Assembly: GCA_029565395.1 (NCBI GenBank)
Contig: JAKQOG010000069.1
Location: 14,322-78,321 of the forward strand
Length of the DNA stretch: 64,000 nucleotides
Direction of reading: 5' to 3'
DNA from: Candidatus Hydrogenedentota bacterium
GTDB lineage: Bacteria > Hydrogenedentota > Hydrogenedentia > Hydrogenedentales > CAILVY01
How positions within the stretch are numbered: the stretch's first letter is position 1; every line of letters starts with the position of its first letter. Positions 1 to 64,000 of the stretch are shown here, piece by piece. Position numbers and translations under genes: made by a program. The notes under the pieces are model-generated. The model did not search any database, was not told the DNA's origin, and saw nothing but the letters and a program-made list of their open reading frames with translations.

Positions 1-144
1 ATTGATCTATTGTGAATATTACGGCGTGTGGATATTTTGTCATACGGCAGCAGGAGAAACTGTCTGAGAATTCGTAATCATCCGTTTTAAGGAATGGGGA
101 AACGATTCACCATGCATAGTGGCAAAAAACGATTCATCCCCGCA

Positions 145-640
145 GGGGATGGACAACTCAGCCCAGGATAAGCGAAGCGCCATCCTGGGTGTGTAGGATT
201 TCCCTATGGAGCATACTCTGAAAGAGTTATATATAATATTTTAACCACTGGCGCCCAGCTCCAATGAAAACTTCCGTTGCCAATAAATTTTGCTGATTGA
301 TCAAGACACGATGGCCCACTCTATGCCTGAACACTGTATAAAACTCTTACAGAGTGGTATTGTTTGGGGTGACATTGCATACCCAGGATGGCGCTTCGCT
401 TATCCTGGGCTGAGTTGTTGAATTCCTTCGGAATTTTGAGAGCGGTGATTATGCAGAGTGGTATTACATACTCAGGGTGGTGAAGCGCTTACCCCTGTTT
501 ATTTGCGTCTTGTGGAAAACCATGGGAATAATCCATTCTAAAATGTTGCATATGACCCATAAAATGTCTGGGCTGAGTTGTTAAATCCCTTCGGGATATC
601 TTCGCCTTTCTATGCGGTGTAAAATAATTCTCAGACAGCC
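145..640. repeat. Cluster of nested inverted and direct repeats that form hairpins (candidate structured ncRNA or MITE-like element)
   Basis: The 37-nt unit ACCCAGGATGGCGCTTCGCTTATCCTGGGCTGAGTTG occurs at 152-196 in reverse orientation and at 378-420 in forward orientation. It is itself a hairpin (CCAGGAT...ATCCTGG). Forward copies are followed by UUCG-tetraloop hairpins (GAATTCCTTCGGAATT at about 421-436, ATCCCTTCGGGAT at about 583-596). A variant hairpin CAGGGTGGTGAAGCGCTTACCCCTG lies at 471-496. The outer inverted repeats TGTCTGAGAAT (61-71) and ATTCTCAGACA (628-638) bracket the region. No ORF is supported on either strand. Confidence 0.5.
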
Positions 641-678
641 TCTGGAGCCCTCCTGTGGCGGATAAACCTCGCCCTCCC

Positions 679-699
679 ACGCAAGGTGCGCGTTTTTTT
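679..699 (+). terminator. Weak intrinsic-terminator-like element (short stem CGCA-AGG-TGCG followed by GTTTTTTT)
   Basis: A 4-bp GC stem with a 3-nt loop is followed by a T7 run, immediately downstream of the hairpin-rich region and upstream of hicB. Confidence 0.3.
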
Positions 700-833
700 A
701 GCAGCAAATTGTATTCACATGTTGCATTGGCAATCCTGCTAGATTCTGCGCTCGCGAAGATACGTTGGAAAGAGGGATAGTGAAAGATCCAGGTTAAGGA
801 ATGATACAATATTGAAGAACAAGGTCCCAGTCT

Positions 834-1055
834 ATGAAACAGTATGAATTCACGATAATTTATGAACGGGATGAGGAGGGCCGTGTACTGGCCCTGTGCC
901 CGGCGCTTCAAGGGTGTTATGCGGAGGGGAAAACTGAAGAAGAAGCCAAAGAAAATATTCTGGAAGCGATTCGAGCTAATATTGAATCCAGGCTGGCGCA
1001 TGGTGATCCCATTTATGAGGAAATTGGAACGGTAAAAGTGGCGATAATGGCATGA
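834..1055 (+). CDS. hicB: HicB-family (UPF0150) type II antitoxin; no hicA partner is visible
   Basis: The 73-aa ORF begins MKQYEFTIIYERDEEG and contains ALCPALQGCYAEGKTEEEAKENILEAI, typical of the HicB N-terminal RNase-H-like fold. No ORF of 60 aa or more lies upstream on this strand. Confidence 0.65.
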   Translation: MKQYEFTIIYERDEEGRVLALCPALQGCYAEGKTEEEAKENILEAIRANIESRLAHGDPIYEEIGTVKVAIMA

Positions 1056-1101
1056 GAAGGAAATTGTCACATAAAATTTTCAATCTTGATATGTGTAGAT
1101 T

Positions 1102-2334
1102 ATGACTACTGAACATCGATTATACACACGCGAACCCTTTAATCGGGAGCATTGCACCCAATGCGGGGAGTGCTTCTCGCAGTGTCCGGTGCTCCGTTTT
1201 CCGGAGGAGAGGGCAAAGCAGGCGATACAGAGTCTTTCGGAATGTTTTTTTGAAGAAGGGGTTGCGTCGAAGGATGCGCGGCAGGTATTGTCGCGGTGTA
1301 CGAGTTGTTTTTCATGCAATGTACGGTGCCCGGAAGATTGCCGGCCGGCGAATCTGATTCTTGATCTGTGGTACCGGCAGTATAAGAAAGAAGGGCTTCC
1401 GGAACGGGCGCGGTATTTTCTTCCGCACAGCGTGCCCAATTTCCGGACGTATGTTCTGGAGCGGCTCCCGGCGGATGAACAGGCCGCGGTGGAATCCTGG
1501 AAGAATTTGGAGCCGTTGGAGGAGATGTTTTATCCCGGGTGCAATATTATTGCGTCGCCATACCTGACTTTTTCGCGGCTTTTCGACGGGATGCCGATCC
1601 GGGGCGCGCTGGAGTATTGCTGCGGTGAGATGTATTTCCGGATGGGGCTGTATGATCAGGTGGAGCAAACGGCGCGGAAGACCACGAACTATTTCCAGCG
1701 GCTTGGTGTGAAGCGGATCTATATGCTGTGCACCGCCGGGCTGAATCTTTTTACGCATGTTCTGCCACAGTTCGGCGCGGATTTCGAGGGGATTGTGTTT
1801 GTCCCATATTTAAAAGTTTTATATGAACGGCTGTCAGCAGGGAAATGGCCAATTGTAAAGCGGTTTGATGGACAGGTGGTCACCGTGCAGGATTCTTGTC
1901 ACGGGAAGCTTTATGAACCGGATTTTTGCGAGTGGTCCCGGAAAATTTTAAGGTTGTTGGGATTTGAGATCCGTGAAGCGGAGTACAACCGGGAGTCGGC
2001 GGTCTGTTGCGGCATCGGATCCGGATTTTCGCATGCCGCGTCGTATGGCATGCCGGCCATGATCCGGGGACAGCGCCTCTGCAGGAAAAATGCGGCGGCG
2101 CCGGGCGCGAATTGCATTGCGGCGTATTGCGCGGGATGCCTGGAAATGATGTCCGCCGCCCGAGGGGTGTATTGGGATCGGACGCCGGTGTATCATGTGA
2201 TTGAATTGATTCAGGAGGCTATTGGCGAGATGCCCCGGCGCCGCCAAGGCCGGGTTGCGTTTGATTTTGTGAAAGGGACCTTATTTAACCAGCGGCATAG
2301 CGGCCGCCGTTTCTTTGTGCCGCCATTGGAGTAG
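1102..2334 (+). CDS. Fe-S oxidoreductase of the HdrD/GlpC/GlcF type, with 2x[4Fe-4S] ferredoxin motifs and 2xCCG domains
   Basis: Ferredoxin motifs CTQCGECFSQCP and CTSCFSCNVRCP. CCG motifs EYCCGEMY and AVCCGIGSG. 410 aa. Confidence 0.75.
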   Translation: MTTEHRLYTREPFNREHCTQCGECFSQCPVLRFPEERAKQAIQSLSECFFEEGVASKDARQVLSRCTSCFSCNVRCPEDCRPANLILDLWYRQYKKEGLPERARYFLPHSVPNFRTYVLERLPADEQAAVESWKNLEPLEEMFYPGCNIIASPYLTFSRLFDGMPIRGALEYCCGEMYFRMGLYDQVEQTARKTTNYFQRLGVKRIYMLCTAGLNLFTHVLPQFGADFEGIVFVPYLKVLYERLSAGKWPIVKRFDGQVVTVQDSCHGKLYEPDFCEWSRKILRLLGFEIREAEYNRESAVCCGIGSGFSHAASYGMPAMIRGQRLCRKNAAAPGANCIAAYCAGCLEMMSAARGVYWDRTPVYHVIELIQEAIGEMPRRRQGRVAFDFVKGTLFNQRHSGRRFFVPPLE

Positions 2335-2336
2335 CT

Positions 2337-3572
2337 ATGGCATCGAAATCCTTTGCGCTTTCCAGGGAATTTTTGCGGGAACGCTGTGATTATTGCGGTG
2401 TGTGCCTGAATTGTTGTCCCGTGATGGCATTGCCGCTGGATCAGGCGCGGAGGGAGATAAAGGCGTTGGCGGAAGGAGAACCGTCGTGTGTTTTAGCGGA
2501 ATGTACGGGGTGCATGGCGTGCAACGGGTATTGCCCGACAGGCGCCAATCCCCACACATTGATCCTGTCCCGTTGGGGGGAGCGATGCCGGAAGGAAGGG
2601 ATTCCGCAGCGCGCTTCACTTGTGCTTCCGTATCAAAAACCTAATTTATACACGCTGCTGATTGAGCGGTTGCCGGAAAGCGAGCGAGCGCTTGTGAATG
2701 AATGGCGGGAGAACTGGCTTCACCCGAAGGATGCATCCATGATGATCTTTGCGGGCTGCAATCTGCTATTGATGCCGGGGATGGCGGATTCCAAGATATT
2801 TTCGGGGGTTCCAATTTTTGGCGCGCCGGAATTGTGCTGTGGCGAACCGTTATACCGCATGGGGTATTGGGAAGCGGAGCAGGCAGTTGCCCGGCATATT
2901 CAAGAGGCTTTCCGGCGCATACCGGTGAAGACATTGATTTTTCCGTGCCTGGCGTGCCTGCACATATTTAAGCATGTATATAAAGATGTATTTGACGTGA
3001 CCTTCGATTTCGAAATGATCTCGATGGAGGAGTGGATTCTAAACCGGATTGATCGTGGGGAAATCACCGTAACACCGCTGAACAAGCGTGCGGTGATTCA
3101 TGATAATTGCTGGCCCAAGGCCTCGGGCGATGTTTATTTTGACCTTGTGCGGACGCTATTGGATCGGTTGGGGGTTACCGTGGTGGAACCGGAGCATACC
3201 CGGGAAGATGCATTGTGTTGCGGGATGTGCGCGCCTGCGGCTCAATTCCGATTACGGGATGCGCTGCGGACCGCGAAGGTGCGGCTGGAGGAATTTGAGG
3301 GGGCGGATGCGGACATGGTGATTGATTATTGCGGGGGGTGTGACTGGTTGTTTGCCGTGGCCCGCCGGTTGTTATTCGCGAAGAGCGCCAAGCCCATGTA
3401 TCATTTGCTGGATGTGGTGCGGATGGCGGCGGGCGAGCCGCCGAGGCATGAAAGCCCGGCATTGGCCAAGGCGATTGTGAGAACGATTGGACCACGTCTT
3501 GCCGTAAGCTATATGACGCCGGGGCGATTTCATATCAGGCGCATTATGGATCAGCCGGTGCAGCCTCTTTGA
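2337..3572 (+). CDS. Paralogous Fe-S oxidoreductase of the HdrD/GlpC type (2x[4Fe-4S] + 2xCCG)
   Basis: Motifs CDYCGVCLNCCP and CTGCMACNGYCP, then ELCCGEPLY and ALCCGMCAP. 411 aa. The start lies 3 nt after the stop of the preceding paralog. Confidence 0.75.
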   Translation: MASKSFALSREFLRERCDYCGVCLNCCPVMALPLDQARREIKALAEGEPSCVLAECTGCMACNGYCPTGANPHTLILSRWGERCRKEGIPQRASLVLPYQKPNLYTLLIERLPESERALVNEWRENWLHPKDASMMIFAGCNLLLMPGMADSKIFSGVPIFGAPELCCGEPLYRMGYWEAEQAVARHIQEAFRRIPVKTLIFPCLACLHIFKHVYKDVFDVTFDFEMISMEEWILNRIDRGEITVTPLNKRAVIHDNCWPKASGDVYFDLVRTLLDRLGVTVVEPEHTREDALCCGMCAPAAQFRLRDALRTAKVRLEEFEGADADMVIDYCGGCDWLFAVARRLLFAKSAKPMYHLLDVVRMAAGEPPRHESPALAKAIVRTIGPRLAVSYMTPGRFHIRRIMDQPVQPL

Positions 3573-3574
3573 AG

Positions 3575-4672
3575 CTATGCGCGGTCCAACGGCTGAACAT
3601 CTTCTTCGAAATAATGATGCAACGATTTTGGGAGCGCGTGATAATCGAGGTGTGCAATATCCTTGGAAAAATCGTTGGAATTGGTGGTGTTCCAGAAGAG
3701 GACGGTTTTATCTTTCAAGTGACCCGCGCGCGCGTCGCCAATCAAGGCGGCAAAAGCTTTCCCGGTATAGGTGCCTTCCAATTTCAGGTTTTCTGTGTCG
3801 GCCGCCATGTGAACGGCCTGCATGGATTCGCGCGTGAATAGAGCATATTCCTCGCCAAAATAGTCGTGACGCAGGTTGTAGGTATCAAGGGAAAACGGAA
3901 TGGTTGGGATGGCGGAGCAATGATTGCTGAGCAGCCGGTTGGCGCCTTGGAAGAAACGTTTTGCTTTTCTGAGTGAGACGAAACTCATGGGCGTTACACG
4001 AATAGCCATGATACGGGTTCGTAATCCGGCCAATGATACCCCCAGGGCTAATCCCACGGAGGTTCCCATGCTTCCGCAGGCCACATAGAGAACGTCCGGT
4101 TCGGGGAGTTCGCCGGCCTTTACTTGGCGGGCGAGTTCAAGTGCGGCGTTTACATGCCCCAGCACGCCAAGGGCGTTGGAACCGCCTGGGGGAATGATGC
4201 AGGGCATTCCCCGGCCCGTGGCCGCCAGGCGGGCAAGTTGGACCAGCGCGCCTGCAACCATGATAGGGATGTTTGGGTAGTGGTGAAATTCTGCACCCTG
4301 CAAATGTGTCAAGAGTAAATTCCGGCGAAGGTAATGGGCGTTGGCTTGTGGCATCAACATGCAAATAGTGTTGAGGCCGAGTTGTTTGGCATAGAGCGCG
4401 GTAGCGAGGGTGTGGGTGGAGCCTGCGGCACCGAAGGTCAGAATGGTCTTTTTACCGCGATGGACGGCTTTTCCCAGGGCGAATTCCAGAATGCGCGGTT
4501 TGTTGCCGCCATAGACCGGGCCGGTGTAGTCGTCCCGTTTCACATATAGCTTTTCCAGCCCCAATGCTTTTCCCAATGTGGGGAGGGATTGCACTGGTGT
4601 GGGCAATGTTGCCAGAGATACATGGGGAATATGTTCATATACGCCGGGATACTGTTCAAATAATGGGATCAT
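3575..4672 (-). CDS. PLP-dependent enzyme of the ACC deaminase / D-cysteine desulfhydrase (DcyD) family
   Basis: LYVKRDDYTGPVYGGNKPRILEF and TFGAAGSTHTLATA match the KRDD...GGNK.RKLEF...GA.QSNH pattern of DcyD/ACC-deaminase fold-type II enzymes. Confidence 0.8.
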   Translation of the reverse strand: MIPLFEQYPGVYEHIPHVSLATLPTPVQSLPTLGKALGLEKLYVKRDDYTGPVYGGNKPRILEFALGKAVHRGKKTILTFGAAGSTHTLATALYAKQLGLNTICMLMPQANAHYLRRNLLLTHLQGAEFHHYPNIPIMVAGALVQLARLAATGRGMPCIIPPGGSNALGVLGHVNAALELARQVKAGELPEPDVLYVACGSMGTSVGLALGVSLAGLRTRIMAIRVTPMSFVSLRKAKRFFQGANRLLSNHCSAIPTIPFSLDTYNLRHDYFGEEYALFTRESMQAVHMAADTENLKLEGTYTGKAFAALIGDARAGHLKDKTVLFWNTTNSNDFSKDIAHLDYHALPKSLHHYFEEDVQPLDRA

Positions 4673-4786
4673 AGATTCTGCTCAAACTCCACAAATTCGA
4701 TATTTTTTCTTAACATTGTCCATAGTGGTGGCTGTTTGCTATGATAATACTCCTTCAATACGACGAAAATGCAAGGAGATAATTTC

Positions 4787-5722
4787 ATGGCGAAGATTCT
4801 TGTGACAGGCGGGGCGGGATTTATCGGCTCGCATGTTGTGGATACATATGTAGCGGCGGGACATGAGGTGGTGGTGGTGGATAATCTTCATGCGGGGAAA
4901 CGGGAGAATGTAAATCCCCGGGCCGTGTTTTGTCACATGGACATTCGCTTGAGTTCGCTGGAATCGGTGTTTGAGCAATTTCAGCCAGAGTATGTGAATC
5001 ATCATGCGGCGCAGATCGACGTACGGCGGAGTTTGACGGAACCGGTATTCGATGCGGATGTGAATATTTTGGGGTCGATCAATTTGCTGGAGAACTGCAT
5101 TAAATATAAGGTGACCAAATTTATTTTTGCATCGACCGGCGGGGCGATCTATGGCGATCCGAAGAATTTGCCGGCCTCGGAGGAATGTCCGCCCAATCCT
5201 AAATGCCATTACGCCACGAGCAAATTGGCGTTTGAATACTATCTTCAACTGTACAAAACCCTGTATGGCCTGCGGTATACCGTGCTGCGGTATCCGAATG
5301 TATTCGGGCCGCGTCAAAGCCCGGAGGGGGAGGCGGGGGTGTGTTCGATCCTCGCCGGCCTGATGCTGGCCGGGATACAGCCGACGCTCTATGGCTTCGG
5401 GAAAGCATTGCGGGATTATGTATATGTGGGCGACATCAGCCGGGCAAACAAGATTGCGTTGGAAAAAGGGGATGGTGAGATTCTTAATTTGGGTTCGGGC
5501 AAAGGGACGTCGGTCCGGGAACTGTTTGATATTATCCGTGAATTTTCCGGTTTTGAAGGGGAGCCGCAATTGAAGCCCTTGCGCCCTGGAGAAATAGAGA
5601 GGGTGTTTATAACGGGAGAGAAGGCCGCGCAGATCCTTGGCTGGCGGCCTGAAATACTCCTGCGTGAGGGATTGCGCAATACGGTCGCGTACATCCGGCA
5701 GCAGCAGTCGATCAATAACTGA
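4787..5722 (+). CDS. NAD-dependent epimerase/dehydratase (UDP-sugar 4-epimerase-like SDR)
   Basis: MAKILVTGGAGFIGSH Rossmann motif and the Y-x3-K motif (YATSKLAFEYY). The SD sequence AAGGAG at 4773-4778 sits 8 nt upstream of the ATG at 4787. The ORF-track start at 4769 is probably too early. Confidence 0.9.
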   Translation: MAKILVTGGAGFIGSHVVDTYVAAGHEVVVVDNLHAGKRENVNPRAVFCHMDIRLSSLESVFEQFQPEYVNHHAAQIDVRRSLTEPVFDADVNILGSINLLENCIKYKVTKFIFASTGGAIYGDPKNLPASEECPPNPKCHYATSKLAFEYYLQLYKTLYGLRYTVLRYPNVFGPRQSPEGEAGVCSILAGLMLAGIQPTLYGFGKALRDYVYVGDISRANKIALEKGDGEILNLGSGKGTSVRELFDIIREFSGFEGEPQLKPLRPGEIERVFITGEKAAQILGWRPEILLREGLRNTVAYIRQQQSINN

Positions 5723-5765
5723 GCGGGCGGGTATGAGGACCGTTGTGTCCGGGGAGCTATAACCG

Positions 5766-7370
5766 ATGTCTCTGAAGATGGAACGAAGCACGGAGCGCCG
5801 GGGGTATCCTTTATGGGGTCCCCGCTGGGGGGTTGGAGGCTATTTCCTGGTTGTGTTTCCTGTATTTATCCTTTTGACGCTCTGTTTTGGGCTGGGCCGT
5901 TGTCTTTATCATGAGGTGCCTTTTTGGGAAACATTTGGTATTGTTCTTTTTTCTCTCACGATGGTGGTGCTGGGCATGGTTCCGATGGGGCTGCCCGTTC
6001 TTGTAGCCCTTGCCATGAAAGCCCGTGGGGGCCGGCACTACTATGCTTCGTTGATTCGCGTGCTTGCCTTCATGTTGCCTATTAATCTGATGTTGGCCTT
6101 TATACTGATATATGCCATTGCCTTCACTCCGCCGGACCTTGTGGCGTACCCGCTTTTGGGGCCGGCATCGCCCCTGCAGCTTTTATGGGTAAATGTATTG
6201 ATTGCGCTATTCCTGGCGTGCCCGTTGGTGTATGAACCGGAGAAGCAGGAGCTTGGCCAGTGCCGTGGCGAAACGCTGCAAGCGCCGATATTGCCGCCGC
6301 TGGTGATTCAACGCACGATGGTGACGGCGGTGGTAATAGCGTTTATTGCAGGGGGTCTGGCCAACTGGGATTTTCATCATTTGCTTCCTCTGGGGGTGGA
6401 CCGTCTGACCGCGGCGCAGCATGCACAGACGGTGGCGTTTACTACGGTGGTGTTTTCTCAGATTTTCTATGTGCTTAATTGCCGTTCGCTGACGGAGACC
6501 GTTTTCCGAACGGGCATTTTTGGCAACCGGTCCTTGATATTGGGCATTGTGGCGGCGCTTGTTTTTCAAGGCCTTCTGATATATGTCCCGTGCATGCAGC
6601 GGCTGTTTGGGTCCATGCCGTTGGGCGTATCCGATCTTCTCTGGACGGCCGCCGCGGCCTTTGTTATTTTTCCTGTGATTACCCTTGAAAAATGGCTTCG
6701 GGCGCGGCTGGTTCTGGCGGAAGTTTCAGAATATGATGATCGCCTGGGGGAACGTTCGTCGCTGTCCCATGATTTTTCCGCATTGCTGGAAAGGGCGAAT
6801 GGAAATCCGATGACAATAGGGGCGATATTGGACACGCTGGCGATTCGGGGGCATGCGTTGTTGCTGGTGTTCTTCAGTTTCCCGCTGTGCTTGCCCGTTG
6901 GGATCCCGATTTTGACGACCTTGTTGGGGCCGTTGCTGGCGTTTGTTTCGTTTTTTCTCATTTTTGGGCGGCGTCCGTGGCTTCCCAAGCGATTGCGGAA
7001 TCGCTCCATCCCCTATGAAAGCCTGGATCGGCTGGTGAACCGGTTGATGCCCCTGGCGCTGAAGGTGGAGAAGCATCTTCATTACCGTTTGTTGTTCCTG
7101 ACGGAGGAAGGACCGATGATCCGGCTGCATGCGGTGTATATGTGTTTGCTTTCGCTGGTGGTGTCGATACCCCTTCCCATCCTGTTTTTAAATCTGGTGG
7201 CCGCGCTTCCGATTCTGTTGTTGAGCCTGGGGATGTTGAAACGGGATGGTTTTTTTGTGATTCTCGCGTATGTGGCGGTGATTCCCTGTATTATCATGTA
7301 TGGGGGGCTGGTGGTGGCGGGCGTGGAAAGCATTCAGCATATGATGAGCGTCCTGAGTCCGGGCGGTTAA
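5766..7370 (+). CDS. Membrane protein fusing a P-type ATPase membrane domain (TM4 PEGLP-like segment + Cation_ATPase_C) that lacks the cytoplasmic ATPase domains to an ExoD exopolysaccharide-synthesis domain
   Basis: MVPMGLPVLVALAMKARG resembles the P-type ATPase TM4 PEGLPAVVT..ALG..RMAK segment. PLQLLWVNVLIALFLA and AQTVAFTTVVFSQIFYVLNCRS...IYVPCMQRLFG match the Cation_ATPase_C signature. There is no DKTGT or nucleotide-binding region. The C-terminal half (LDTLAIRGHALLLVFFSFPLCLPVGIPILTT...RPWLPKRLRNRSIP) is ExoD-like. Confidence 0.6.
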   Translation: MSLKMERSTERRGYPLWGPRWGVGGYFLVVFPVFILLTLCFGLGRCLYHEVPFWETFGIVLFSLTMVVLGMVPMGLPVLVALAMKARGGRHYYASLIRVLAFMLPINLMLAFILIYAIAFTPPDLVAYPLLGPASPLQLLWVNVLIALFLACPLVYEPEKQELGQCRGETLQAPILPPLVIQRTMVTAVVIAFIAGGLANWDFHHLLPLGVDRLTAAQHAQTVAFTTVVFSQIFYVLNCRSLTETVFRTGIFGNRSLILGIVAALVFQGLLIYVPCMQRLFGSMPLGVSDLLWTAAAAFVIFPVITLEKWLRARLVLAEVSEYDDRLGERSSLSHDFSALLERANGNPMTIGAILDTLAIRGHALLLVFFSFPLCLPVGIPILTTLLGPLLAFVSFFLIFGRRPWLPKRLRNRSIPYESLDRLVNRLMPLALKVEKHLHYRLLFLTEEGPMIRLHAVYMCLLSLVVSIPLPILFLNLVAALPILLLSLGMLKRDGFFVILAYVAVIPCIIMYGGLVVAGVESIQHMMSVLSPGG

Positions 7371-7383
7371 GAGAAAGAGGCAC

Positions 7384-8112
7384 ATGACGGACAATGGCCG
7401 AGAAGATTTGGAAATGCGCCGGGGCGTTGTGGGTATAGTGCCGTGTTACAACGCCGGGGACCGTATTAGCCATGTTGTTGAGCGGATGCTGTTTTTTTTG
7501 GATCGGGTTCTTGTGGTCAATGACGGGAGCACGGACGGCTGTGTTCAATCACTGGATGCGCTGCCCGCCGAGGTTATCACGTTTGAGAAGAACCGGGGCA
7601 AGGGGCATGCGATTCTGGCGGGCTTGAAACGGGCGCTCGAATATCCGGAATGCTCCGCATGCTGTTTGCTTGATGCCGACGGGCAGCATGATCCCGCCGA
7701 GATTCCCCGGCTCTTTGAACGCATGCGGGAAACCGGAGCTGATCTGGTGATTGGCGCGCGGGATTTTAAGGTGGGGCGCGTGCCCTGGCGGAGCCGGTTC
7801 GGGAACCGTGTCACGGTGTGGGTTACCGCGCGGCTGCTGGGGTCGCGGTTGCCAGACACCCAAAGCGGTTTTCGCATGTTGTCGGGGCGGTTTGTCCGGG
7901 AGGTGCTGGAGAGTGTGGCCGGAGGGCGGTATGAAACGGAGATGGAGATCATCATCCGTGCGTTGCGGGGTGGATTTGGCGTGGAATCCGTTCCGATTGC
8001 GACTATTTACGAGGCGGGCAATCGTTCTTCTCATTTTCGTAAAATCCGGGATTCACTGCGTATTTATGGACGTTTGATACGCGCAGCGGTAAAATATTCT
8101 CCGCGCTATTAA
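7384..8112 (+). CDS. Family-2 glycosyltransferase (dolichyl-phosphate mannosyltransferase-like)
   Basis: VVGIVPCYNAGDRISHVVERM...VVNDGSTDG and a DAD(GQHD) DxD-like motif. 242 aa. Lies next to the ExoD-fusion and epimerase genes. Confidence 0.8.
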   Translation: MTDNGREDLEMRRGVVGIVPCYNAGDRISHVVERMLFFLDRVLVVNDGSTDGCVQSLDALPAEVITFEKNRGKGHAILAGLKRALEYPECSACCLLDADGQHDPAEIPRLFERMRETGADLVIGARDFKVGRVPWRSRFGNRVTVWVTARLLGSRLPDTQSGFRMLSGRFVREVLESVAGGRYETEMEIIIRALRGGFGVESVPIATIYEAGNRSSHFRKIRDSLRIYGRLIRAAVKYSPRY

Positions 8113-8219
8113 GTCTATTGTGGTATAATGGCCATGCGTTGCGGTGAAGGAAGATCTGGCAACGGTGAATGGAGACCGTGGTTATTGAGGAACAGGAAGA
8201 ACGGAAAAGGGTGCGGAAC

Positions 8220-9995
8220 ATGAGAGCAAATGTTATCTTTTGGCCAGTGATTTTGATCATTTGTTTGAGTGCGGGGGCCTTCGCTCAGGAAAATCCGTGC
8301 AACATCGTTGTGTCACGCGATCTGCCCGCCATGTATATTCCAGGAGGAACGGTGGAGGTGGAGTTAACCCTGAGTGGAGGGGAATCCTGTGAAATCCTTG
8401 CCTTGGGAACGTATGAAGCGATTCCGGATGGCTGGACCTTTGTATCGATGAGTCCGATCAGCGGTACGGCGCCCCAAGTTTATCCGGCGGAAGGCGATTC
8501 GGACTTGCTTGAGTTTGCCTGGTTCACGATACCGGCGTTGCCTTGTACTTTTTCATATGTTCTGAATATTCCCTGGGATGCACACGGGGAGGAAACGTTC
8601 ACCGGGAACGCTGAGTACCGTTTATTGGGCGGGCCGTTAATGTCGGAGGAAACGGTTTCGACGATAGCAGGGCCTGAGACCGAGGGCCAGGGGGAGGGGG
8701 AAGCCTGGGGTGAAGCAGAAGGCCAGGGGGAGGGCGAAGCCGGAGGTGTTGGAGAAGGCCAGGGGGAGGGAGAAAGCGGAGATGAGGGGGAAGATGAAGA
8801 AGATGGCGCTGGTGTTAACATGCAATTTGTGCGAGAACTTTCCGTGGAGCGTTACACGCCGGGTCAGCCCCTTGACGTTACGATCACGATAAGTGTTTCG
8901 ACGGCGGCAGGATTAACGGCCGTGGGGTTCTATGAAAGCTTGCCATCGGGATGGGTTTTTAATGGGTTGCGCGGAATAACCGGCGAACCGCCGATTATAG
9001 CCCCGGCGCCGGGAGATATGGGCGTGTTGGAATTTGCCTGGATCCAAATTCCAGGGTTTCCCTACACCTTTGGTTATACCGTCACTCCTCCCGAAAGTTC
9101 AGGGGGTTTGGCGTCTATATGGGGTCAGACTGAGTATCGCACCAATGGGGGGGCATTAAAATCCCCAGTGGTCATCTCTGAAATCAGCGCCGTGGAAGAA
9201 CAAACGGAAGGGGAGGGAGAAGAGGGGGAAGGAGAAGTTGGGGAGGGGGAGGGCGAGGGCGATAATCCCTCAGGAATATCGTTGGATCAACAAATAGAGG
9301 CGGAAGAATATACTCCAGGCGAAGCGTTGGAAGTTGTCATTACCATAGATACAGAGACGCCGCAAGGATTGCGGGCGCTGGGGTTGTATCAGACCCTTCC
9401 AACGGGGTGGGTGTTTAATGGCATGCGTGCCATCAGCGGGGATCTTCCCCTGGTGGCGCCTGAACCCGGCGCCATGAACTATCTGGAATTCGCATGGATC
9501 GCCATGCCCAATTTCCCCTATGTGTTCGCCTACACTGTTACGCCGGCGGAGGATGCCTGCGCGCATGTTCAGATCCATGGCCGGATTGAATACCGGACCA
9601 ATGGCCCCGCGTATTTTACGCTCATTGTCGTTACCCGAATTGCCGGGCCGGGATGTGAACCCCCAAGGGTGATGTATCCCATCGCAAGGGTGTTATATCG
9701 TCATTTTAATTGTGCGGATGCCAATGATGACGGCTATCTCAGTTTCCATGAGGCATGTGAGATTATTCCGGGGCTGACCGCGGGCCAGTTTGCGCAACTC
9801 GATGTCGATCAGGATGTTCAGTTGTCCCCCTTGGAACTTTCCACGTATTTATGCGAACACGGCCCCGCTCATGGGTGCCTCGGTGGCGATTCTGTCTTAA
9901 TTACGTTATGGGACACGGTTAAAGAGTATCTTGGCGATTTAGTCGTGTTCATCTTGTTTATATTTTCATTAATTGTAGGCTACCGGCTGGTGTAG
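8220..9995 (+). CDS. Secreted, membrane-anchored repeat protein: signal peptide, 3 copies of a ~120-aa domain with no family assignment (one A-type, two B-type), Gly-Glu linkers, EF-hand/dockerin-like Ca-binding pair, C-terminal TM anchor
   Basis: Signal peptide MRANVIFWPVILIICLSAGAFA. Domain copies carry LGTYEAIPDGWTFVSM...LEFAWFTIPALPCTFSYVLNIP, then GFYESLPSGWVFNGLRG...LEFAWIQIPGFPYTFGYTVTPPE, then GLYQTLPTGWVFNGMRA...LEFAWIAMPNFPYVFAYTVTPAE. Linkers are EGQGEGEA... and [10 protein letters not shown]. The C-terminus has DANDDGYLSFHE...LDVDQDVQLSPLEL followed by the hydrophobic LVVFILFIFSLIVGYRLV. Confidence 0.7.
   Translation: MRANVIFWPVILIICLSAGAFAQENPCNIVVSRDLPAMYIPGGTVEVELTLSGGESCEILALGTYEAIPDGWTFVSMSPISGTAPQVYPAEGDSDLLEFAWFTIPALPCTFSYVLNIPWDAHGEETFTGNAEYRLLGGPLMSEETVSTIAGPETEGQGEGEAWGEAEGQGEGEAGGVGEGQGEGESGDEGEDEEDGAGVNMQFVRELSVERYTPGQPLDVTITISVSTAAGLTAVGFYESLPSGWVFNGLRGITGEPPIIAPAPGDMGVLEFAWIQIPGFPYTFGYTVTPPESSGGLASIWGQTEYRTNGGALKSPVVISEISAVEEQTEGEGEEGEGEVGEGEGEGDNPSGISLDQQIEAEEYTPGEALEVVITIDTETPQGLRALGLYQTLPTGWVFNGMRAISGDLPLVAPEPGAMNYLEFAWIAMPNFPYVFAYTVTPAEDACAHVQIHGRIEYRTNGPAYFTLIVVTRIAGPGCEPPRVMYPIARVLYRHFNCADANDDGYLSFHEACEIIPGLTAGQFAQLDVDQDVQLSPLELSTYLCEHGPAHGCLGGDSVLITLWDTVKEYLGDLVVFILFIFSLIVGYRLV
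8680..8815 (+). repeat. GAAGGN-type hexanucleotide repeat tract that encodes a Gly-Glu acidic linker
   Basis: DNA (GAGGGCCAGGGGGAGGGG/GAAGCC...)n encodes ETEGQGEGEAWGEAEGQGEGEAGGVGEGQGEGESGDEGEDEEDG. The reverse strand gives a spurious Pro/Ser ORF (8480..8821). Confidence 0.6.
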
Positions 9996-10186
9996 CGAAA
10001 TTTTGATGCCAGAAGACGGATTGGCTTGTGAAGGGGAAAGGGGAAAACACAAGCGCTTTAACGTATTGAATGGTCCTATTGTGTTATAATTTGATTACTT
10101 GATGCGGAAACGCGCGCGTGTCGCTTTTTTAACCGCCGTCTGCGTTGGTTGAATGTACGAACACTATGTGGAATAAGGATTTGGCC

Positions 10187-11128
10187 ATGAAACCGAGCTA
10201 TGTGATGTGGGTAACCGTTCTGTTGGGTGGAATAGTCCTGATGCCGCAGGCAGTGGCGGAGAATCCATTGGGCATGACCCTGAGCAGGGAATTACCGGAA
10301 ACGTATACGGCGGGCGGCACGGTGGAGGTAGAGCTTACGCTGAGTTGTACCGGCGTGGATACAATCCTGGCCTTGGGGGCTTATGAAACCGTTCCCGCGG
10401 ACTGGACCTTTGTCAGCATGAGGGAAGTGAATGGTGCGAAGCCTCAGATAGGTCCGCAAGTGGGCGATTCCGGCACGCTGGAATTTGCGTGGTTTTCCAT
10501 TCCTGCCTTGCCTTGTACCTTTGCTTATACGCTGAATGTCCCCGCCGATGCCCAAGGGTTAAAAACCTTCACCGGGCAGATTGAATATCGCTTAGGCGGC
10601 GGACAATTGTTTTCCGATGACGAAACCTCGACAATTGTGGACGTAGTGACGGAAGGCGAAGGCGCAATAGAAGGCCAAGCCGAGGGCGAGGGCGAAGGCA
10701 TTGTTGAAGGCCAAGGAGAGGGCGAGGGGGAAGGCATTGTTGAGGGCCAAGCCGAGGGCGAAGGCGAAGGCATGACGGAAGGAGAGGCGGTTGATACATT
10801 GGCGGCGGCGGAGACGTTGCAGAATGGGTTTTCACAAGCGGATCAGAATGCGGATGGTTCGCTCAGTTTTGCAGAAGCCTCCACCTTTGCAGCCGGGCTT
10901 ACGGAAGCGCAGTTCAACGAATTGGACACTAATGGCGACGGCAGTGTGACGGCGGTAGAATTGGCGGCGTATATTGAAGCGAACACGCTGGTCTGCGGGT
11001 GCAATTGTAACAAAGCGGAGATGTATTCCGGAGATTGGTTTAAACGTTCCCTTGGCGATCTGTTTCTTGCCGGACTAGGCTTGGTTATTCTTGTGGCGAG
11101 CGCCAGAATGGGCCGGTATGGACGTTGA
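10187..11128 (+). CDS. Paralogous membrane-anchored surface protein: signal peptide, one A-type ~120-aa domain, Gly-Glu linker, EF-hand/dockerin-like pair, CGCNC motif, C-terminal TM anchor
   Basis: LGAYETVPADWTFVSM...GDSGTLEFAWFSIPALPCTFAYTLNVP...FTGQIEYR. Linker EGEGAIEGQAEGEGEGIVEGQGEGEGEG. Ca-binding pair DQNADGSLSFAEAS...LDTNGDGSVTAVELAAYIEAN. Then CGCNCNKA and the TM segment LFLAGLGLVILVASARMGRYGR. Confidence 0.7.
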   Translation: MKPSYVMWVTVLLGGIVLMPQAVAENPLGMTLSRELPETYTAGGTVEVELTLSCTGVDTILALGAYETVPADWTFVSMREVNGAKPQIGPQVGDSGTLEFAWFSIPALPCTFAYTLNVPADAQGLKTFTGQIEYRLGGGQLFSDDETSTIVDVVTEGEGAIEGQAEGEGEGIVEGQGEGEGEGIVEGQAEGEGEGMTEGEAVDTLAAAETLQNGFSQADQNADGSLSFAEASTFAAGLTEAQFNELDTNGDGSVTAVELAAYIEANTLVCGCNCNKAEMYSGDWFKRSLGDLFLAGLGLVILVASARMGRYGR

Positions 11129-11302
11129 GCCGGAAAGACTTTGGAAGTTGATGTATAAGGGGGGCGCAGGCGGTGTGGTATAATCGCGGCAATAATGTGA
11201 AGTTGGGTGGAGTATGTCACCTTTTTCTCTTCCATCCGCGTTAAATTTATGTGGGCGAACACAGGATACAATAAGGGTTTAGCCGTGCAAAGAAGGAATG
11301 TA

Positions 11303-12085
11303 ATGCTGCTGGTGATTATTTTGGCGGCCACGCTGGGATTGATCCCTCAGGCCATGGCCGATAATCCGGTGGGCATGGCGCTGACCCGGCAATTGCCGGG
11401 CACTTATACGCCGGGCGGGCCGGTGGAAGTCCAGTTGACTCTGAGCTGCAGCAATGATGAGGGTGCCATCATGGCCTTAGGGCTGTATGAGACCGTTCCG
11501 GCGGGATGGACCTTTGTCAGCATGCGTGGCGTAAGTGGTGTGAAACCGCAGTTAGGTCCCACGGCAGGTGAATCCGGCATCCTGGAATTCGCATGGTTCA
11601 CCATCCCGGTTTTTCCCTATACGTTTGCATATACCCTGAATGTTCCCGCAAACGCCCAGGGGCAACAAACCTTCACAGGGCAGATTGAATACCGTTTGTC
11701 TGGCGGGGCCTTATTATCTGATTCTGTTGTTTCAACGATGGAAGCCGGCATTTTAGTGGCGGATGCGGAGGCGTTGCGGGACGGGTTTTTACAAGCGGAT
11801 CAGGATGCCAACGGGGCGCTGAGTTTTGAGGAGGCATCGGCCTTTTTAGCGGGCCTTTTGCAGGAACAGTTTGATCAGTTGGACGCAGATGGCGACGGGG
11901 CTGTCACGTTGGCGGAATTGAATGCCTATATCGAAGCGAACACGTCCGGCGGGGGCTGCAATTGCGGCAAGGCGGCGGCCTTTTCGAAGGATTGGTTCAC
12001 GCGTTCCCTGGGCGATATGTTTCTGGCAGGCGCAAGCCTGTTGATCCTGGCGGCCGTCTCTACATTAGGCCGCCGTGAAGAGTGA
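11303..12085 (+). CDS. Paralogous membrane-anchored surface protein: one A-type ~120-aa domain + EF-hand/dockerin-like pair + GGGCNCG motif + C-terminal TM anchor (no Gly-Glu linker)
   Basis: LGLYETVPAGWTFVSMRGVSGVKPQLGPTAGESGILEFAWFTIPVFPYTFAYTLNVP...FTGQIEYR. Ca-binding pair DQDANGALSFEEASAF...LDADGDGAVTLAELNAYIEANT. Then CNCGKAAAFSKDWFTRSLGDMFLAGASLLILAAV. The SD sequence GAAGGA precedes the ATG at 11303. Confidence 0.7.
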   Translation: MLLVIILAATLGLIPQAMADNPVGMALTRQLPGTYTPGGPVEVQLTLSCSNDEGAIMALGLYETVPAGWTFVSMRGVSGVKPQLGPTAGESGILEFAWFTIPVFPYTFAYTLNVPANAQGQQTFTGQIEYRLSGGALLSDSVVSTMEAGILVADAEALRDGFLQADQDANGALSFEEASAFLAGLLQEQFDQLDADGDGAVTLAELNAYIEANTSGGGCNCGKAAAFSKDWFTRSLGDMFLAGASLLILAAVSTLGRREE

Positions 12086-12131
12086 TTGGATGGAAAAGCG
12101 ATTTGAAACAAGAGAGGCAAAAAGACTAACC

Positions 12132-13562
12132 ATGGTCTATCCAGCAATGATACGAAGCCATGTTTTTTGCGTTGGCGCAAGCGTTTTAGGACTTCTTCTA
12201 GTTATCCTAAGCGGGGGGGCATGGGCGGATGCGATCTCCAAGGCCGGCGCAACCGTGCAGGAGGGGGAACTCAATTCGATAGATATGCAGCTTTTCCGGC
12301 AGTTTACGGTAATGGAATATACGCCGGGCCAGCCGTTTGAAGTAACGATTACGATGAGCGCTTCAACCACAGAGGGATTGACGGCCATTGGATTGTATGA
12401 GACCATGCCCCCCGGATGGGTTTTTAACGGGATGCGTGGTTTGACGGGGGATCCGCCCACGGTTTCCCCCCAGCCGGGGGATATGGGCGTGTTGGAATTC
12501 GCCTGGATTCAGATTCCCGAATTGCCGTACACCTTTGCGTATATCGTCACTCCGCCGGAAACGGGGGGCGGCGCGGTTTTTATCTCAGGTCAAATTGAGT
12601 ACCGCACCACTGGAGGGGCGCAAAAATCGCCGCCGGTTATTTCTAATCTGAACGGCCAGGACCGGATTGCTCCTACTATTACGGTGCTTGGCGCCAATCC
12701 CCTGGAGGTGACGCAAAATACCGCCTTTGCCGATCCGGGCGCTACGGCGAATGATAATGTGGACGGAGACATCAGCAGCCGCGTTCAGGTGATCGGGAAT
12801 GTGGATACGTCCACGCTGGGCATGTATACGCTGACCTACCGGGTCAGCGACCAGGCGGGGAATCAAGCGGAAGCCACGCGAACCGTACGAGTGGTTTCGG
12901 CATCCACCGGAACGGGCGGGGTGTATACCGGGGGCGGCACTTCTTCCACGGGCCGTACCGGCGGTACAAGCCGGAGCTCAGCGGGCACTTCTTCCGCGGC
13001 CGCGGCGTCCAAGCAAAATACCCAGAAACCGGCCAATGTGAATGTCAATGTAACTCCCGATACTACAGCCACTGCACGTCTGGCGGAAATGATGGCGAAG
13101 CGTGAAGAAACGCAAAACAAGCTGAAGGAAGCGCAAAAGCATGTGGCCACGCCGGCGAAGAATGAAGGCGGGAAACCGCCTGCAAAAAAACCGGGTGACG
13201 CCACGGGCACCCCCGCCGCTTCTACGGAAGGGCAAGCGGAGGAAACTACGGATGCCACCACTGCAAAACCCGCTGAACCACCTAAGGAGGAAGAAACCGC
13301 GGCGCCCGTTGCCGAGGAAAATACGGCGCCGGTAGCGTCAAAACCGCCGAAGGTATCCACTACGCCCCCATCCCCGGGGATTTTTGCCGTGTTGAAGGAG
13401 CGGTTTGCCCAGATGACGCCTTCGCAACTAGCTAGTTTAATGGTGGGCCTCGCCGTCGCACTTGCATTGTTAGCGTTTACCCTGCTGGCCTGGAAAATAG
13501 CCTATAGCCCGCCTGTCAGACGCCGTCCATCTATTGAAAATCCTGTTGAAGAAGAAAAATAA
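12132..13562 (+). CDS. Paralogous surface protein: signal peptide, one B-type ~120-aa domain, Ig-like (DUF5011-type) domain, Ala/Thr/Pro/Lys-rich low-complexity stalk, C-terminal TM anchor
   Basis: GLYETMPPGWVFNGMRGLTGDPPTVSPQPGDMGVLEFAWIQIPELPYTFAYIVTPPE. The Ig-like segment APTITVLGANPLEVTQNTAFADPGATANDNVDGDISSRVQVIGNVDTSTLGMYTLTYRVSDQAGNQAEATRTVRV matches the DUF5011 pattern. The low-complexity stalk spans about aa 280-440. The TM anchor is LASLMVGLAVALALLAFTLLAW. Confidence 0.65.
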   Translation: MVYPAMIRSHVFCVGASVLGLLLVILSGGAWADAISKAGATVQEGELNSIDMQLFRQFTVMEYTPGQPFEVTITMSASTTEGLTAIGLYETMPPGWVFNGMRGLTGDPPTVSPQPGDMGVLEFAWIQIPELPYTFAYIVTPPETGGGAVFISGQIEYRTTGGAQKSPPVISNLNGQDRIAPTITVLGANPLEVTQNTAFADPGATANDNVDGDISSRVQVIGNVDTSTLGMYTLTYRVSDQAGNQAEATRTVRVVSASTGTGGVYTGGGTSSTGRTGGTSRSSAGTSSAAAASKQNTQKPANVNVNVTPDTTATARLAEMMAKREETQNKLKEAQKHVATPAKNEGGKPPAKKPGDATGTPAASTEGQAEETTDATTAKPAEPPKEEETAAPVAEENTAPVASKPPKVSTTPPSPGIFAVLKERFAQMTPSQLASLMVGLAVALALLAFTLLAWKIAYSPPVRRRPSIENPVEEEK

Positions 13563-13643
13563 GGCATAGACAGTCTTTTTCTTCATTATAAAGGGGATTC
13601 CCTCATTTTTTTTGATTTCCGCACTGTTTTCACGAAACGTGGA

Positions 13644-13672
13644 TTGTGGAAATGCATCATTTCGTGTATACT
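13644..13672 (+). promoter_or_regulatory. Candidate sigma-70-like promoter (TTGTGG-N17-TATACT) upstream of the 1756-aa LRR protein gene
   Basis: A -35-like TTGTGG at 13644-13649 and a -10-like TATACT at 13667-13672 with a 17-nt spacer, in an AT-rich 320-bp intergenic region. The SD sequence GGAGGAAG precedes the ATG at 13881. It is unknown whether this lineage uses E. coli-type promoter consensus. Confidence 0.3.
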
Positions 13673-13880
13673 AATAGTGATGAAAATTAGTGCAGAGGAA
13701 TGATAGAGGGGTGTTGATGTGAAGGTTCCCCCGCAATGGGGGCCAAGGAATGCGATCTGGTGCAGAGGCTCGTGGCAACCATGAGCGTGCCTGAGTTACG
13801 GCATGCCGCACTATAAAAGAGCATTTCCGTTTTGGCTGAGACTTCCAAGTGGCGGTCTTGCGTGTAATGGAGGAAGAGAA

Positions 13881-16800
13881 ATGAGGCAGGAAATGCAGTC
13901 CACCATCCGGTATTTAAAGGGTGCTTTCGTTATTGCGTGTGTTGTGGTATTGCTGTGTCCACTGGCGGCTGCTTATCATTCGGCCGACATTGACCGAGAC
14001 AATACGATCAACCTATCCGAGTTGTTGCGCACAATACAGTTTTATAATAGCGGCGGCTATCATTGTGATGCCGGAGGGGAGGACGGCTATGCGCCCGGCC
14101 CTGGCAGCAATGCATGTTTACCCCACGCCTGTGACTATGCGCCTCAGGATTGGGTGATCAATCTTTCTGAATTGCTGCGGATGATTCAGATTTACAACAT
14201 TGGAGAGTATTACGACTGTCCTGAAGGTGAAGACGGCTTTTGCCCAGGAAAGGATCCGCTGTTGAATGAAGGCGAAGCCGAAGGTGAAGGCGAAGCCGAG
14301 GGTGAAGGCGAAGCCGAGGGTGAAGGGGAAGCCGAGGGTGAAGCTGAAATTGTTGTGTTTCCCGATCCGGGGCTGGATGCAGCAGTGCGCGAGGCCATCG
14401 AAAAACCCACAGGGCCCATTTATACAACCGATCTCGCCGGTACAGGATTCACGTTCTTAAATGCGCTCTATAGAGGCATTGTGGACCTCACCGGCTTGGA
14501 GCATTGCCTGGACCTTACGCATCTATACCTGAGCAGTAATAATGTTCCTGACATCAGCCCTCTTGGCGGGCTTACCAACCTAATTTACCTTACGTTGGGT
14601 TTTGATGAGATCTCGGACATCAGCCCCTTGGCCGGGTTAGTGAATCTCGAACACCTATATCTTGGTGGCAACCAGATTTCGGCCATTGGCGCATTGACCG
14701 GACTCACCAACCTGACGTACCTGGACATCAGTGACAACCAGATCTCGGATATCAGCGCCCTTTCCGGACTTGTCAATTTAACGGAGTTGTATCTCAGTGA
14801 CAATCAGATTTCGGTTATTGGTTCTGTGGCCAGTTCCACGAATCTGACGGACCTTGAACTCGCCAGCAACCAAATCTTGGACATTAGTCCGCTGATCAAT
14901 CTTACCAACCTGACGCATCTGGACCTTGATAGCAACCAAATCTCAGATATCGATGCCGTGGCGGGGCTCACCAACTTGACGGACCTTCACTTGTTCAATA
15001 ATCAAGTCTCGGATATCGCCGCTGTGGCGGGTCTCATCAACCTGACACACCTGTTCCTCAGCAAAAACGAGGTTTCGGATATTGGTCCTGTGGCGGGACT
15101 CAGCAACTTGGCGGAACTATATCTCTACAGAAACGAGGTTTCGGACATTAGTCCCGTGGCGGGACTTACCTCTCTGACGGAATTGTATCTCAACACAAAC
15201 CAGATTTCGGACATTGGTCCTGTAGCCGGGCTTACCAATCTGACGCGTCTGGATCTCAGTTTTAACGAGATCTCGGCTATCGACACTCTATCCGGACTCA
15301 CAAATCTGACAAATCTCGGTCTTGCAAGCAACCTAATCTCAGATATTAGCCCGCTTGTTGGCAATCCGGGTATTGGACCGGCTGATTTCGTGTACTTGAC
15401 GGATAATCCCCTCAGCCAAGACGCGCTATGTATTGATATCCCAATCCTGGAATCGCGGGAGGTCCACGTATATTACGATGGGGTATGCGGAGGTGAAGGT
15501 GAGGGTGAGGGCGGAGAAGAAGGGGAAGGCGGGGCCGAAGGCGAAGGCGAAGGCGAAGGTGAAGAAGAGGGTGAAGGAGAGGGTGAAGGAGAGGGTGAAG
15601 GAGAGGGTGAAGGTGAAGGCGAAGGTGAAGGTGAGGGTGAAGGGGAGGGTGAAGGGGAGCCCTCTTTATGCGACATCGACTCGTTGGACACTTTCTATAC
15701 CATGGCACTTATAGTTGTTGATACTGATGAAGATGGAGCGCTTTCGCTGGCGGAAGCAGAGGCGTTGTTCCCGGATGCGGGAACCTACTGGGAGAGCGTT
15801 GATGCCAACGGCGACGGTGTGGTCTCGCGTGAGGAATTCGTGAGTTCACCGGTGATTTTGAGTATTTTTCCGGTGATAGACGTGGATGGCGATAACGCGC
15901 TAACGCTTGCAGAACTTCAAACATTTGCCTCGGGCATTACGCAGGCAATGTTTAGTCTTTTGGACCACGACAGTGACAGGTTCGTTGAATGTCTGGATCT
16001 TGTTGCGCGCGATGAACATCTTCACCCCATCCCGGATGATGCTGACGGCGATTTCCTGGCGAATGATGAGGAGCGGATTCTGAGCAAGAATCCGCTTATC
16101 CCGGATGAAGACGGTAATGGCCTGCCGGATGGCGTGGATCTGGCGCGCTTGCTCTATGGAATGGTTGAAGGGCTGGAGGAATTCTCGTATCCGCCGATGG
16201 GGGATTTGCCCGCAGATCACGTTTTCAAGGTGATGGAGTACCTGCGGTGTGAAACGCCGTGTTCCGTCTGCGGTGAGATGTGCAACTGCGGCAATATCAT
16301 CGTTGTTAATCCGATGTTGCATGAGACCTGGGAGCAGGGGTTCCGTCTGCCCTTCATGGCGTTTCACTATATGGCCCATGACTCGTTGAGCTTCGGGTGG
16401 GACGGCAGTGCTTACATGGACCGTGTGGATGTGGCGGGTTTGATGGCCGCCCTTATTCTTTTGGGGGCGAATCCGCATTGGCTGCCCGTGGAGGATGATC
16501 TCGACGGCGACTTGCTCATGGCAAGTGAGGAAAGCGAATTGGGCTTGAATCCGGAAGTGCAGGATGAAAACAGCAACGGCATTCCGGATGGCGCGGATGT
16601 GGCGATGGAGACCGCGGCGCAGATTGAAGAACTCGAGTGGATCTACCTTGAGGGGCAGCCGCCGTACGAGATATGGCCACCTGACTTCGAGAAGACGCTG
16701 CCCACTGATCGCCTGTACGTACTGCATTTCGACTATATGGTTGACTGCGTTTACCACTGCTCGATCTGCGGAGAGGATGTGACCATCGGCCACTTGCAGG

Positions 16801-19148
16801 TGGTTAATCCGGCTTTGCATGAAACGTGGCAGGAGGGGATAGTCATCCCGTTATGCGCCTGGCATTTCCTTGAACAAGGCTCGTTCAGCTATTTCTCCGG
16901 CATGTGCGGTCCTGAGGGCACAATTGCGCGCATCGATCCGGTGGAATTGTCTGAGGTATTGAATACGCCTCCCTACACGGGCCCTCAATTTGGGAAATAT
17001 TATGAGCCGGTTGAACCTCCGGCGACGCCCAATGCCGCCGGCTACGCACTCCCCCTGGATTTGGGCGATATTACGAATTATGACCATGTCGAGGAGGCCA
17101 TGATCTCGATTCAACTCGATTTGGGAGATACATCATTGAGCGCAAACGGTTTTGCCGTGTATGGCAATATTGATTGGCCTTTCCTGATGCCAGGGGTGCC
17201 TTTCCCGCCCGATGACATTATTGTGCCCTACGAGTATCTGCGCCTGCGGGATGTTCCCATTTTTATTACTGCTGACACGTTGCTGCATCTGTATCATGTG
17301 CAGTTCGACGAAACGCTTAGGGATATCGAGGAACGCGAGTTTGCCGCGGATATTGAGGCGTTGACCGCGGCGTTGCTTGAACGTGCTCAAGCCCAGTTCG
17401 CGCAGTACACAGGCGATCTGGCCGAGGCGGCCCGCCGGAACGTGGCGTATCTTGCCGTGGCCCAGCAGTTGCTTGCGCCCGGCGCCGAGGTACCGGCCCC
17501 AGTGGCCTTGGAAGTGGCCGGTGAACTGGCGAAGATCGCGGCGCACGAGGGTTTCGATGCCAGCGACATTTTCCTCTACAACGAGGATTACTCGCAGTAT
17601 GTGCCGCGCGGCCATTATACGCGGAGCGAAACCCTTGAGCGTTACTTCCGCGCCATGATGTGGTATGGCCGCATGGCATTTTTGCTCAAGGGTGCTGAAA
17701 ACTGGGGACCGATAGGGGAAGCATTGGTGAGTGAATACGACGCGCGCATCCAGACGCTGCAGGCGGTCCTGCTGGCCACCGCAGTGGAGGCGGTGGATGT
17801 CGGAGCACGCAGCGGCCGTGAAGTGTGGGATCGCATGTATGCGATTACGGCCTTCTATGTTGGCCTCGCCGACGATCTTACGCCGTATGAGTATCTTGAC
17901 GTGATCAACCGCCTTTTCGGGTCGGACTTCGACCCCACCGAACTAGAGGATGAACAGGCTTTCTTCACGCTCAAGACAAGGCTTGCCTTGTTGCGCACGC
18001 CGCAGATATTCGGAGGCACGGGTAATGTTTTTGTGGTGCCGCCGGTTACCCCCGATTCACTCAACCTTGTGCTTGAAAAAACCAAGGGCATGCGTTTGAT
18101 GGGTCAGCGGTTCATCCCCGATTCCTACATGTTTCAGCATCTGGTTTTCCCTGAAGTGCTCTGGTACACCGGCAGCGTCGATCCGGCGCCCTTCACCCTG
18201 GGTGAAACGGGTGGCGGCCTTGGCCGCTGCTATCCGCGCGGGCTTGACGTGATGGCCGTGCTCGGATCGTCACTTGCCGAAACCATACTTGTTGAGGGCA
18301 GCGACACGCTGTATGAAGGGTACGATGCGCGGTTGGCTGAGTTACGAGAGGAGTTCGCCGGATTCCGGCCTGCTGACTGGCATCGCAATCTTTATTGGGC
18401 GTGGCTGGACATGCTTAATCCTCTCATCACCCCGCTGCCGGAAGGCTATCCCAATTTCATGCGGACGGAGGCATGGGGCAAGAAATCGCTCAATGCCGCG
18501 CTTGCATCGTGGACTGAACTGCGCCACGATACCATCCTCTATGCCAAGCCAAGCTATACCCCCGGTTTCACGTATGAGCCGGATGTAACCGGCTACGTCG
18601 AGCCGGTCCCGGAATTTTATGGACGCCTGCTCGCCCTTACGCGCATGACACGTGAAGGATTGAGTGATTTTAGTGCGCTCTCGCCTGAAGCTGAAGCACG
18701 GTTGGTCAGTCTGGATTCGGTGCTCGAACGGCTCCTTGATCTTGCGGGGAAGGAGCTTGCCAACGAGTGGCTGACGGAAGACGATTACGAGTACATTCGC
18801 ACGTTCGGCAAGGTGCTTGAGAGCGTGGTGTTTGGGTTGAACGAGGGTGAAGGCGAAGGCGAGGGCGTGGCGGAAAGTCTTCGAACCACGCTGGTTGCCG
18901 ATGTGCATACGCATGGTATCGAAGCACTGGTGGTCGAAGAGGCCGTGGGCAATGTGGACTTGATCGCCGTCGCCTGTCCCACCCCTGCCGGCGAGGTCTT
19001 CCTCGCTCTTGGGCCCGTGTTCGCCTACTACGAGTTCAAGCATCCCATGAATGACCGGCTTACGGATGAAGCCTGGCGCGAATTGCTTGCCTCAGTGGAT
19101 GCGCCCAAACGTTCGGAATGGTACACCCTGGTGGTGGACGAGAAATAG
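13881..19148 (+). CDS. 1756-aa secreted multidomain protein: N-terminal tandem atypical dockerin-like module, Gly-Glu linker, about 25 internalin-type LRRs, Gly-Glu linker, EF-hand-like triplet, duplicated TSP3-like/Cys (CxxCGE...VVNPxLHETW) modules, ~800-aa C-terminal domain of unknown function
   Basis: Signal peptide LKGAFVIACVVVLLCPLAAA. Dockerin-like repeats [27 protein letters not shown]...EDGYAPGPG and INLSELLRMIQIYNIGEYYDCPEGEDGFCPG. LRR units such as LTNLTYLDISDNQISDISALSGL. EF-hand-like repeats DTDEDGALSLAEA, DANGDGVVSREEF and DVDGDNALTLAEL. Cys modules CSVCGEMCNCGNIIVVNPMLHETWEQG and CSICGEDVTIGHLQVVNPALHETWQEG. Confidence 0.75.
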   Translation: MRQEMQSTIRYLKGAFVIACVVVLLCPLAAAYHSADIDRDNTINLSELLRTIQFYNSGGYHCDAGGEDGYAPGPGSNACLPHACDYAPQDWVINLSELLRMIQIYNIGEYYDCPEGEDGFCPGKDPLLNEGEAEGEGEAEGEGEAEGEGEAEGEAEIVVFPDPGLDAAVREAIEKPTGPIYTTDLAGTGFTFLNALYRGIVDLTGLEHCLDLTHLYLSSNNVPDISPLGGLTNLIYLTLGFDEISDISPLAGLVNLEHLYLGGNQISAIGALTGLTNLTYLDISDNQISDISALSGLVNLTELYLSDNQISVIGSVASSTNLTDLELASNQILDISPLINLTNLTHLDLDSNQISDIDAVAGLTNLTDLHLFNNQVSDIAAVAGLINLTHLFLSKNEVSDIGPVAGLSNLAELYLYRNEVSDISPVAGLTSLTELYLNTNQISDIGPVAGLTNLTRLDLSFNEISAIDTLSGLTNLTNLGLASNLISDISPLVGNPGIGPADFVYLTDNPLSQDALCIDIPILESREVHVYYDGVCGGEGEGEGGEEGEGGAEGEGEGEGEEEGEGEGEGEGEGEGEGEGEGEGEGEGEGEGEPSLCDIDSLDTFYTMALIVVDTDEDGALSLAEAEALFPDAGTYWESVDANGDGVVSREEFVSSPVILSIFPVIDVDGDNALTLAELQTFASGITQAMFSLLDHDSDRFVECLDLVARDEHLHPIPDDADGDFLANDEERILSKNPLIPDEDGNGLPDGVDLARLLYGMVEGLEEFSYPPMGDLPADHVFKVMEYLRCETPCSVCGEMCNCGNIIVVNPMLHETWEQGFRLPFMAFHYMAHDSLSFGWDGSAYMDRVDVAGLMAALILLGANPHWLPVEDDLDGDLLMASEESELGLNPEVQDENSNGIPDGADVAMETAAQIEELEWIYLEGQPPYEIWPPDFEKTLPTDRLYVLHFDYMVDCVYHCSICGEDVTIGHLQVVNPALHETWQEGIVIPLCAWHFLEQGSFSYFSGMCGPEGTIARIDPVELSEVLNTPPYTGPQFGKYYEPVEPPATPNAAGYALPLDLGDITNYDHVEEAMISIQLDLGDTSLSANGFAVYGNIDWPFLMPGVPFPPDDIIVPYEYLRLRDVPIFITADTLLHLYHVQFDETLRDIEEREFAADIEALTAALLERAQAQFAQYTGDLAEAARRNVAYLAVAQQLLAPGAEVPAPVALEVAGELAKIAAHEGFDASDIFLYNEDYSQYVPRGHYTRSETLERYFRAMMWYGRMAFLLKGAENWGPIGEALVSEYDARIQTLQAVLLATAVEAVDVGARSGREVWDRMYAITAFYVGLADDLTPYEYLDVINRLFGSDFDPTELEDEQAFFTLKTRLALLRTPQIFGGTGNVFVVPPVTPDSLNLVLEKTKGMRLMGQRFIPDSYMFQHLVFPEVLWYTGSVDPAPFTLGETGGGLGRCYPRGLDVMAVLGSSLAETILVEGSDTLYEGYDARLAELREEFAGFRPADWHRNLYWAWLDMLNPLITPLPEGYPNFMRTEAWGKKSLNAALASWTELRHDTILYAKPSYTPGFTYEPDVTGYVEPVPEFYGRLLALTRMTREGLSDFSALSPEAEARLVSLDSVLERLLDLAGKELANEWLTEDDYEYIRTFGKVLESVVFGLNEGEGEGEGVAESLRTTLVADVHTHGIEALVVEEAVGNVDLIAVACPTPAGEVFLALGPVFAYYEFKHPMNDRLTDEAWRELLASVDAPKRSEWYTLVVDEK
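14266..14345 (+). repeat. GAAGGY hexanucleotide microsatellite encoding the (EGEA)n linker
   Basis: gaaggcgaagccgaaggtgaaggcgaagccgagggtgaaggcgaagcc... encodes EGEAEGEGEAEGEGEAEGEGEAEGEAE. Confidence 0.7.
14480..15400 (+). repeat. Internal ~66-bp repeats that encode 22-aa leucine-rich repeats
   Basis: The LxxLTNLTxLxLxxNQISDIxPLAGL unit recurs about 14 times in the protein segment this DNA interval encodes (about 25 across the whole LRR region, to aa ~510). Confidence 0.7.
15487..15662 (+). repeat. GAAGGN / GAGGGT hexanucleotide repeat tract (second Gly-Glu linker)
   Basis: Encodes GGEGEGEGGEEGEGGAEGEGEGEGEEEGEGEGEGEGEGEGEGEGEGEGEGEGEGEP. The reverse strand yields the spurious PSPSPS ORFs 15412..15708 and 15473..15691. 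Confidence 0.7.
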
Positions 19149-19250
19149 CGGGTACGCCCGGAGAACGGATGGAAGTGGCCTGTAGACGCGGAGGGACACA
19201 ATAATTCTTTCTTTTCTTAGCACCCTCTTCCCCAAATCCCAAACCTTCTT

Positions 19251-19715
19251 TTATGCGTTGGGCGGGGTGAATTGGCTCCGGTATTCATCGTCGAGTTGTG
19301 TTTGGTAATTGTCGTCCCATTGAGCGGCGTGGTCGTGAAAGGAAAGCTTGATGGTGCTGTATACCTGCCGGGAGTTGCGGAGGGCGTAAGGGGGGCCGGC
19401 AATCAGCGTCAGGGCCAGCAGGGCGACGGCAAAGCGGGGGATGAAGGCATTGATCCGGAGCTTGGGGAGGAAGGCAACGATTTCTTGAATAGGTTCGATG
19501 GCGGCCATGCGCGTGCGCAGGGTTTCGAAGGAATAGGCGGGGCCGGGGCATACCAGAAATTCGTGGCAATCCTGGAGAAAGTGTTTGGCGTGGGCGAATT
19601 CTTCCTGGCAGGCGGGGCATTCCGCGATATGGGCTTCCACCCGGCGGCGCTCGGCGGGACGAAGGTCGCCGTCGAGGTATCCGGTAAATCTGCTCTGTAT
19701 GGTTCTGCATTCCAT
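19251..19715 (-). CDS. Anti-sigma factor with an N-terminal zf-HC2 zinc-finger
   Basis: MECRTIQSRFTGYLDGDLRPAERRRVEAHIAECPACQEEF carries the H-x3-C-x2-C anti-sigma zinc-finger motif. It lies immediately downstream of an ECF sigma gene. Confidence 0.7.
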   Translation of the reverse strand: MECRTIQSRFTGYLDGDLRPAERRRVEAHIAECPACQEEFAHAKHFLQDCHEFLVCPGPAYSFETLRTRMAAIEPIQEIVAFLPKLRINAFIPRFAVALLALTLIAGPPYALRNSRQVYSTIKLSFHDHAAQWDDNYQTQLDDEYRSQFTPPNA

Positions 19716-19727
19716 AAGGCCGTTCTC

Positions 19728-20321
19728 CTACACCGTCCGGTCCACTTTGTTGGTAAACACCGTCGATAACACATGCCGGACTTTCTTCACGGCGAGAATC
19801 TTTCGGGATCGCACTGTATTGACCGGGCAATCCAATGCCTTGGCTATATCCTCAATGGATAATCCATGAATATTGCGCATTACGAACACCATGCGTTGTT
19901 CTTCGGGCAATTCTTCCACTGCGTTCAGAATCTGCTCTTGGACTTCGGAGCGGACCGCGCACACATCCGGGCCGGCGGCGGGATCGGCCGGGACTTCCCA
20001 TGAATCGTTCAGTTCCTTCTGCAACCCCAGCCGCCAGAGTTTTTTCTGGCTCCGGCAGCGTTCCAGCCAAATCATCCGGGCGATGGCAAACAAATACCCC
20101 GGGAAGGCGCCTGTAGCACAATACCGTTTGCGCACCCGCCAGATGCGCAAGAAGGTTTCCTGGCATAAGTCGTTGGCGGCGTGGGGATCGGCGGTCATGC
20201 CATAGAAAAAGTTGATCACGCGGTGCTGGTAGCGTTCGTGCAGGGTTTCAAAAGCACGCTCGCTGCCCTCGCGCACCTGAAGCATAAGTGCAATGTCGGA
20301 GACCTGTACTGCCGGTTCCAT
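19728..20321 (-). CDS. ECF-type RNA polymerase sigma-70 factor (sigma-24 family)
   Basis: The region-2 motif LCQETFLRIWR and a region-4 HTH (HGLSIEDIAKALDCPVNTVRSR). 197 aa. Confidence 0.9.
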   Translation of the reverse strand: MEPAVQVSDIALMLQVREGSERAFETLHERYQHRVINFFYGMTADPHAANDLCQETFLRIWRVRKRYCATGAFPGYLFAIARMIWLERCRSQKKLWRLGLQKELNDSWEVPADPAAGPDVCAVRSEVQEQILNAVEELPEEQRMVFVMRNIHGLSIEDIAKALDCPVNTVRSRKILAVKKVRHVLSTVFTNKVDRTV

Positions 20322-20408
20322 GCCGTAGGATCCTTCTGGCGATACTATGTCTATTCTCGCAGAAAGCGATCAAAAAGAACAGCAGAATTTTTACTTTGGG
20401 AGCCTTGA

Positions 20409-22265
20409 TTATGCCTGGCCGTATTCGGGCAGGGTGGCTCCAGGCTGATCCAGCGAGATAGGAACGCCCGCATTGGTATATTTTTTGAGCACGAGGACTC
20501 TATAGGCCCTGCGGAAAGATTCCAGAATAACCACCACCACGCAAAACATAATGACGATAGTAAGGACGCAGTCAATGGTTCCCACCAGGAATTTACCGGG
20601 TTGTTTGATTAAGGGGAGGTAGTTGTGCAGGACGTTGAGATATCCGGCATACAGGGTGGTGACCGCCAGGAAGGCTTCGGGGATCAGGGTGACCCAGATA
20701 TAGCGGACTTTTCCGGCGTTGATGATGGCAGCGCCCGCCACGGCCAAAGCGGTGGTGGCGAGCAATTGATTGGCGGTGCCGAACATGGGCCAGATGGTGG
20801 AGATGGTGCCGCTCCAGATAAAGTATCCCCAGGAGAACACGACGAGTCCGCTGGTGAGCAGGGTGCCGAACATCCAGTCGGTTTTTTGGAAAGGTTTGTA
20901 GACCCGGCCCAGATATTCCTGGAGCAGGAAGCGGGCCACGCGGGTGCCGGTATCGATGGTGGTGAGGATGAAGAGGGCTTCGAACATGATGGCGAAGTGA
21001 TACCAGTAGGACATGAGCGCTTTCATGCCGGGCAACCCGGAAAAGATTTGTGCGAATCCGACCGCCAGGGAGACGGCTCCGCCCGGGCGGCCTGCGACGT
21101 TTTCGCCGACTTCTTTGGAGAGTTCGGCGAGGTTCACGGGGGTCATGTTCATGGCGGCGAATTTTTCCGGGGCCACGTTAATGGCGAAGTAGTCGGCGGG
21201 AAAGAGGGAGCAGGCGGCGATGAGGGCAATCACGCTGACGATGCATTCGACCATCATGGCGCCATATCCGATGATCCGGGTGTCGGACTCTTTGGTGATC
21301 ATTTTGGGGGTAGTGCCGGAGCCGATGAGGGCATGGAATCCCGAGACTGCTCCGCAGGCAATGGTGATAAACAGAAAGGGAAATAGTTTTCCAGGGATGA
21401 TGGGCCCGCCTCCATGCAGGAATTCCGGATTCAGGGCGGGCATTTTGAGGGTTGGATGCACCAGGAACACACCGGCAATCAGCAGGATGATGGTTCCGAT
21501 TTTCAGGTAAGAACTCAGGTAATCGCGCGGGCATAGGAGCATCCACACGGGCAAGACCGAGGCGATGAATCCGTAGAGAGCAATGGCGAGCACGATTCCG
21601 TTGCGTGAGAGGTTAAAGTAGGGTTCCAGGAAGGAGCCGGGAATGGCGCCGCCGATTATCACGGCTAACAAGACGCCGGTCACGCCTATGGCGCTGGCTT
21701 CAGCGATTTTTCCGGGACGTATCCGGTACATCCACAAACCGGTCAGGAGCGCCATGGGGATGGTCATGGCGATGGTGAAGGTTCCCCAGGAACTTTCCGC
21801 CAGTGCGTTGACGACGGCGAGGCCAAGACCTGCCAATGCGACGATGATAATAATGATGACGGCCACGGAAGCAATGGCGCCGGCGAGCGGGCTGACTTCG
21901 TGGCGCGCGATCTCCGCGAGGGATTTTCCGTCCCTCCGCATGGAGGCCACGAGAATGGTGAAATCATGCACGCCGCCCGCAATAAGCGCCCCCATGAGCA
22001 TCCACAGAAGGCCGGGGGCGTACCCGAATTGCGCGGCCAGCACGGGGCCAATCAGAGGCCCGGCGCCGGAAATGGCGGCAAAATGGTGTCCGAACAACAC
22101 GTATTTGTTTGTGGGGTGATAGTTCGTCCCATCATACATGGTTTGGCTGGGCACTTTTCGGGTATTATCCAGCGCCATGACTTTCGCCGCCAGAAAGGCG
22201 CTATAATAACGGTAGGATAAAGCTGTAAGGATCAATGCACCCAGGACAATCGGAACCGCGTTCAT
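20409..22265 (-). CDS. cstA: Carbon starvation protein A (peptide/pyruvate transporter CstA)
   Basis: [36 protein letters not shown] and [29 protein letters not shown] are near-identical to conserved CstA blocks. 618 aa and multi-TM. Confidence 0.95.
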
Positions 22266-22409
22266 GGCGCCCTCCCTTTTTGTTGGAATTCATACTCCGA
22301 AACAAAAGCATTTGGCGAATTCTAGCAAGTTTGCGGCGCCATCACAACTTAACGCGCATTTGTTCTTGCGGCGTTCCGTCCATTAATGAGGGAAGTTTTT
22401 TCCGGGTGT

Positions 22410-24554
22410 TTAGTTGGAATCGAAATCGCTATCCTCCAGCATCTCTACCCGTTTGCTTGGGGCAGCTAGTCTTCCCAGTTTCCTGGCGGGTGCGTCTTCG
22501 ATGACTTCGGCAGCACGGACCTGTGTTGCGAAAGGCCTTTTTTCCTGTTGATGCACGGCAGAAGTCTCATCGGATGATTTTCCGCCAATGATGCCTTCCA
22601 GAACATGGACCAGGGATCGCAATTCTTCCGCCTGGCCGGACAGTTCTTCGCTGGCGGAGGCGGCTTCTTCCGAGTGGGCGGCATTGGTCTGGGTGATTTT
22701 GTCCATTTGGGTAATTGCCACGTTGATTTGATCGATTCCGCGGGACTGTTCCGAGGTGGCGGAGGATACTTCGTCGGAACGTTTTGCCACGCTGTCGATT
22801 TTTTCCATGACTACGTTCAGCACGGAAGACACTTCGTTGGATACGCTCACCCCGTGGTCGGCATTTTTTTGGGACTCCTCGATTAGGGCCGAAGTATTTT
22901 TAGCGGCTTGTGCGCTGCGTTGCGCGAGATTCCGGACCTCTTCCGCCACGACGGCGAAGCCTTTGCCGGCTTCGCCGGCCCGGGCGGCTTCCACGGCGGC
23001 ATTTAAGGCGAGGAGGTTCGTTTGAAACGCGATGTCATCAATCGTTTTGATGATCTTGGCGGTTTCATCGGAAGATCCCTTGATGCGGGTGATCGCTTCC
23101 GTCATGCGCTCCATGGCTTCCCGGCCTTGTACCGTTGCCTGCCGGGCATCGCTGGCATTTTGATTGGTCTGCCGGGCGTTTTCCGCATTTTGGGCGGTCA
23201 TGGCAGTCATTTCCTCCAGCGATGCGGAGGTTTCTTCCAGGCTTGCCGCCTGAGAGCTGGCGCCTTCGGCGAGACTTTGGCTGGATTGCGCCACTTGTGC
23301 GGCAGCGCCGGTCACTTGCTGTGCAGCGCCCATCAACTGACTGACGACCATGGAGATCCGCCTCACTAGTCCTCTGGCCACCAGGTACCACACCACAATA
23401 CTCAATACAATTACGGCAAGCGAGATTCCCAGCAGGATCATCATACTGCTGAAGCTGATTTCCTGAACCCGCCGTTCGCCCGCCTGAAATTCATCCATGT
23501 ACGAGCCCACGCCAATGACCCAATCCCATGGTTTGAAATACATGATTTGGACCACTTTCATGCGGGCAACGGGATCACCAGGATTTTTCCAGGGATACTG
23601 ATCCTCGGCGATTTCTCCGGCATTGAGCGTCAATGCTTTTCCGATGATTCGTTGTATGAACAATTCGCCGCCGGCATCTTTTGCTTCCCAAATATTCTCG
23701 CCGTCCCGTTCTCCATTTTTCGAGATGACATAGTTCCCCTGGGTGGTTCCGGATCCATTCAATACATATACATAGCCGGTGTCCCCTACTTTTGTTTTCA
23801 TAATGGCCTGCCGCAAACTGGTCGCGCTTTCCTGAGGCACCCCCACAAACAACATGCCCGCCACTTTCTTCTCTTTGTCAAAAATGGGTTCATACGCAGT
23901 GATATACCACCCATCCACCACAAACGCCCGCCCGCGGAATGTTTTCCCCTCTAACACGGTTTTAATGGTGGTGTTTTCTTTGCCATCGGGCTCCATGGCG
24001 GGAATATACGTTCCCACGGCCCGGCTCCCTTCTTTCGTTTTGATATTGGTGCAGACCCTCAGCATGTCCCCCGCAGCATTCATCCGCTGAAAGATGGTGC
24101 ACATGCTGTCCGACAAGGTTTTCACCTTATCCACCACCGGCGACGGAACCGCACTATCCATGTTTTGCCCCAACCAGGTTGTTCCGAGCATAAACTTGGG
24201 CAAGGAAGCTTTCACTTCTGCCCCGCTTAATTGGTTTTTGGCGTTCCAATCCACCGTTTCAGCACTGAAACTCACTTCTCCGGCATCGTTCAAGCAGTCT
24301 CGTGCAACGTTAAGATTGTTACTGACGGTTTTTTGGATAACTTCTTCCTGGGATTCACACAAGGCATAGACTCCCTGGGCAATATGTGCTAGATCCGTTG
24401 ATGCCAATACCCGGCATTCTTCAGCCAATTCGATTTCCATGCGCCGGTTTTGAAAATAGAGGGCTATGATGATAGCCAAAACCACGAGTATCGTTAACAG
24501 CACCCCCGTCCCTATCAGTTTTCCCCGTAGTGCAAGTCGTCCCATTGGATTCAT
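22410..24554 (-). CDS. Methyl-accepting chemotaxis protein with a periplasmic double-Cache (dCache_1) sensor, HAMP and MCP signalling domains
   Basis: N-terminal TM, a Cache-like periplasmic region of about 300 aa, a second TM, then the conserved MCP hairpin ([37 protein letters not shown]). Confidence 0.9.
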
Positions 24555-24790
24555 CCTCCCATCGTGTTTTTATTGAAATCGCTAAATTGTTCACACGTAT
24601 ATCGAGCATATCAATTAAACCTGGCAAAATCAAGTTTATAATAATATACGTTTTTTGACAAAAGTTGTGGTTAATCGATAGTAATAGGTTGCATTATAAA
24701 AATCCAACGAGGGTATAGACTAGGTTTGCTGTTGAGATGTGGTCAAACCTGTGAGGGGTTTTTTTATAAGAGTAGGGCAACTCACCAGCA

Positions 24791-25816
24791 TTAGAGGAAG
24801 TCTAAAAAAGCTTCATAAAGGGCTATAACGTTATCGAGCGGGGTTTCCGGCATGATGCTGTGGCTGGCGCCGGCGATGTAGCCGCCATTGAATTGTCCAA
24901 ACAGATGCACCAGTTCTTTGGCTTGACGTTTAACGTCCTCAGGGGTTCCATGAATCATGGCGCCTTGCACATCCACCCCGCCGTTGAAACAAACATGGCC
25001 CCCGAAATCACGGGCGAGTTGTTGAAGGTCCATGGCTTGAGGCTGGACGGGATTGAGGACATTCAGCCCCAGGTCGATGAGGTCGCCGAGGATGGCGGTG
25101 ATATTTCCGCAGAGATGCATCCAGACATGGGCGCCGCCATCGCGGACCTTCCGGAACATTTGAGCGTAGGCGGGTTTATAATAGTTGCGCCAGTCGTCTG
25201 GATGTATCAATAAGCCGCGCTGGCAGCCCCAATCGTCGGAAAAATAGATGCCGTTTGCCCCGCGCCGCAGGCATTCGTCGATCATGACCATATTGTACGC
25301 CAGGATTTTTTCCATTAATGCCCGCCAGTGTTCGGGTTCGGTATAGGGATCCATGAGCATGTTTTCAAAGCCGCGCAGCATCCAGAGCCGTTCAAAGAGT
25401 GTAAACCATACGGTGGCGGCGACGTATTTTCCGGATCGTTCCTTGAGCAATGTGCCGGCGTGGTCAAAAAGGCCTGGGGCGGATGGATTGGGGAAGGGAT
25501 GGCTGGCGGCGAGAAGGTATCCGTTTTCCAACGGATAGGTTTCGGTTTTTGCGCCGTGGCCGTCATCCATCCAACCGGTTCCCCAATGATCTACCCACCG
25601 AAGGACACCGTTTTCCGAATGAGGTTTCTTTTGGGGTTGGGGGCACTCATGGATGACCATCCAATCGTCTGGGAGTTGGGCTTGCAGTTGTCGAATGCGA
25701 TCTTGTTTGGCTGAGTTTTTTTCGTGGAGCCAGTCAAGGTTGCATTCCAGGCGCATGGGCAGATAGTCTGGTCCGTGGAATTCAATTGCACGGCGGAAAT
25801 TCTCGGCGCCCGTCAT
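24791..25816 (-). CDS. Uroporphyrinogen-decarboxylase (URO-D) family protein (MtaA/CmuA-like methyltransferase fold)
   Basis: 341 aa with URO-D-family length and scattered motifs. Low confidence in the exact subfamily. Confidence 0.55.
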   Translation of the reverse strand: MTGAENFRRAIEFHGPDYLPMRLECNLDWLHEKNSAKQDRIRQLQAQLPDDWMVIHECPQPQKKPHSENGVLRWVDHWGTGWMDDGHGAKTETYPLENGYLLAASHPFPNPSAPGLFDHAGTLLKERSGKYVAATVWFTLFERLWMLRGFENMLMDPYTEPEHWRALMEKILAYNMVMIDECLRRGANGIYFSDDWGCQRGLLIHPDDWRNYYKPAYAQMFRKVRDGGAHVWMHLCGNITAILGDLIDLGLNVLNPVQPQAMDLQQLARDFGGHVCFNGGVDVQGAMIHGTPEDVKRQAKELVHLFGQFNGGYIAGASHSIMPETPLDNVIALYEAFLDFL

Positions 25817-25841
25817 GTATAGGCATTCCCTTTTAGTCTGG

Positions 25842-27131
25842 TTATGTGTATTTTTTTGCTTGTTTTAAGAAGGTGTTGAGAAAGACCGACTGGAGGGGTT
25901 TTGTGGCCATCAGGGCGCGGGCTGGCGGGGTTTTTTCCAGCACGCTGAGAAATCGTCCTATGGCCCGGTATCCCAGGCTTTTCGGGTCGTCAAAGAGCAG
26001 GTCGGTGAGTTTTCCGCGTTCAATAGCCATGCGGATGATGCGTTCGAAGGTGGTATCCGGGGTGACTACGCGTTTCGGCCGGGGGGTCATACGTATGGCG
26101 CCGCGTTTGCATGCGGAGTAACAGACTCCGCAGCCCAGGCATAGATCGGCTTCCCGGACGGCCAGTTTCCGGGGTTTCCCGCCATTTTCATTCTGTTCCT
26201 GAGCGATGTCGATGGCCTTCACCGGACATGCCTTTGCGCATTCCCCGCAGCCTTTGCAGCGGGCGGGGTCTACTTCCATGATCCAATTCGAGGTAACGAT
26301 GGCGTTGCGAATGTCCAGGTGGCGCACGGCATTCATCATGCCGCAGCAGCACCCGCAGCAGTTGCAGATGTAGGTGACGTTCTTTTTTACATTGTCGCCG
26401 GTCTGCGCCAGCCCGGCCGCCTTGGAATCTTCCAGAATGCGCATGCCTTCGCTCACGGTAATTGAACGGCAGATTCCGTTGCGCACCATGGTTGTTGCCC
26501 CGTCGTTTAGGGTGAGGCATACTTCCATGGGCCGCTCGCAGGCATGTCCGAGATGTTGGGCTTTGTGACGGCACGCGCACATTCCCACGGCGAGCGCGGA
26601 AGCGTTTTGTACCAGAAAGCTGGCGCGTTCCCAATCGAGGATTTCGGTATGGTCTTCTTCGGGCAGGGCTTCTTCCCGCACGAGGGAGCGGCCTATCTGG
26701 GTCTGCTGCTGGAAGATGGACCGGCCAAAACGCTCATCCTTGAACATGAAATCATCAAATAAACGTGCAAGCTCAGCCATGGGCAATTCATCACGCGCCC
26801 GCATGAAGACGAATTCGAAGAACCCGATTACGACGGGGGGCAGCATGTAGTAGCGCCGCCCTTTGATTTCCATATCGAACATGAGCCCGCGCTGGGCGAG
26901 GGGTGTCAGGCGTTCTTGCAATTCCTGGGGGGATAGGTTGAGTTTTTGCGCCAGTTTTTCCAGGGAGATAGGTTTTGCGGGTACACGCCGGGCCAGTTCT
27001 GCCTCTTCCGGAGAAAACAGCAGTTTCAGTATTTGCATCAGGATGGGGGAATCCGGCGCGCCCGTAGGCATACGGTCCAGACGTTGTTGCAACAACCGGT
27101 ATTCCCTGTCAGGATTTACGGTATGGCCCAT
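25842..27131 (-). CDS. Fe-S protein with an N-terminal HTH-like region, a Cys-dense CNCCGCCCG motif and two C-terminal 4Fe-4S ferredoxin motifs
   Basis: CKGCGECAKACPVKAIDI and CLGCGVCYSACKRGAIRM are 4Fe-4S ferredoxin motifs. YICNCCGCCCGMMNAV has 6 Cys in 9 residues. CACRHKAQHLGHACERPMEVC is a further Cys/His cluster. Confidence 0.6.
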   Translation of the reverse strand: MGHTVNPDREYRLLQQRLDRMPTGAPDSPILMQILKLLFSPEEAELARRVPAKPISLEKLAQKLNLSPQELQERLTPLAQRGLMFDMEIKGRRYYMLPPVVIGFFEFVFMRARDELPMAELARLFDDFMFKDERFGRSIFQQQTQIGRSLVREEALPEEDHTEILDWERASFLVQNASALAVGMCACRHKAQHLGHACERPMEVCLTLNDGATTMVRNGICRSITVSEGMRILEDSKAAGLAQTGDNVKKNVTYICNCCGCCCGMMNAVRHLDIRNAIVTSNWIMEVDPARCKGCGECAKACPVKAIDIAQEQNENGGKPRKLAVREADLCLGCGVCYSACKRGAIRMTPRPKRVVTPDTTFERIIRMAIERGKLTDLLFDDPKSLGYRAIGRFLSVLEKTPPARALMATKPLQSVFLNTFLKQAKKYT

Positions 27132-27603
27132 GATGATCTCCTTTATAAACTACAGGAGGTATTGTACAGGAATCCGGGGCAGGATAAACAGGGCTAAAAG
27201 CATTTGCAAAAAGTCCTTTTTCTCCTCCGGGGAAATGAAAAGGCGATGGTGTAGTTGTGAAATGCCAGTGATTCGCCTTCTGCCCGGTGTGCTTTTGAGA
27301 AAAAGGGCGAATTTACACCTGCCTGAGATCTATAAACATTTTAATTTGGTAAAAACTTGACTTCTCTGCTGATTCATGCGATAAAAGTAGATAGAGGCAG
27401 TGGTTAAAGTGAGCAAGGCGAGATAAAAACGAATCTTCCGGGGTGTCGAGGGGCACACCGGGAAGGAGGACAGTATTGTTGAAGGGAATAGTGTTTGAAG
27501 TGATGTGAGCAATGGAAAAAGGCCGTGGGATAACGTTCTTGCGGTATATGGTATTGGACAATTGGTAAACGGTGTTTAACCCAGAAAGGGAGGAAAACAC
27601 ACC

Positions 27604-30054
27604 ATGAGAAAGAGGAATATGTTGTTTGTGATGCTGGCGGTGGCCGCAGTTGGCCTGCCAGGAATCGCCCTGGCCGAAGATCCGATTGAACTGACGGAGT
27701 ACAATTTCTGCGACTATTTCAATCAAGTGGCAAGCAATGAATTGCTGGATGATCTAGGCGAAGAATGGGCCTACCTGATAGAGCGGCTTCAGCCGAATAA
27801 CGCCGATATCAATGGGTCATTTTACATTGATACGACGGATTCGGATAACATGATCATTAACGTGGAAGGGAATGGAATCCTGGATGCGGCGAATGAATTT
27901 GGATTGCTGCAGGCTATATTGGAGGATGGCACCTTCAATAATGGCGTGTTGAATTACGATCAGGTTTGGGCGGCATGGGAACAAAACGTCACCCAATTCC
28001 GGGCGGATATCGGGCCGGCTATAGCCATTCTTGATGCGATTATACCGGGGATCGCTCCGATCCTTGAGGCTTATGTTACCTTGGGCGATGGCGATTATAC
28101 GATTTTTTCTGCTCCTACTCCCGAAAATCCTGATGTCCCGGTGGTGGTTCAAGGAACGGGATCCTTCGGCTTTGTAGCGTGCTTAATGGCGGTACTGAAT
28201 GCGTTTGTGCAGGACTATCTGGGGTTCGGTTTTACCGATCCGACGCTGGACAAAGAGAATTATTCCTTATTGACCGATTTGCTGCCGGGTAGTGATGCGG
28301 ATGGCGATGGCAGCAGTAATTATTGCGAGTATTACTATTTTACCCCGGCGTTATGCCCGGAAGAGCCGGTGGAAGGTGAAGTGGAAGGTTCAGTAGAAGG
28401 TTCAGTAGAAGGCGAAGGAGAAGGTTCGGCAGAAGGTACTGTGGAAGGTGAAGCGGAAGGCGCCAAACTCGCAATAGAAGGCGAAGGCGAAGGCGAAGGT
28501 GCGGAAGAAGGCGAAGCGCATGTTCCGGCGGATCCGAGTACGGTGTATGTAACCGCTGCCTTAGATGCGACCTTTATCCCGGAATACTGCCCTATGGGCG
28601 AACCCTGCGAAATCACCCTGTCCGGAACTGAGGTAGTGCCGCCTGTGGACACGGTTGCTACCGGCACCATGACTGCGCAGCCGTTACTCTTTAATTTTAC
28701 GAGTGATGTGACCCTTCGGATTACCGTTGAGCACACGGTAGTTGATCCCGCGGAAGTGGGAATATATCAGGGGGCTGTTGGAGAAGGTGGAACGTTGATT
28801 GTTAACTTAGGCGATCCAACCAGTCCAGTGGTGCATCAGTTGACCCCTGAAGAAGTAGAACTTGTGATGCAAGATTTACCGCTCTATGTGGGAGTCTCCA
28901 GTGTCTTGTACCCCGGCGGAGAGATTCGAGGGCAGATTGAATGCGGCGGAACCCCCGAAGGCGAAGGCGCCGAGGGTGAAGGTGAAGGCGAAGGCGCGGA
29001 AGGTGAAGGTGAAGAAGGCGAGGGCGCGGAGGGTGAAGGCGAAGGTGAAGAAGGCGAGGGCGCGGAAGGTGAAGGTGAAGGTGAAGGCGAGGTTTGCGGG
29101 CCTGATGGGCTGTATGGACAAGCCCCGGATAACTCGATCCTATCGTTCAGTGATGATGCCGCCTCGAATGTCATGTTTGATAACTTCTCCGGTGTAACCA
29201 ATGACATTGGCGGTGTGGTCTGGTGGGGCATCAATTCCGAGGGAGATCGTGTTACAGCGTGCACCCGTGAGCCGGATACATACCAGGTGTCATTCTATGA
29301 GGATGATTCCGGGTTGCCCGGCACCCAAGCTGCTTCGTTTACCCTAACGCCGGTCCGTTCGGAAGTAGCCCTGCTTACCGAAGGGGCAAGCGCGGGCCTG
29401 ATGCTTTACCGGTTTGAGGCGGGGTTGCCCTCGGTGGTCTCTTTAGCCTCCGGATGGGTTTCCATAAAAGGTGTTAATGTGGCCACGGGATGCTATTTCT
29501 TATGGATGGGTTCAAGTGATGGCAATGGCAGCAGCGTGTTTGGCGAACCCGGCAATTATACGGTGGTAGGCCCTGATTTGGCGTTCTGCCTGACCACGAC
29601 GGGTCCTATTGAAGGTGCGGCCGAAGGTGAAGGCGAAGGCGCTGAGGGTGAAGGTGAAGAAGGTGAAGGAGCCGAAGGCGAAGGTGAAGGGGCCGAAGGC
29701 GAAGGGGCCGAGGGTGAAGGTGAAGGCGCCGAGGGCGAAGGTGAAGAGGGCGAAGTCCCTTCGGAGTGCCATGCCGCTGACCAGAACTGCGATAATCTGG
29801 TGAATCTCTCCGAATTGTTGCGCGTCATCCAATTCTTCAATTCCGGCGGGTATCATTGCCAGGCAGGAACGGAAGATGGCTATGCGCCTGGTCCCGGCGA
29901 CACAGGTTGCGCACCTCATACCAGCGACTATAATTCGCAGGATTGGTTGATCAACCTTTCTGAATTGCTCCGGCTGATCCAGTTCTTCAATTCCGGCGGG
30001 TATCATCCGTGCGCGGGCGGGGAAGACGGCTTCTGCCCCGGTCCTGCAAAATAA
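27604..30054 (+). CDS. Secreted multidomain protein: signal peptide, N-terminal domain, Gly-Glu linker, CHRD domain, Gly-Glu linker, beta-rich domain, Gly-Glu linker, C-terminal tandem atypical dockerin-like module
   Basis: Signal peptide MLFVMLAVAAVGLPGIALA. CHRD hallmark LYPGGEIRGQIECGG. Dockerin-like repeats [33 protein letters not shown] and INLSELLRLIQFFNSGGYHPCAGGEDGFCPGPAK at the extreme C-terminus. The SD sequence AGGGAGG precedes the ATG. Confidence 0.75.
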   Translation: MRKRNMLFVMLAVAAVGLPGIALAEDPIELTEYNFCDYFNQVASNELLDDLGEEWAYLIERLQPNNADINGSFYIDTTDSDNMIINVEGNGILDAANEFGLLQAILEDGTFNNGVLNYDQVWAAWEQNVTQFRADIGPAIAILDAIIPGIAPILEAYVTLGDGDYTIFSAPTPENPDVPVVVQGTGSFGFVACLMAVLNAFVQDYLGFGFTDPTLDKENYSLLTDLLPGSDADGDGSSNYCEYYYFTPALCPEEPVEGEVEGSVEGSVEGEGEGSAEGTVEGEAEGAKLAIEGEGEGEGAEEGEAHVPADPSTVYVTAALDATFIPEYCPMGEPCEITLSGTEVVPPVDTVATGTMTAQPLLFNFTSDVTLRITVEHTVVDPAEVGIYQGAVGEGGTLIVNLGDPTSPVVHQLTPEEVELVMQDLPLYVGVSSVLYPGGEIRGQIECGGTPEGEGAEGEGEGEGAEGEGEEGEGAEGEGEGEEGEGAEGEGEGEGEVCGPDGLYGQAPDNSILSFSDDAASNVMFDNFSGVTNDIGGVVWWGINSEGDRVTACTREPDTYQVSFYEDDSGLPGTQAASFTLTPVRSEVALLTEGASAGLMLYRFEAGLPSVVSLASGWVSIKGVNVATGCYFLWMGSSDGNGSSVFGEPGNYTVVGPDLAFCLTTTGPIEGAAEGEGEGAEGEGEEGEGAEGEGEGAEGEGAEGEGEGAEGEGEEGEVPSECHAADQNCDNLVNLSELLRVIQFFNSGGYHCQAGTEDGYAPGPGDTGCAPHTSDYNSQDWLINLSELLRLIQFFNSGGYHPCAGGEDGFCPGPAK
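28370..28510 (+). repeat. GAAGGN hexanucleotide repeat tract (Gly-Glu linker 1 of the CHRD protein)
   Basis: Encodes EGEVEGSVEGSVEGEGEGSAEGTVEGEAEG...EGEGEGEGAEEGEA. Confidence 0.6.
28945..29095 (+). repeat. GAAGGN hexanucleotide repeat tract (Gly-Glu linker 2)
   Basis: Encodes [46 protein letters not shown]. Spurious reverse ORFs 28876..29121 and 28884..29264 arise from it. Confidence 0.6.
29615..29760 (+). repeat. GAAGGN hexanucleotide repeat tract (Gly-Glu linker 3)
   Basis: Encodes [48 protein letters not shown]. Confidence 0.6.
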
Positions 30055-30202
30055 AGTGATTGAATAAGAATAGTTCGGGCGGTCAATTCCGTGAAGCGGG
30101 TTGGCCGCCCGGCGGTTTTTGAGGGACTGGGGGGGAATATGCTATGCTACGTCAAAAGATTTCCCCGCGTTTCCCCAACCAATTTTGGAAAGACGTAGAG
30201 CC

Positions 30203-31171
30203 ATGAAACAAGGGTACATAGCAGGAATAGTGATCGTGCTGGCCCTGGCGGGTCAGTATGCGTGGCCCGTTTTGGTGGATGGCGTGGTGGCGGCGGTGGG
30301 GCCGGAAGTGATTCTCCACAGTGAGATAGTGGATGAAATCGCGCCGTTGTTGGCGAATCTGCGCAACAAGGCGGCTTCGGAAGAGGAGTTTCAACGGGAG
30401 GCGGACAAGGCGTTGCGCGAGGCGTTAGATCAGGCCATAGAGTATAAGATTTTGTATCGGCAGGCGGAATTGGCGGGATTGAAGATTGAAGATAAGGCCA
30501 TAGACGAACGGTTTCAGAAGATTGAAAAGCAGTATGGGACGCACGATGAATTTCTGAGCATGCTGGAAGAAGCGGGGGAAACGATGGGTGACTTCCGCGA
30601 ACGGATGCGCAAGCAGATCATGGCGATTTCCATGGGGCTCCGGAAACGCAAGGAACTCGAGAAAGAAGCGGTAATTTCCGAATCGGATATGCAGAAATAC
30701 TATCAGGAACACAAGGATGAATTTTCCCGGCCCGAACGGGTGCGTCTTCGGCGCATTTTTTTAAGCGGGGGGAAGACGCCGGAAGAGCAGGCGCGGGTCA
30801 AGGCGCGCATGGAAGCGTTGCGCGAGGAGGTGCTTCAAGGGTCGGATTTTGCTGTATTGGCCCGGCAATACTCTCAGGGTCCTGATGCTCCGGAGGGCGG
30901 GATGGTTGGCTGGGTTTCCCATGGGGATCTCGTGCCAGAACTGGAAAAAGCGGCATTTGAGTTGACGTCCGGGGAAGTAAGCTCCGTGATAGCGACGGAA
31001 TATGGGTATCAGATTTTAAAGTCTGAAGAGAAGGAGGAGGCGGGTCAGTTATCGTATGAAAAGGCGCGCACGGAGATAGAACCGAGACTGCGCGAGAAAT
31101 TTGCCGATGAACGTTTCAAAGCCTGGATGGACGAACTTAAGAAACGAAGCCGCGTGCGTATTATGCTGTAA
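30203..31171 (+). CDS. SurA/PpiD-like periplasmic chaperone with a parvulin-type PPIase domain
   Basis: Signal/TM IAGIVIVLALAGQYAWP, a SurA-N-like helical region, and a PpiC rotamase block GGMVGWVSHGDLVPELEKAAFELTSGEVSSVIATEYGYQILK. The start was moved to the ATG at 30203. Confidence 0.7.
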   Translation: MKQGYIAGIVIVLALAGQYAWPVLVDGVVAAVGPEVILHSEIVDEIAPLLANLRNKAASEEEFQREADKALREALDQAIEYKILYRQAELAGLKIEDKAIDERFQKIEKQYGTHDEFLSMLEEAGETMGDFRERMRKQIMAISMGLRKRKELEKEAVISESDMQKYYQEHKDEFSRPERVRLRRIFLSGGKTPEEQARVKARMEALREEVLQGSDFAVLARQYSQGPDAPEGGMVGWVSHGDLVPELEKAAFELTSGEVSSVIATEYGYQILKSEEKEEAGQLSYEKARTEIEPRLREKFADERFKAWMDELKKRSRVRIML

Positions 31172-31189
31172 GGACGATCCATTCACGTC

Positions 31190-31999
31190 ATGTTAAGCCG
31201 GACACTCAAAATGGCGTTCTGGGTGCTGTATGATCACTTAGGCAAGCTCTTGTTGGTCAATGTGATGTGTACGCTGGCGCTCATAATTCCCGGAGGTCTT
31301 GCCTGTGCGGCAATTATGACGGGAGATCCGGGTGTGATGTTATGTGTGGGCGTGCCGGTGCTGGTGGTGGTGCTGGGGATAGTATTGCCGGTGGGATGTG
31401 CGGCGCTGGCGCACATGCTTAAGGAGCTAATTGATACCCGTGACGGGTCTGTGAGCACGTTTTTTTCCGGCGTGAAACGATATTTTTGGCGCGCATCGGG
31501 CCTCGGATTGGTTTATCTGGCTGCGGCGTGTTGTTTGGGCACCAGTGTATGGTTTTATCCCATTCGGTTGGGCGATACCCTCCCTTGGCTGGGGTATGCT
31601 CTTAGCGCGGCTGCCTTATGGTGTTTGGTTTTCGCCGGTCTTACGGCGTTGCTGGTTTTTCCCGCGCTTGTCCAGAAAAATGGCGGGGTGTGGGGCACGG
31701 TGAAGCTGAGTGCTTTGCTGGTGCTTGACAACCCGGTTTTTGCGTTGGGATTAGCCATAAATGCACTAATTTGGGCAGCGTTCAGCCTATTGCCGCCGGT
31801 TTTTATGTTTTTATCCATGGCTCCTTTGATGACCCTGGTGTCCAGTGGGTATGAAATGTTGTCGCGGAAATATGCCGTATTGGATGCTCGACGGGCCGCT
31901 GGCGCTGATCCAACGAAGTTGGCGATAGATTATAATGATGAAATGGATGACTATCTGAACCGGGGATTTCGGGATTTCCTGTTTCCCTGGAAAGGATGA
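31190..31999 (+). CDS. Hypothetical polytopic membrane protein
   Basis: 269 aa with 5-6 predicted TM helices. No recognisable motif. Confidence 0.4.
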   Translation: MLSRTLKMAFWVLYDHLGKLLLVNVMCTLALIIPGGLACAAIMTGDPGVMLCVGVPVLVVVLGIVLPVGCAALAHMLKELIDTRDGSVSTFFSGVKRYFWRASGLGLVYLAAACCLGTSVWFYPIRLGDTLPWLGYALSAAALWCLVFAGLTALLVFPALVQKNGGVWGTVKLSALLVLDNPVFALGLAINALIWAAFSLLPPVFMFLSMAPLMTLVSSGYEMLSRKYAVLDARRAAGADPTKLAIDYNDEMDDYLNRGFRDFLFPWKG

Positions 32000-32105
32000 A
32001 GGAGGCATTTGTGAAATAGTTCTTTTTCCCATCCGGTCAAAAGAAGAGGCAACGGTTTAGCCGTAGAACTACGGGTGATTTGCCCTGTGTCCGGAGTGTG
32101 TTTGA

Positions 32106-33497
<1,392 letters not shown>

Positions 33498-33511
33498 AGT
33501 AAAAGCATATT

Positions 33512-33541
33512 GGGGGGGCGGTGGTAAACCCGCCTCCCCCC
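33512..33541 (+). terminator. GC-rich stem-loop immediately downstream of eno (terminator-like, no U-tract)
   Basis: GGGGGGGCGG-tggtaaac-CCGCCTCCCCCC forms a perfect ~10-bp stem 15 nt after the eno stop. It is not followed by a T-run. Confidence 0.4.
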
Positions 33542-33554
33542 TTGAAGTGGAAAG

Positions 33555-33953
33555 ATGGTACATCGTCGAAAACTATACTGGTTGTCCTTAGCCTTGGCAG
33601 TGGCGCTTGCAGCGGCCTATGGGTTTCATCGCGAACTATGGGATCGTTATGCGCAATACAGGAAGAGTGAGAATACTGTCCAGGCGGTGGAACGGGAAGT
33701 GAATAATCTAAACACCGCCATCACTGTGGTCAAGGGGGAGGCTGAAAAACTCGATACGGATCCCGTCGAAGTGGAAAAAGCCATTCGCCGCATTAAAAAG
33801 CTGGTGCGTCCTGGCGAAACCGTATTTCGTATAGAACCCTCTCCCTCGCCGGATGGGAAATCGGCGCCGTCGGTTGTTAAGGACGGCCCAGGGAGCGGCC
33901 CGGATATGGGTGCGCGCACAGAGGGTGAACAGAGGAGTGAGAAAGAGCCCTGA
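33555..33953 (+). CDS. FtsB/DivIC-like septum formation initiator family protein
   Basis: N-terminal TM (LYWLSLALAVALAAAYGF) followed by a coiled-coil (VQAVEREVNNLNTAITVVKGEAEKL). This is the typical position after eno. Confidence 0.5.
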   Translation: MVHRRKLYWLSLALAVALAAAYGFHRELWDRYAQYRKSENTVQAVEREVNNLNTAITVVKGEAEKLDTDPVEVEKAIRRIKKLVRPGETVFRIEPSPSPDGKSAPSVVKDGPGSGPDMGARTEGEQRSEKEP

Positions 33954-33997
33954 GTCACGAAATTCTTCTTAATAACCAGGATGAAGCCATTAAGCTG

Positions 33998-34948
33998 ATG
34001 GGCCGGAATGGCGAGTTGCGCAGGCGTATCCAGGATGAAGCTCAGGTGCGCATTGTGGACCGCGGGGCGAAAGTTGTCATTGTAGGTGAAGAGCGGGATG
34101 CGCACATGGTGCGCGGTTTATTACGCGATATGTTGGCCGCGGTGCGTAGCGGCCATGTGCCGACGTTGTCCGATTTGAATTATGCTTTGGCTGCGGCGCG
34201 CGATCGTTCTGTGCATAATGGGGGAAGCGAAGTGATAAGCGAGAGAAGTCCGGGGATTCGCGAAGATATTCATATCCGGCCTCGCACGCATGGACAGAAG
34301 CATTATCTTGAAACTATTCTTTCATGTCCCATGACATTGGTGATTGGCCCGGCGGGCACGGGCAAGACCTACCTCGCCATGGCGGCGGCGGTTTCCTCCC
34401 TTTTGAACAAGCAGGTGAAACGTCTGGTGTTGACGCGGCCGGCGGTGGAGGCGGGGGAAAGCCTGGGGTTTCTCCCCGGTGGGCTCGAGGAAAAAGTTAA
34501 TCCTTATTTGCGTCCTTTGTATGACGCCCTCTACTCGATGGTGGATATGGCACGGGTTCGCCGGTTCATGGACGAGGAGCGGGTGGAAGTGGCGCCACTG
34601 GCGTTTATGCGCGGCCGCACCCTGGAGCAGGCGTTTGTGATTCTGGATGAGGCGCAGAACACCACGTCGGAACAAATGCTGATGTTTCTGACGCGTTTGG
34701 GGGAGGGATCGCGGGCGGTTATTACGGGCGATATTACGCAGATCGATCTCCCCAAGGGCACGAAATCGGGGTTGGTTGAAGCGCGCCGCATATTGCGGGG
34801 TGTTCCAGAGATCGGCCTGGTTCATCTTTCCAAGCATGATGTAGTGCGCCATCCGCTGGTGCAGCGCATTGTGGATGCATATGAGTCTGACACCGTGCAG
34901 ACGGTGGATTCTGAAGTCAAGCATAGTGGGAGTGCGATTGGGGCATGA
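33998..34948 (+). CDS. phoH: PhoH-family ATPase
   Basis: Walker A LVIGPAGTGKTYLAMAAAV and the block DEAQNTTSEQMLMFLTRLGEGSRAVITGDITQIDLP. There is no alternative start upstream; a stop lies at 33938. Confidence 0.9.
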   Translation: MGRNGELRRRIQDEAQVRIVDRGAKVVIVGEERDAHMVRGLLRDMLAAVRSGHVPTLSDLNYALAAARDRSVHNGGSEVISERSPGIREDIHIRPRTHGQKHYLETILSCPMTLVIGPAGTGKTYLAMAAAVSSLLNKQVKRLVLTRPAVEAGESLGFLPGGLEEKVNPYLRPLYDALYSMVDMARVRRFMDEERVEVAPLAFMRGRTLEQAFVILDEAQNTTSEQMLMFLTRLGEGSRAVITGDITQIDLPKGTKSGLVEARRILRGVPEIGLVHLSKHDVVRHPLVQRIVDAYESDTVQTVDSEVKHSGSAIGA

Positions 34949-37449
34949 TGGGACGTTTTGGCCAGAAAAAACAGCGCGCAGGCACCTTCGCCCAGCGTTT
35001 GGGCGCGGATCCCGGGCCGCCTGTTACACCGGGAACCCATACACGCAAGCAATATCTGATTGCGGTTATAGCACTGGTTGTTTTGACGCTTGCCTTAACC
35101 CGCGAGCCCAAACGGGAAAGCATTATTGCCGAGGATATTGACACTTCCAAGATTTCCGAGACGGAAATTCGGGCGGATTTTTATTTTGAGAGCGTGGATA
35201 TATTGGCCACCAAAGAAGCGCGTGACGCCGCGATGGCCAAAGTGCCGTCCTATTATGGCGTGGAGCGCGAGCAGGAGCAGAACCAACTCCGTTTGTTGCG
35301 CAAACGGATTGAGTTGGTAAATGCGGAACGTGAGAATGTCTCGAAAGCAGTGTTGGAAGCGTTGTACGCTTCCACTTCTGATCAGACGGTGGAGTCCATC
35401 GTGTCTGTGACGGTGGCGGGCAGTGTCAACAAGTTAAAGGAAAATCCGGAGTGGGCGGCGTTGCCTGAGGCGCCGGCGCTTGCGTTATGGTTAACCCCGG
35501 ATCTTCATTCGTTGCCGCAACGGCAATTTGCACCGCCGCCTGTGAAACATGGGAAAGCTCAAGTCGCGGAAGCGCCTCAAACCGTAACCTCTCTTTCTCC
35601 TGCCGAACCCGTTCGGCTGGTATTTACGTATGGAGACCGCTTGAATGACATAGCGGTGGAGAGTCTGGAATATGTATTGTCGCAGGGGGTACGCAATCCC
35701 GCCGAACAAGCGGAACCTTCCCGCCGGGTGGTTATATTGCGGGATGCGCCCGTGCTCGATCAGCAGGTGAGCAGTGAGATTCAATGGGCGGATGTCCCCG
35801 GGCCGGAAGAAGCGGAAGAGATTTTGAGTGAACGATTGCTGGACATGGCCAAACAAGCGGCGCAGGATACCGAGGAACCTGCTGGCTGGGCGAAACTTCA
35901 TGATGCGGCATTTGCCATGGCCAGGGCATGTCTTTCGCCCACATTACGGTATGACGCGGTGTATACCGCCGGCGCCCGGGAACGTGCGCGGGAGAGCGTA
36001 CAGCCTGTTTTGCGGAAGATTGAGGCAGGGGAGATTATTCAGGATCGCGGCCGCCGTTGGACGGAACAATCCCGCAGCGATGTGAAAACCTATCTTGAGC
36101 TTCTCCAGAGTGAAAAAAAGCCCAGCCAGCGTGTGTTTAGCATGGCTGTATCTAACATGATTATTATCATGCTGGCGCTGTTTTGCCTATACCGCTCGGC
36201 GGCGCTTACGCCGGGCATGGAGCCGGAGGAGTTAACCTTACAAACGAATCTTGCCCTGCTGCTGATGTGTGCGATGCTTATCGCCGGGCGAATTGTGTCG
36301 TATTTTGAACCGAGTGGTTTTATTCTGCCCGTGGCGGCGGCGGGCATATTATTCGCGATCCTGGTGAATGTGCGGATTGCCGCCATGATGAGCTTTTTAA
36401 CGGCGGCGCTGGTATCGGTGCAGTACGGATATGATTGGCGGCTGATGGTGGTGGGCAGCGCCATGTCACTGGCGGGGGTTCTCAGCATCTTCAAGGTTCG
36501 CCGCCGCAGCGATATGGCGGGCGCTTCGCTTAAGGCCATGGCAGTGGGGCTGTTGGCCATCACGGCGGTCTCACTCGCCTCGGATTCGCTGTTAAATGAG
36601 GCTGTCGTGCGCCGCCTTTCACTTATAGGGTTGAATGGGTTTTTATGCCTGTTGATCGTGCCGGGGCTGTTATCGCCGCTCGAACGGCTTTTTAAGCTCA
36701 CGACGGACATTCAGTTGTTGGAATATTCCGATTTGAACAATGAAGTCATGAGCCAATTGGCCATGAAAGCGCCTGCCACCTATGCGCACAGCCTGATGCT
36801 GGGGCAGTTGGCGGAAGCCGCGGCGGATGCTATTGGCGCGAATGGGCTGCTGGCGCGGGTCTGCGCGTATTATCATGATATCGGCAAGATGTTGCGTTCG
36901 GAATATTATTCGGAAAATCAAAATGGCTATAACATACATGATGAATTATCGCCGCGCATGAGTGCGCGGGCAATTGCGGCGCATGTGGTGCAGGGAGCAG
37001 AGATGGCGCGGGAATTCCATCTTCCCAAGCCCATCATAGATGGCATCTGTGAACATCATGGGACGTGCCGGATCGGATTTTTTTATCAACAAGCGCTCGA
37101 TCAGCAGAAGCATGGTGATGTCCGGGAGGAGGATTTCCGGTATCCCGGGCCCAAGCCGCAGCGTCCGGAAACGGCTATTCTGATGATATGCGATGCCGTG
37201 GAATCCGGGGTCCGCTCCATCAAGAACGCCAATCAGGAACGGGTTCGCGAATTTGTGGACAAAATCATTTCAGCCCGCGCGGCGGACCGGCAATTTGATG
37301 ACTGCAATTTGACGCTCAAGCAATTGGACACGATTGCGGAAGTGGTTTCGCGCAGGATAATGTCGAATCTGCATACGCGTTTGGCGTATCCTGAGCCCGC
37401 GCCGGAGAAGGTCACAAATGTAATTGCCATGCCGGGAGGTGTCGAATGA
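34945..37449 (+). CDS. 7TM receptor with an intracellular HD hydrolase domain (YqfF/PgpH-like)
   Basis: N-terminal extracellular region, a 7-TM block, and the HD motif CAYYHDIGKM in the C-terminal domain. Its position between phoH and ybeY is the conserved one. Confidence 0.85.
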   Translation: MMGRFGQKKQRAGTFAQRLGADPGPPVTPGTHTRKQYLIAVIALVVLTLALTREPKRESIIAEDIDTSKISETEIRADFYFESVDILATKEARDAAMAKVPSYYGVEREQEQNQLRLLRKRIELVNAERENVSKAVLEALYASTSDQTVESIVSVTVAGSVNKLKENPEWAALPEAPALALWLTPDLHSLPQRQFAPPPVKHGKAQVAEAPQTVTSLSPAEPVRLVFTYGDRLNDIAVESLEYVLSQGVRNPAEQAEPSRRVVILRDAPVLDQQVSSEIQWADVPGPEEAEEILSERLLDMAKQAAQDTEEPAGWAKLHDAAFAMARACLSPTLRYDAVYTAGARERARESVQPVLRKIEAGEIIQDRGRRWTEQSRSDVKTYLELLQSEKKPSQRVFSMAVSNMIIIMLALFCLYRSAALTPGMEPEELTLQTNLALLLMCAMLIAGRIVSYFEPSGFILPVAAAGILFAILVNVRIAAMMSFLTAALVSVQYGYDWRLMVVGSAMSLAGVLSIFKVRRRSDMAGASLKAMAVGLLAITAVSLASDSLLNEAVVRRLSLIGLNGFLCLLIVPGLLSPLERLFKLTTDIQLLEYSDLNNEVMSQLAMKAPATYAHSLMLGQLAEAAADAIGANGLLARVCAYYHDIGKMLRSEYYSENQNGYNIHDELSPRMSARAIAAHVVQGAEMAREFHLPKPIIDGICEHHGTCRIGFFYQQALDQQKHGDVREEDFRYPGPKPQRPETAILMICDAVESGVRSIKNANQERVREFVDKIISARAADRQFDDCNLTLKQLDTIAEVVSRRIMSNLHTRLAYPEPAPEKVTNVIAMPGGVE

Positions 37450-37904
37450 TTCATTTAGCCATGCGAAACGAATCCAAACGGAAAGGGTCGTCCCTGTATC
37501 GCCGGGATGAACTGACGCATTTGGCCGAACGGATATGCCGTGGTGAAGGCATGACAACGGAATCCGAACTTAGTTTGTTGTTATGCGACGATCCCTGTAT
37601 TCAGGAACTCAACCGCACCTATTGCGGCGTGAACGCCGCCACGGATGTGCTTGCTTTTTCACAGTCGTGGAAGAGACCGCAGGGAGTGCCGGTGTTAGGG
37701 GATATTGTCATTTCGTTGGAAACGGTGGATAGGTTCTGCGAAAGCGATCGCCGCGCCATGCACGATGAGGTGCGGCTGTTGTTTTGTCATGGTCTCTTGC
37801 ATTTGCTGGGCCATACGCATGACTCGAAGAAGGGGCGGCAACACATGTTGGAGAAACAGGCGCTTTACTTGTTTCGCGATCTGGAGTCCTCGTGGCACTG
37901 GTGA
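37446..37904 (+). CDS. ybeY: Endoribonuclease YbeY (rRNA maturation factor)
   Basis: HGLLHLLGHTHD zinc-binding motif. 152 aa. Overlaps the upstream gene by 4 nt. Confidence 0.9.
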   Translation: MIHLAMRNESKRKGSSLYRRDELTHLAERICRGEGMTTESELSLLLCDDPCIQELNRTYCGVNAATDVLAFSQSWKRPQGVPVLGDIVISLETVDRFCESDRRAMHDEVRLLFCHGLLHLLGHTHDSKKGRQHMLEKQALYLFRDLESSWHW

Positions 37905-38004
37905 TTGGGGGGTAGCCTCCCTTCTGGTGCGGATCCGGAGAGCAGGATGCTCCATGGTCCGGTTCAAACAGGAGTATGTTCAGTATTCAAAAGTCGGGTG
38001 ATAT

Positions 38005-39426
38005 ATGAGGCGAATGAGATCCGGAAGAAGATATTCCGGCCGATGGGCGTCTCCATGGATATGTATTATGGCCGGGTGCGGGATGGCCTTTGCCGGGACG
38101 GAATCTCTGCCTTCGGCTTCTGGCTGGGCTAAAATTCTTACGCCGGAGATTTGGGCCGCAACCCTGGTCTTTTTGATGTGTTCCGCGTTTTTCTCCGCTA
38201 CAGAACTGGCGTTTTTCTCGCTGCATCAATTGCGTCTCCGCAGCATGCGCGAAAGCACGCATGTTCTGGATAGGCTGGTGGCGCGGCTTATGGAACACCC
38301 CAGCAACCTGCTTATTACAATTTTGATGGGGAACTGTGTTGTGAATGTTGGATTAGGCGTGGTGTTTGGCGGGCGGGTAGAGCAGGCTTTCCAAGCCAAC
38401 CTTCCAGTTCCCGATGCGGTTTCGTATGCCCTGGCGGTGTTTTGTTGCACGGCGGTTGTATTGTTTTTTGGCGAGATTACCCCAAAGATCGCCGTAGTTT
38501 ATTTCAGCGAGCCGTATGCGCGGACCGCGGCGGTTCCCATTTTTATCATTGATCGCGTACTCTCCCCCCTGCGTGCGGCGATCATTCAATTTGTAGCGTT
38601 TTTATTTAGGATCACCCTTTTCAGCCAGGTGCGTCCGGCGCCCTTTATGACCGATGAGGAATTTTTGTCCCTCTTGTCTGAAGTAGAAGCCACGGGCGTA
38701 ATTGAAGAAGACGAACGTTTTATGATCCAGGGGATCATGAAGTTTAGCGATGTCACCGTGGCGGACGTGCTCACCCCGCGTCCGGATATGGTGGCCTTGC
38801 CCGCGGAGGCGAGCGTTCGTGAGGCGCTGGAACAGCTTCGCACCCATGAATATGCCAGGGTTCCCGTCTATGAAGGGGATTTGGACCACATTGCGGGGAT
38901 CTTATTTGCCAAGGAATTGCTGCCCAAGGTGATTTGCGAGCATTTCGATGATCCGATCCGGCCCTTGCTGCGCAAGGCTCATTTTGTGCCGCATACAATG
39001 AGTTGCGCTGATTTTCTGAAAACCGCGCAACGGTTGCGGGCGCATATCGCCATTGTGGTGGATGAATTTGGAGGCACGGAAGGGCTGGTGACATTGCAGG
39101 ACGCCGTGCGTGAGGTGGTGGGGGACGTGGGGGAGGATGCCGAGGAAGCAGAACACCTGTATTCGGAAATTCAGCCGGGGGTATATCGCTTGGATGGACG
39201 GCTGCCCTTGGATGAATTGGAACAGTTGACGGGCAAGTCCGTGGAGGATGATGAGCATGCAACCGTGGCGGGATTTCTGATGAAGCAGGCGGACAAAGTG
39301 CCCGCCCCCGGGGACAAAATCAAGCATGATGGCGTGTTGTATGTGATAGAAGAGGTTCGGGGCAAGCGTATTGCCCAGGTGCGGATGCAGGCGCCCATGA
39401 ACGCGAAGAAAGGAGTGGGCGCATGA
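38005..39426 (+). CDS. CNNM/CorC-family transporter (DUF21 + tandem CBS + CorC_HlyC)
   Basis: N-terminal 4-TM DUF21, then CBS pair and a C-terminal transporter-associated domain. Sits in the phoH-ybeY-corC arrangement. Confidence 0.85.
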   Translation: MRRMRSGRRYSGRWASPWICIMAGCGMAFAGTESLPSASGWAKILTPEIWAATLVFLMCSAFFSATELAFFSLHQLRLRSMRESTHVLDRLVARLMEHPSNLLITILMGNCVVNVGLGVVFGGRVEQAFQANLPVPDAVSYALAVFCCTAVVLFFGEITPKIAVVYFSEPYARTAAVPIFIIDRVLSPLRAAIIQFVAFLFRITLFSQVRPAPFMTDEEFLSLLSEVEATGVIEEDERFMIQGIMKFSDVTVADVLTPRPDMVALPAEASVREALEQLRTHEYARVPVYEGDLDHIAGILFAKELLPKVICEHFDDPIRPLLRKAHFVPHTMSCADFLKTAQRLRAHIAIVVDEFGGTEGLVTLQDAVREVVGDVGEDAEEAEHLYSEIQPGVYRLDGRLPLDELEQLTGKSVEDDEHATVAGFLMKQADKVPAPGDKIKHDGVLYVIEEVRGKRIAQVRMQAPMNAKKGVGA

Positions 39427-40715
39427 ATTCCGTGGGCATTCTACTCCTTGTTTTTTGGGTGGCGTTGTTGTTTAACGCTTTTTTTGCGGGGTATGAGACG
39501 GGTTTTGTGTCGTGTAATCCCATCCGGGTCCGTCATCTCGCGCAAAAGAAAAATCACCCCAACGCCCAACGCCTTCTGAACTATCTGAATCAACCGGACC
39601 GTATGATCATTCTGGTGTTGCTGGGCACGAATCTGGCCATGATTGCGGCGACTATCGCCGTAACGCGGTTAACGCGTGACCTGGGACCCTGGTGGGCTTC
39701 GCTGATTGTTACCCCGGCCATATTGGTGTTTGGTGAAATCGTGCCGAAGAGCATGTTTCGATCTCATCCCACCCGGCTTTCTCTTGCATTCACTCCCGTG
39801 ATTCATTTTTTCGATCGTCTGTTCGCGCCGGTAGTAGTGCCTATTGCGTGGGTTTTACAGCGGTTTCTGGCATTCAAGAAGAATGATCGGCAGGGGATGC
39901 GAGTGTTGATGCGTTCGCCGGAAGACATGCGGGTGCTTGTGGACGAGAGTGCGGACCGGGGCGCGATTGCGCAAGAAGAAAAGGAGATGATCCATTCTGT
40001 CATGGATCTTCAGAAACAGTACGCCAAGGAGGTGATGGTTCCCCGTATTGATATCCAGGCGCTTCCGGAAGACGCCACGAAAAATGAATTGGAAGCTTTC
40101 CTGATGGATTGCGGCTATACCCGCGTTCCGATCTACCGGGATACCGTAGATGAGATCATCGGGGTGATTAACGCCTTTGATGTTTTGAAAGACACACAAC
40201 CGGAGAATACGGATATTCAGCGGTTTATACGGCCTGTCATGCACGTAACGGACACGATGCCGCTGGATGATTTATTGCAGGCGATGCGCGATGAAAAACA
40301 ATCCGTGGCGATTGTCATGGATGAGTATGGAGGGACAGACGGCCTGGTAACCCTGGAGGATATTCTGGAGGAAATTTTCGGCGAGATACACGATGAATAT
40401 GACGATGAAGCGCCTTCTATCCGCAAGGCCGGCCCTAACACGTATGTGATTGAGACCCGGATGCCGCTGGAAGACGCCGCAGATTACCTGGGAATCGAAA
40501 TAAGCGACGAGGATGTTGAAACCGTTGGGGGCTGGGTGATGCACGTAGCCCGCTGTATCCCGCAAAAGGGCGATGTCATCGAACATGGCCGGTTCAGAAT
40601 TACCGTGTTGGAAGGCGGCCCTAGTTTTATCTCTGCAATACGGCTGGAGATTTTGCCGGCGGGCGGGAATGCGGTTTCCCCGCCCGTTGAAACAAATTCC
40701 AAACCGGCTCCGTAA
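39423..40715 (+). CDS. Second CNNM/CorC-family transporter (DUF21 + CBS + CorC_HlyC)
   Basis: Same architecture. ILVFGEIVPK and IVMDEYGGTDGLVTLEDILEEIFGEI blocks. Overlaps the upstream paralog by 4 nt. Confidence 0.85.
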   Translation: MNSVGILLLVFWVALLFNAFFAGYETGFVSCNPIRVRHLAQKKNHPNAQRLLNYLNQPDRMIILVLLGTNLAMIAATIAVTRLTRDLGPWWASLIVTPAILVFGEIVPKSMFRSHPTRLSLAFTPVIHFFDRLFAPVVVPIAWVLQRFLAFKKNDRQGMRVLMRSPEDMRVLVDESADRGAIAQEEKEMIHSVMDLQKQYAKEVMVPRIDIQALPEDATKNELEAFLMDCGYTRVPIYRDTVDEIIGVINAFDVLKDTQPENTDIQRFIRPVMHVTDTMPLDDLLQAMRDEKQSVAIVMDEYGGTDGLVTLEDILEEIFGEIHDEYDDEAPSIRKAGPNTYVIETRMPLEDAADYLGIEISDEDVETVGGWVMHVARCIPQKGDVIEHGRFRITVLEGGPSFISAIRLEILPAGGNAVSPPVETNSKPAP

Positions 40716-40735
40716 ATCGCTGGTTTTCCGGTTCT

Positions 40736-41266
40736 TTATTCGAGCCAGCGTTCCACTTCAAACATCCCTCCGACGCCGAAGGGTTGTACACCCGCCAGCA
40801 GAATGACCAAGGACCAATTCCCGGCGTAGGTGTCCATCAAGTTATCGTTATCCGTGGTGACTCCCTGACCGCCGAGCATGAGTATGGCGCAGGCGCCTGT
40901 TCCGCATCCTCCTGAGAACAAGGTGAGCCGCCCGTCATCGGCCAAGAGTCCGGAAACATTCACTTTGGATGCCGGAAGTTCGGTGATGCGGTCTGGAACA
41001 TCGAGGCAGCTATAATCAATTTCCACCCATCCTTTTACCGCATGATCACCGGGATAAGAAGCGGTCAGGGTTTGCTCCAGATGCAGGGTCAAGGGACATT
41101 CAATTCGTTGTATCTCTTCCGATTCATCCACGAGGCCGGACCATGTTCCTTTGTACAGGCCCGTGGTGTCAAAGGGCGGCTTGGGCCATTGAGGGCATTG
41201 CGTTTGTCCCAGGGTTAACACCGCCGCCACTACACAAAACATCAGGATAAAAAGTTTCGAGCGCAT
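40736..41266 (-). CDS. Hypothetical secreted protein
   Basis: N-terminal signal peptide MRSKLFILMFCVVAAVLTLG. 176 aa. No recognisable motif. Confidence 0.4.
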   Translation of the reverse strand: MRSKLFILMFCVVAAVLTLGQTQCPQWPKPPFDTTGLYKGTWSGLVDESEEIQRIECPLTLHLEQTLTASYPGDHAVKGWVEIDYSCLDVPDRITELPASKVNVSGLLADDGRLTLFSGGCGTGACAILMLGGQGVTTDNDNLMDTYAGNWSLVILLAGVQPFGVGGMFEVERWLE

Positions 41267-41437
41267 GACGAGATCTCCTGTCGGTTATTACTTCCCTCGG
41301 GCAACTTCCTACTTTAGAATACCACAAGAAAGGCCTGGTGTTACCGAGTTTTGCAAGGGGGCAATTGCCGACAAGTAATGCAAGCGACAATTTTGTTGCA
41401 ATGATGTACACTGACAGGAAATGAAAAGGAGGAGGTT

Positions 41438-43102
41438 ATGCGCTGGTTTGTTATTTGTTCGGTGGCATTTTTATTTGGAGAGGCGGCTTGGGCGGGGGGA
41501 AGTCTTCAGGTTTGGCTGGTGGATCCATTGGAGAAGGTGTTTAAGGATGCCCAGCCGGGCAACGAGGGCACAGTGATTGCGGAGGTGGCCCGGGGCGAGA
41601 GTGCCACGCTTCAGGCCGTGGTGCGTGCCGATAAATCTGTCACGGGATTGCGTGCGGATCTTGCCATGATGACGCGGCGCTGGGGTCATGAAACGCTGCC
41701 TTCCGGCACGACACGTTTTGTGGGATATGTGCCGGTGGACCGGCCCACGCAGAATCCGTCAAACGATCAGCTTCGCGTGCCGCCCGCGGAGTATCCGGAT
41801 CCGTTGTTGGAGGAGGATTCCCTTGATGTGTCTGCGAACCAGGCACAACCCATTTGGATCACAATCCCCATTCCGGAAGAGGCCATGCCCGGGTTGTATA
41901 TTGGAAAACTGACCGTTACGGGAACTGCGGGGGAACAGACCGTATCCGTCACACAGCGGCTTAAGGTTCGTGTGTACAGGGCTGTTGCGGGCCGCTCCAG
42001 ATTATGGGTCACGGATTGGTTCGCCATGCACTGGCCGCATATGGCGATATCGCCGCAGCCGGAGTCGGAGGAATATTATTCTCTGTTGCGCCGCTATGCG
42101 CGGAATTTGGCGGAGCATCGGCACACCGTGGCCTTGATTTCGCCGATAGGATTAATGAACGTGTCGGTGGACGGCAATAGCAATTTTTCATTTGATTTTT
42201 CCCGGTTTGACCGATGGGTTCAGATTTTCAAGGAGGAGGGAGTTATTGGCCGGATCGAAGGGGGGCATATCGGCGGGAGAAAAGGCGGCTGGGAATCGGA
42301 TTTTGTGGTGACGGCCTGGCAGGTGAAGGATGGCGGGGCGGTGCGTGTCAGTGTGGATCCTGATAGTCAGGGAGCCGAAACGTTTTATGCACAGTTTTTC
42401 CCGGCGCTGGTGGCGCATCTGAAGGAGAAAGGATGGCTGGACATTTATATGCAGCATCTGGCCGATGAGCCGATTGCCTCAAATGTGAGCAGCTATAAAG
42501 CGATGGCAAAGCTCGCTCGTACGCATGCCCCGGAATTGCGCATCATTGAAGCCTGCCACACGAAAGACATTACGGGCGCCATTGACATTTGGGTGCCCCA
42601 GCTTAATTATCTGCGTGACAGTTTCGGCCATTATCAAGAACGTCAGCAGAAGGGAGAGGAGGTGTGGTTTTATACCTGTGTGTTTCCCCAGGGCGAATAT
42701 GCGAACCGGTTTATCGAACTGCCGCTTATCAAGACCCGGCTTTTGCACTGGATCAATTTCCGCTACGGTGTCACCGGATATCTGCATTGGGGCTATAATC
42801 ATTGGACGGCGGAGAGTCCCTTTACACACACGACGCGGCCTCATGGCGGCCCGCCTTACCTGCCGGCGGGCGATGCCTGGATTGTGTATCCCGGAAAAGA
42901 GGGGCCTCTGGATTCCATCCGTTTTGAAGCCATGCGCGATGGCATCGCAGATTATGAATTGTTATGTCTGTTGAAAGAGCGCGATCCTGCTGCGGCGCAA
43001 CGCCTTGTTGAAAAACACATCCTTGATTTTAATCGCTATGACACCAGCATCAGGAATTTTCGGGCGGCCCGCCATAAATTATTGCGATTGCTCAGCCGGT
43101 AA
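41438..43102 (+). CDS. Hypothetical secreted protein (possibly glycoside-hydrolase-like)
   Basis: Signal peptide MRWFVICSVAFLFGEAAWA. 554 aa, Trp/Tyr-rich. The assignment is by loose resemblance only. Confidence 0.35.
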   Translation: MRWFVICSVAFLFGEAAWAGGSLQVWLVDPLEKVFKDAQPGNEGTVIAEVARGESATLQAVVRADKSVTGLRADLAMMTRRWGHETLPSGTTRFVGYVPVDRPTQNPSNDQLRVPPAEYPDPLLEEDSLDVSANQAQPIWITIPIPEEAMPGLYIGKLTVTGTAGEQTVSVTQRLKVRVYRAVAGRSRLWVTDWFAMHWPHMAISPQPESEEYYSLLRRYARNLAEHRHTVALISPIGLMNVSVDGNSNFSFDFSRFDRWVQIFKEEGVIGRIEGGHIGGRKGGWESDFVVTAWQVKDGGAVRVSVDPDSQGAETFYAQFFPALVAHLKEKGWLDIYMQHLADEPIASNVSSYKAMAKLARTHAPELRIIEACHTKDITGAIDIWVPQLNYLRDSFGHYQERQQKGEEVWFYTCVFPQGEYANRFIELPLIKTRLLHWINFRYGVTGYLHWGYNHWTAESPFTHTTRPHGGPPYLPAGDAWIVYPGKEGPLDSIRFEAMRDGIADYELLCLLKERDPAAAQRLVEKHILDFNRYDTSIRNFRAARHKLLRLLSR

Positions 43103-43147
43103 TTAGCCATGCAATTGTTTTCGCAAATGCCTCTTAGTGTATTCCTG

Positions 43148-45958
43148 TCACAGCGGGCAGAATCCGTCCTCGGTGGATTTTTCCGGACACCAGAAATATC
43201 CGCCGGAATTGTAGAATTGGATCATGCGCAAGAGTTCGGTGACGTTAATCCGCCAATCCTGCGTGTTGAAGTCGCTATCGTGCGGAGGACAGGTTTCAGT
43301 CCCTGAACCGGGCGCATATCCGTCTTCTGAACCGGGCTGACAATGAAGAGCGCCGGAGTTATAAAATTGGATGACGCGCAGCAATTCGGAAACGCTGATG
43401 TGAAAATCGCCATCTTGGTCCGCGGCATGAATGATTTCCAATTCTTCTCCCTCGAACACGCCCTCTCCTTCGAGTGGCATGCCTTCCAGTTCACCTTCCC
43501 CGCCTTCACTTCCGCCTTCGGCGGAACCTTCGGGCATGCCTTCGGCTTGCCCTTCGGCTTCTCCGCCTTCACTTCCGCCTTCGGCGGAACCTTCGGGCAT
43601 GCCTTCGGCTTGCCCTTCGGCTTCTCCTTCTTCTTCCCCGCCTTCACTTCCGCCTTCTGCTGAACCTTCGGGCATGCCTTCGGCTTGCCCTTCGGCTTCT
43701 CCTTCTTCTTCCCCGCCTTCACTTCCGCCTTCGGCGGAACCTTCGGGCTGCCCTTCGGCTTCTCCTTCTTCTTCTCCGCCTTCACTTCCGCCTTCGGCGG
43801 AACCTTCGGGCATACCTTCGGCTTGCCCTTCGGCCTCTCCTTCTTCTCCCTCGCCTTCCTGTGAAAAACCTTCAAATTCTCCTTCTATGCCGCCTTCCCC
43901 TTCTTCTGGTTCCCCTTCCGTGGCAAAGCCTTCTTCTTCGCCTTCGCCGATTTCTCCTTCCATGCCGCCTTCCCCTTCCAATACGCCTTCCGATTCACCT
44001 TCAGCGGTGAAGGTCTCCGCGAAATAGTGCAGAAGGCCCGCGGAATACCGGATGCATTCCGGCAATAATTCCCGGGCATAAATATCGAGCAGACTGTCGC
44101 CTACCGTAAATTCAGTGTTTTTTAGCCGGTTATTGTCGAAGTTGCAGGGTTGAAAACAGGTGCTGCCGTCGCGGAGGTTTTCAACATACACTTTTCCCGC
44201 GGTGAATTCGTTTCCGTCCTGCATATAGGTGGTGAAATTGCCGTCCGCGGGCCACCACTCATCATCACCCAGATCGAACAAGGGGTTTGGATCGTATTCT
44301 CCCACCAATTTATTGTTGCGATCTTTCAAGGTCCAGCGGGTGTCTTCAAACCATCCGTCATGATAGGCCAGTTTGAACATGCGGCCCAGATCGTGATCCA
44401 GCCAATCCTCCTGTTCATCCGGATCATCCACGAGAATGGCGTCGTGGGCGGCCAGGGCGTAGGAATAATCCGCCATGTTTTGGAGGAAATTCTCGATGGA
44501 CGGATTCTCCGGCAGCACGGGCTCCAGTCCCTCCGCCGGCATGGATAATCCGTTCTGTTCCATTTCCTCCAGCCAAAGTTCAAAATCATCCCCGGCAGAG
44601 TCCAGGTGATTATCCACATGGCTGTGTGCGGGCACGCTCATATCTTGCAGCAAATGCAATACCTGGCCTAGCAGGTGATATCCTGCGTTGTATCCGAGAA
44701 GGCTGTTTTCCGCAAAGGCGGCTTCCGCTTTGTTCCAATGTTCAATGGCGCTTTGCACTGCGGTATTCTGTATGCCGGGATCACATGCATAGATGGGAAT
44801 ATGCGGCAATCCCGCGCCTGTATGGGCATTGAAAAAATGACGGTTTGCGCTTTGGCAGAGATCTCCCAATGAACAGGCGTTGTTGCCGCAATCCTGCAAG
44901 TCTTCTTCAAGAACGGCATCATGGACTTCTGTGTACGCGTCGCCTTGGTAAAAAAATACGTCATTGAACTGGTTCTGTTCCAACACCGAATAGGCGGCCT
45001 CGAAAAATGACTGATGCGTGGACCCCTGGAATTTAGTGAAGGCCTTTTCCGATCTGGGCACAAATATTTCTTGCCCCATGCGCCAACGGAGCAATTGTGC
45101 GGCGGCGCGCGCCGCAGGTCCGCTGGACTGGGCAATGCCGGTTAATGTTTCCTTTAGTGTAAGATCCGGTTCCTCCGCCATGGCTAATACAGCGCATTTT
45201 GCGGTATCGGGATCAGGATCGTTGACCAAGCCCAGCCAAATGGATTGCCGTGCCTTCGGATCCTTTACAAACTGGAGTTGTCTGCGGATTTGCGACAATC
45301 GCGCTTCCGCATGCCATGGAAAGTTGGGATCATTGGCTATTTTGTCCAAAACCACGCCTGTCTTGGAATCCGATAGATACCCTAAGCCGATGACTGCCAC
45401 CCGCTGCACAGAAAGTGTGCCGGTGCGTACCGATTGAAGTAATAGAGCGGTTCCCTGTGAATTACCCAAGGCGGCCAAGGCACAGGCGGCGGTTACACAC
45501 ACGCTAGGCCGGGCATCATGCAGGCAAGGGGAAATCAGGGCAGCATCTGCAATATCACCCCGTTCGCCCAGCGCCGCAAGGCATGCCCGCAATTCGGCGC
45601 CATGGCCCGATGCCTCGGCTTGTCTAAATGCATTTCGCATTTCCGGCAGCAATGATTTATCCCCGATGAAACGCAAGGCCTGGATGGCGTGCTCCCGCAC
45701 CCGTGGATCTGAATCATTTAATACGCCGGCGATTTCAGGCGCGGCAGCATGGGTCCGGGTTAACCGGAAGAAATCACACGCCAGACGTTTCTCTTCCTTG
45801 GCACCTGCATTAAGCAGTTCATACATCTGCCGTATCGCGCTTGCCCGATCTTCAAGAAGACTATCCATCAGGGCTTCTCCCGCAGGGGGAGAGGAGAACG
45901 TTGCGGATCCGGTGGAGGCTATTAGCACCCCAATGAAAACCTTACATAATCCTAACAA
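43148..45958 (-). CDS. Secreted protein: signal peptide, HEAT-repeat region, zinc-dependent phospholipase C-like domain, long Gly-Glu repeat linker, C-terminal tandem atypical dockerin-like module
   Basis: HEAT-like repeats ([21 protein letters not shown]). The H-x-x-x-D...P-x-H motif [19 protein letters not shown] is of the Zn-PLC type. The linker has about 4 copies of [25 protein letters not shown]. The C-terminus has [35 protein letters not shown] and [33 protein letters not shown]. Confidence 0.7.
43431..44030. repeat. Tandem ~81-bp repeats (4-5 copies) plus GAAGGN-type hexanucleotide repeats that encode the Gly-Glu linker
   Basis: Near-identical units ...cttcacttccgccttcggcggaaccttcgggcatgccttcggcttgcccttcggcttctcc... 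(minus-strand coding). They produce the spurious plus-strand Pro/Ser ORFs 43431..44027 and 43474..44010. Confidence 0.75.
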
Positions 45959-46322
45959 TTCAAATACTCCTTTTCTATGAGCATTAGTGAATGAAAATGC
46001 AGGCCGCTTTGACTGCGAATGTTAAGCACTACTCTTTGGTTCAGCGCATACTGAATCCAGGCCTTAATAAGGGAAGGCACTTCTGAAAAGAGATAGCATC
46101 AGGATGTGTTATCTATTTAATGTACTGCTGTATAATGTCTTATGTCCTGTCCTGGGGCCGCTGTTTTATCTATTATATCATGAAATGCAATTATTTCAAA
46201 TGGCGGTATAGATTTACTGTATTTATTGGAATTAATTAAACAATAGCGGCTGGTGTTTTTCAATCAAAACGCGTAAAAAGGGGTTTCTGAAAAAGAGGGG
46301 CTGGTTAAAGAAGATTTTTTCC

Positions 46323-46386
46323 TTGTACAAATATGTACGATCCAGGGGATGAAAAAGTTCTATGTACAAAATTGTGCGGTCCAGGA
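46323..46386. promoter_or_regulatory. Two direct-repeat copies of a palindromic operator-like site (GTACA-N4-TGTAC) in the divergent intergenic region
   Basis: TTGTACAAATATGTACGATCCAGGGG at 46323-46348 contains the perfect palindrome GTACAaataTGTAC. The imperfect copy TATGTACAAAATTGTGCGGTCCAGGA lies at 46360-46386. Both are about 140-200 bp upstream of the sensor kinase start, in AT-rich DNA. Confidence 0.4.
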
Positions 46387-46522
46387 AAGGCTTGATACAT
46401 GTTGCAAGTATTTTTGTATGAATAACTTATGAGAATACAACGTTTTGGCACGGGGGTTGCTTTATTGTTGACTGCGCGGATTGGAAGCGCAGTTTTAACC
46501 AATAACTGGAAGGAAACGCCTT

Positions 46523-47707
46523 GTGGCACTAGGAATGATCAAGATGACTCAAGAATTACCCCCCGCCCAACCTGCCCACCATCAAACGACTCCCCTGTGG
46601 ACGTATAGCGCCCCGCAAGGATCGCAACCCGCGAAGTTGCTGGTTGTGGATGACGAGAACGGTCCGCGTCAGGCGCTTCGGATGTTGCTCAAGGAAGAGT
46701 TTAATGTTGAGCTGGCGAATGGCGTGGATGCAGCCCTTGAAGTCCTCAATCACGAGGCGGTAGACGTGATTATTACAGACATCCGTATGCCGAATAAGTC
46801 AGGTCTGGATCTATTGCGGGAAGTAAAAAAACGGTATCCGGATATCCAGGTGATAATTTTGACGGGTTTTGGGCAACTCGAAAGCGCCATGGAGGCGATT
46901 GAATGCGGTGCGTTTGCGTATTTGGAGAAGCCTTTTGACAGTAATGTGATGATGGAGAAGGTGCATGCGTCGGTGGAGCGGCGCCGGGAGGAGCAAAGCC
47001 GCCGCGCCATGGAGTATCTGGCGGTGGAGGCGAATCGTTTTGAGACGCTGGGGCACATGGTATCCGGCGCCTTGCACGATTTGGGCACGCCGCTTTCGGT
47101 GATTGGGACAAATCTGGATTTACTGCTGGACCAACCCAATAAGCCAGATATCGAGCGGCGGCTGGAGGTTATGCGGGGCCAGGTGAAGCACTGTACGGAT
47201 TTGGTGCGGACCACATTGAATTTTCTGCGCCGTTCCCCGGAGGTTCAACTTGAAATCAGTTTGAACCAGGTGGTGGAGCAATGCCTGGAGGTGGCGCGTC
47301 CGTTTCTTATCAGTCATCAAGTGGCCTCTTTTTCCGACCTGTGTCCGTCGTTGCCGCCCATCATGGGGGATATTGTGATGGTACGCCAGGCGGTGTTGAA
47401 TCTGGTTTACAATGCGGCGCAGGCGATGCAGCAACAAGAGGACTCTCGCGTGATAAGCGTGCGTACTTGGAGTGAGGAAGGATTTGCATGTCTGGCGGTG
47501 GAAGATACGGGGCCGGGCATTGCGAAAGAAATCCGGGATCATATTTTTGACACCTTATTTACCACGAAAGGCAAACAAGGCACGGGATTGGGATTGTCGG
47601 TGGTGAAGTATGTGATGCAGCGTCATGGGGGGGAGGTCCGGGTGGAAGATGCTCCGGATCAAGGCACACGTTTTCTGTTGCGGTTTCCCCTAACAAAAGA
47701 GAATTGA
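46523..47707 (+). CDS. Hybrid two-component protein: N-terminal receiver (REC) domain fused to a histidine kinase (HisKA + HATPase_c)
   Basis: REC block KLLVVDDENGPRQ...DVIITDIRMPNKSGLDLL...KPF. H-box GALHDLGTPLSVI. ATPase G-boxes DTGPGIAKE and GTGLGLSVVKYVMQRHGG. Confidence 0.8.
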   Translation: MALGMIKMTQELPPAQPAHHQTTPLWTYSAPQGSQPAKLLVVDDENGPRQALRMLLKEEFNVELANGVDAALEVLNHEAVDVIITDIRMPNKSGLDLLREVKKRYPDIQVIILTGFGQLESAMEAIECGAFAYLEKPFDSNVMMEKVHASVERRREEQSRRAMEYLAVEANRFETLGHMVSGALHDLGTPLSVIGTNLDLLLDQPNKPDIERRLEVMRGQVKHCTDLVRTTLNFLRRSPEVQLEISLNQVVEQCLEVARPFLISHQVASFSDLCPSLPPIMGDIVMVRQAVLNLVYNAAQAMQQQEDSRVISVRTWSEEGFACLAVEDTGPGIAKEIRDHIFDTLFTTKGKQGTGLGLSVVKYVMQRHGGEVRVEDAPDQGTRFLLRFPLTKEN

Positions 47708-47794
47708 GCGCACTGGCTGCGGTGGGTGACATCGATACGGGGGTTGGCCGGCATGCAATGCCTTCAGGGGGCGTCGTGCCGGCCAGTTCTTTTT

Positions 47795-49252
47795 TTAGAA
47801 ATAAATAACGGTGGACAGGTAGAGGAAATGTTGATCGACGCCCATACTGGTATCGCGGAGCCCGAAGGTGGCTTGGCGCACATTATCACCCCATCGGTAT
47901 ACGTAGGCGAAGTCCAGGTTGACCCGGTTATGTACTAATAGTCCGGCGCCCACAGATACGCCGAAGAAATCATCAGGATGTCCGCTGCCTTTTTTGAGAC
48001 CGAACCAACTGCGGCGGCGGTTGCTGGCAGGTTCTGGGTCATAGAAAAATCCGGCGCGCAGACTGGGGAGGTAGTTCTGTTTGGGTTTCTTTTCGAAGAG
48101 AAATACATATTCCGCTCCCAGACGAACGCAATAGGTGGGATCGTTAGGACTTTGGTTTTTGGGAAGCCCGGTTACGCCGGATCGTTTTTGCATGCTGAAT
48201 TGACTGTTCTTCCGATCCCGGATAACGAACTCGTCCCATTCCCTGCGGGTGACGTCAAACGAGAGGGTGAGACGGTCGCCGGGGAAGCGGTAGGCAATGC
48301 CGATGCCGAAGGCGCTTGGGAAGTCGTATTCAAGCGGGCGTACGCTGCGGGTATATCCCGGAAATGCACTGACCTGGCTCATGCGCACCACTTCGGTGTA
48401 TTTCACCCGGGCCTTCAATTTGCTGTGATAGACCGCGCCAAGGCTCAGCCGTTCGGTCGGTTTAACAAGAATGCCGACGGTGAAGTTCATTCCGTCGAAG
48501 TTCTCGTAGTTTTTCTCGATGCGCAGTTTGGACTGGTTGAAGGGGGCCAGCACACCGTTGATAAGCCCCCGGGAACGCACTTCGGTCCGCTCCTCCCACT
48601 CATTTTTCGGGAGAATGTCGTGATACCAGAGATTGAGTACGGCGCCCACGGAGATGCGGTTGGTGATCTCGAAGCCGAACGCGGGCGAGAGCGCCGCCAG
48701 TTCTCCCCGTTGGAGATAGCGGTACTTACTCAGGGTGGAGGCCGTGCCTCCACCGAAAAGGCTTCCCACCGTGTTGTAATTAAAGTTCAGGTCGCGGTCG
48801 AAGTCATATTTTCGTTGATAATTGAGGCTCAGCACCAGGTTTCGGCCTGCGATGGTCCAGGGAATGGGCCAGGCCACGCTCAGATAATTGACCCCGTTCA
48901 GGTCCACGGTTTCCTGGCTGTTCAGTTCAGAATGGTCTTTCGAGCGGACGTTTTCACGGTAAAAATCGAAGTCATGCACGAATGAGATTTCCGGGCGTTC
49001 GAGTTGGGTGAGGCCGCCCGGATTCCATGAAGCGGCGGTGGCGTCATCGGCCACGGCAATGAATGCGCCGCCCATGCCGATGGCGCGCGCCCCGCTGCCC
49101 ACGGGATTGGGCGAGGACGTGATCGTGAGCTGCGCTCCCGCCCCGCCGCACAGAGTGAGGGTCAGCACGAGGTTACATAGTAATGGCCGGAAGCCCTTGA
49201 TCAATCTTCGCGCCCTCCTTCGTTGGCGCAACGGTTTGCGCCTTGGTGCCAT
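47795..49252 (-). CDS. Outer-membrane beta-barrel transporter of the FadL/TodX/OmpP1 family
   Basis: The N-terminal conserved block GARAIGMGGAFIAVADDATAASWNPGGL and a C-terminal aromatic residue (..VIYF). The ATG at 49252 overlaps the upstream gene, so the true start may be internal. Confidence 0.7.
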   Translation of the reverse strand: MAPRRKPLRQRRRARRLIKGFRPLLCNLVLTLTLCGGAGAQLTITSSPNPVGSGARAIGMGGAFIAVADDATAASWNPGGLTQLERPEISFVHDFDFYRENVRSKDHSELNSQETVDLNGVNYLSVAWPIPWTIAGRNLVLSLNYQRKYDFDRDLNFNYNTVGSLFGGGTASTLSKYRYLQRGELAALSPAFGFEITNRISVGAVLNLWYHDILPKNEWEERTEVRSRGLINGVLAPFNQSKLRIEKNYENFDGMNFTVGILVKPTERLSLGAVYHSKLKARVKYTEVVRMSQVSAFPGYTRSVRPLEYDFPSAFGIGIAYRFPGDRLTLSFDVTRREWDEFVIRDRKNSQFSMQKRSGVTGLPKNQSPNDPTYCVRLGAEYVFLFEKKPKQNYLPSLRAGFFYDPEPASNRRRSWFGLKKGSGHPDDFFGVSVGAGLLVHNRVNLDFAYVYRWGDNVRQATFGLRDTSMGVDQHFLYLSTVIYF

Positions 49253-51254
49253 TGGACATCACACTCATAATCTTTGCCCTGCCCACTTCCACAAATTCTC
49301 CCGGTTGAAGCACTTCGCCGGTGGTTTGGTCGATCCATGGTTCTTCTTCATGAACGATCAGCACATAAGCGCCTTCCCGCACGCCGTCTTCCTTGGTCCA
49401 GTTCAACAACAGGTCTTGATTGCGCACGGCCATAACTTCGCCGGAAAGCCGCGGGTACAGCTTGGTAAGTTGCGCCACCAGATTTTCGCAAGCTTTATTC
49501 ACCGCTTCGCTGTTATCCCGGTTATCCACAAACGCGTCCAGAGTGGCGATTACATCGGAGGTTTCCGGGCTGAGAACCCGCGCTTTAATCTCGATGCCCT
49601 TTTCATCCCGCGGGAAAACATCAGCGACCAAGAACGCTTGTGCAGGAGTCACTTTGCCCAGGGTGATGGCTTGATTGGGATCGGCCAATGCGGCGGCCAA
49701 TTGCTGTTCGGTGAGCACTTCCTGCAAGCGGGTGCGGTCTAAAACCCGGAACCGCTCCTGCTGCACCATCTGCGCTTCGGTGGTGGTGCGCAGAAGCGCG
49801 CCGACCGATGTGTCCACGCCTTGTCCCGCAAAGGCCAACACGGCCACGGGCATATGGGATTCCTTTGCCGCTAACTGCACGGGGCGGACATCCACCTCCA
49901 CGGTTTTATCCAGTGCGGCGCCCGCGGAATCTTCCGCATGAATGGCCACGTTGAGTTTGCCCGTTCCATCTTTTAATTGCGCTTCATCGATGGGGATGCG
50001 CCGGTTGAAGCTCTCTTTGGGGGCGCCGGTAAGTTCCTGGAAGGGTTCGCCATTAATAGTCAGGGCGGCTACTTTGGTTTGCGTGACCACTTCTCCGGAA
50101 ATGCATAGGGTGCGGTTGTGGCGGTAGGGGCGGTCCGGGGTGGGGGATTTCAACCGGATTTCACTGACAGGGTCCGCCGTGGCGCTTAATAGGATTTCAA
50201 GCGGCACCGTTCCTGACAGAGCCAGTTGAAGTTTCTCCGGATGTTTTTGTTTCAACAGCCACAACTTGGCTTCCGGTGAGTTCGGATTGCCTTTGAATAC
50301 TTTAACGGCGGACCGGGTTTCGTTTCCGGCCACGTCGCGCGCGGCGACGATAAAGGTGTTCTCACCATCGCCCAGTGCCAATTCCGTGTTGAAGGGCATG
50401 CGGGGCTTGCCATTGGGTTCGCCGAGGGAACGCTCGCTTACGCCTACGTAGGACAAGCCATTTTTGTCCACCGATGCCCCATCCAGGATTACGGTTCCTT
50501 CTTCGGTAACGGTGGGTTCAATGGGCGCGAACACGCCGATGGTGGGGCCGGTGAGGTCCACGGTCACTTCCACCTGTTGCTCCACTTTCTTTTCCGCAAG
50601 GTCTGTAACGGCCACATCAATTTTCTGCGGCCCTTCCTTCAGGAGCACCTCTTTCTTTACGTCAACCTTCTCCGCACTGCCGCGCTGCGGCACTTCCGTG
50701 CCGTTCACTGTTACCTTGGCCACCCCGACATCGTCCTTGGCATTAACCTCGAAGGTGAGTTCGCGCGAAGCAATAATGGTCTCTTTTGGCAGTACAATAC
50801 CGACTTCTGGCGCGGTGTCGTCCTTGAGTTTCCCCTCCTGAATCTTTTTCTTTTTGATCATATCCAAGTAGTAGTGGCCGCGGATGGTGTCCATTTCCTC
50901 CAGAGAACGGTTGAGGCATTGCTCGGCTTCGTCCAGCCGGTTCAGGTGAAAATAGGCAATCCCCAGTTCTCGATTGGGGAAATATTCGACAAAATGCAGG
51001 CCATAGGTGCGGGCGCGCCAGGAATCCTGTTTTCGCCCTTTCAGGGCTATCTGAAAATCCTTTACGGCCTCATCATAAAATTTTCCGGCTAAAAAGGAAG
51101 AACCCCGCTCGTAGTAGCTCCACCAGCGGCCGCGGAATACACCTTTCGTTACGCCATACGTTACCCCATCCCGGGTGTAGGCGGACTTCAGTTCGGCGGC
51201 ACAACTCCCCAGGAGAATCCCTGCCACCAGAACTACGGCAATCTTTCTTACCAT
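49173..51254 (-). CDS. Lipoprotein with N-terminal TPR-like repeats, central Ig-like beta domains and a C-terminal domain resembling CsgG/LpoB-type lipoprotein folds
   Basis: Lipobox VAGILLGSC at the N-terminus when started at M14. Predicted TPR helices (YFHLNRLDEAEQCLNRSL). The C-terminal block VAVLAFAGQGVD...ERFRVLDRTRLQEVLTEQQL resembles CsgG-family signatures. Confidence 0.4.
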   Translation of the reverse strand: MVRKIAVVLVAGILLGSCAAELKSAYTRDGVTYGVTKGVFRGRWWSYYERGSSFLAGKFYDEAVKDFQIALKGRKQDSWRARTYGLHFVEYFPNRELGIAYFHLNRLDEAEQCLNRSLEEMDTIRGHYYLDMIKKKKIQEGKLKDDTAPEVGIVLPKETIIASRELTFEVNAKDDVGVAKVTVNGTEVPQRGSAEKVDVKKEVLLKEGPQKIDVAVTDLAEKKVEQQVEVTVDLTGPTIGVFAPIEPTVTEEGTVILDGASVDKNGLSYVGVSERSLGEPNGKPRMPFNTELALGDGENTFIVAARDVAGNETRSAVKVFKGNPNSPEAKLWLLKQKHPEKLQLALSGTVPLEILLSATADPVSEIRLKSPTPDRPYRHNRTLCISGEVVTQTKVAALTINGEPFQELTGAPKESFNRRIPIDEAQLKDGTGKLNVAIHAEDSAGAALDKTVEVDVRPVQLAAKESHMPVAVLAFAGQGVDTSVGALLRTTTEAQMVQQERFRVLDRTRLQEVLTEQQLAAALADPNQAITLGKVTPAQAFLVADVFPRDEKGIEIKARVLSPETSDVIATLDAFVDNRDNSEAVNKACENLVAQLTKLYPRLSGEVMAVRNQDLLLNWTKEDGVREGAYVLIVHEEEPWIDQTTGEVLQPGEFVEVGRAKIMSVMSNGTKAQTVAPTKEGAKIDQGLPAITM

Positions 51255-51432
51255 CACACACCCCGTCCGTTGTTTCTGTCCATAGGGTACCATAGCCGGG
51301 GGAGAATGTAAAGGGATCGATGAAAATGATAAAAAGGGGCCAGGTGTATAAAGGGCTGCCTTTGTTTTATAATTCCATCAAATCTATATAAGATTTAGGT
51401 ATAATGAGCGGTAGATACTTGGACAACGAACC

Positions 51433-51714
51433 ATGAATAGAGATTTCCAAATACGCATTGCCGAGGCAGCAGAAGCCCTGAAAGAGGCGGGGGCCAGCGA
51501 GGTGTTTTTATTTGGATCGGCCACCCGTGACCGTATGAACGAAAACTCTGATGTGGATATTGCCATCTCAGGTTTGCCCCCGGAACGGTTTTTTAAGGCA
51601 ATGGGAATAGCCAGAAATATTCTGGGGCTACCTGTTGATTTAGTTGATTTGGATGAAAACAACCCCTTCACCCAGTATCTTAAGGAGGAAGAGGAGTTGG
51701 TACGTGTGGGATAA
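51433..51714 (+). CDS. mnt: Nucleotidyltransferase-domain antitoxin (MNT, HepT/MNT type II/VII TA system)
   Basis: The G-S-x10-D-x-D motif FLFGSATRDRMNENSDVDIAI. 93 aa. Confidence 0.8.
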   Translation: MNRDFQIRIAEAAEALKEAGASEVFLFGSATRDRMNENSDVDIAISGLPPERFFKAMGIARNILGLPVDLVDLDENNPFTQYLKEEEELVRVG

Positions 51715-52156
51715 GTTTAAGAGGCAAGTCCAAGTGGATTTGGAACAGATTTCTGGGATGTTTCATATGCACTACAAATTACTGGAAAAATGCCAGACAG
51801 AGTGTCCCAATACAGATGAAATCCCCGCGGTTGCCGCAATCCTGCATTCTTTTTATACAGGCGTTGAGAATATTTTCAAAAGAATTGCTATCGAGATTGA
51901 TGGGTTGGCTCCTACTGGCGCAATGTGGCATTCGCAACTTTTACAATCCATGGTTTCTTCAAATTCGAAGCGTCCTGCGGTAATCTCTCATGAACTGTAT
52001 GAGGACTTGCAGGAATACCTTGATTTTCGACATGTATTCCGCCATGCCTATACGTTTGATCTGAAATGGGTGAAAATGGCATCTTTGGCACAACGATCCG
52101 GGGATATGCTCCATCGTCTCGAAAATGAATTACAGGTATTCTTGAAAACGCTTTAG
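51704..52156 (+). CDS. hepT: HepT-like (DUF86) RNase toxin
   Basis: The R-x4-H-x-Y motif (RHVFRHAY) near the C-terminus. The likely GTG start at 51704 overlaps the mnt stop by 11 nt. Confidence 0.65.
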   Translation: MWDKFKRQVQVDLEQISGMFHMHYKLLEKCQTECPNTDEIPAVAAILHSFYTGVENIFKRIAIEIDGLAPTGAMWHSQLLQSMVSSNSKRPAVISHELYEDLQEYLDFRHVFRHAYTFDLKWVKMASLAQRSGDMLHRLENELQVFLKTL

Positions 52157-52240
52157 CGGCGTTGTCAGTCCAGTGAAAAAAACTGGCAATGATGCTTTTC
52201 ACATAAATCCGAAAAATAAACTGCTCAGGGAATTTCACCT

Positions 52241-54466
52241 ATGTTGTTTAGTATTGGAATAAGCATGATTTTTTGTAGTATAGGAACCGGTGTGGTTGTG
52301 GAAACAGGTACAATGCACATTGACTTGCTGGGAGAGAGCGCGGTGCGGCTTGAACGGGCCTATTCCCGGTTGTGCGCCCCGCCGTTGAGCGATGCGGAAT
52401 TTGATTTGTCGGATGTCAGTTTCAAGTATACCCGCCGTTTCACGGAATACAGCGGCGATATTTCCGGGCGGATGCTGGGTGCGCTGAATGCCGCCGAACC
52501 GCTGTTGGGAAAACAGAGTCCGCTATTGGACGCGCTATTGGCCGGATTTCCCCTTTACCAAAAGGAGGATGGTCATTTTGGGGCGCCGCAGCAATTAAGC
52601 AAGGAAGTGAACCAGGATCGCGATATGCCGATTCTTTGGGGGAATGGGCGTCTGCTGCTGGCGCTGTCCGAACGCTGCAAAACGATCCCGGATGAAAAAA
52701 TGCTGGTGATGGCGAAACGGTTGGGGGACTATGTTATTTCCACCCGGCCGTACTATGGCCTAAAGGAGAACTTTGAAAAAGTGGGGGGGAAGTATTCGGC
52801 GGGATTTACGACGTGCTATCCTTCGTTGATTGACGGTTTGGTGGCCTTGGGTGAATTGACGGGGGATGCGCGCTATTTGGACGAAGCACGGTTTATTGCC
52901 ACGTTGTCGTTGCTGGACAAGGAGTTCAAAGGCCATCACAGTCATGGCCGCCTGGTGGCCTACCGGGGAATGCTGGATCTCGACCGTATTTCGGATAACC
53001 GTGAATTTACGGATGCTGTGCGGGAAGGGTGCACGCGGTTTAATCAGGATTTCATTTTGCCCACGGGCGGGGTGACTGAACTGACGGACCGCGCGTATAT
53101 CCGCGATGAGGGGTGCTCGGAAGCGGATTGGATTCGGGTGAATTTCCTGCTGTGGAAAGCCACGAACGAACCACAATGGCTGGATGTCGCCGAACATGCC
53201 TGGTGTAATCATCTGCTGGGCACGCAGTTTGCCAACGGGGGATTCGGCCATAGCACCTTTACCGCATTGAACTTCAACGGGAAGAGTTATCCCGGCGGGC
53301 GGTTGGAACACTACGTTTCCGATTCGTATTGGTGCTGCTCCATGCATTGCACCCAGGTGCTGGCGGACTTGGCGCACTGGGGCGTGCTCTTTGAAAAAGA
53401 TTCGATTCGGATTCCTTGGCTGGCGGAAGTCCGCGCCAAAGAACCTTCCGGCGCGTATACGGTGACGGTGGAGAAATCGGCTCAGGGCGTTTGGAAAGTG
53501 AAACTGGATTCTAAGGAAGAACAAACTCTCAAAATGCAGTTGCGAGTACCGGGCTGGGTAGATGCAATACAAGTAAATGGTCAATTGCATGCAGGCCAAC
53601 AGGGCTGGGTGGAGATTCCCTGCACCTGGAAAGGGTCGAAATTATTGGAGGTGCGGATGCCGAATACGATCCGGCTAGCGGGGCCGTATGGCAAGGACGT
53701 CCAAGAATCCGAGCCGGTGCGGATATTTGCCGGGGCCGCGATGTATTGCCTCCCGGAACCGTGGCTTTCTGATGGGCTGGTGGACAAACACGCGGTTCCA
53801 ATGATTTGGATGGCGTCGGAAGAGCCCAAGCAGGGTGCTATTCCCGTGGTTGTGGAGGGTGATAACGGAAAGCTGCAACAGGCGCGGCTGGTTCCGTTGG
53901 CGGAACGGCCCTTGGGGGCGTGCTGGATGGTGTTCCAAGTGAAGAAACTGGAACCGGCCCAATTTGAGCAACGTGTGGCAAGTGCGGTCCCCGAATCCAA
54001 ACCTGGAACGCCGGTCGAGTTCATGTTTTCATCGGAAATGCCCTACATGTGCTATATGAATGGCCGTCAGATGTTCCAAGGCGAGGGCTGGCAGGAAGCG
54101 CCGCGCGTTACGGCCTATACCCGCGAGAAGAAAATTGTGATGGCGGTGAAAGTGCCCATGGGCAAAGAAAAGCCGGGCGTCATCGGACAAATTCTTACCG
54201 GAAAAGGCGCGGTGGTCACGCAACCGGATACGTGGCAGGTGCTGGCGTGCGATGAGGAGCCGCCCATGGAATGGCTCATGGATCTTTCCAAAGGCGCGGA
54301 CCATATTTTGCCCATCACGGACCTTGGCGGTTACGGCGCGGAACCCTGGAAACACACCCCCGCCCATTTTTCTGGCACCAACGCACGCTGGCTCTGGGCC
54401 GACACGAAGAACGCTAAAGAGGAACCGAAATGGCTGCTGTTCCGAAAAGAAGTTGAAGTGAAATAG
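52241..54466 (+). CDS. Glycoside hydrolase family 127-like (DUF1680, beta-L-arabinofuranosidase-type)
   Basis: E-x-C (DEGCSEAD) followed about 75 residues later by CC (SDSYWCCSMHC). This reproduces the GH127 Glu/Cys/Cys-Cys zinc-site spacing. Length 741 aa. Confidence 0.65.
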   Translation: MLFSIGISMIFCSIGTGVVVETGTMHIDLLGESAVRLERAYSRLCAPPLSDAEFDLSDVSFKYTRRFTEYSGDISGRMLGALNAAEPLLGKQSPLLDALLAGFPLYQKEDGHFGAPQQLSKEVNQDRDMPILWGNGRLLLALSERCKTIPDEKMLVMAKRLGDYVISTRPYYGLKENFEKVGGKYSAGFTTCYPSLIDGLVALGELTGDARYLDEARFIATLSLLDKEFKGHHSHGRLVAYRGMLDLDRISDNREFTDAVREGCTRFNQDFILPTGGVTELTDRAYIRDEGCSEADWIRVNFLLWKATNEPQWLDVAEHAWCNHLLGTQFANGGFGHSTFTALNFNGKSYPGGRLEHYVSDSYWCCSMHCTQVLADLAHWGVLFEKDSIRIPWLAEVRAKEPSGAYTVTVEKSAQGVWKVKLDSKEEQTLKMQLRVPGWVDAIQVNGQLHAGQQGWVEIPCTWKGSKLLEVRMPNTIRLAGPYGKDVQESEPVRIFAGAAMYCLPEPWLSDGLVDKHAVPMIWMASEEPKQGAIPVVVEGDNGKLQQARLVPLAERPLGACWMVFQVKKLEPAQFEQRVASAVPESKPGTPVEFMFSSEMPYMCYMNGRQMFQGEGWQEAPRVTAYTREKKIVMAVKVPMGKEKPGVIGQILTGKGAVVTQPDTWQVLACDEEPPMEWLMDLSKGADHILPITDLGGYGAEPWKHTPAHFSGTNARWLWADTKNAKEEPKWLLFRKEVEVK

Positions 54467-54667
54467 CGCCCGTTTCAGATTTTAGGCGTTCCATACAGAT
54501 AGTGGTCAAGATTTATGGAACCGTCTTTAGGTAAGTCGTTCGCGATGCCGAATATTGGGCGAAGACGCTCATAGAGCGACATATCTGAATCTTCTATTGA
54601 GGATACTTCGTTCGATTGATCTTCAGGTTCGATCATCATGATAGAGTTTGCTCATCAGGAAAGTTGT

Positions 54668-55123
54668 TCATACGAGATAAACATCCTGTTTTTTGCTGGA
54701 TTCTTTAAAGACGGCATTTTCCTGTTTTCTTCTTCGCAGCCAGAGAATACAATAAACGTACGGTAAACTATTCAAAATGAACCAGCAGAATATTTTCCAA
54801 TCGAAGCCAATAATTGAGAAGCCCATCACATATATTCCCCACACGATGATTAGAAGGACGACAAGCAATTTTTGTGCGTGTTTTGTTTGTTTAATGCAGC
54901 GAAATAATACTAGCCAAATTAGACACAAGTACAATAACGGGAAACATGTTTTCAGGATTATTTCTTCAATATCCTCGGCTAAATGATGGACAATAACAGC
55001 GCCAAGAAGGAAGGTCCACAGAAGGCCGATGATCAAAATGCCCAAATAATAACCCCACAAAAGCATCTTTTCCTTTGAGATGGACATCATCGGCATATCC
55101 TCACCAACCTTGATAATTATCAA
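54668..55123 (-). CDS. Small 4-TM membrane protein encoded in an AT-rich island
   Basis: 151 aa with four hydrophobic helices. Local GC is far below that of the flanking genes. Confidence 0.4.
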   Translation of the reverse strand: MIIIKVGEDMPMMSISKEKMLLWGYYLGILIIGLLWTFLLGAVIVHHLAEDIEEIILKTCFPLLYLCLIWLVLFRCIKQTKHAQKLLVVLLIIVWGIYVMGFSIIGFDWKIFCWFILNSLPYVYCILWLRRRKQENAVFKESSKKQDVYLV

Positions 55124-55546
55124 TATCTCAAAAGCATCCTTGCGTTGTTCTCACTATACATGATCTTCTTTGTTATTGCCAGCCTTGGCCGCCCAGCGAA
55201 TTACCGATCAAAAGCACGATTTACTCAAAACGGGGTGAATAGTAGGTCCTATCTCCAGGTAGGACATTTTTTCATATAATTGAACCCGATTTGATGTGAT
55301 TTGATGTATATATGACACCCTGATAACCGTGCAAACTACGCATCTACAAACGTTTCAAGCCTGTTATAGAAGGTTCTTTCCGATGCCGCAGCGTTGTTAC
55401 TTCAGGATTGAATTTTGGTGCGGGATGCGCGTTAAAAAAGTCCCACCTGGAGATGTGACCTACTATTGACCTCGGTGTAGGTAATGTGCTTTTGGTGGGT
55501 GAACTGTCGACAAAGGCAGTTGGAGACTTACAATAACACAAGTTCT

Positions 55547-56887
55547 TTATTCCCATTCCAGGTGGATGGTTTGGCGGGTGGTTGCGCCGTTGTTGGGGTG
55601 GGTGATGTAGGAGGAGGAAGTGTCGAAGGGTATTTCTTCACCGTTGAGCACAAGCTGCTTTATCATGAGGCTTTGGGGGACAAATACGAGAGTGGGCGCG
55701 GTGGTGTTGATGGGATCATAGGCCAAATCAAACGTTTTATCGTGAATTCCAAAAATAGGATTGGTTCCCGCGATGCGTTGCGGATAGACCTGGATCAGGT
55801 AATCCAGTATGGGGCTTCGGTTGCCGTTTTCGTCTAAAATCCCAAAACTCTCGTGCGAGCATTTATCGTAGGAATAATAGGTCCAGCCGAAGGCATAGTG
55901 ATTGGCAAGATCAAGAAAATCGCGCAGGTATTCCCCGTATCCTTCGGTGCTGGGGGCGATTCCGAATTCCGTCACGAGCATGGGGGTGCCGAAGCGCTCC
56001 GCTTCCTGCACTTTAACCCGCATGGCATAGGGCATCAGTTGCCGTCCAAACCATTTGTACGGTTTTCCTTCGTGACACAACGGGTCGTAATAATGCACGG
56101 AATATACGGAGCCTGTTTCGGGAGCAAAGGTCAAACGGCTTCGGAATCCGGCGCTTGTATAAATAACTGGTTCGAAGAGGAACGGGATTCGGAAATTGTT
56201 GCGCTGCCGCATGGTCTGAATTTTTTCATATAGGCCGGCAAGCGCCTTTTTCTCGAAGCCCAAACCCGTCCACGGGAACGGTTCATTCATGATTTCCACG
56301 CCAATTACATTATTCTGGTTGTCCACGCTTTGAAGAAGATGTTCCACCATGCGCACATAGCGGTCTTTAAGCGCTTCGCTTCGCCAGAAATGATCGTAGG
56401 CATGCAGTACGGCCGGATCCAAATAATTGATATTCCAGGGTTGCGCCGGGGTGAATTCATGCCCGCCAGTGTCCACGGTCCATTCGGGAAAGCCATTGCC
56501 GGTGAATTTTCGGCAATAGAGGTCCTGATGGATGTCCAGCACTACGTCGATGCCCTGCTCTTCCATCCATTTCAGGCGTTCCAACGTTTTTTCGATGTAG
56601 TTTTCATCAAATTCCCCATCCGTGGGTTCGATGGCCTCCCAGAACACCAGGTACCGCACCAGATTGAAGCCCCAAGTCTTCATGCGCGCGAAATCCTCGC
56701 GGGTATGCCAGGAGAGGAAATCCGGTGCGGTTTTGGCGTAGTTCGACACATTTAAGCCATGGTAGATGACGATGCGCCCTTCGGTATCCGTGATGAAGTG
56801 CATGGTGCGGGCGGGCAGGCAGCCGCGGAAGAGCACTGCAGCGAAAAACAGGACAACAATTCCAATGATCCCAAGCCCGATACGCAT
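55547..56887 (-). CDS. Glycoside hydrolase family 5 (cellulase-like), membrane-anchored or secreted
   Basis: The acid/base motif IGVEIMNEP and the nucleophile motif LVTEFGI. N-terminal hydrophobic segment IGLGIIGIVVLFFAAVLF. Confidence 0.85.
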   Translation of the reverse strand: MRIGLGIIGIVVLFFAAVLFRGCLPARTMHFITDTEGRIVIYHGLNVSNYAKTAPDFLSWHTREDFARMKTWGFNLVRYLVFWEAIEPTDGEFDENYIEKTLERLKWMEEQGIDVVLDIHQDLYCRKFTGNGFPEWTVDTGGHEFTPAQPWNINYLDPAVLHAYDHFWRSEALKDRYVRMVEHLLQSVDNQNNVIGVEIMNEPFPWTGLGFEKKALAGLYEKIQTMRQRNNFRIPFLFEPVIYTSAGFRSRLTFAPETGSVYSVHYYDPLCHEGKPYKWFGRQLMPYAMRVKVQEAERFGTPMLVTEFGIAPSTEGYGEYLRDFLDLANHYAFGWTYYSYDKCSHESFGILDENGNRSPILDYLIQVYPQRIAGTNPIFGIHDKTFDLAYDPINTTAPTLVFVPQSLMIKQLVLNGEEIPFDTSSSYITHPNNGATTRQTIHLEWE

Positions 56888-56931
56888 ACACCCTCGCTTT
56901 GTGCGGAAGTTCCAACGGGAAGAAGCCATTT

Positions 56932-57867
56932 TCAGGTTACCGAGGCGAGCAAGGTGAAAATATTGTCGAGAATGCTCACCCAGGTTTTGCTCACCGGGTA
57001 TTGCGTGGGGTATTTTACGAAGGCCACATGACCGTCCAGGTACAGGACATTCCCGCCGCCGGGGATATGATTGAACCGGCTCATGGTATCGCCTGGGATG
57101 GTGCTCTGGACCATGTCGAACATGACCACGATTTCGGTCTGGGCTTTGCTGCTTGCAGCCGGATTGTTGATGTCGGTGATAAAGAACCGTTCGATGCCTT
57201 CCCGCAGCCGATAGATGGTGGTTGGGCCTCGCTCTTCGTGTTCAAACTCAAAATCATTGTCGTAATTTTCAAAGGCCAATTCGGGATGCGCCATGACTTC
57301 CACAAATAGATTCAGCAGCGTATCGATAAGGTTTTGTGAATAGTCCGTGCCCGGTTGTGCCGGATAGACATTGTCGCCGCCGCCGGACGCGAGCAGATAG
57401 TGCTGCGGGGCCAGCGCCCAGCCGATGTAATAATACGACACGGAACTCATGGCGCAGGGATCAAACTGATGCTCGCCATTCCCCGTAAAATACCAGTTGT
57501 CTTCCGAGACCGAAATGCCGTCGGCGTCCGATGGACAAATCAGGATGTTGGGATCGTTCAAGTATTCCGGGTAAACCGCCGGACAATTAAACACAAAGTC
57601 TTCAAAATTGGACTTGTCGCAAAAGTAATCCGGGGGCAGGAAACTGCTGTCCCGCAACTTTAATGAAGGAAATTTGCCAGCTTTGTCTTCATTCGCATAC
57701 ATCTTATAGACCAGCCCCATTTCCTTGAGGTTATTCTGGCAACTGGATCGCCGCGCCGCTTCCCGCGCCCGGGCCAGCGCCGGCAACAGAATGGCCGCAA
57801 GAATCCCGATGATGGCAATCACGACCAGCAATTCGATTAGAGTGAATCCAACGCGCCTTGTCTTCAT
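56932..57867 (-). CDS. DUF1559 protein with a prepilin-type N-terminal cleavage/methylation domain and a C-terminal H-X9-DG motif
   Basis: [46 protein letters not shown] at the N-terminus. [15 protein letters not shown] at the C-terminus. This family is hugely expanded in PVC-superphylum genomes. Confidence 0.85.
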
Positions 57868-57946
57868 AACACCATTCTCCCTTTACCCCGGGCTGCATGT
57901 CCCGTCATGGCAACACGATAATCCTGTTCCCGCCAGGAGTCAAGCA

Positions 57947-59392
57947 CTACTTCATGGCATGTATTTTTTCGCGCCAGCGTTCTGCTTCCTTTTTCATTGC
58001 GGCGGCGATGTCCGGGTGGTTATCCTTGAGATTGATTTTTTCACCAGGATCGCTTTTCAGGTCGGCCAAATGCACTGCATCCTCCGGCGGGGCCTCTTCC
58101 ACCAGTTGCCCGTTCAGTACCAGTTTCCAGTTCCCTTTACGCAAGGCGGTTTGTTTGCCCTGTTCCCAGAAGATGGCCTCATGCGGACTTTTGGCGTTTT
58201 GCGTAAGCATGGGCAGGATATCGCAGCCATCCACGGAATATTGAGAAAGATCACCCCCGGCGGCGTTAAGGAAGGTGGGGAAGATGTCCATGGCCGCAGC
58301 CGGTTCCGAAATGACTTGTCCCGCCGGAATGCGCGCAGGCCAGGACATGAGCCCTGGCACGCGAATGCCGCCTTCATACAAACTGAACTTGTGTCCTTTG
58401 AAAGGACCGGGCGTTCCTCCATAGTAGGGGGTGCGGGTATTGTCCAGCCAGTTGCGCGTTTCCCGCGACGGGCCGTTGTCACTCATGAAAAAAATACAGG
58501 TGTTTTCGTAGACGCCCTGCTTTTTAAGTTCCTCGACGATGGCGCCCACGGCGTCGTCCACGGCACTAATCATCGCGGCCATAATCCGGCGTTCCGGTGT
58601 CAGGTTGGGGAATCGGTCCAGATATTTTTGCGGGGCATGCATGGGGTAATGCGGCGCATTGAAGGGAACATATAGGAAGAACGGCTGCTGTTTGGCGGCG
58701 GCGCGCTGGACGTAATCCGTGGCGCGTTCCGCGATCATTTCCGTGAAATACTGGCCGTTGGCGTAGATTTCCTGACCATTTTCCCATAGGTCATGCGCGG
58801 GATCCTCTTTGCCGCTGGCCATGCCCCAATAAAAGATGTGGGAATAATAATCGATGCATCCCGCCAGAAAGCCAAACCACTCGTCGAATCCGTGATGGTG
58901 GGGACGGAAGGATTCTTCCGCGCCCAGATGCCATTTTCCGAACATCGCGGTTTGATATCCCAGTGGTTTCAACGCTGTGGCTAACGTGGGCACTTTTGGA
59001 GAAAGCCCGGTGGCGGTCCGGTGCCCGGCTAGGATCGAGCGCACCCCCGCATGGCCGGGATATCTTCCGGTCAGGAGCGCCGCACGCGATGGAGAACACA
59101 CCGGCGCGTTCGAATACCAATCGGTGAACCGCACGCCGCTGGCGGCCAAGGCGTCAAGGTGTGGCGTTTTGAGATCGGTGGCGCCCACGCATCCCAAGTC
59201 TCCATAGCCTTGATCATCGGTTAGAAAAATGACGAAGTTTGGTGGTTTCATGGGAGTTCCCTCGGTTGATGCTGCGGCGGATGGTTTTAATGCGGCGCAT
59301 CCCCCGGCAGCCATTAATGCACTGCTGCTTTGTATCAAAAATTCCCGGCGCGTATTACGATGCATGACAGCTTCCTTCTTAGTTGACTTCAC
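57947..59392 (-). CDS. Arylsulfatase-family sulfatase, Tat-exported
   Basis: The formylglycine motif CSPSRAALLTGRY, the GKWHLG block, and the Tat-like signal RREFLIQSSSALMAAGG. Confidence 0.9.
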   Translation of the reverse strand: MKSTKKEAVMHRNTRREFLIQSSSALMAAGGCAALKPSAAASTEGTPMKPPNFVIFLTDDQGYGDLGCVGATDLKTPHLDALAASGVRFTDWYSNAPVCSPSRAALLTGRYPGHAGVRSILAGHRTATGLSPKVPTLATALKPLGYQTAMFGKWHLGAEESFRPHHHGFDEWFGFLAGCIDYYSHIFYWGMASGKEDPAHDLWENGQEIYANGQYFTEMIAERATDYVQRAAAKQQPFFLYVPFNAPHYPMHAPQKYLDRFPNLTPERRIMAAMISAVDDAVGAIVEELKKQGVYENTCIFFMSDNGPSRETRNWLDNTRTPYYGGTPGPFKGHKFSLYEGGIRVPGLMSWPARIPAGQVISEPAAAMDIFPTFLNAAGGDLSQYSVDGCDILPMLTQNAKSPHEAIFWEQGKQTALRKGNWKLVLNGQLVEEAPPEDAVHLADLKSDPGEKINLKDNHPDIAAAMKKEAERWREKIHAMK

Positions 59393-60410
59393 CGGTCTTC
59401 GGATCGTATTGCCAGGTTTGGCCTTTGTAAGGATTTGGTGGAAGTTGGGTGAAGGGTCCTTTGCGGACCAAGTCTTCCAGATCGGGTGGCCAGGTCCCGT
59501 GTTTTTCCCGGTATTTACTTAGTGCATCGCGGATAAGCTGTGTGTTCTGCGCCTTAATGCTGTCCAGCAAGGTGGTATTCTGCACTTTACCGTCCGGGTC
59601 GATAAAAAAGCGTCCGCCAAGGGGGTCAGGGGGAACCGCTTTGATGAGCCCGGCCTGCACGAGTTCATCGAACGACGCAGCGGGCCGTCCTGCGGTTTGC
59701 GCGAACTGCTGCATGCGCTGGTTGAGGACATGGCAGGCTTTGCGCAGTGTGAGTTCCTGGAGTTTGCGCGCGGCAAGTTCGCGCAACAAGGTATCGGGAC
59801 TTTTCAGCAGGTTGTTCCACATGTCCCGCTCAATCTCAAACAAATCCATGCGTCCTTGTAGTTTTGCGGCGATATCCATGACAAGAGGAGGCGCGTTTCC
59901 GGTGGCTGCGCTCATGGCAAGGTAAAAGGCGGCTTTTTGTTGTGAATCAGGGTCGGACTGCCGGTTGAGAAGATAGATCATGGCGGCTTCATACGGCAGT
60001 TGCCATGCGCCGGGATTTTTGACCATGCCCCGTTCTATAAGTTCCAGGCTGGCGGAATCTTCTGCTTTTAGCGCGGCGAGAAACATGCCGCCATACCGGT
60101 AGGCATCGACAAAATACGGATCCAGCCGAACCACCGTATCCAACATTTGATCCAACCATTTGAATGCGCGTTCGCCCTGGTTTTCTTCGGCAATATACTG
60201 GACGCATCGAATCCACAGCAAATCCGAGATTATGCTGTTCATGCCGGCTGTAAAATGCTGCAGGAGCGCGGCGTTCGGCAAATAGAGCAACTCGCTTTTA
60301 AACGTTTTGTTCCGTGCGTTGTCTACTTGATGCTGTGCAACCAGCATCAGGGCAAAGAACACCGCCGCGCCGAACAGCGCTCCGAATCCCTTTCGGGACA
60401 GGCCGCTCAT
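59379..60410 (-). CDS. Hypothetical membrane-anchored protein with a pseudopilin-like C-terminal tail
   Basis: N-terminal TM. The C-terminus LPPNPYKGQTWQYDPKTGEV resembles the GspG-type 'DPWG..Y.Y' tail. Translationally coupled to the ABC-2 permease. Confidence 0.35.
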   Translation of the reverse strand: MSGLSRKGFGALFGAAVFFALMLVAQHQVDNARNKTFKSELLYLPNAALLQHFTAGMNSIISDLLWIRCVQYIAEENQGERAFKWLDQMLDTVVRLDPYFVDAYRYGGMFLAALKAEDSASLELIERGMVKNPGAWQLPYEAAMIYLLNRQSDPDSQQKAAFYLAMSAATGNAPPLVMDIAAKLQGRMDLFEIERDMWNNLLKSPDTLLRELAARKLQELTLRKACHVLNQRMQQFAQTAGRPAASFDELVQAGLIKAVPPDPLGGRFFIDPDGKVQNTTLLDSIKAQNTQLIRDALSKYREKHGTWPPDLEDLVRKGPFTQLPPNPYKGQTWQYDPKTGEVN

Positions 60411-61168
60411 ACATCTTTCTCCTCAAAAACGAGTGCCGCGAGGATCAAGAACACGCCGGTATATGCGGCGGCATAGGTTATCGCCCACGCCACATACCCT
60501 AAAGAAACGGGAACACCGTTGGCCGCTTCCGAACGGATGTCGAAGTTGCTGAGATTGGGTACGATGTAGTATGCGATTTCCAGCAGTTGTTTGGCCAGGG
60601 TGCCGTCGAATTGCGGCGGCAGATTGAGAAAGACACCGGTGGCATGGCCGAAAATATAAGCCATAAACACAATGATGGCGCCGAGAATGGGTGAACTGAG
60701 CGAAGAAAGGAGCAGGGCGATGGCCGTGACCAGCGTCAGCTTGCAGTAAATCAGCAGCACCGCCAGGAAATACATTTTCTCCAGGCTTCCACCCAGTAAA
60801 AGCACGTACACTGCGGATACGCCCGTCATGATCAGCGTTACTACCGCTAACAATGCCATCAGCCCAACGTATTTTCCCAAAATAAACTCATAACGGTGCA
60901 TGGGCTGGGAGATAATGGTGTAAAGCGTGCGCTTGTCAATTTCCTTATAGATGAGGCTGGTGCCGACAAAAATCGCGATGAGCACGCCGAACAGAGAGAT
61001 GGCGGCAAGCGTGACGTCTTTTACGATCTTAATGTCCTGTCCGATGCTGATCCAGGCCAGGGCTTTTGAGCCGAAGATCACCACCGCCGCAAAAAATAGC
61101 AGCACATACAGCACTTTGTCGCGCACGGCTTCACGGAACGTGTTCTGGGCCATGGTGAGGATTCTCAT
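60407..61168 (-). CDS. ABC-2 type transporter permease
   Basis: 253 aa with 6 TM helices. Overlaps the upstream ATPase gene by 4 nt. Confidence 0.7.
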   Translation of the reverse strand: MRILTMAQNTFREAVRDKVLYVLLFFAAVVIFGSKALAWISIGQDIKIVKDVTLAAISLFGVLIAIFVGTSLIYKEIDKRTLYTIISQPMHRYEFILGKYVGLMALLAVVTLIMTGVSAVYVLLLGGSLEKMYFLAVLLIYCKLTLVTAIALLLSSLSSPILGAIIVFMAYIFGHATGVFLNLPPQFDGTLAKQLLEIAYYIVPNLSNFDIRSEAANGVPVSLGYVAWAITYAAAYTGVFLILAALVFEEKDV

Positions 61169-61917
61169 AATTGGAGATCCCCTTTTTGCTGTTCGCGCAG
61201 GAAATAATCTTCCAGTGTTTCCCGTTGGTTGTCCTGACCGCCGAGCAATTCGTCGATCTGCCCTTGTTTGCTCAGACGCCCCTTGACCAGGATGCCCACG
61301 CGGTCGCAGAGCTGTTCGACATCGCTCAGCACATGCGAACTGAAAAAAATCGTCTTGCCCAACTCATGTTGATGCCGGATAATGTCGCGGATCATGCGGC
61401 GGCCCAAGGGATCGAGGCCGCTCATCGGTTCATCCAGGATAAGAAGCGGTGGATCACCCACGAGCGCCACGGCAAAACCCACCCGCTGGCGCATCCCTTT
61501 GGAAAAACTTTTGATACGGTCCCCGGCGATCTCCCGGAGTTCCAGCATCTCGGAAAGCCGGTCCCAGTCACGCGCCCGTTCCGCCGCGGATAAACCCCGT
61601 AGCCGCCCGTAAAAATCCAGGGTTTCCTTTGGAGTGAGGTACTCGTAGAAATAGGGTTGTTCTGGGAGATACCCCAGCAATCGGCGCGTGGCGCGGTTGC
61701 GCGCATTTTCTCCAAAGATGTACGCGGTTCCGCCGGCGGGCTTCAACAAGCTGCACAGGATCTTGATGGTGGTAGTTTTTCCCGCGCCGTTGCGGCCCAA
61801 GAATCCGAACACTTCCCCTTCCCCCACGGTGAGATTCAATTCCGTGAGCGAATGCACCGTGCGCTTGCCGATGCCTTTGTATACTTTGCTGAGATTCTCG
61901 GTCCGAATTGCGTCCAT
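61165..61917 (-). CDS. ABC transporter ATP-binding protein
   Basis: Walker A GRNGAGKTT, signature FSKGMRQRV, Walker B LLILDEPMSGLD. Confidence 0.9.
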   Translation of the reverse strand: MDAIRTENLSKVYKGIGKRTVHSLTELNLTVGEGEVFGFLGRNGAGKTTTIKILCSLLKPAGGTAYIFGENARNRATRRLLGYLPEQPYFYEYLTPKETLDFYGRLRGLSAAERARDWDRLSEMLELREIAGDRIKSFSKGMRQRVGFAVALVGDPPLLILDEPMSGLDPLGRRMIRDIIRHQHELGKTIFFSSHVLSDVEQLCDRVGILVKGRLSKQGQIDELLGGQDNQRETLEDYFLREQQKGDLQL

Positions 61918-61975
61918 CGCGAGTCCTTATTTCGGGAACATCATACAAAATTCCGGGCGGGAAGCATAACTGCGA

Positions 61976-63202
61976 TTATCGTGGTGGAGTTTCAACGATA
62001 CTGATGCGGCCTTTGAGGAGCAACTCCGGGTGATGGCCGTAGAACACGCCTTCCACTTCCGCGCCGCCGGTTTCTCCGCCGATCATGTAGACGGTGTCTT
62101 CGTGAACGAAGGTCAGGGAAAGATTGTTGTTCAGCGGCATGGAGTCCGCGCGGCCAAAGAGTCCCGTTTCGGCATCGTAGACGAACATGTCGTTATAGTA
62201 GTCGCCCGTGTTGTGAAACCGCCGGGGGGCGCCATAGGGAGGGCGGGTGGAGCCATCCGGATTGGCTACTTGGGCGTATTGATAGCCGCCGCATAAGAGA
62301 ATGTAGTGATCCTTGAATACGATTTTCCCGGAAGGGAAGTTACCGGAGGCGATAGGCAGATCGCGCAAGCGGGACCACTCATTTTTTGCGGGGTCGAATT
62401 TCCAATTGTCCACCACGGTGCTGTATGGATCGCCCGTAGCCCCGCCAAACAAATATATCTGGCCTTTTACGGACGTCATGGCTCCGACCCAACGTGGCGT
62501 GCCGGGACACTCCGGCAGCCGCTTCCATCCTTGACCCGCGTGTTGGGTATCAAACGCGATCAGGCGCGCGCCCATGCGTTCACAGCCGCCCTTTCGATCT
62601 TGCCGGGTGTAGAAATGCTCGCTGTCATAATCCGCGCCGCCGCACACGTAGATCGTTGTTCCGATAGTGCATGCCATGCCGCCGCTGATGGGCCATGGGA
62701 GGTCCGGAAAACGTTCCCAGCGCCATGTTCCGTTTTCTTGGGCAAGTTGATAGCCATCGGAATAACAATACGGTTCCGAATAATTGAATCCGCCCCAGCA
62801 ATACAAAGCGCTGCCCACGGGCAGCCCCACGAGCCCCTGCCGGGCCACGCCGGGAAACTCCGGAAGATTCTGCCACCCCTTTGATTCGTTTGTCAGATCC
62901 AGCGCCCAGGTTTTCTGTAAAAATCCCCGGGGATATTTTCCGGGTTTTTTGTCATTGTTGTGACCTGCGCAAAAACCGCAGGCGGTGAGGATATACTTTC
63001 CCGCCACTCCGCCGGCGCTGTCCTGAAAACCCTGTGGCAAATCCGGACCGCGGCTCCAGGAGATATGCAGGAGCAGGGGCAGTTCATTCTCTTTTTGCGG
63101 GGCATACTCTTGCGCGGCGCTGAAAGACATTGCGCCGAACAACGCCATGAGGAACAAAACCGGAATTTTATTTGCGGGAATGATGGCCCCAGGGCTTTTC
63201 AT
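61976..63202 (-). CDS. Secreted Kelch-repeat beta-propeller protein (NanM-like)
   Basis: Signal peptide IPVLFLMALFGAMSFSAA. Repeated xY..GG blades (YCWGGFNY, IYVCGGADY, IYLFGGATGD, ILLCGGYQY, VYMIGGETGG). Confidence 0.55.
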   Translation of the reverse strand: MKSPGAIIPANKIPVLFLMALFGAMSFSAAQEYAPQKENELPLLLHISWSRGPDLPQGFQDSAGGVAGKYILTACGFCAGHNNDKKPGKYPRGFLQKTWALDLTNESKGWQNLPEFPGVARQGLVGLPVGSALYCWGGFNYSEPYCYSDGYQLAQENGTWRWERFPDLPWPISGGMACTIGTTIYVCGGADYDSEHFYTRQDRKGGCERMGARLIAFDTQHAGQGWKRLPECPGTPRWVGAMTSVKGQIYLFGGATGDPYSTVVDNWKFDPAKNEWSRLRDLPIASGNFPSGKIVFKDHYILLCGGYQYAQVANPDGSTRPPYGAPRRFHNTGDYYNDMFVYDAETGLFGRADSMPLNNNLSLTFVHEDTVYMIGGETGGAEVEGVFYGHHPELLLKGRISIVETPPR

Positions 63203-63671
63203 TTGTGTCTTCCTCCTCCTCTTCATCATCGGAGTACTCTTCGTCCTCCTCATCATCCATGATATACAGCATGTCCCGCTGTGTCATAAGATGGTCCAGG
63301 ATTTTTGGAAAATCCTCCGGATTGAAGTTATCCGTGCGGGTTTTTTGTTGGAGCAGAAGGAGGTCAGGCTCGCCGGGAATGGGAGAAGGCATGCCGCACA
63401 CAGCCGCGTCAACGAGCGCCACGTTGGCATACAGCAACTCCAGGAGATCTTCCCGCTCATACTCATCGGCGGAATCCAGCACCAGGGCTACCGTCACCGT
63501 GGGAATCCCGGTGGTTTCCTCGCCGGTGTCCATGAAGACAAACCCCGCTGCGTCCTTCGTTGTGAATTGCCAAAGTTTGCTCCCGCCCATCAAACCGGGC
63601 ATGGCTTCACAATGCGTGGAATGTTTCTTGACGATCCGGTCGAGCGACTTGGCGAGAATGCGCGGTTCCAT
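63168..63671 (-). CDS. Hypothetical cytoplasmic protein with a strongly acidic C-terminal tail
   Basis: 167 aa ending DDEEDEEYSDDEEEEEDTNEK. No recognisable motif. Confidence 0.35.
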   Translation of the reverse strand: MEPRILAKSLDRIVKKHSTHCEAMPGLMGGSKLWQFTTKDAAGFVFMDTGEETTGIPTVTVALVLDSADEYEREDLLELLYANVALVDAAVCGMPSPIPGEPDLLLLQQKTRTDNFNPEDFPKILDHLMTQRDMLYIMDDEEDEEYSDDEEEEEDTNEKPWGHHSRK

Positions 63672-64000
63672 GTGTAAATACCTTTCCGTTCGTTAATGAA
63701 TGAAGTGTATCTTGATCTCCGCGCATTATACCCGATTGCCCCATCCCATATATATGTCCCGGCTATATGTCTCGGCATTGTCCCGAATGACGGGTGTGCC
63801 CGGCGCACCGGAAAACGGGAAACGAGTTACCATGAATCGTAGATTCCCCCAGAAACCATGAAAATACCCTTTTGGGGGAAATGGGAAACGAGCCCCCCTT
63901 TGTCCCCTCCCCGCATGTGAGGGGGAATTTTCAGAGCAGACTGGGGTGAAAACATTCTTGTGAAGAGTATTAAAACCGCGATTTTAAGGGGCGGCCAGAG

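Follow-up and report, generated by a model that had tools for sequence, protein, structure and literature searches.

The hairpin block and its neighbouring genes

The window, a stretch of 64,000 nucleotides from a Candidatus Hydrogenedentes genome, opens in an intergenic region of 882 nt that holds a block of hairpins and is followed by a hicB-like antitoxin gene (73 aa, 834–1055, plus strand). The product of this gene falls just under the cut-offs of two Pfam families (UPF0150, 26.7 versus 27.3 bits; HicB_lk_antitox, 25.2 versus 27), and an exact look-up of it returned no record. A hicA partner is missing downstream of the block, whereas two relatives, L068 and L069, keep the hicB–hicA pair. 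The window contains no tRNA or tmRNA. Within the block, as the first-pass annotation had stated, there is no credible open reading frame: we find short ones only, plus a frame of 193 aa that runs antisense through the hicB-like gene.

From about 35 nt upstream of window position 1, a start that is seen in the identical contig L001, to position 679, the sequence is probably one copy of a non-autonomous, multi-copy foldback repeat element of this genome. It begins with a left terminal module (1–56, from about −35 with CGGGAGGGCGAAG, the missing start being supplied by L001), which is also found at the ends of other copies and whose long hairpin CTCCTGCTGAGCCGTAAAACAAAAT...ATTTTGTCATACGGCAGCAGGAG (about −23 to 56) pairs as predicted in the whole-element fold. 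The left arm segment AAACTGTCTGAGAATTCG...AAAAAACGATTCA (57–133) is kept in those aligned metagenome copies that extend this far, except for the arm-less copy in L084. On the far side, the right arm and right terminus (601–679) comprise AATTCTCAGACAGCCTCT (626–643), GGAGCCCTCCTGTGGCGGATAAA and the terminal CCTCGCCCTCCCA (667–679), and the right terminus is the inverted complement of the left end. The inverted repeat that brackets the block is longer than first annotated, with 13 nt exact (60–72 and 626–638) and 18 nt at 89% (55–72, which pairs with 626–643). Folded as a whole, the window copy reaches −296 kcal/mol (z = −14) and the copy in L078 −335 kcal/mol (z = −22).

Between the arms, a unit of about 100 nt, consisting of three small hairpins joined by the conserved single-stranded linker GGGCUGAGUUGU, occurs three times: at 134–235 on the minus strand (unit A) and at 335–437 and 509–600 on the plus strand (units B and C). 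Unit A has the hairpins ACUCUUUCAGAGU, CCCAGGAU...AUCCUGGG and CAUCCCC-UGCG-GGGGAUG, the last being a C(UGCG)G hairpin at 135–151 that is followed by a U-rich tail; its fold z-score is −3.6, and the terminator scan places a terminator-like site at 151–135 on the minus strand. Unit B has the hairpin ACUCUUACAGAGU, the same CCCAGGAU...AUCCUGGG, the linker CUGAGUUGUUGA and AAUUCC-UUCG-GGAAUU. In unit C, hairpin 1 is truncated (CCCA..UGGG), and the linker CUGAGUUGUUAA and AUCCC-UUCG-GGGAU follow. The first-pass annotation had recognised a 37-nt unit, itself a stem-loop, in two opposite orientations, and this is borne out: positions 153–193 and 378–418 match at 40 of 41 places, the similarity extends to arms of 54 nt at 87% (140–193 and 378–431), and the stem-loop is CCCAGGAU...AUCCUGGG. 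The UUCG hairpins it described after the forward copies are present as C(UUCG)G at 421–435 and 584–596. A 28-mer of hairpin 1 has two matches where none is expected.

The central spacer between the back-to-back units A and B (236–334) is the position of the Y1 gene in transposase-carrying versions elsewhere; a tblastn search found no Y1 remnant in it. An extra segment (438–508, plus strand) separates B from C and contains a further decayed unit D (about 454–520), and the variant hairpin reported earlier at 471–496 is this decayed fourth copy. The segment is missing from the other copies of the element, in which a B-type unit is joined straight to the tail of C, and the direct repeat CTGGGCTGAGTTGTT at 405–419 and 568–582 brackets the extra 163 nt. 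The window copy carries an internal partial duplication, units D and C, and its positions 567–642 match the copies in L071, L078 and L080 at 100% identity. Beyond the element, positions 680–799 are unique sequence outside the repeat family, also missing from the short intergenic region of the relatives and without a match in any other locus. They hold the run of seven T (693–699) for which a terminator-like stem at 679–699 had been proposed; we do not retain this proposal, as the stem is poor, its fold z-score is +1.2 and the site is absent from the terminator scan.

A three-hairpin unit related to Acido-Lenti-1

The unit family was modelled with a covariance model, R1, built from 18 units from other organisms together with window units A and B. 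Units A and B score 74.8 bits (E = 6e-15) and 75.4 bits (E = 4e-15), partly by construction because both are in the building set, and unit C scores 40.9 bits (E = 1e-7). Across the 64 kb, R1 finds only these three copies, plus a marginal 10-bit match (E 0.73) at 129–207 on the plus strand, opposite unit A. When 47 distinct units drawn from several phyla are compared, base pairing holds in 96.6% of cells and 12 of the 16 pairs carry compensatory changes on both sides; the observed values were reached in none of 500 shuffles, and slid controls were far lower. The hairpins of the unit family are under selection, and the repeats of the block far exceed what chance would give.

The unit is an extended form of the Rfam motif Acido-Lenti-1 (RF01687), and the window copies are divergent relatives of it. 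The Rfam scan suggested by the first-pass annotation is empty for the whole window at gathering thresholds, while a permissive scan of positions 1–1200 gives only noise and weak hits to Acido-Lenti-1; it detects no ribozyme, riboswitch or group II intron. These weak hits, 16.5 bits at 556–598 and 14.6 bits at 404–435, miss the RF01687 gathering threshold, which is 37 bits. The RF01687 architecture runs from hairpin 1 through GGCU and a 12-nt linker to a 5-bp hairpin 2 with a UUCG/UNCG or UUUCA loop. Each of the three window copies follows it, with GGGCU, GAGUUGUnnnnn and a hairpin of the form C(UUCG)G or C(UGCG)G, spaced as in the model. The homology is bridged by intermediates, as R1 recognises both the window copies and copies that pass or nearly pass in Rfam. 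Relatives found with the linker pattern pass the RF01687 threshold (L052, 41.8 bits; L091, 38.8 bits), and units that flank a transposase gene reach 26.8–36.4 bits; the unit at L052 774–863 scores 71.8 bits in R1, and that at L092 1895–1987 scores 62.4 bits in R1 and 36.4 bits in Rfam. Linker and spacing also agree with the published seed alignment, where UACG and UCCG loops occur as well. One source of the seed sequences is Koribacter versatilis.

Like Acido-Lenti-1 as published (RF01687; Weinberg et al. 2010, PMC2864571), the window units show a first hairpin whose 3′ foot is GGCU, a second hairpin of the UUCG/UNCG type, a 12-nt linker (GCUGAGUUAUG.. versus GCUGAGUUGU..) and many clustered copies per genome in tandem and alternating orientation (PMC2864571). 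Unlike it, window units A and B have a longer hairpin 1 and unit C a truncated one, and the real unit is about 100 nt long with a third, upstream hairpin and mostly forms a back-to-back doublet. The published hosts are Acidobacteria and Lentisphaerae, that of the window is Candidatus Hydrogenedentes, and in Lentisphaerae the motif was published as lying near introns (PMC2864571); the window block has no group II intron counterpart. Rfam files Acido-Lenti-1 as an sRNA gene of unknown function, while here it behaves as a mobile repeat that flanks a Y1 transposase. Some matches of the pattern scan were set aside: a conserved gene of Cyanobium/Synechococcus, whose translation we take to resemble an RRM-type RNA-binding protein, and scattered single matches are false positives, and carriage by phages was rejected, as two IMG/VR pattern matches reach only 16–18 bits in R1 and are therefore not genuine units. 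A literature search with the sequence motifs returned unrelated primer matches only.

Dispersed copies, an empty site and a Y1 transposase

In L068 and L069, where the neighbouring protein is 90% and 85% identical, the corresponding intergenic region measures about 56–60 nt and carries no units, so that the block of about 840 nt is lineage-specific. Copies of the composite foldback element are found in 16 metagenome contigs at 80–86% identity, with flanks unrelated to the window; these flanks are distinct in 14 of the 16, and four of the 16 contigs end inside the element. In these contigs 440–600 bp separate the ends TGGGAGGGCGAGG...CCTCGCCCTCCCA, and the copies that such termini bound are 440–713 nt long. 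In every two-ended metagenome copy the units form a (−)(+) doublet and lie about 90 nt apart, and all placements are intergenic. We thereby show an insertion polymorphism at this site and dispersed composite copies. Gene-less doublets in the same orientation occur in about 15 loci of other phyla, in MAGs labelled with seven phyla besides Hydrogenedentes (Acidobacteriota, Planctomycetota, Verrucomicrobiota, KSB1, Desulfobacterota and, less certainly, Nitrospira and Alloprevotella). The Hydrogenedentes doublet has gained arm modules, that is, the long terminal hairpin and the TGGGAGGGCGAGG ends. The terminal motif GGGAGGGCGARG at window 8692–10727 belongs to coding Gly/Glu-rich low-complexity repeats unrelated to the element.

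The target-site duplications that the first-pass annotation proposed to look for were not seen in alignments of about eight two-ended copies, whose ends are uncertain by 1–2 nt; the window site shows only a 3-nt GTT microhomology. HUH-type elements are not expected to produce a target-site duplication. Compared with L068, the inserted sequence exceeds the element by about 120 nt (680–799) and hicA has been lost, so that a single clean transposition does not account for the local history. All-against-all BLASTP comparisons around 29 genome loci and around 16 metagenome loci found no recurrent neighbouring protein, the only shared families being WD40/kinase and DUF1501, which we take to be common Planctomycete families.

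These placements bear on the proposal that the block is a cis-regulatory leader, a riboswitch or attenuator, for the downstream hicB and CCG-domain Fe-S oxidoreductase genes. It is highly structured, upstream of these genes and on the same strand, but the same genes in the relatives have an upstream region of 56–60 nt without the element, and the empty sites contradict such a role. Elsewhere the element adjoins unrelated genes, and no Rfam cis-regulatory family matches it. We regard a leader as extremely improbable.

What could mobilise a gene-less element of this kind? In Acidobacteria, the open reading frame at L016 1793–2278, which belongs to Pfam Y1_Tnp (E = 6e-24), lies between a unit at 1710–1801 (−) and a unit at 2278–2368 (+). 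It encodes a Y1/HUH transposase of 151 aa with a Y-x3-Q motif, whose homologues are named RayT by JGI and which scores 55 bits against the NCBIfam IS200 model, exactly the cut-off of 55. In five of five further independent loci, fetched as homologues (68–84% identity) of the L016 protein and therefore effectively one clade, a (−) unit ends 13–22 nt before the start codon and a (+) unit starts 0–15 nt after the stop, the flanking units scoring 60–86 bits. This is the back-to-back layout of the gene-less doublets and of window units A and B. A Planctomycetota MAG has a truncated Y1 remnant (..EDHVHSL..) next to one unit; beyond this remnant, the association with Y1 is documented for a single Acidobacterial clade of the protein (68–86% identity). 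Neither the window with its 9 kb of upstream sequence (about 73 kb of genome) nor the 16 related metagenome loci contain a Y1 transposase gene; a cognate enzyme is therefore assumed for the lineage, and the genome of the window presumably has the cognate Y1 gene.

Because the same two units in the same orientation flank a Y1 gene in Acidobacteria, the gene-less pair relates to the gene as a REPIN relates to a RAYT. We consider it likely that the block is non-autonomous and REPIN-like, and that a RayT-like transposase moves it in trans. As a gene-less multi-copy repeat whose units flank a small IS200/RayT-like transposase gene in other bacteria, it most likely represents parasitic mobile DNA and no gene for a small RNA.

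The first-pass annotation had offered a MITE-like insertion as an alternative. Its mobile part stands, given the empty site in two relatives, the 16 contigs and the inverted termini, while a REPIN/BIME-like element fits better than a classical transposase-TIR MITE. In the classical form, a DDE-type transposase would read TGGGAGGGCGAGG...CCTCGCCCTCCCA, and the Acido-Lenti-1-like units would be passengers or an older nested element. The termini are indeed sharp and conserved, and no ORF recurs in the copies that they bound; the terminal motif also stands alone at L073 3728 and L082 2878 and adjoins a unit in a Planctomycetaceae MAG (L020 147–173), and extra outer modules in some copies suggest modular nesting. 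However, a duplication of fixed length is lacking at the two-ended copies, no transposase of any kind recurs nearby, and the inverted symmetry spans the whole element, beyond the tips. Moreover, the doublets in other phyla stop at hairpin 2 without the TGGGAGGGCGAGG and CCTCGCCCTCCCA termini, and the demonstrated transposase association belongs to the internal units. Among the loci examined there is no parent IS with the termini of the element. The empty site, the dispersed copies, the inverted termini and the Y1-flanking units together lead us to prefer a REPIN/BIME-like element, and we hold a classical MITE to be unlikely.

Could the units instead be small structured RNA genes, as Rfam files Acido-Lenti-1, with several paralogous copies acting in trans? 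UNCG-type loops, here UUCG and UGCG, are a hallmark of stable RNA hairpins, and all three hairpins show strong covariation; hairpin covariation does not distinguish between RNA and single-stranded DNA. On the modelled strand, G-U slightly outnumbers A-C (15 versus 8), a weak bias that is not decisive. Unit A ends in a terminator-like hairpin and a U run, yet the U tract after hairpin 2 is missing in most copies. Back-to-back pairs have only 7–110 nt between their 5′ ends and therefore no room for promoters; promoter-like sites show no enrichment and are lacking ahead of B and C, and the apparent TATA boxes of candidate divergent promoters were rejected, as they align with the conserved UGUnnAAC element of the unit. 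Close relatives have the orthologous site without units, some copies stand flush against a transposase gene, and copy number, clustering and contig breaks follow the pattern of a repeat family. The earlier suggestion of a dedicated sRNA gene or leader thus meets neither a conserved orthologous site nor consistent promoters, terminators or a neighbour gene, and we view paralogous sRNA genes as improbable.

A repeat of mobile origin might also now be used by the host at the RNA level, as a hairpin block that protects the 3′ end or insulates, placed between the upstream gene and the hicB–Fe-S oxidoreductase operon, a role described for some E. coli REPs. In other genomes, elements often lie 5–100 nt after stop codons, and the flanking gene pairs are co-directional in 15 cases, convergent in six and divergent in three by a crude gene call; the predicted hairpin energy is very large, and the loops are of the UNCG type. 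However, this position bias is weak and comes from crude gene calls, and close relatives manage without the element at this site. Such use, which we judge similarly improbable, does not exclude the REPIN-like explanation. If transcribed, the element would place an imperfect hairpin of about 300 bp between the upstream gene and hicB, and an additional RNA-level effect is possible given the UNCG-type loops.

For a REPIN-like element, we infer a mechanism at the level of single-stranded DNA. Its core is the back-to-back inverted pair, A(−) and B(+), whose hairpins would form when the DNA is single-stranded, for instance at the replication fork. A Y1 transposase encoded elsewhere in the genome would recognise the hairpins together with the linker or a foot sequence, and by cutting and rejoining the strand it would copy or move the doublet without a target-site duplication. 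Points against the REPIN-like reading, besides the missing Y1 gene, the single clade behind the Y1 association, the absent 5′ GT[AG]G foot and the complex local history, are the conserved UNCG-type loops, which are typical of RNA and which a DNA-level model leaves unexplained, and the sharp inverted termini TGGGAGGGCGAGG, which could be recognition sites of an unrelated transposase. With considerable doubt, Acido-Lenti-1 as a whole, listed as an sRNA since 2010, could be the REP-equivalent of a distinct IS200-like RayT clade. This clade would have carried the three-hairpin units of about 100 nt and their foldback doublets into many phyla, which may comprise the seven MAG labels, the Lentisphaerae of the 2010 paper and Hydrogenedentes. 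The strict keeping of the loops may then reflect selection of the units at two levels, as a single-stranded-DNA substrate of the transposase and as a very stable RNA hairpin in host transcripts.

On the REPIN-like reading, the 0.8-kb 'structured RNA' candidate would be mobile repeat DNA that came into a single lineage, and its annotation as an sRNA gene or riboswitch is unwarranted. An orphan Rfam family would gain a testable function, with Acido-Lenti-1 units as the flanking repeats of a RayT-like Y1 transposase, and REPIN/RAYT-type biology would extend well beyond Proteobacteria. The larger, three-hairpin substrate would lend itself to studying how HUH transposases read DNA structure, and metagenome assembly breaks at such sites would be explained.

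Comparison with known repeat systems

IS200/IS605 elements and their gene-less derivatives (PATEs) resemble the unit family in the Y1/HUH transposase, in subterminal hairpins recognised as single-stranded DNA and in the absence of target duplication, a comparison that rests on established knowledge of IS608 and ISDra2. Their ends are two different hairpins on the same strand, whereas the flanks here are inverted copies of one unit, and we found neither tnpB nor a conserved target tetranucleotide.

By description only, and with identity as a lead, the family is also like the class 3 TnpA_Y1 genes with 'atypical secondary structures' (Quentin et al. 2018, PMC6006769) and the TIRtron/TIRYT elements of Acidobacteria (Di Nocera et al. 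2013, PMC3733652). There, Y1 genes in Planctomycetes and Acidobacteria are flanked by unusual structures or inverted repeats, which also form repeat families; Koribacter versatilis ORF1552 and some 600 copies in Solibacter usitatus are the examples given (PMC6006769, PMC3733652). The taxonomic range of these hosts overlaps that of the unit family, and neither PMC6006769 nor PMC3733652 mentions Acido-Lenti-1 or Hydrogenedentes. The CTGA found directly after hairpin 1 in most units, with varying partner arms (CTGG, CTTT, CTCA), resembles the reported CnGA foot, but the reported foot lies 5′ of the structure, whereas CTGA here lies 3′ of hairpin 1.

The REP/BIME/REPIN repeats with their RAYT (TnpA_REP; Bertels and Rainey 2011, PMC3116915) differ in several respects. 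A REP is one hairpin of 20–40 nt (PMC3116915), whereas the units here are about 100 nt long with three hairpins. The conserved 5′ GT[AG]G foot of class 2 REPs is absent: unit alignments show no GTAG or GTGG 5′ of any of the three hairpins, and a GT[AG]N after hairpin 0 is confined to some copies. The Y-x3-Q motif departs from the class 2 RAYT signature, the distribution lies outside Proteobacteria, and the Hydrogenedentes version has added terminal modules. With REP/RAYT systems (PMC3116915) the family shares short palindromic units that are extragenic and multi-copy, inverted doublets able to fold as a single long hairpin, mosaic clusters, a location after gene ends without visible target-site duplication and, in the other organisms at L016 and its five homologue loci, the 'REPtron' layout, with units on both sides of a small Y1/HUH transposase gene.

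Locus and structure of the repeat unit

The 882-nt intergenic region, of which window 1-833 is the larger part, lies between an 816-aa gene that stops 49 nt before the window start, as seen in an identical contig reaching further upstream (L001), and a 73-aa hicB-like ORF starting at 834, which is followed by two genes for CCG-domain Fe-S oxidoreductases. Much of the layout described in the first-pass annotation is confirmed: an inverted copy relates 153-193 to 378-418 (40/41 identical; 54-nt arms at 87% when extended), each copy takes a stem-loop form, C(UUCG)G hairpins are present at 421-435 and 584-596, with C(UGCG)G in the minus-strand copy, the variant hairpin region holds a decayed copy near 454-520, and an inverted repeat brackets the block (55-72 / 626-643). 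The terminator proposed at 679-699 fails on checking, and the repeated stem-loop unit is real but measures about 100 nt in full, not 37 nt. In it, UGUnnAAC leads into a small hairpin, ~25 nt of spacer separate this from the CCCAGGG...CCCUGGG hairpin, and CUGAGUUGUnnAAC links that second hairpin to a third, the loop of which is UUCG or UGCG.

A pattern scan for the linker plus loop (GGCTGAGTTGT-N6-CCTKCGG) in one genome per species returned 65 loci, ~30 of them with the full window-type layout. The MAG labels of true members are Planctomycetota, Acidobacteriota, KSB1, Verrucomicrobiota, Desulfosoma, Nitrospira and Alloprevotella, the last two resting on MAG binning and to be read with caution. 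The other loci are chance or coding matches; ten (L012-L015, L023, L033, L038, L044, L050, L067) fall in one conserved Cyanobium/Synechococcus-type picocyanobacterial coding sequence, the translation of which, judged by eye, presumably resembles an RRM-type RNA-binding protein. Two records of this gene come from MAGs labelled Rhizobium and Bordetella parapertussis, apparently through contamination of the bins. Another repeat family, not related to the unit and ~110-140 nt long (84-89% identity; L034 5258-5396, L045 540-676, L057 530-643), is common to the KSB1 MAG and a Nitrospira-labelled contig, the bins of which may represent one organism or related ones, and a tmRNA gene (200.7 bits; L034 151-510) lies ~200 nt from the repeat cluster of the KSB1 MAG.

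R1, a covariance model built for the unit with 99 positions and 16 pairs, recovers window copies at 335-437 (+, 75.4 bits), 134-235 (-, 74.8 bits) and 509-600 (+, 40.9 bits); its one further match in the 64 kb is marginal (10 bits, E 0.73) and lies over the 134-235 copy, read on the opposite strand. Across 47 distinct units, 96.6% of cells are paired and 12 of the 16 pairs vary on both sides; these pairing values are reached by 0/500 shuffles, and slid controls collapse. The unit hairpins are therefore under selection, in a test that cannot separate RNA from single-stranded DNA; strand bias is weak (G-U 15 versus A-C 8).

Relation to Acido-Lenti-1

The sole Rfam family responding to the window copies is RF01687 (Acido-Lenti-1), at 14.6-16.5 bits (threshold 37), with a model that spans only the last 46 nt of the ~100-nt unit. 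Two other R1-family members exceed this threshold (L052 817-861, 41.8 bits; L091 767-814, 38.8 bits), and many more score 27-36 bits. The seed alignment (89 sequences; PMC2864571), in which Lentisphaera araneosa and Koribacter versatilis predominate, has the same GGCU junction, linker (e.g. GCUGAGUUAUGCCGUACCUUCGGUAC) and loop types as the window units. The passing scores of other members and the matching junction, linker and loops argue that the window copies are divergent members of the Acido-Lenti-1 family. Seed copies form clusters, both tandem and alternating in orientation; the family is reported from Acidobacteria and Lentisphaerae, sometimes near group II introns, and the paper says no more (PMC2864571). 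Among the papers searched, the five that mention the name give no function for it.

Unit pairs and Y1/HUH transposase genes

In other genomes the units usually form back-to-back inverted pairs with facing 5' ends 7-110 nt apart, the inverted symmetry ending directly after the third hairpin; the window copies at 134-235 (-) and 335-437 (+) are paired in this manner across 99 nt. The elements lie between genes, frequently 5-100 nt past a stop codon; a crude gene call scores their contexts as co-directional in 15 cases, convergent in 6 and divergent in 3. The 3.5 kb around gene-less copies hold no recurrent protein family.

In a Pyrinomonadaceae MAG (L016) the inverted units are 477 nt apart, versus the usual few tens, and enclose an ORF for a Y1/HUH transposase (Pfam Y1_Tnp, E = 6e-24; exactly at the cut-off of the NCBIfam IS200 model) with the motifs DHVH and Y-I-A-S-Q. 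Its homologues are numerous and frequently carry the JGI name 'REP element-mobilizing transposase RayT'. A direct repeat of 90 nt (L016 1616-1705 and 2402-2491, 96.7% identical) lies on either side of the transposase-plus-units block; it copies the 3' end of the adjacent epimerase gene and far exceeds the usual target duplication length. Five further homologues with context (68-84% identical) are all flanked in the same way: the (-) unit stops 13-22 nt short of the start codon and the (+) unit begins 0-15 nt past the stop codon. The flanking units of these five loci reach 60-86 bits with R1 (E = 1e-12 to 1e-17); with RF01687, transposase-flanking units score 26.8-36.4 bits. A truncated Y1 remnant (..DCPALIVGGVEDHVHSL..) adjoins a unit in a Planctomycetota MAG (L022). 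The association is thus far seen in one Acidobacterial clade of the protein and this remnant; no Y1 gene is present in ~73 kb of this genome or in 16 related metagenome loci. The genome is that of a Candidatus Hydrogenedentes MAG, whose CstA protein is 100% identical to one listed by NCBI under this organism name. Since the units around the Y1 gene have the same orientation as in gene-less doublets, the doublet stands to the Y1 gene as REPIN to RAYT.

A dispersed, modular element and its history

Two loci encoding relatives of the 410-aa downstream protein (L068, 90% identity; L069, 85%) have 56-60 nt from the upstream stop codon to the hicB start, and R1 finds no unit at this site in either. 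Against them, the window lineage carries ~840 extra nucleotides (-38..799). It has also kept the hicB-like antitoxin gene and lost the adjacent hicA toxin gene (window 834-1101), with 46 nt from hicB to the next gene; both relatives retain hicA after hicB (L068 4518-4957, L069 182-620).

A metagenome scan with a pattern specific to hairpin 1 of the window yielded 16 contigs from three data sets, each with a copy that matches window -35..436 at 80-86% identity and 567-678 at 95-100%. The rest of the 64-kb window has no match to these contigs, the flanking genes of which are unrelated except in two pairs of duplicates. Assemblies break inside the element in four of the 16 (L071, L074, L077, L086) and in a Logan contig at window 614 (L002), as expected of independent assemblies of a multi-copy repeat.

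Aligned two-ended copies other than the window's measure 440-601 nt between terminal motifs and read, from the left, end TGGGAGGGCGAGG, long terminal hairpin, arm AAACTGTCTGAGAATTCG..., minus-strand unit, centre of ~90 nt, plus-strand unit, arm ...AATTCTCAGACAGCCTCT and a second terminal module ending CCTCGCCCTCCCA. The window copy (about -35 to 679, 713 nt) is longer because direct repeats of CTGGGCTGAGTTGTT enclose an insertion of ~163 nt, which comprises the decayed copy and the 5' part of the 509-600 unit. No consistent target-site duplication is seen among aligned copies. As a single strand, the whole element is predicted to fold into one imperfect end-to-end hairpin (window copy -296 kcal/mol, z = -14; L078 copy -335 kcal/mol, z = -22). 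Nine matches of the terminal motif are unrelated to the element; they lie in low-complexity Gly/Glu-rich coding repeats (GGGGAGGGCGAAG-type, 'GEGE') at window 8660-8800, 9190-9260 and 10660-10790, in a 608-aa ORF (8169-9995) and further downstream.

Some Hydrogenedentes-type copies have an extra outer module (TCATTGCGAGTCCCCCACCTCCTTCGGCG...AAAATGCGAGGT), inverted on both sides (L079 ~4400-4466 and ~4991-5060; L080 ~390-450; L084 ~3464-3530), an arrangement that suggests nesting of repeat modules, as BIMEs show. The Hydrogenedentes terminal motif (CGGGAGGGCGAAGCTCCTGCTGAGCCG, 24/27 identical) also occurs in a Planctomycetaceae MAG (L020 147-173), at a distance of ~100 nt from a unit, and the arm modules may for this reason predate the Hydrogenedentes lineage.

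On the most economical reading, the repeat in the window is REPIN-like: a foldback element that is non-autonomous and that would be moved in trans by a RayT-like Y1 transposase acting on hairpins in single-stranded DNA, a mechanism modelled on the IS200/IS605 and TnpA_REP enzymes; alternatively, the termini added in the Hydrogenedentes element could come from a different mobilisation system. The REPIN-like reading refines the MITE-like insertion suggested at first pass, which dispersed copies, empty sites in relatives and units flanking Y1 genes support, while the sRNA and leader readings are unsupported. The local history is not one clean event, as the insertion exceeds the element by ~120 nt (680-799) and hicA was lost too. 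A purely DNA-level role does not explain the UNCG-type loops, so the units may have an additional RNA-level effect.

In conclusion, the element is a divergent, newly found member of the Acido-Lenti-1 family and of the REP/RAYT type of system; the orphan 'sRNA' family itself now admits a reading as repeats that flank a Y1 transposase. Rare 'class 3' Y1 proteins have been described in Planctomycetes and Acidobacteria (Quentin et al. 2018, PMC6006769), as have tyrosine transposase genes flanked by TIRs in Acidobacteria, among them ORF1552 of Koribacter versatilis, the repeats of which form a family (Di Nocera et al. 2013, PMC3733652); neither paper mentions the Acido-Lenti-1 Rfam family. Koribacter versatilis is both the host of TIR-flanked ORF1552 and a source of Acido-Lenti-1 seed sequences. 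Going by the published descriptions, the class 3 and TIR-flanked Y1 systems may be the same system as the one described here.

Follow-up and report, generated by a model that had tools for sequence, protein, structure and literature searches.

The window (the whole 64-kb stretch of DNA analyzed, from a member of Hydrogenedentota) harbored three instances of a ~94-residue module, which was recognized in the ORF translations as a tandem pair of ~47-residue repeats. The module copies, their carrier proteins, and the associated Gly/Glu-rich (GE) linkers were arranged as follows:

13881-19148, plus strand: carrier 1 (Pfam DUF3160, 6.6e-195; LRR_4, 6.2e-62; EF-hand families)
13977-14253, plus strand: module copy 1, N-terminal in the LRR/DUF3160 protein, with a GEAEGE linker next to it
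13977-14117 and 14118-14253, plus strand: repeat 1 and repeat 2 of copy 1, respectively
14267-14343, plus strand: Gly/Glu-rich flexible linker adjoining copy 1 (Tandem Repeats Finder)
15491-15655, 28372-28460, 28984-29092, 29620-29746, and 43495-43858: similar Gly/Glu linkers (Tandem Repeats Finder)
27604-30054, plus strand: carrier 2 (Pfam CHRD, 1.9e-10)
29770-30051, plus strand: module copy 2, at the C-terminus of the CHRD protein (94 residues)
43148-45958, minus strand: carrier 3 (Pfam HEAT_2, 2.1e-12)
43151-43432, minus strand: module copy 3, at the C-terminus of the HEAT-repeat protein (94 residues)

The three carriers displayed different domain orders: (i) signal peptide, module, GE linker, LRR array, GE linker, EF-hands, two Cys-rich repeats, and DUF3160 in carrier 1, which probably starts at Met27 of ORF 13803; (ii) signal peptide, an N-terminal domain without a name, GE linkers, CHRD, a second nameless domain, GE linker, and module in carrier 2, for which an exact look-up gave no match on record; and (iii) an N-terminal hydrophobic leader, HEAT repeats, a region of ~340 residues, a long GE-rich linker, and module in carrier 3, the ~230-residue Gly/Glu-rich repeat linker before copy 3 being encoded by the DNA tandem repeat at 43495-43858. 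Outside the module, the Pfam contents of the carriers were unrelated (LRR plus EF-hands plus DUF3160, CHRD, and HEAT repeats, respectively). The original prediction of a tandem module in three places, common to unrelated exported proteins, was thereby borne out in all three ORF translations; its location of copy 3 on the minus strand was right, but the reading frame was not, the module being visible in the translation of the whole ORF.

One window copy was N-terminal and two were C-terminal. Copy 1 began straight after the predicted signal peptide (between ..CPLAAAY and HSAD), and its repeat-1 loop DIDRDNTINLSEL matched the PROSITE EF-hand pattern, with weak EF-hand matches only from Pfam. Scanning the 64 kb in all six frames with a regular expression located the six half-repeats that make up the three pairs, and none besides. 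Across 22 loop-plus-helix codons, the copies shared 55-79% nucleotide identity per pair and displayed 2-10 synonymous codon differences per pair; this synonymous divergence ruled out a recent DNA duplication or an assembly artefact, and the window copies are best regarded as old paralogous modules under purifying selection.

Each repeat was composed of a 12-residue Ca-type loop running straight into a 13-residue helix (LSELLRxIQF[FY]N), followed by a Cys-containing beta-hairpin of ~20-25 residues (SGGYHC..G.EDG[YF].PG). The AlphaFold2 (AF2) model, built from copy 2 (29770-30051), contained one helix and one hairpin per repeat, and its pLDDT of 94.7 ruled out a disordered segment and argued for a folded module. 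DSSP assigned coil to model residues 1-12 and 41-62 and helix to residues 13-25 and 63-75, that is, two tandem F-hand segments (loop then helix) with the entering helix absent before both loops. The solved folds that two programs ranked nearest to this predicted structure were dockerins, dockerin-containing chains making up 10 of the top 12 Foldseek matches.

The canonical EF-type loop was confined to repeat 1 (D1, 91%; N/D3, 84%; D/N5, 94%; I8, 87%; E12, 100%), where the PROSITE EF-hand pattern PS00018 was matched by 141/221 family copies and by two of the three window copies. The repeat-2 loop was conserved but non-canonical (S-D-Y-N-P-Q-D-W-x-I-x-L-S-E), and only 2/221 copies matched PS00018 there, i.e., repeat 2 had no canonical Ca site; the consensus drawn up earlier accordingly held for repeat 1 and failed for repeat 2, whose conserved loop is not D-x-D-x-D. 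Loop position 12 was Glu in 100% of copies, as in EF-hands. In both repeats, conservation among paralogs was 79-100% at helix residues L10, S11, E12, L13, L14, R15, I17, Q18, and N21, which fits one shared partner. Exactly four cysteines were present in 177/221 modules, and their conservation suggests two disulfides, predicted as C30-C47 and C81-C89 (module numbering). The final residues of the module were ..EDGFCPG(P), and a hydrophobic segment was absent there.

Pfam Dockerin_1 (PF00404), a profile proposed earlier as a check on the three segments, matched no window copy even at E <= 1, and it matched 2/123 homologs at E <= 0.01 (121/123 without). EF-hand Pfam models matched 34/123 homologs at E <= 0.01 and stayed below the gathering score on the isolated window modules (best 17.3 bits versus a cut-off of 25); EF-hand profiles were the sole sequence families to match. 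For the three module segments, no Pfam family reached threshold and NCBIfam gave nothing; phmmer against PDB sequences found no relative of the module, and a profile search against PDB returned just insignificant EF-hand loops (E >= 0.33). The alignment by hhalign of the family profile with a CelS dockerin sequence covered the Ca loop only (20 columns, 3.3% probability). With no Pfam or NCBIfam family at threshold and no PDB sequence relative, the module did not correspond to a described sorting domain; to judge from its sequence, it is an undescribed, presumably extracytoplasmic family. Of the dockerin-type Ca loop plus helix proposed originally, the F-hand layout and the nearest folds spoke in favor, but the Dockerin_1 profile and the restriction of the canonical loop to repeat 1 spoke against; the Cys-rich hairpin extension was indeed absent from dockerins.

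At 50% identity, the family fell into 3027 clusters, and E <= 1e-30 held for 1595 of these. Named clusters were almost all from Hydrogenedentota, and the module has so far been found almost exclusively there, in keeping with the non-Firmicute lineage expected for it. More than 516 genomic copies were confirmed; within the top 80 loci only, at least 42 carriers were found in one MAG and at least 22 in each of two others. The passengers were highly diverse, with 62 different Pfam families across 51 carriers, including InlB B-repeat, Ig-like, PASTA, beta-helix, CHRD, LRR, FG-GAP, and peptidase M14 domains. In 58 of the 86 carriers in related loci, G+E made up at least 50% within 40 residues upstream of the module, and such Gly/Glu repeat linkers may account for many fragmentary database matches.

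Given the anatomy, predicted fold, conservation, distribution, and carrier diversity established here by computation, and because each genome encodes dozens of surface proteins that bear a member of the family, the most likely function of the module is that of a dockerin-like docking/anchoring tag of exported proteins, to which we would give a probability of roughly 0.55. The passengers, to judge from their N-terminal signal peptides, would leave the cytoplasm via Sec; the module would fold outside it, with Ca2+ bound in at least repeat 1 and the disulfides formed; the module would be tethered by the flexible acidic Gly/Glu linker; and the nearly invariant helix surface would dock the passenger onto one common cell-envelope receptor, so that dozens of differing adhesin-like and enzyme domains would be displayed on the cell.

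The sole receptor candidate in the window was a ~125-aa domain of apparently cohesin-like fold and DUF11-like sequence, present in membrane-anchored proteins at 8169-13562:

8169-9995, plus strand: candidate receptor/scaffold protein (sub-threshold Pfam NPCBM_assoc only)
8298-8672, 8814-9188, and 9273-9647, plus strand: beta-sandwich domains of the 8169-9995 protein, with GE linkers between them
10145-11128, plus strand: candidate receptor protein with one beta-sandwich domain (10271-10639)
11207-12085, plus strand: candidate receptor protein, paralog, with beta-sandwich domain (11369-11743), EF-hand pair, and C-terminal hydrophobic anchor
12075-13562, plus strand: candidate receptor protein (Pfam Bact_surface_Ig-like, 3.8e-23)

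These four anchored proteins, encoded side by side just upstream of carrier 1, contained six beta-sandwich copies in different settings: a signal peptide, three ~125-aa beta-sandwich domains, an EF-hand region, and a C-terminal hydrophobic anchor in the 8169-9995 protein; the beta-sandwich domain, a GE linker, an EF-hand pair, and a C-terminal hydrophobic anchor in the 10145-11128 protein; and a beta-sandwich domain (12279-12656), the Bact_surface_Ig-like domain, a low-complexity stalk, and a C-terminal transmembrane helix in the 12075-13562 protein. The domain at 10271-10639 was modeled with a pLDDT of 96.8 and appeared cohesin-like in predicted fold. Pfam Cohesin (PF00963) had no match in the window beta-sandwich proteins or in their homologs; the homologs matched NPCBM_assoc (58 bits, 7.6e-16) and DUF11 (33 bits, 1e-07). 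One beta-sandwich domain used as the query retrieved no homologs, the six-copy alignment retrieved three only, and a profile search against PDB sequences gave nothing significant. The 120-aa repeat domains noted originally appeared cohesin-like as to fold, but their homologs matched DUF11 or NPCBM_assoc and never Cohesin.

Among 38 ORFs with a beta-sandwich domain, seven also bore the module, often directly abutting. L108 contained an orthologous anchored-sandwich gene pair, but the module was absent from the 20.6 kb retrieved around it, and adjacency of the sandwich cluster to carrier 1 was rejected as proof of partnership for this reason. A pairing of the cohesin-dockerin type is a hypothesis, not a finding, because the homologs belong with DUF11/NPCBM_assoc and the cluster occurs elsewhere without a module in the surrounding 20.6 kb, and the sandwich domain could be just another passenger domain. 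It is doubtful that Hydrogenedentota hold a phylum-wide, sequence-novel cohesin-dockerin analogue in which the module docks Ca-dependently onto the anchored scaffold beta-sandwich domains at 8169-13562; if they did, each cell would assemble adhesins and enzymes by the dozen into a modular surface complex.

Around 77 carrier loci no conserved neighbor gene was found; the neighbors were only antisense ORFs of the carriers and unrelated genes, so that neither a receptor nor a processing enzyme could be derived from synteny. The lack of a conserved protein partner gene near the carriers, together with the missing specific link between the beta-sandwich candidate and the module, would suit a Ca-dependent anchor to an envelope glycan, extracellular polymer, or mineral that works without a protein receptor, in the manner of SLH or CBM domains, and conserved exposed residues of aromatic or polar type (F19, F/Y20, Y25, H26, Y1', and W6') plus the acidic E32/D33 of the hairpins could make a Ca-assisted sugar site. 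We consider such an anchor unlikely, since the nearest folds were protein-binding dockerins rather than lectins or CBMs and no CBM or SLH profile matched.

The position of the module within its carriers bears on a further alternative. Among the best representatives with at least two repeat motifs, 118/132 copies were C-terminal, 7/132 N-terminal, and 7/132 internal, and in the genomic loci 89/92 copies lay at the extreme C-terminus (overall ~90% C-terminal). This bias, the great variety of passengers on the tens of carriers that a genome encodes, and a paralog conservation high enough to fit recognition by one machine are what would be seen in a C-terminal sorting/secretion domain that is read by outer-membrane machinery and then removed or covalently attached, as for T9SS CTDs. 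That reading is nevertheless improbable: N-terminal copies right behind a signal peptide occurred in carrier 1 and also in P0119, P0087, and P0077; the internal copies and a few proteins with two or more modules do not fit it either; no Pfam or NCBIfam sorting-domain model matched; the module displayed neither a hydrophobic helix with a basic tail nor, in the AF2 model, a T9SS-CTD-like beta-sandwich; and no candidate machinery lay next to the carriers at the 77 loci. A generic extracellular Ca-binding stabilizer, i.e., an EF-hand-derived, disulfide-braced cap for folding, solubility, or Ca sensing with no role in targeting, would agree with EF-hand profiles being the lone sequence matches and with the ordinary EF-hand pairs of many carriers and neighbors, but it is very improbable, as neither one terminal copy behind a long flexible linker on ~60 unrelated domain types nor a near-invariant solvent-facing helix surface over thousands of paralogs would be expected of it.

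Hydrogenedentota is an uncultured, globally distributed phylum, and to our knowledge next to nothing is known of its cell biology. The genome-centered Hydrogenedentota literature examined made no mention of dockerins, cohesins, EF-hands, or secretion; Hydrogenedentota together with EF-hand was not found, co-mentions of Hydrogenedentes and dockerin were general digester or metagenome surveys (judged by title), and the module motif string appeared in no relevant paper. The module tags a large share of the exported proteome in these bacteria (one MAG alone encodes at least 42 such proteins), and it thus gives a direct handle on how the cells build their surface; a profile model for the family would annotate thousands of entries named "hypothetical protein, partial". 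If the module is a docking tag, it would add a new sequence family to the dockerin-type modules, its disulfide-braced hairpins, asymmetric loop pair, and near-invariant helices would be new among dockerins, and it could supply a small Ca-switchable binding pair of high specificity, of use in protein engineering.

The module was compared with dockerins (PF00404 Dockerin_1, types I-III, and the non-cellulosomal Clostridium perfringens NagH dockerin, PDB 2OZN_B). Both are composed of two tandem loop-helix F-hands without the entering helix; both are mostly C-terminal and occasionally N-terminal, internal, or doubled; and both are linked flexibly to many unrelated exported passengers, tens per genome. 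Dockerins are ~60-70 residues long, their loop position 12 is usually Asp, and cellulosome linkers are Pro/Thr-rich; in contrast, the module escaped the Dockerin_1 profile, had 94 residues with a Cys-containing beta-hairpin after each helix (four Cys in total), carried Glu at loop position 12 and a non-canonical second loop, displayed far higher sequence conservation among paralogs, and was attached by (G/E)n linkers, its cohesin partner being only a candidate. In L095, a canonical Dockerin_1 and the module were separate domains of one protein. With EF-hand pairs (EF-hand_1/5/6/7; PS00018) the module shared the textbook 12-residue EF loop with Glu12 in repeat 1, but it had no helix-loop-helix, the entering helix missing in both repeats, and it differed further in its non-EF second loop, hairpin inserts, and predicted disulfides. 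Unlike the sorting domains T9SS CTD, PEP-CTERM, and LPXTG, it had no model match and no obligatory C-terminal place.

The proteins at 8169-13562 resembled cohesin/scaffoldin clusters in being membrane-anchored, with one to three linker-separated domain copies each and four paralogous genes in a row beside a module carrier, and some proteins joined the beta-sandwich domain and the module; they differed in the lack of a PF00963 match, their homologs matching NPCBM_assoc/NEW3 and DUF11, and in that the cluster also occurred with no module in the surrounding 20.6 kb (L108, see above). Many lineages are known to possess cohesin/dockerin systems of the non-cellulosomal kind (PMC9012536, citing Peer et al. 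2009). Expanded non-cellulosomal repertoires, such as those of ANME archaea, are recognized by standard Pfam dockerin/cohesin models, unlike the module family, which those models miss; the two are alike in the lineage-specific expansion of docking-type modules, in the diversity of the extracellular proteins concerned, in their occurrence in uncultured anaerobes, and in a function that has no relation to cellulose (PMC9012536).

The same Cys-containing tandem repeat pair of ~94 residues (the module) was encoded at three places in the window:

13977-14253, + strand, module copy 1 (translation ending in EDGFCPGK)
29770-30051, + strand, module copy 2 (translation ending in EDGFCPGPAK)
43151-43432, - strand, module copy 3 (translation ending in EDGFCPL)

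A six-frame motif scan of the window recovered six half-repeats, all within these copies, and no further ones. The window belongs to a Candidatus Hydrogenedentes/Hydrogenedentota MAG; its enolase matches HPO13622.1 exactly and is encoded in GCA_035393045.1. The three translations bore out the original prediction of one tandem module in three otherwise unrelated proteins, including the minus-strand copy, whose proposed range was off frame by one base. The carriers were unrelated outside the module: (i) carrier 1 (LRR/DUF3160 protein; 13881-19148, + strand) was organized as signal peptide-module-LRR-EF-hands-DUF3160, and (ii) the other two contained CHRD and HEAT repeats, respectively. The module copies are old and maintained by selection; DNA repeats or artefacts were rejected as an explanation, since the copies shared 55-79% nucleotide identity over loop and helix, with many synonymous differences.

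Carrier 1 additionally harbored, between its EF-hand region and DUF3160 (residues ~760-1060; window about 16000-16950), two copies of a ~150-residue Cys-rich unit (..C.TPCSVCGE.C.CG..VVNP.LHETW[EQ].G..) with no Pfam coverage; in front of each lay an acidic stretch, D-x-D-G-D / NP..DE..NG.PDG, like bacterial TSP3 repeats. Elsewhere, the predicted protein of 56932-57867 (- strand) appeared to begin with a type IV pilin-like N-terminal methylation motif, its gene adjoining putative sulfatase-like (57947-59392) and glycosidase-like (55547-56929) genes.

The AlphaFold2 model of the module (pLDDT 94.7; input alignment of 123 sequences) displayed in each repeat a coil loop, a 13-residue helix, and a beta-hairpin:

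residues 13-25 and 63-75, helices
residues 28-40 and 78-90, beta-hairpins

Neither loop was preceded by a helix in this model, and the unit is thus a loop-helix 'F-hand' rather than a helix-loop-helix EF-hand. Across 221 modules, the repeat-1 loop was canonically EF (D1 91%, N/D3 84%, D/N5 94%, I8 87%, and E12 100%), the repeat-2 loop had a distinct, equally conserved motif S-D-Y-N-P-Q-D-W, and the helix L-S-E-L-L-R-x-I-Q-F-[FY]-N was 79-100% conserved in both repeats alike. A PROSITE-type EF-hand pattern matched 141/221 repeat-1 loops but only 2/221 repeat-2 loops; together with the loop conservation, this suggests that the module binds Ca. Exactly four cysteines were present in 177 of the 221 modules, which, with features of the model, points to two disulfides.

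A word-indexed search gave 217 matches, those named being nearly all Hydrogenedentes/Hydrogenedens (plus one Kiritimatiellae and one Paceibacterota label), and searching 1.84 billion cluster representatives exhaustively with an HMM yielded 3027 clusters at E <= 1e-3 (1595 at E <= 1e-30). Scanning of GTDB species genomes confirmed at least 516 copies; counting the best 80 copies only, module-bearing ORFs numbered at least 42 in MAG CAYYRW01 and at least 22 each in CAILVY01 and CAYXPO01. Two of these module-rich MAGs bore the record label 'uncultured Nitrospirales'. Placement was C-terminal for 89/92 copies in genomic loci, and of the best representatives, counting those in which two or more repeat motifs occurred, 118 had C-terminal, 7 N-terminal, and 7 internal modules; a few proteins contained more than one module. 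The 51 complete carriers covered 62 Pfam families, chiefly adhesin-type/surface domains with some enzymes. This distribution is that of a promiscuous terminal tag for exported proteins.

Domains in nearly every exported protein of the window were connected by linkers made up of acidic, Gly/Glu-rich repeats [(GE)n, GEAEGE, or, in the HEAT protein, a 25-46-residue unit]:

8685-8785
10670-10773
14267-14343
15491-15655
28372-28460
28984-29092
29620-29746
43495-43858

A stretch of at least 50% Gly+Glu preceded 58/86 modules. Such repeats may interrupt metagenome assemblies, because many of the 217 matches were 'partial' fragments starting inside them. Linkers of cellulosomal proteins, in contrast, are Pro/Thr-rich.

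The module is probably (roughly 0.55) a Ca-dependent docking or anchoring tag for one common receptor, because it combines features also found together in dockerins and anchoring modules in general: its carriers have signal peptides and number in the tens per genome, it is a lone folded unit at a protein terminus attached through a flexible linker, it tolerates being placed N-terminally, and its helix surface is nearly invariant. Binding of a non-protein ligand is less likely. A sorting signal, a reading favoured by the strong C-terminal bias, is slightly less likely again, since the module also occurs N-terminally and internally, has no hydrophobic tail, and was not matched by sorting-domain models, the original prediction having named a known sorting domain as its alternative. 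A mere Ca-binding stabilizer is very improbable.

As candidate receptor of such a docking tag, a ~125-residue beta-sandwich domain (model pLDDT 96.8) was considered, encoded in six copies by four adjacent genes directly upstream of carrier 1:

8169-9995
10145-11128
11207-12085
12075-13562

Besides this domain, their products contained Gly/Glu linkers and EF-hand pairs, with hydrophobic anchors at the C-terminal end. Among 27 metagenomic and 77 genomic loci, 38 ORFs carried this domain, seven of them together with the module, frequently abutting it directly. Two arrangements were as follows: (i) L098 (a fetched locus) 7886-10645 encoded about ten EF-hand pairs, the sandwich domain, and, after 4 residues, the module; and (ii) L101 (another) 3-1505 encoded a divergent cysteine-free module adjoining the sandwich domain, then TSP3 repeats of the bacterial type and, resembling a sorting anchor, a hydrophobic helix with an RRRR tail. 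A specific partnership is doubtful, since Pfam Cohesin never matched the domain or its homologs (the latter matched NPCBM_assoc/NEW3 and DUF11 above threshold), an orthologous two-gene cluster in locus L108 had no module within the 20.6 kb fetched, and no conserved neighbour gene of carriers was found; the domain may be merely another passenger or stalk domain.

No description of the module was found in Pfam (2025 copy), NCBIfam 20.0, PDB, or searchable literature. No Pfam or NCBIfam model scored above threshold on the window copies, so that the Dockerin_1/EF-hand profile support originally sought was confined to sub-threshold EF-hand matches; among 123 homologs, EF-hand_6 matched 34 and Dockerin_1 only 2 (E <= 0.01). 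PDB sequence searches returned no significant relative, and hhalign against an approximate dockerin sequence aligned the Ca loop only. Structure comparison gave another picture: dockerin-containing chains independently made up 10 of the top 12 Foldseek matches. The best match of the module was 2ozn_B, a chain from the NagJ-NagH cohesin-dockerin complex; 2w1n is the NagJ construct that contains cohesin. Several isolated module fragments bore the JGI name 'ribosome-associated protein YbcJ (S4-like RNA binding protein)', almost certainly a mis-annotation because it is backed by faint S4 profile matches alone (E 0.03-0.1). One protein of locus L095 (metagenome contig LGOV01098959.1, 3-4097) had a canonical N-terminal Pfam Dockerin_1 (26.4 bits, over cut-off) and the new module flanked on both sides by the sandwich domain, and the two are thus distinct and able to coexist. 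The docking-module concept is not new, because non-cellulosomal dockerin/cohesin modules are well known from many lineages, according to PMC9012536 and references cited there; what is new here is the module family, with its unusual architecture and the scale it reaches within an uncultured phylum. The module is dockerin-like in layout and putative working, yet outside the Pfam dockerin family, and differs from dockerins in its hairpin inserts, conserved cysteines, loop Glu12, and a second loop asymmetric to the first.

Follow-up and report, generated by a model that had tools for sequence, protein, structure and literature searches.

The locus at 13881..19148 of the window (the whole 64-kb stretch of DNA that was analysed) raised the question of what kind of protein combines LRRs, EF-hand loops, a duplicated Cys/His unit and a long C-terminal region, and what each of these parts may contribute. 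As read from its intact ORF and predicted N-terminal hydrophobic signal sequence, the gene product of this Candidatus Hydrogenedentes bacterium is secreted and is an extracellular protein of modular build. The explanation that we favour, at about even chances of being right, is that the C-terminal DUF3160 domain, probably an enzyme, acts as the effector, that the LRRs target it and that the Ca/Zn-stabilised units are spacers or binders. The protein exemplifies the shuffling of domains that secreted proteins of uncultured bacteria undergo, and is unsurprising in kind. Its features were as follows (positions in the window):

13881..19148, + strand: complete gene, 1755 codons plus stop
13881..13973, + strand: predicted Sec signal peptide, aa 1-31, read from the sequence (hydrophobic core AFVIACVVVLLCPLAAA, then AAA/YH)
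13974..14255, + strand: N-terminal double motif, aa 32-125, two copies of D..(I/V)NLSELLRxIQxYNxGxYxxC
14265..14351, + strand: (EGEA)n acidic linker, aa 129-157, from protein sequence and DNA tandem repeat
14352..15488, + strand: LRR domain, aa 158-536, with N-cap, 13-14 repeats of 22 aa and C-cap with two Cys
15489..15659, + strand: (GE)n acidic linker, aa 537-593, from protein sequence and DNA tandem repeat
15660..16016, + strand: EF-hand domain, aa 594-712, loops 614-625, 641-652 and 667-678, variant 695-706
16017..16472, + strand: unit 1, aa 713-864, TSP3-like Asp loops, helix and alpha/beta part; C794-x2-C797, H829-x3-H833
16476..16976, + strand: unit 2, aa 866-1032, NPxLHxxW sub-type; C960-x2-C963, H995, with Q999 replacing the second His
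16992..19145, + strand: DUF3160 (PF11369), aa 1038-1755; HMM aa 1085-1747, the rest by homologue alignment

The C-terminal region is a DUF3160 domain

The initial annotation had left the C-terminal region of about 800 aa without a name. It was identified as the catalogued domain DUF3160, about 715 aa long, with a profile match of E 6.4e-195 and 649.8 bits against a cut-off of 25, covering positions 7-631 of 632; the "unknown function" assigned to it still holds for DUF3160 as catalogued. An (EG)4 insertion within the domain (aa 1655-1662) distinguished the window protein from the family. A total of 4279 relatives were detected at E<=1e-10, of which the best 120 were 61-68% identical over 715 aa with 97-100% coverage, except for P0116 (93%), and many close relatives were proteins of Planctomycetota and Sedimentisphaerales. 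About 200 columns were invariant in a 30-sequence alignment, including H1136, H1139, E1144, R1243-G-H1245-Y, R1548-H-D1550 and D1674-x-H1676. In the homologues, as in the window protein, the domain was located C-terminally behind variable accessory domains (dockerin, cohesin, Big_2, beta-helix, disaggregatase-related, DUF5818 and PD40), and across thousands of secreted proteins that differ in their remaining domains, DUF3160 is what stays constant and highly conserved. Among the best 120 of the 4279 homologues, the LRR domain was listed in none and the unit in P0015 only; P0015 and P0232 are both DUF3160 proteins with one unit N-terminal to the domain. The whole-protein homology search was dominated by giant LRR proteins and did not return the identical partial database entry, hence it was uninformative on the occurrence of LRR and DUF3160 together elsewhere.

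DUF3160 was listed as a "secreted enzyme", without experiment, by Makarova et al. (PMC4158269), the single paper found to name it, and no mention of PF11369 or IPR022601 was found in the literature. Searches of PDB sequences with the single sequence and with the profile matched no solved structure. Structure prediction of the C-terminal domain, which had been proposed as a check, was performed by AlphaFold2 on a 30-sequence alignment of 62-68% identical homologues and gave a pLDDT of 57; the Foldseek matches of this model (bd oxidase, P450s and an HD-GYP domain) had E>0.2 and TM<=0.23 and were regarded as noise. No neighbour gene conserved across lineages was found beside DUF3160 in the contigs compared. 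A small lipoprotein and an epimerase, considered as general partners, were located 3' of it on three Planctomycete contigs that are related, were absent there from two further contigs and from the window, and were rejected.

An enzyme is not the only role that such a domain may have. In a pure adhesin or surface scaffold, a non-catalytic DUF3160 would join the LRRs and units in attachment to cells or particles, an explanation that we hold to be unlikely, with an appreciable chance nonetheless. The recognisable accessory domains (LRR, EF-hand, TSP3-like loops) are all of kinds that serve binding or structure, elsewhere the units are part of giant adhesin-like proteins that also have Ig-like, cadherin and HYR domains, and in DUF3160 the profile and PDB searches recognised no catalytic motif characteristic of any known class of enzymes. 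However, adhesins diverge fast and do not usually keep, between phyla, the 61-68% identity over 715 aa and the roughly 200 invariant columns seen here; secreted enzymes typically show the pattern of DUF3160 proteins, in which dockerin, cohesin, Ig and beta-helix modules are shuffled around one large constant domain. In the favoured explanation, the effector role would fall to DUF3160, most likely as an enzyme that acts on a polymer outside the cell; the LRR solenoid would recognise the target, and the (GE)n stretches would form extended spacers. Alternatively, DUF3160 could be so highly conserved because its role is not enzymatic or because it has recently spread by horizontal transfer. With this protein, LRRs and Ca/Zn modules join the contexts in which DUF3160, a very common and very conserved secreted family, is found, and proteins that bear targeting domains may help to guess its substrate.

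The LRR domain has internalin-type repeats

Instead of the roughly 25 LRRs annotated initially, 13-14 were found in strict 22-aa register, spanning aa 209-494. The count was composed of eleven regex-anchored repeats (aa 231-494), one 44-aa gap taken as an extra repeat, and an extension by eye to aa 209. The domain matched Pfam LRR_4 (E 5.5e-62) and, partially, NCBIfam InlA (E 6e-72). Its repeats are of the same 22-residue type, LxxLxxLxLxxNxI(S/T)DI in strict register, as those of the Listeria class 1 internalins (InlA, InlH; NF033189, NF033188), and to this extent the description as an internalin-like LRR protein was correct. Membership of the family was not supported: among the NCBIfam class 1 internalins (InlA, InlH, InlJ and InlK) the best score was that of InlA, 243 bits against a cut-off of 1600, and the cell-wall anchor was missing. 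Neither an inter-repeat Ig-like domain nor an LPXTG or GW anchor was matched in Pfam at E<=0.1, and the C-terminus is DUF3160, ending in ...WYTLVVDEK. Unlike the Listeria internalins, the window protein also comes from a Gram-negative-type candidate phylum.

The N-terminal double motif and the linkers

The first copy of the N-terminal motif contained a canonical EF-hand loop (DIDRDNTINLSE), and the second copy (DYAPQDWVINLSE) lacked the loop Ca ligands. Profile searches of aa 1-130 gave only a weak EF-hand match (E 0.012), and no match to Dockerin_1 (Dockerin type I, PF00404) was obtained at E<=10; with a canonical EF loop in the first repeat only, the "dockerin-like pair" of the initial annotation was not sustained. 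The (EGEA)n and (GE)n linkers that it described were recovered at aa 129-157 and aa 537-593, both as tandem repeats in the DNA. P0181 and P0247, which are both unit-bearing, begin with the same double LSELLRxIQxYN motif.

Given this double motif, a cellulosome-like component was considered, in which the motif would act like a dockerin and attach the protein to a scaffold bound to the cell, for which the four membrane-anchored paralogues encoded immediately upstream (8169-13562) are candidates. The canonical Ca loop of the first copy and the resemblance of the pair to the duplicated Ca-binding segment of dockerins are consistent with it, as are the many DUF3160 homologues with a true Dockerin_1 or cohesin at the same N-terminal position, the same double motif at the start of other unit-bearing proteins, and the upstream genes, whose products are surface proteins that contain repeated beta-rich domains and are anchored in the membrane at the C-terminus. 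But the motif gave no Dockerin_1 profile match, its second copy has no Ca ligands, and no cohesin profile match was found in the upstream proteins, so such a role, which is compatible with DUF3160 as a secreted effector, is decidedly unlikely.

The duplicated unit is a putative Ca/Zn-binding module

Between the (GE)n linker and the units, aa 594-712 matched the EF-hand_5, _1, _6 and _7 profiles with E 1e-13 to 1e-10. The three EF-hand-like repeats noted previously corresponded to three canonical loops, accompanied by a fourth, variant one (aa 614-706).

Units 1 and 2 were 38% identical over 139 aa (E 5e-29) as an internal repeat, in agreement with the two copies described before (aa 713-864 and 866-1032), and each has a length of 150-165 aa. 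Because unit 2 is nearer to the units of other proteins (56% identity) than to unit 1 (38%), the two are, judged by sequence identity, old sub-types and not the result of a recent duplication. In a 56-sequence alignment E731, C794, C797 and H829 were invariant. Among 233 units, CxxC was present in 225, the first His in 231 and the second His in 79%, with the spacing CxxC-x27-HxxxH in 135; unit 2 is without the second His of HxxxH. The TSP3-like columns D8, D10, D12, D30 and D38 were conserved in 91-99% of the 233 units. Beyond the Asp/Glu of the Ca loops and the putative Zn ligands, the conserved residues were Asn, Pro, Gly and one Arg only. The AlphaFold2 model of the unit (pLDDT 95.1, pTM 0.88) placed the CxxC between strands 79-81 and 88-90, with the His pair on and at the end of helix 113-120. 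A conserved CxxC and two His at helix spacing, on a predicted hairpin and helix, are what is expected of a structural C2H2-type zinc site.

These features suggested that each unit may be a structural or binding module, in which Ca2+ would be held in the TSP3-like Asp loops. The C2H2-type site, formed by a CxxCG knuckle between two beta strands and the invariant His on the next helix, probably holds Zn2+, and the fourth ligand may be the His four residues on or a conserved His at the start of the unit. Metal binding is probable on the grounds of the sequence pattern and the predicted secondary structure. The unit had been proposed as "metal-binding or catalytic": the conserved C794, C797, H829 and Asp columns support the first part, and the second found no support. 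A thiol-disulfide active site at CxxC, or a Cys/His metalloenzyme centre, would be in line with the 225 of 233 units that keep CxxC and with the one invariant His, and Foldseek found no solved relative of the fold, so homology rules out no function. However, in thioredoxin-type sites the CxxC stands at the start of a helix, whereas the unit has CxxCG in the knuckle of a predicted beta hairpin and then HxxxH on a helix, as structural zinc sites do; the remaining conserved residues (Asn, Pro, Gly and one Arg) and the occurrence in 2-5 tandem copies, as in structural repeats, also argue against catalytic or redox units, which we regard as very improbable.

The first 40 residues of each unit carry TSP3-type loops (DxDxDxL..EE and D.D.NG.PDG), as in the TSP3 repeats of PF02412 and PF18884 (CglD, MtsD). 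The TSP3-like Asp repeats of the initial annotation were present as a loop pattern, but the window units gave no PF18884 or PF02412 profile match; 13 of 55 unit-family proteins reached PF18884, and CglD gave partial matches. Compared to TSP3 repeats, the loops are only the front of a globular unit of 135-165 aa, and the Cys/His site is absent from TSP3. C2H2 zinc fingers and zinc ribbons (eL43, bL32, LysW) share with the unit the CxxCG knuckle in a beta hairpin and the HxxxH on a helix, and the unit profile gave weak, non-significant matches to eL43, L32 and C2H2 fingers. In the unit, in contrast, the Cys and His pairs are about 27 residues apart with two additional strands between them, the setting is extracellular, and no significant sequence or fold match was obtained (zinc-ribbon-type matches of the profile among PDB sequences, E >= 0.03; best Foldseek TM-score of the model against the PDB 0.19). 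Membership of the unit arrays in DUF7565 or zf-C2HC_2 was rejected, as the weak summed matches covered only the 20-residue CxxCG knuckle.

Neither Pfam (2025 copy) nor NCBIfam (2026) holds a model for the unit. In Pfam, unit 1 of the window matched no family and unit 2 only the unrelated FpoO, weakly (E 0.092). The suggestion that the module is distinctive is supported by its conservation, and it is without a Pfam, NCBIfam or PDB match. Assignment of all segments to known adhesin families had been named as the outcome that would contradict the annotation; since the unit stays without a family assignment, this was not what was found.

The unit belongs to a widespread family with a DUF483-like partner

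A database search for the CxxCGE module, as had been proposed, revealed a widespread family. The unit profile gave 2522 matches among 1.84 billion representatives, 97 of them below 1e-30, and full-length units were present in about 124 of the best 150 cluster representatives. The family was seen only by the full HMM scan; a word-indexed search with both units gave one fragment. The window units matched the family profile, which includes both of them, with domain E values of 2.6e-38 and 4.4e-39, and independent support for membership came from 40-56% identity to units in P0162, P0179, P0186 and P0015. On this sequence evidence, the unit is a member of a widespread uncatalogued domain family, HWLP-CxxCG-HxxxH. 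Nothing on the unit was found in the literature.

Unit loci were gathered by a degenerate DNA pattern, and true units were found in at least 96 species-level MAG loci of Planctomycetota, Verrucomicrobiota and FCB-group phyla. The surface proteins in which units occur also carry T9SS sorting domains, Ig-like domains, EF-hands and TSP3 repeats. The canonical arrays (such as P0123, P0126 and loci L005-L108) contain 2-5 tandem units, are anchored in the membrane and often bear a T9SS sorting domain, and in 84 of 96 loci the array is fused to, or lies beside as a separate ORF, a 170-aa Cys-rich DUF483-like domain. The window units share all the invariant residues of these arrays (E about 1e-38 each), but are divergent sub-types embedded in a DUF3160 protein, and no DUF483-like partner was detected at E<=1 in the six-frame translation of the 64-kb window. 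A divergent sub-type may have been recruited singly into the larger protein, without its usual partner.

More speculatively, and with a rather low probability in our estimation, the unit may represent a new extracytoplasmic Ca/Zn fold and the outer part of a two-part membrane system, in which a membrane-anchored array of 2-5 units would be coupled, by fusion or as an adjacent gene, to the cytoplasmic 170-aa DUF483-like domain, and which would be conserved in Planctomycetota, Verrucomicrobiota, Gemmatimonadota, Myxococcota and FCB-group phyla. Here the unit would serve as a portable ligand-binding or metal-sensing cassette, and the Hydrogenedentes protein would be such a cassette attached to DUF3160, a putative enzyme. 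A definition of this domain of about 140 aa as a family would annotate hundreds of "hypothetical" surface proteins and would bring out how strongly its link to another uncharacterised Cys-rich domain is conserved.

The gene is intact

The gene forms one unbroken ORF, with its ATG at 13881 and its stop at 19146-19148; the ORF annotated initially is real, and its product is 1755 aa long and not 1756 aa. The longest possible ORF opens at 13803, and the start at 13881 has GGAGG 9 nt 5' of it. Promoter and terminator scans around the gene gave signals at the level of shuffled sequence. Only the last 833 aa are deposited in public protein sets, as the partial entry HPO13632.1, the public assembly of the same organism being broken within the gene. 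This break, and the difficulty of assembling such repeats, might point to a pseudogene or to a chimera created by misassembly at the low-complexity (GE)n repeats, which is nevertheless extremely unlikely, as the frame stays open over 5265 nt through both repeats, the composition is even over the whole gene, units are independently fused to DUF3160 in P0015 and P0232, and the public contig ends inside unit 2, away from (GE)n, and is 100% identical to the window protein across the shared 833 aa.

Domain organization of the target protein

The longest ORF at the target gene was 13803..19148 (+) in the ORF scan of the window. The start at 13881 proposed in the initial annotation was upheld by inspection of the sequence, since GGAGG is located 9 nt upstream of this ATG, and a basic stretch and then a hydrophobic core ending in AAA|YH directly follow it in the translation. 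The product from this start was 1755 aa. The full-length sequence was absent from a collection of 15 billion proteins, therefore the complete architecture is unannotated there.

Domain map of the target protein
aa 1-31: signal-peptide-like segment, read from the sequence
aa 32-125: double motif 'INLSELLRxIQxYNxGxY..C', two copies, the first preceded by a canonical EF loop
aa 129-157: (EGEA)n linker, sequence and DNA tandem repeat
aa 209-494: 13-14 LRRs in strict 22-residue register, cap at each side
aa 537-593: (GE)n linker, sequence and DNA tandem repeat
aa 594-712: EF-hand region, three canonical loops and one variant
aa 713-864: unit 1, internal repeat
aa 866-1032: unit 2, internal repeat
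about aa 1038-1755: DUF3160, Pfam PF11369

Nothing out of the ordinary was found in the LRRs, EF-hands and linkers. By repeat type the LRRs matched internalins (Pfam LRR_4, E 5.5e-62), but the protein scored only 243 bits to InlA against a cut-off of 1600, far under the family cut-offs of internalins; the earlier count of about 25 repeats was too high, with 13-14 present in the 22-residue register. No Pfam model covered the N-terminal double motif, for which a weak EF-hand profile match was obtained (E 0.012). The motif, in the form '[18 protein letters not shown](F/Y)NSGGY.C ... DYNPQDW.I.LSELLR.IQ.FNAGGY', recurred at the opening of other unit-bearing proteins:
window 13974-14255: target gene
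P0181 aa 24-120: database protein
P0247 aa 22-118: database protein

The tandem Cys/His units form a domain family

Units 1 and 2 were 38% identical in an alignment of 139 residues (E 5e-29), and neither was covered by any Pfam or NCBIfam model. While a word-indexed search with the units returned one fragment, P0001, whose contig encodes at least 4 tandem units, a family profile built from four copies and scanned against 1.84 billion cluster representatives yielded 2522 matches, 97 of them below 1e-30. Full-length units, 1-5 per protein, were contained in about 124 of the 150 top-scoring proteins, and the match in the remainder was restricted to the TSP3-like front part. In the 233 units compared, Asp conservation was 91-99% at the columns of the two TSP3-like loops. 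CxxC occurred in 225 units, mostly in the form CxxCG..NMG; a first His was present in 231 units and another, four residues on, in 79%; the spacing CxxC-x27-HxxxH was kept in 135. E731, C794, C797 and H829 were invariant in a MAFFT alignment of 56 units, in which the unit-opening His (HWLP) was conserved in more than 90%.

With this alignment the unit fold was confidently predicted by AlphaFold2 (pLDDT 95.1, pTM 0.88), with no solved relative in the libraries searched. In the model, two strands were joined by a turn that contains the CxxC, and the His pair was placed on a helix and immediately beyond it; this predicted layout is that of a putative structural zinc site behind Ca-binding loops. 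The duplicated Cys/His unit is real and represents a domain family that is widespread but as yet missing from the catalogues.

Unit 2 shared 56% identity with the units of P0179 and P0186, 49% with that of P0015 and 38% with unit 1, while unit 1 was nearest to units of P0162, P0128 and P0199. Since each is more like units elsewhere than like the other, the two are old sub-types and not the product of a recent duplication. The 'NPxLHxxW' sub-type accounted for 11 of the 233 units; the large surface proteins that carry it, mostly in one copy, also have EF-hands, Ig-like domains or TSP3 repeats. This sub-type was also found in two more DUF3160 proteins, P0015 (dockerin, unit, DUF3160) and P0232 (unit, DUF3160). 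Among the 120 best DUF3160 homologues P0015 was the sole unit carrier, and no LRR domain was listed for any of them. The combination is rare, not unique.

Distribution of the units and their partner domain

A degenerate DNA pattern for CxxCGExVNMG, which covers only about 18% of units, matched 104 loci in one-genome-per-species GTDB contigs, and true units were present in 96. All listed records were uncultured (MAGs and one single-cell assembly), from Pirellulales, Sedimentisphaerales, Phycisphaerae, Verrucomicrobiota, Gemmatimonadota, Latescibacterota, Calditrichota, Krumholzibacteriota, Cloacimonadota, Marinimicrobia, WOR-3, KSB1, Eisenbacteria, Myxococcota and Cytophagia. Two main architectures were observed: a basic N-terminal tail, hydrophobic anchor and 2-4 units, or a 170-aa Cys-rich domain (...ELAYLALLT..GLKPLSRWE...FGYPPCC...LFHWAC..C...), hydrophobic segment, 2-5 units and T9SS sorting domain. 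The sole Pfam similarity of the 170-aa domain was a sub-threshold one to DUF483. Of the 96 loci, 84 encode it, either fused to the units or on an ORF of its own (fused N-terminally in 42, separate in 48, the separate ORF being directly downstream of the unit gene on the same strand in 44).

Unit arrays with the 170-aa domain
loci L005-L108, e.g. L009 2211-4385; L014 4564-6297

The unit array and this domain are fused in some genomes and neighbours in others, which suggests that they are functionally linked. In the 64-kb window the 170-aa domain was absent, and no unit was found outside the target gene.

T9SS-sorted proteins starting with the 170-aa domain had no signal peptide, and a hydrophobic segment ending in AFA|AP came later, an odd N-terminal layout for T9SS cargo in P0123, P0125 and P0144; loci L015, L058 and L076 also encode such proteins. 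In the metagenome contig of P0001 (L001), an in-frame stop at 755-757 occupied a conserved unit position (RGL*RCDLCG), whereas the neighbouring unit reads RGLERCEVCG. The array carries on in frame past this stop; sequencing error, pseudogene formation and stop-codon recoding are possible explanations.

The C-terminal DUF3160 domain

The C-terminal region, described initially as 800 aa without a nameable motif, was a catalogued family of about 715 aa, DUF3160 (PF11369, E 6.4e-195, model positions 7-631 of 632). At E<=1e-10 the domain had 4279 relatives; the 120 best-scoring ones shared 61-68% identity across the whole 715 aa and came mainly from Planctomycetota (Sedimentisphaerales, Phycisphaerae) metagenome bins. 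About 200 columns were invariant in a 30-sequence alignment, six of them His and several others Asp, Glu or Arg (among them H1136, H1139, E1144, RGH1245Y, RH1549D1550 and D1674-V-H1676). The domain stayed constant while its partners varied: dockerin, cohesin, Big_2, right-handed beta-helix, disaggregatase-related, DUF5818 and PD40 propeller. This conservation and the shuffled accessory domains suggested that DUF3160 may be an enzyme.

No relative was found in PDB by sequence or profile search, and Foldseek matches of the AlphaFold2 model were set aside due to its poor quality (pLDDT 57). Homologues carry a short 'VEEKG.K' loop at the site where this otherwise highly conserved domain has an (EG)4 insertion (window 18843-18866, aa 1655-1662); acidic repeats of the inserted type also make up the interdomain linkers of this organism. 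No partner gene was conserved across lineages in five neighbourhoods and the window. On three Planctomycete contigs, the gene after DUF3160 encodes a conserved lipoprotein (about 200 aa, without Pfam match) and an NAD-dependent epimerase comes next, an order missing in two other contexts and in the window. The lipoprotein genes were:
L002 10792-11403
L004 10903-11619
L112 3204-3776

Genomic surroundings and proposed role

Four consecutive genes for paralogous surface proteins were located at window 8169-13562 (+). Each product contained one to three copies of a beta-rich domain of roughly 130 aa (...YTPGG.VEV.LTL...GW.FVSM...LEFAW..IP..P..F.Y...EYR..GG...) and a C-terminal hydrophobic anchor. 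Linkers of the (GE)n type and an EF-hand region were present in three of the four, and the fourth paralogue added a Bact_surface_Ig-like domain. These genes and the target gene make up an 11-kb cluster for predicted Ca-binding surface proteins.

The target protein is new as a variant of Ca-binding extracellular repeat modules and as an architecture within DUF3160. The initial annotation, which regarded the combination as unusual, was partly borne out, in observation as in interpretation: the duplicated Cys/His unit is real and an uncatalogued domain, but the C-terminal domain was already a known DUF and the LRRs, EF-hands and linkers were ordinary.

On the most likely reading, though at evenly balanced confidence, the target protein is a secreted modular protein in which DUF3160 would be the working domain and the LRRs, linkers, EF-hands and units accessory parts. 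The LRR solenoid would recognize the target, the acidic linkers would supply reach, and the EF-hands and units may be Ca- and Zn-stabilised structural or binding modules. That a protein with internalin-type LRRs and so conserved a DUF3160 is a non-catalytic adhesin is possible but rather doubtful. Docking onto the upstream surface proteins by the N-terminal double motif, which is compatible with the modular secreted reading, is unlikely, as the Dockerin_1 profile had no match on aa 32-125. A catalytic or redox role of the unit, whose predicted Cys/His layout resembles a structural site, is quite improbable. An assembly artefact is hardly credible: the gene composition was uniform over its length, one unbroken frame crossed both low-complexity repeats, and the C-terminal 833 aa were 100% identical to HPO13632.1 ('DUF3160 domain-containing protein, partial [Candidatus Hydrogenedentes bacterium]'), which is partial because contig DAONNH010000028.1 ends inside unit 2.

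A sigma/anti-sigma pair (window 19251-20321, -) was convergent with the target gene, and beyond it were CstA and then a Cache-domain chemoreceptor:
window 19728-20321, -: ECF sigma factor
window 19251-19715, -: zf-HC2-type anti-sigma factor

Across window 1-42000, GC skew was positive (0.09-0.25) in every 2-kb bin except 22001-24000 (-0.035), and long ORFs were mostly on the + strand.
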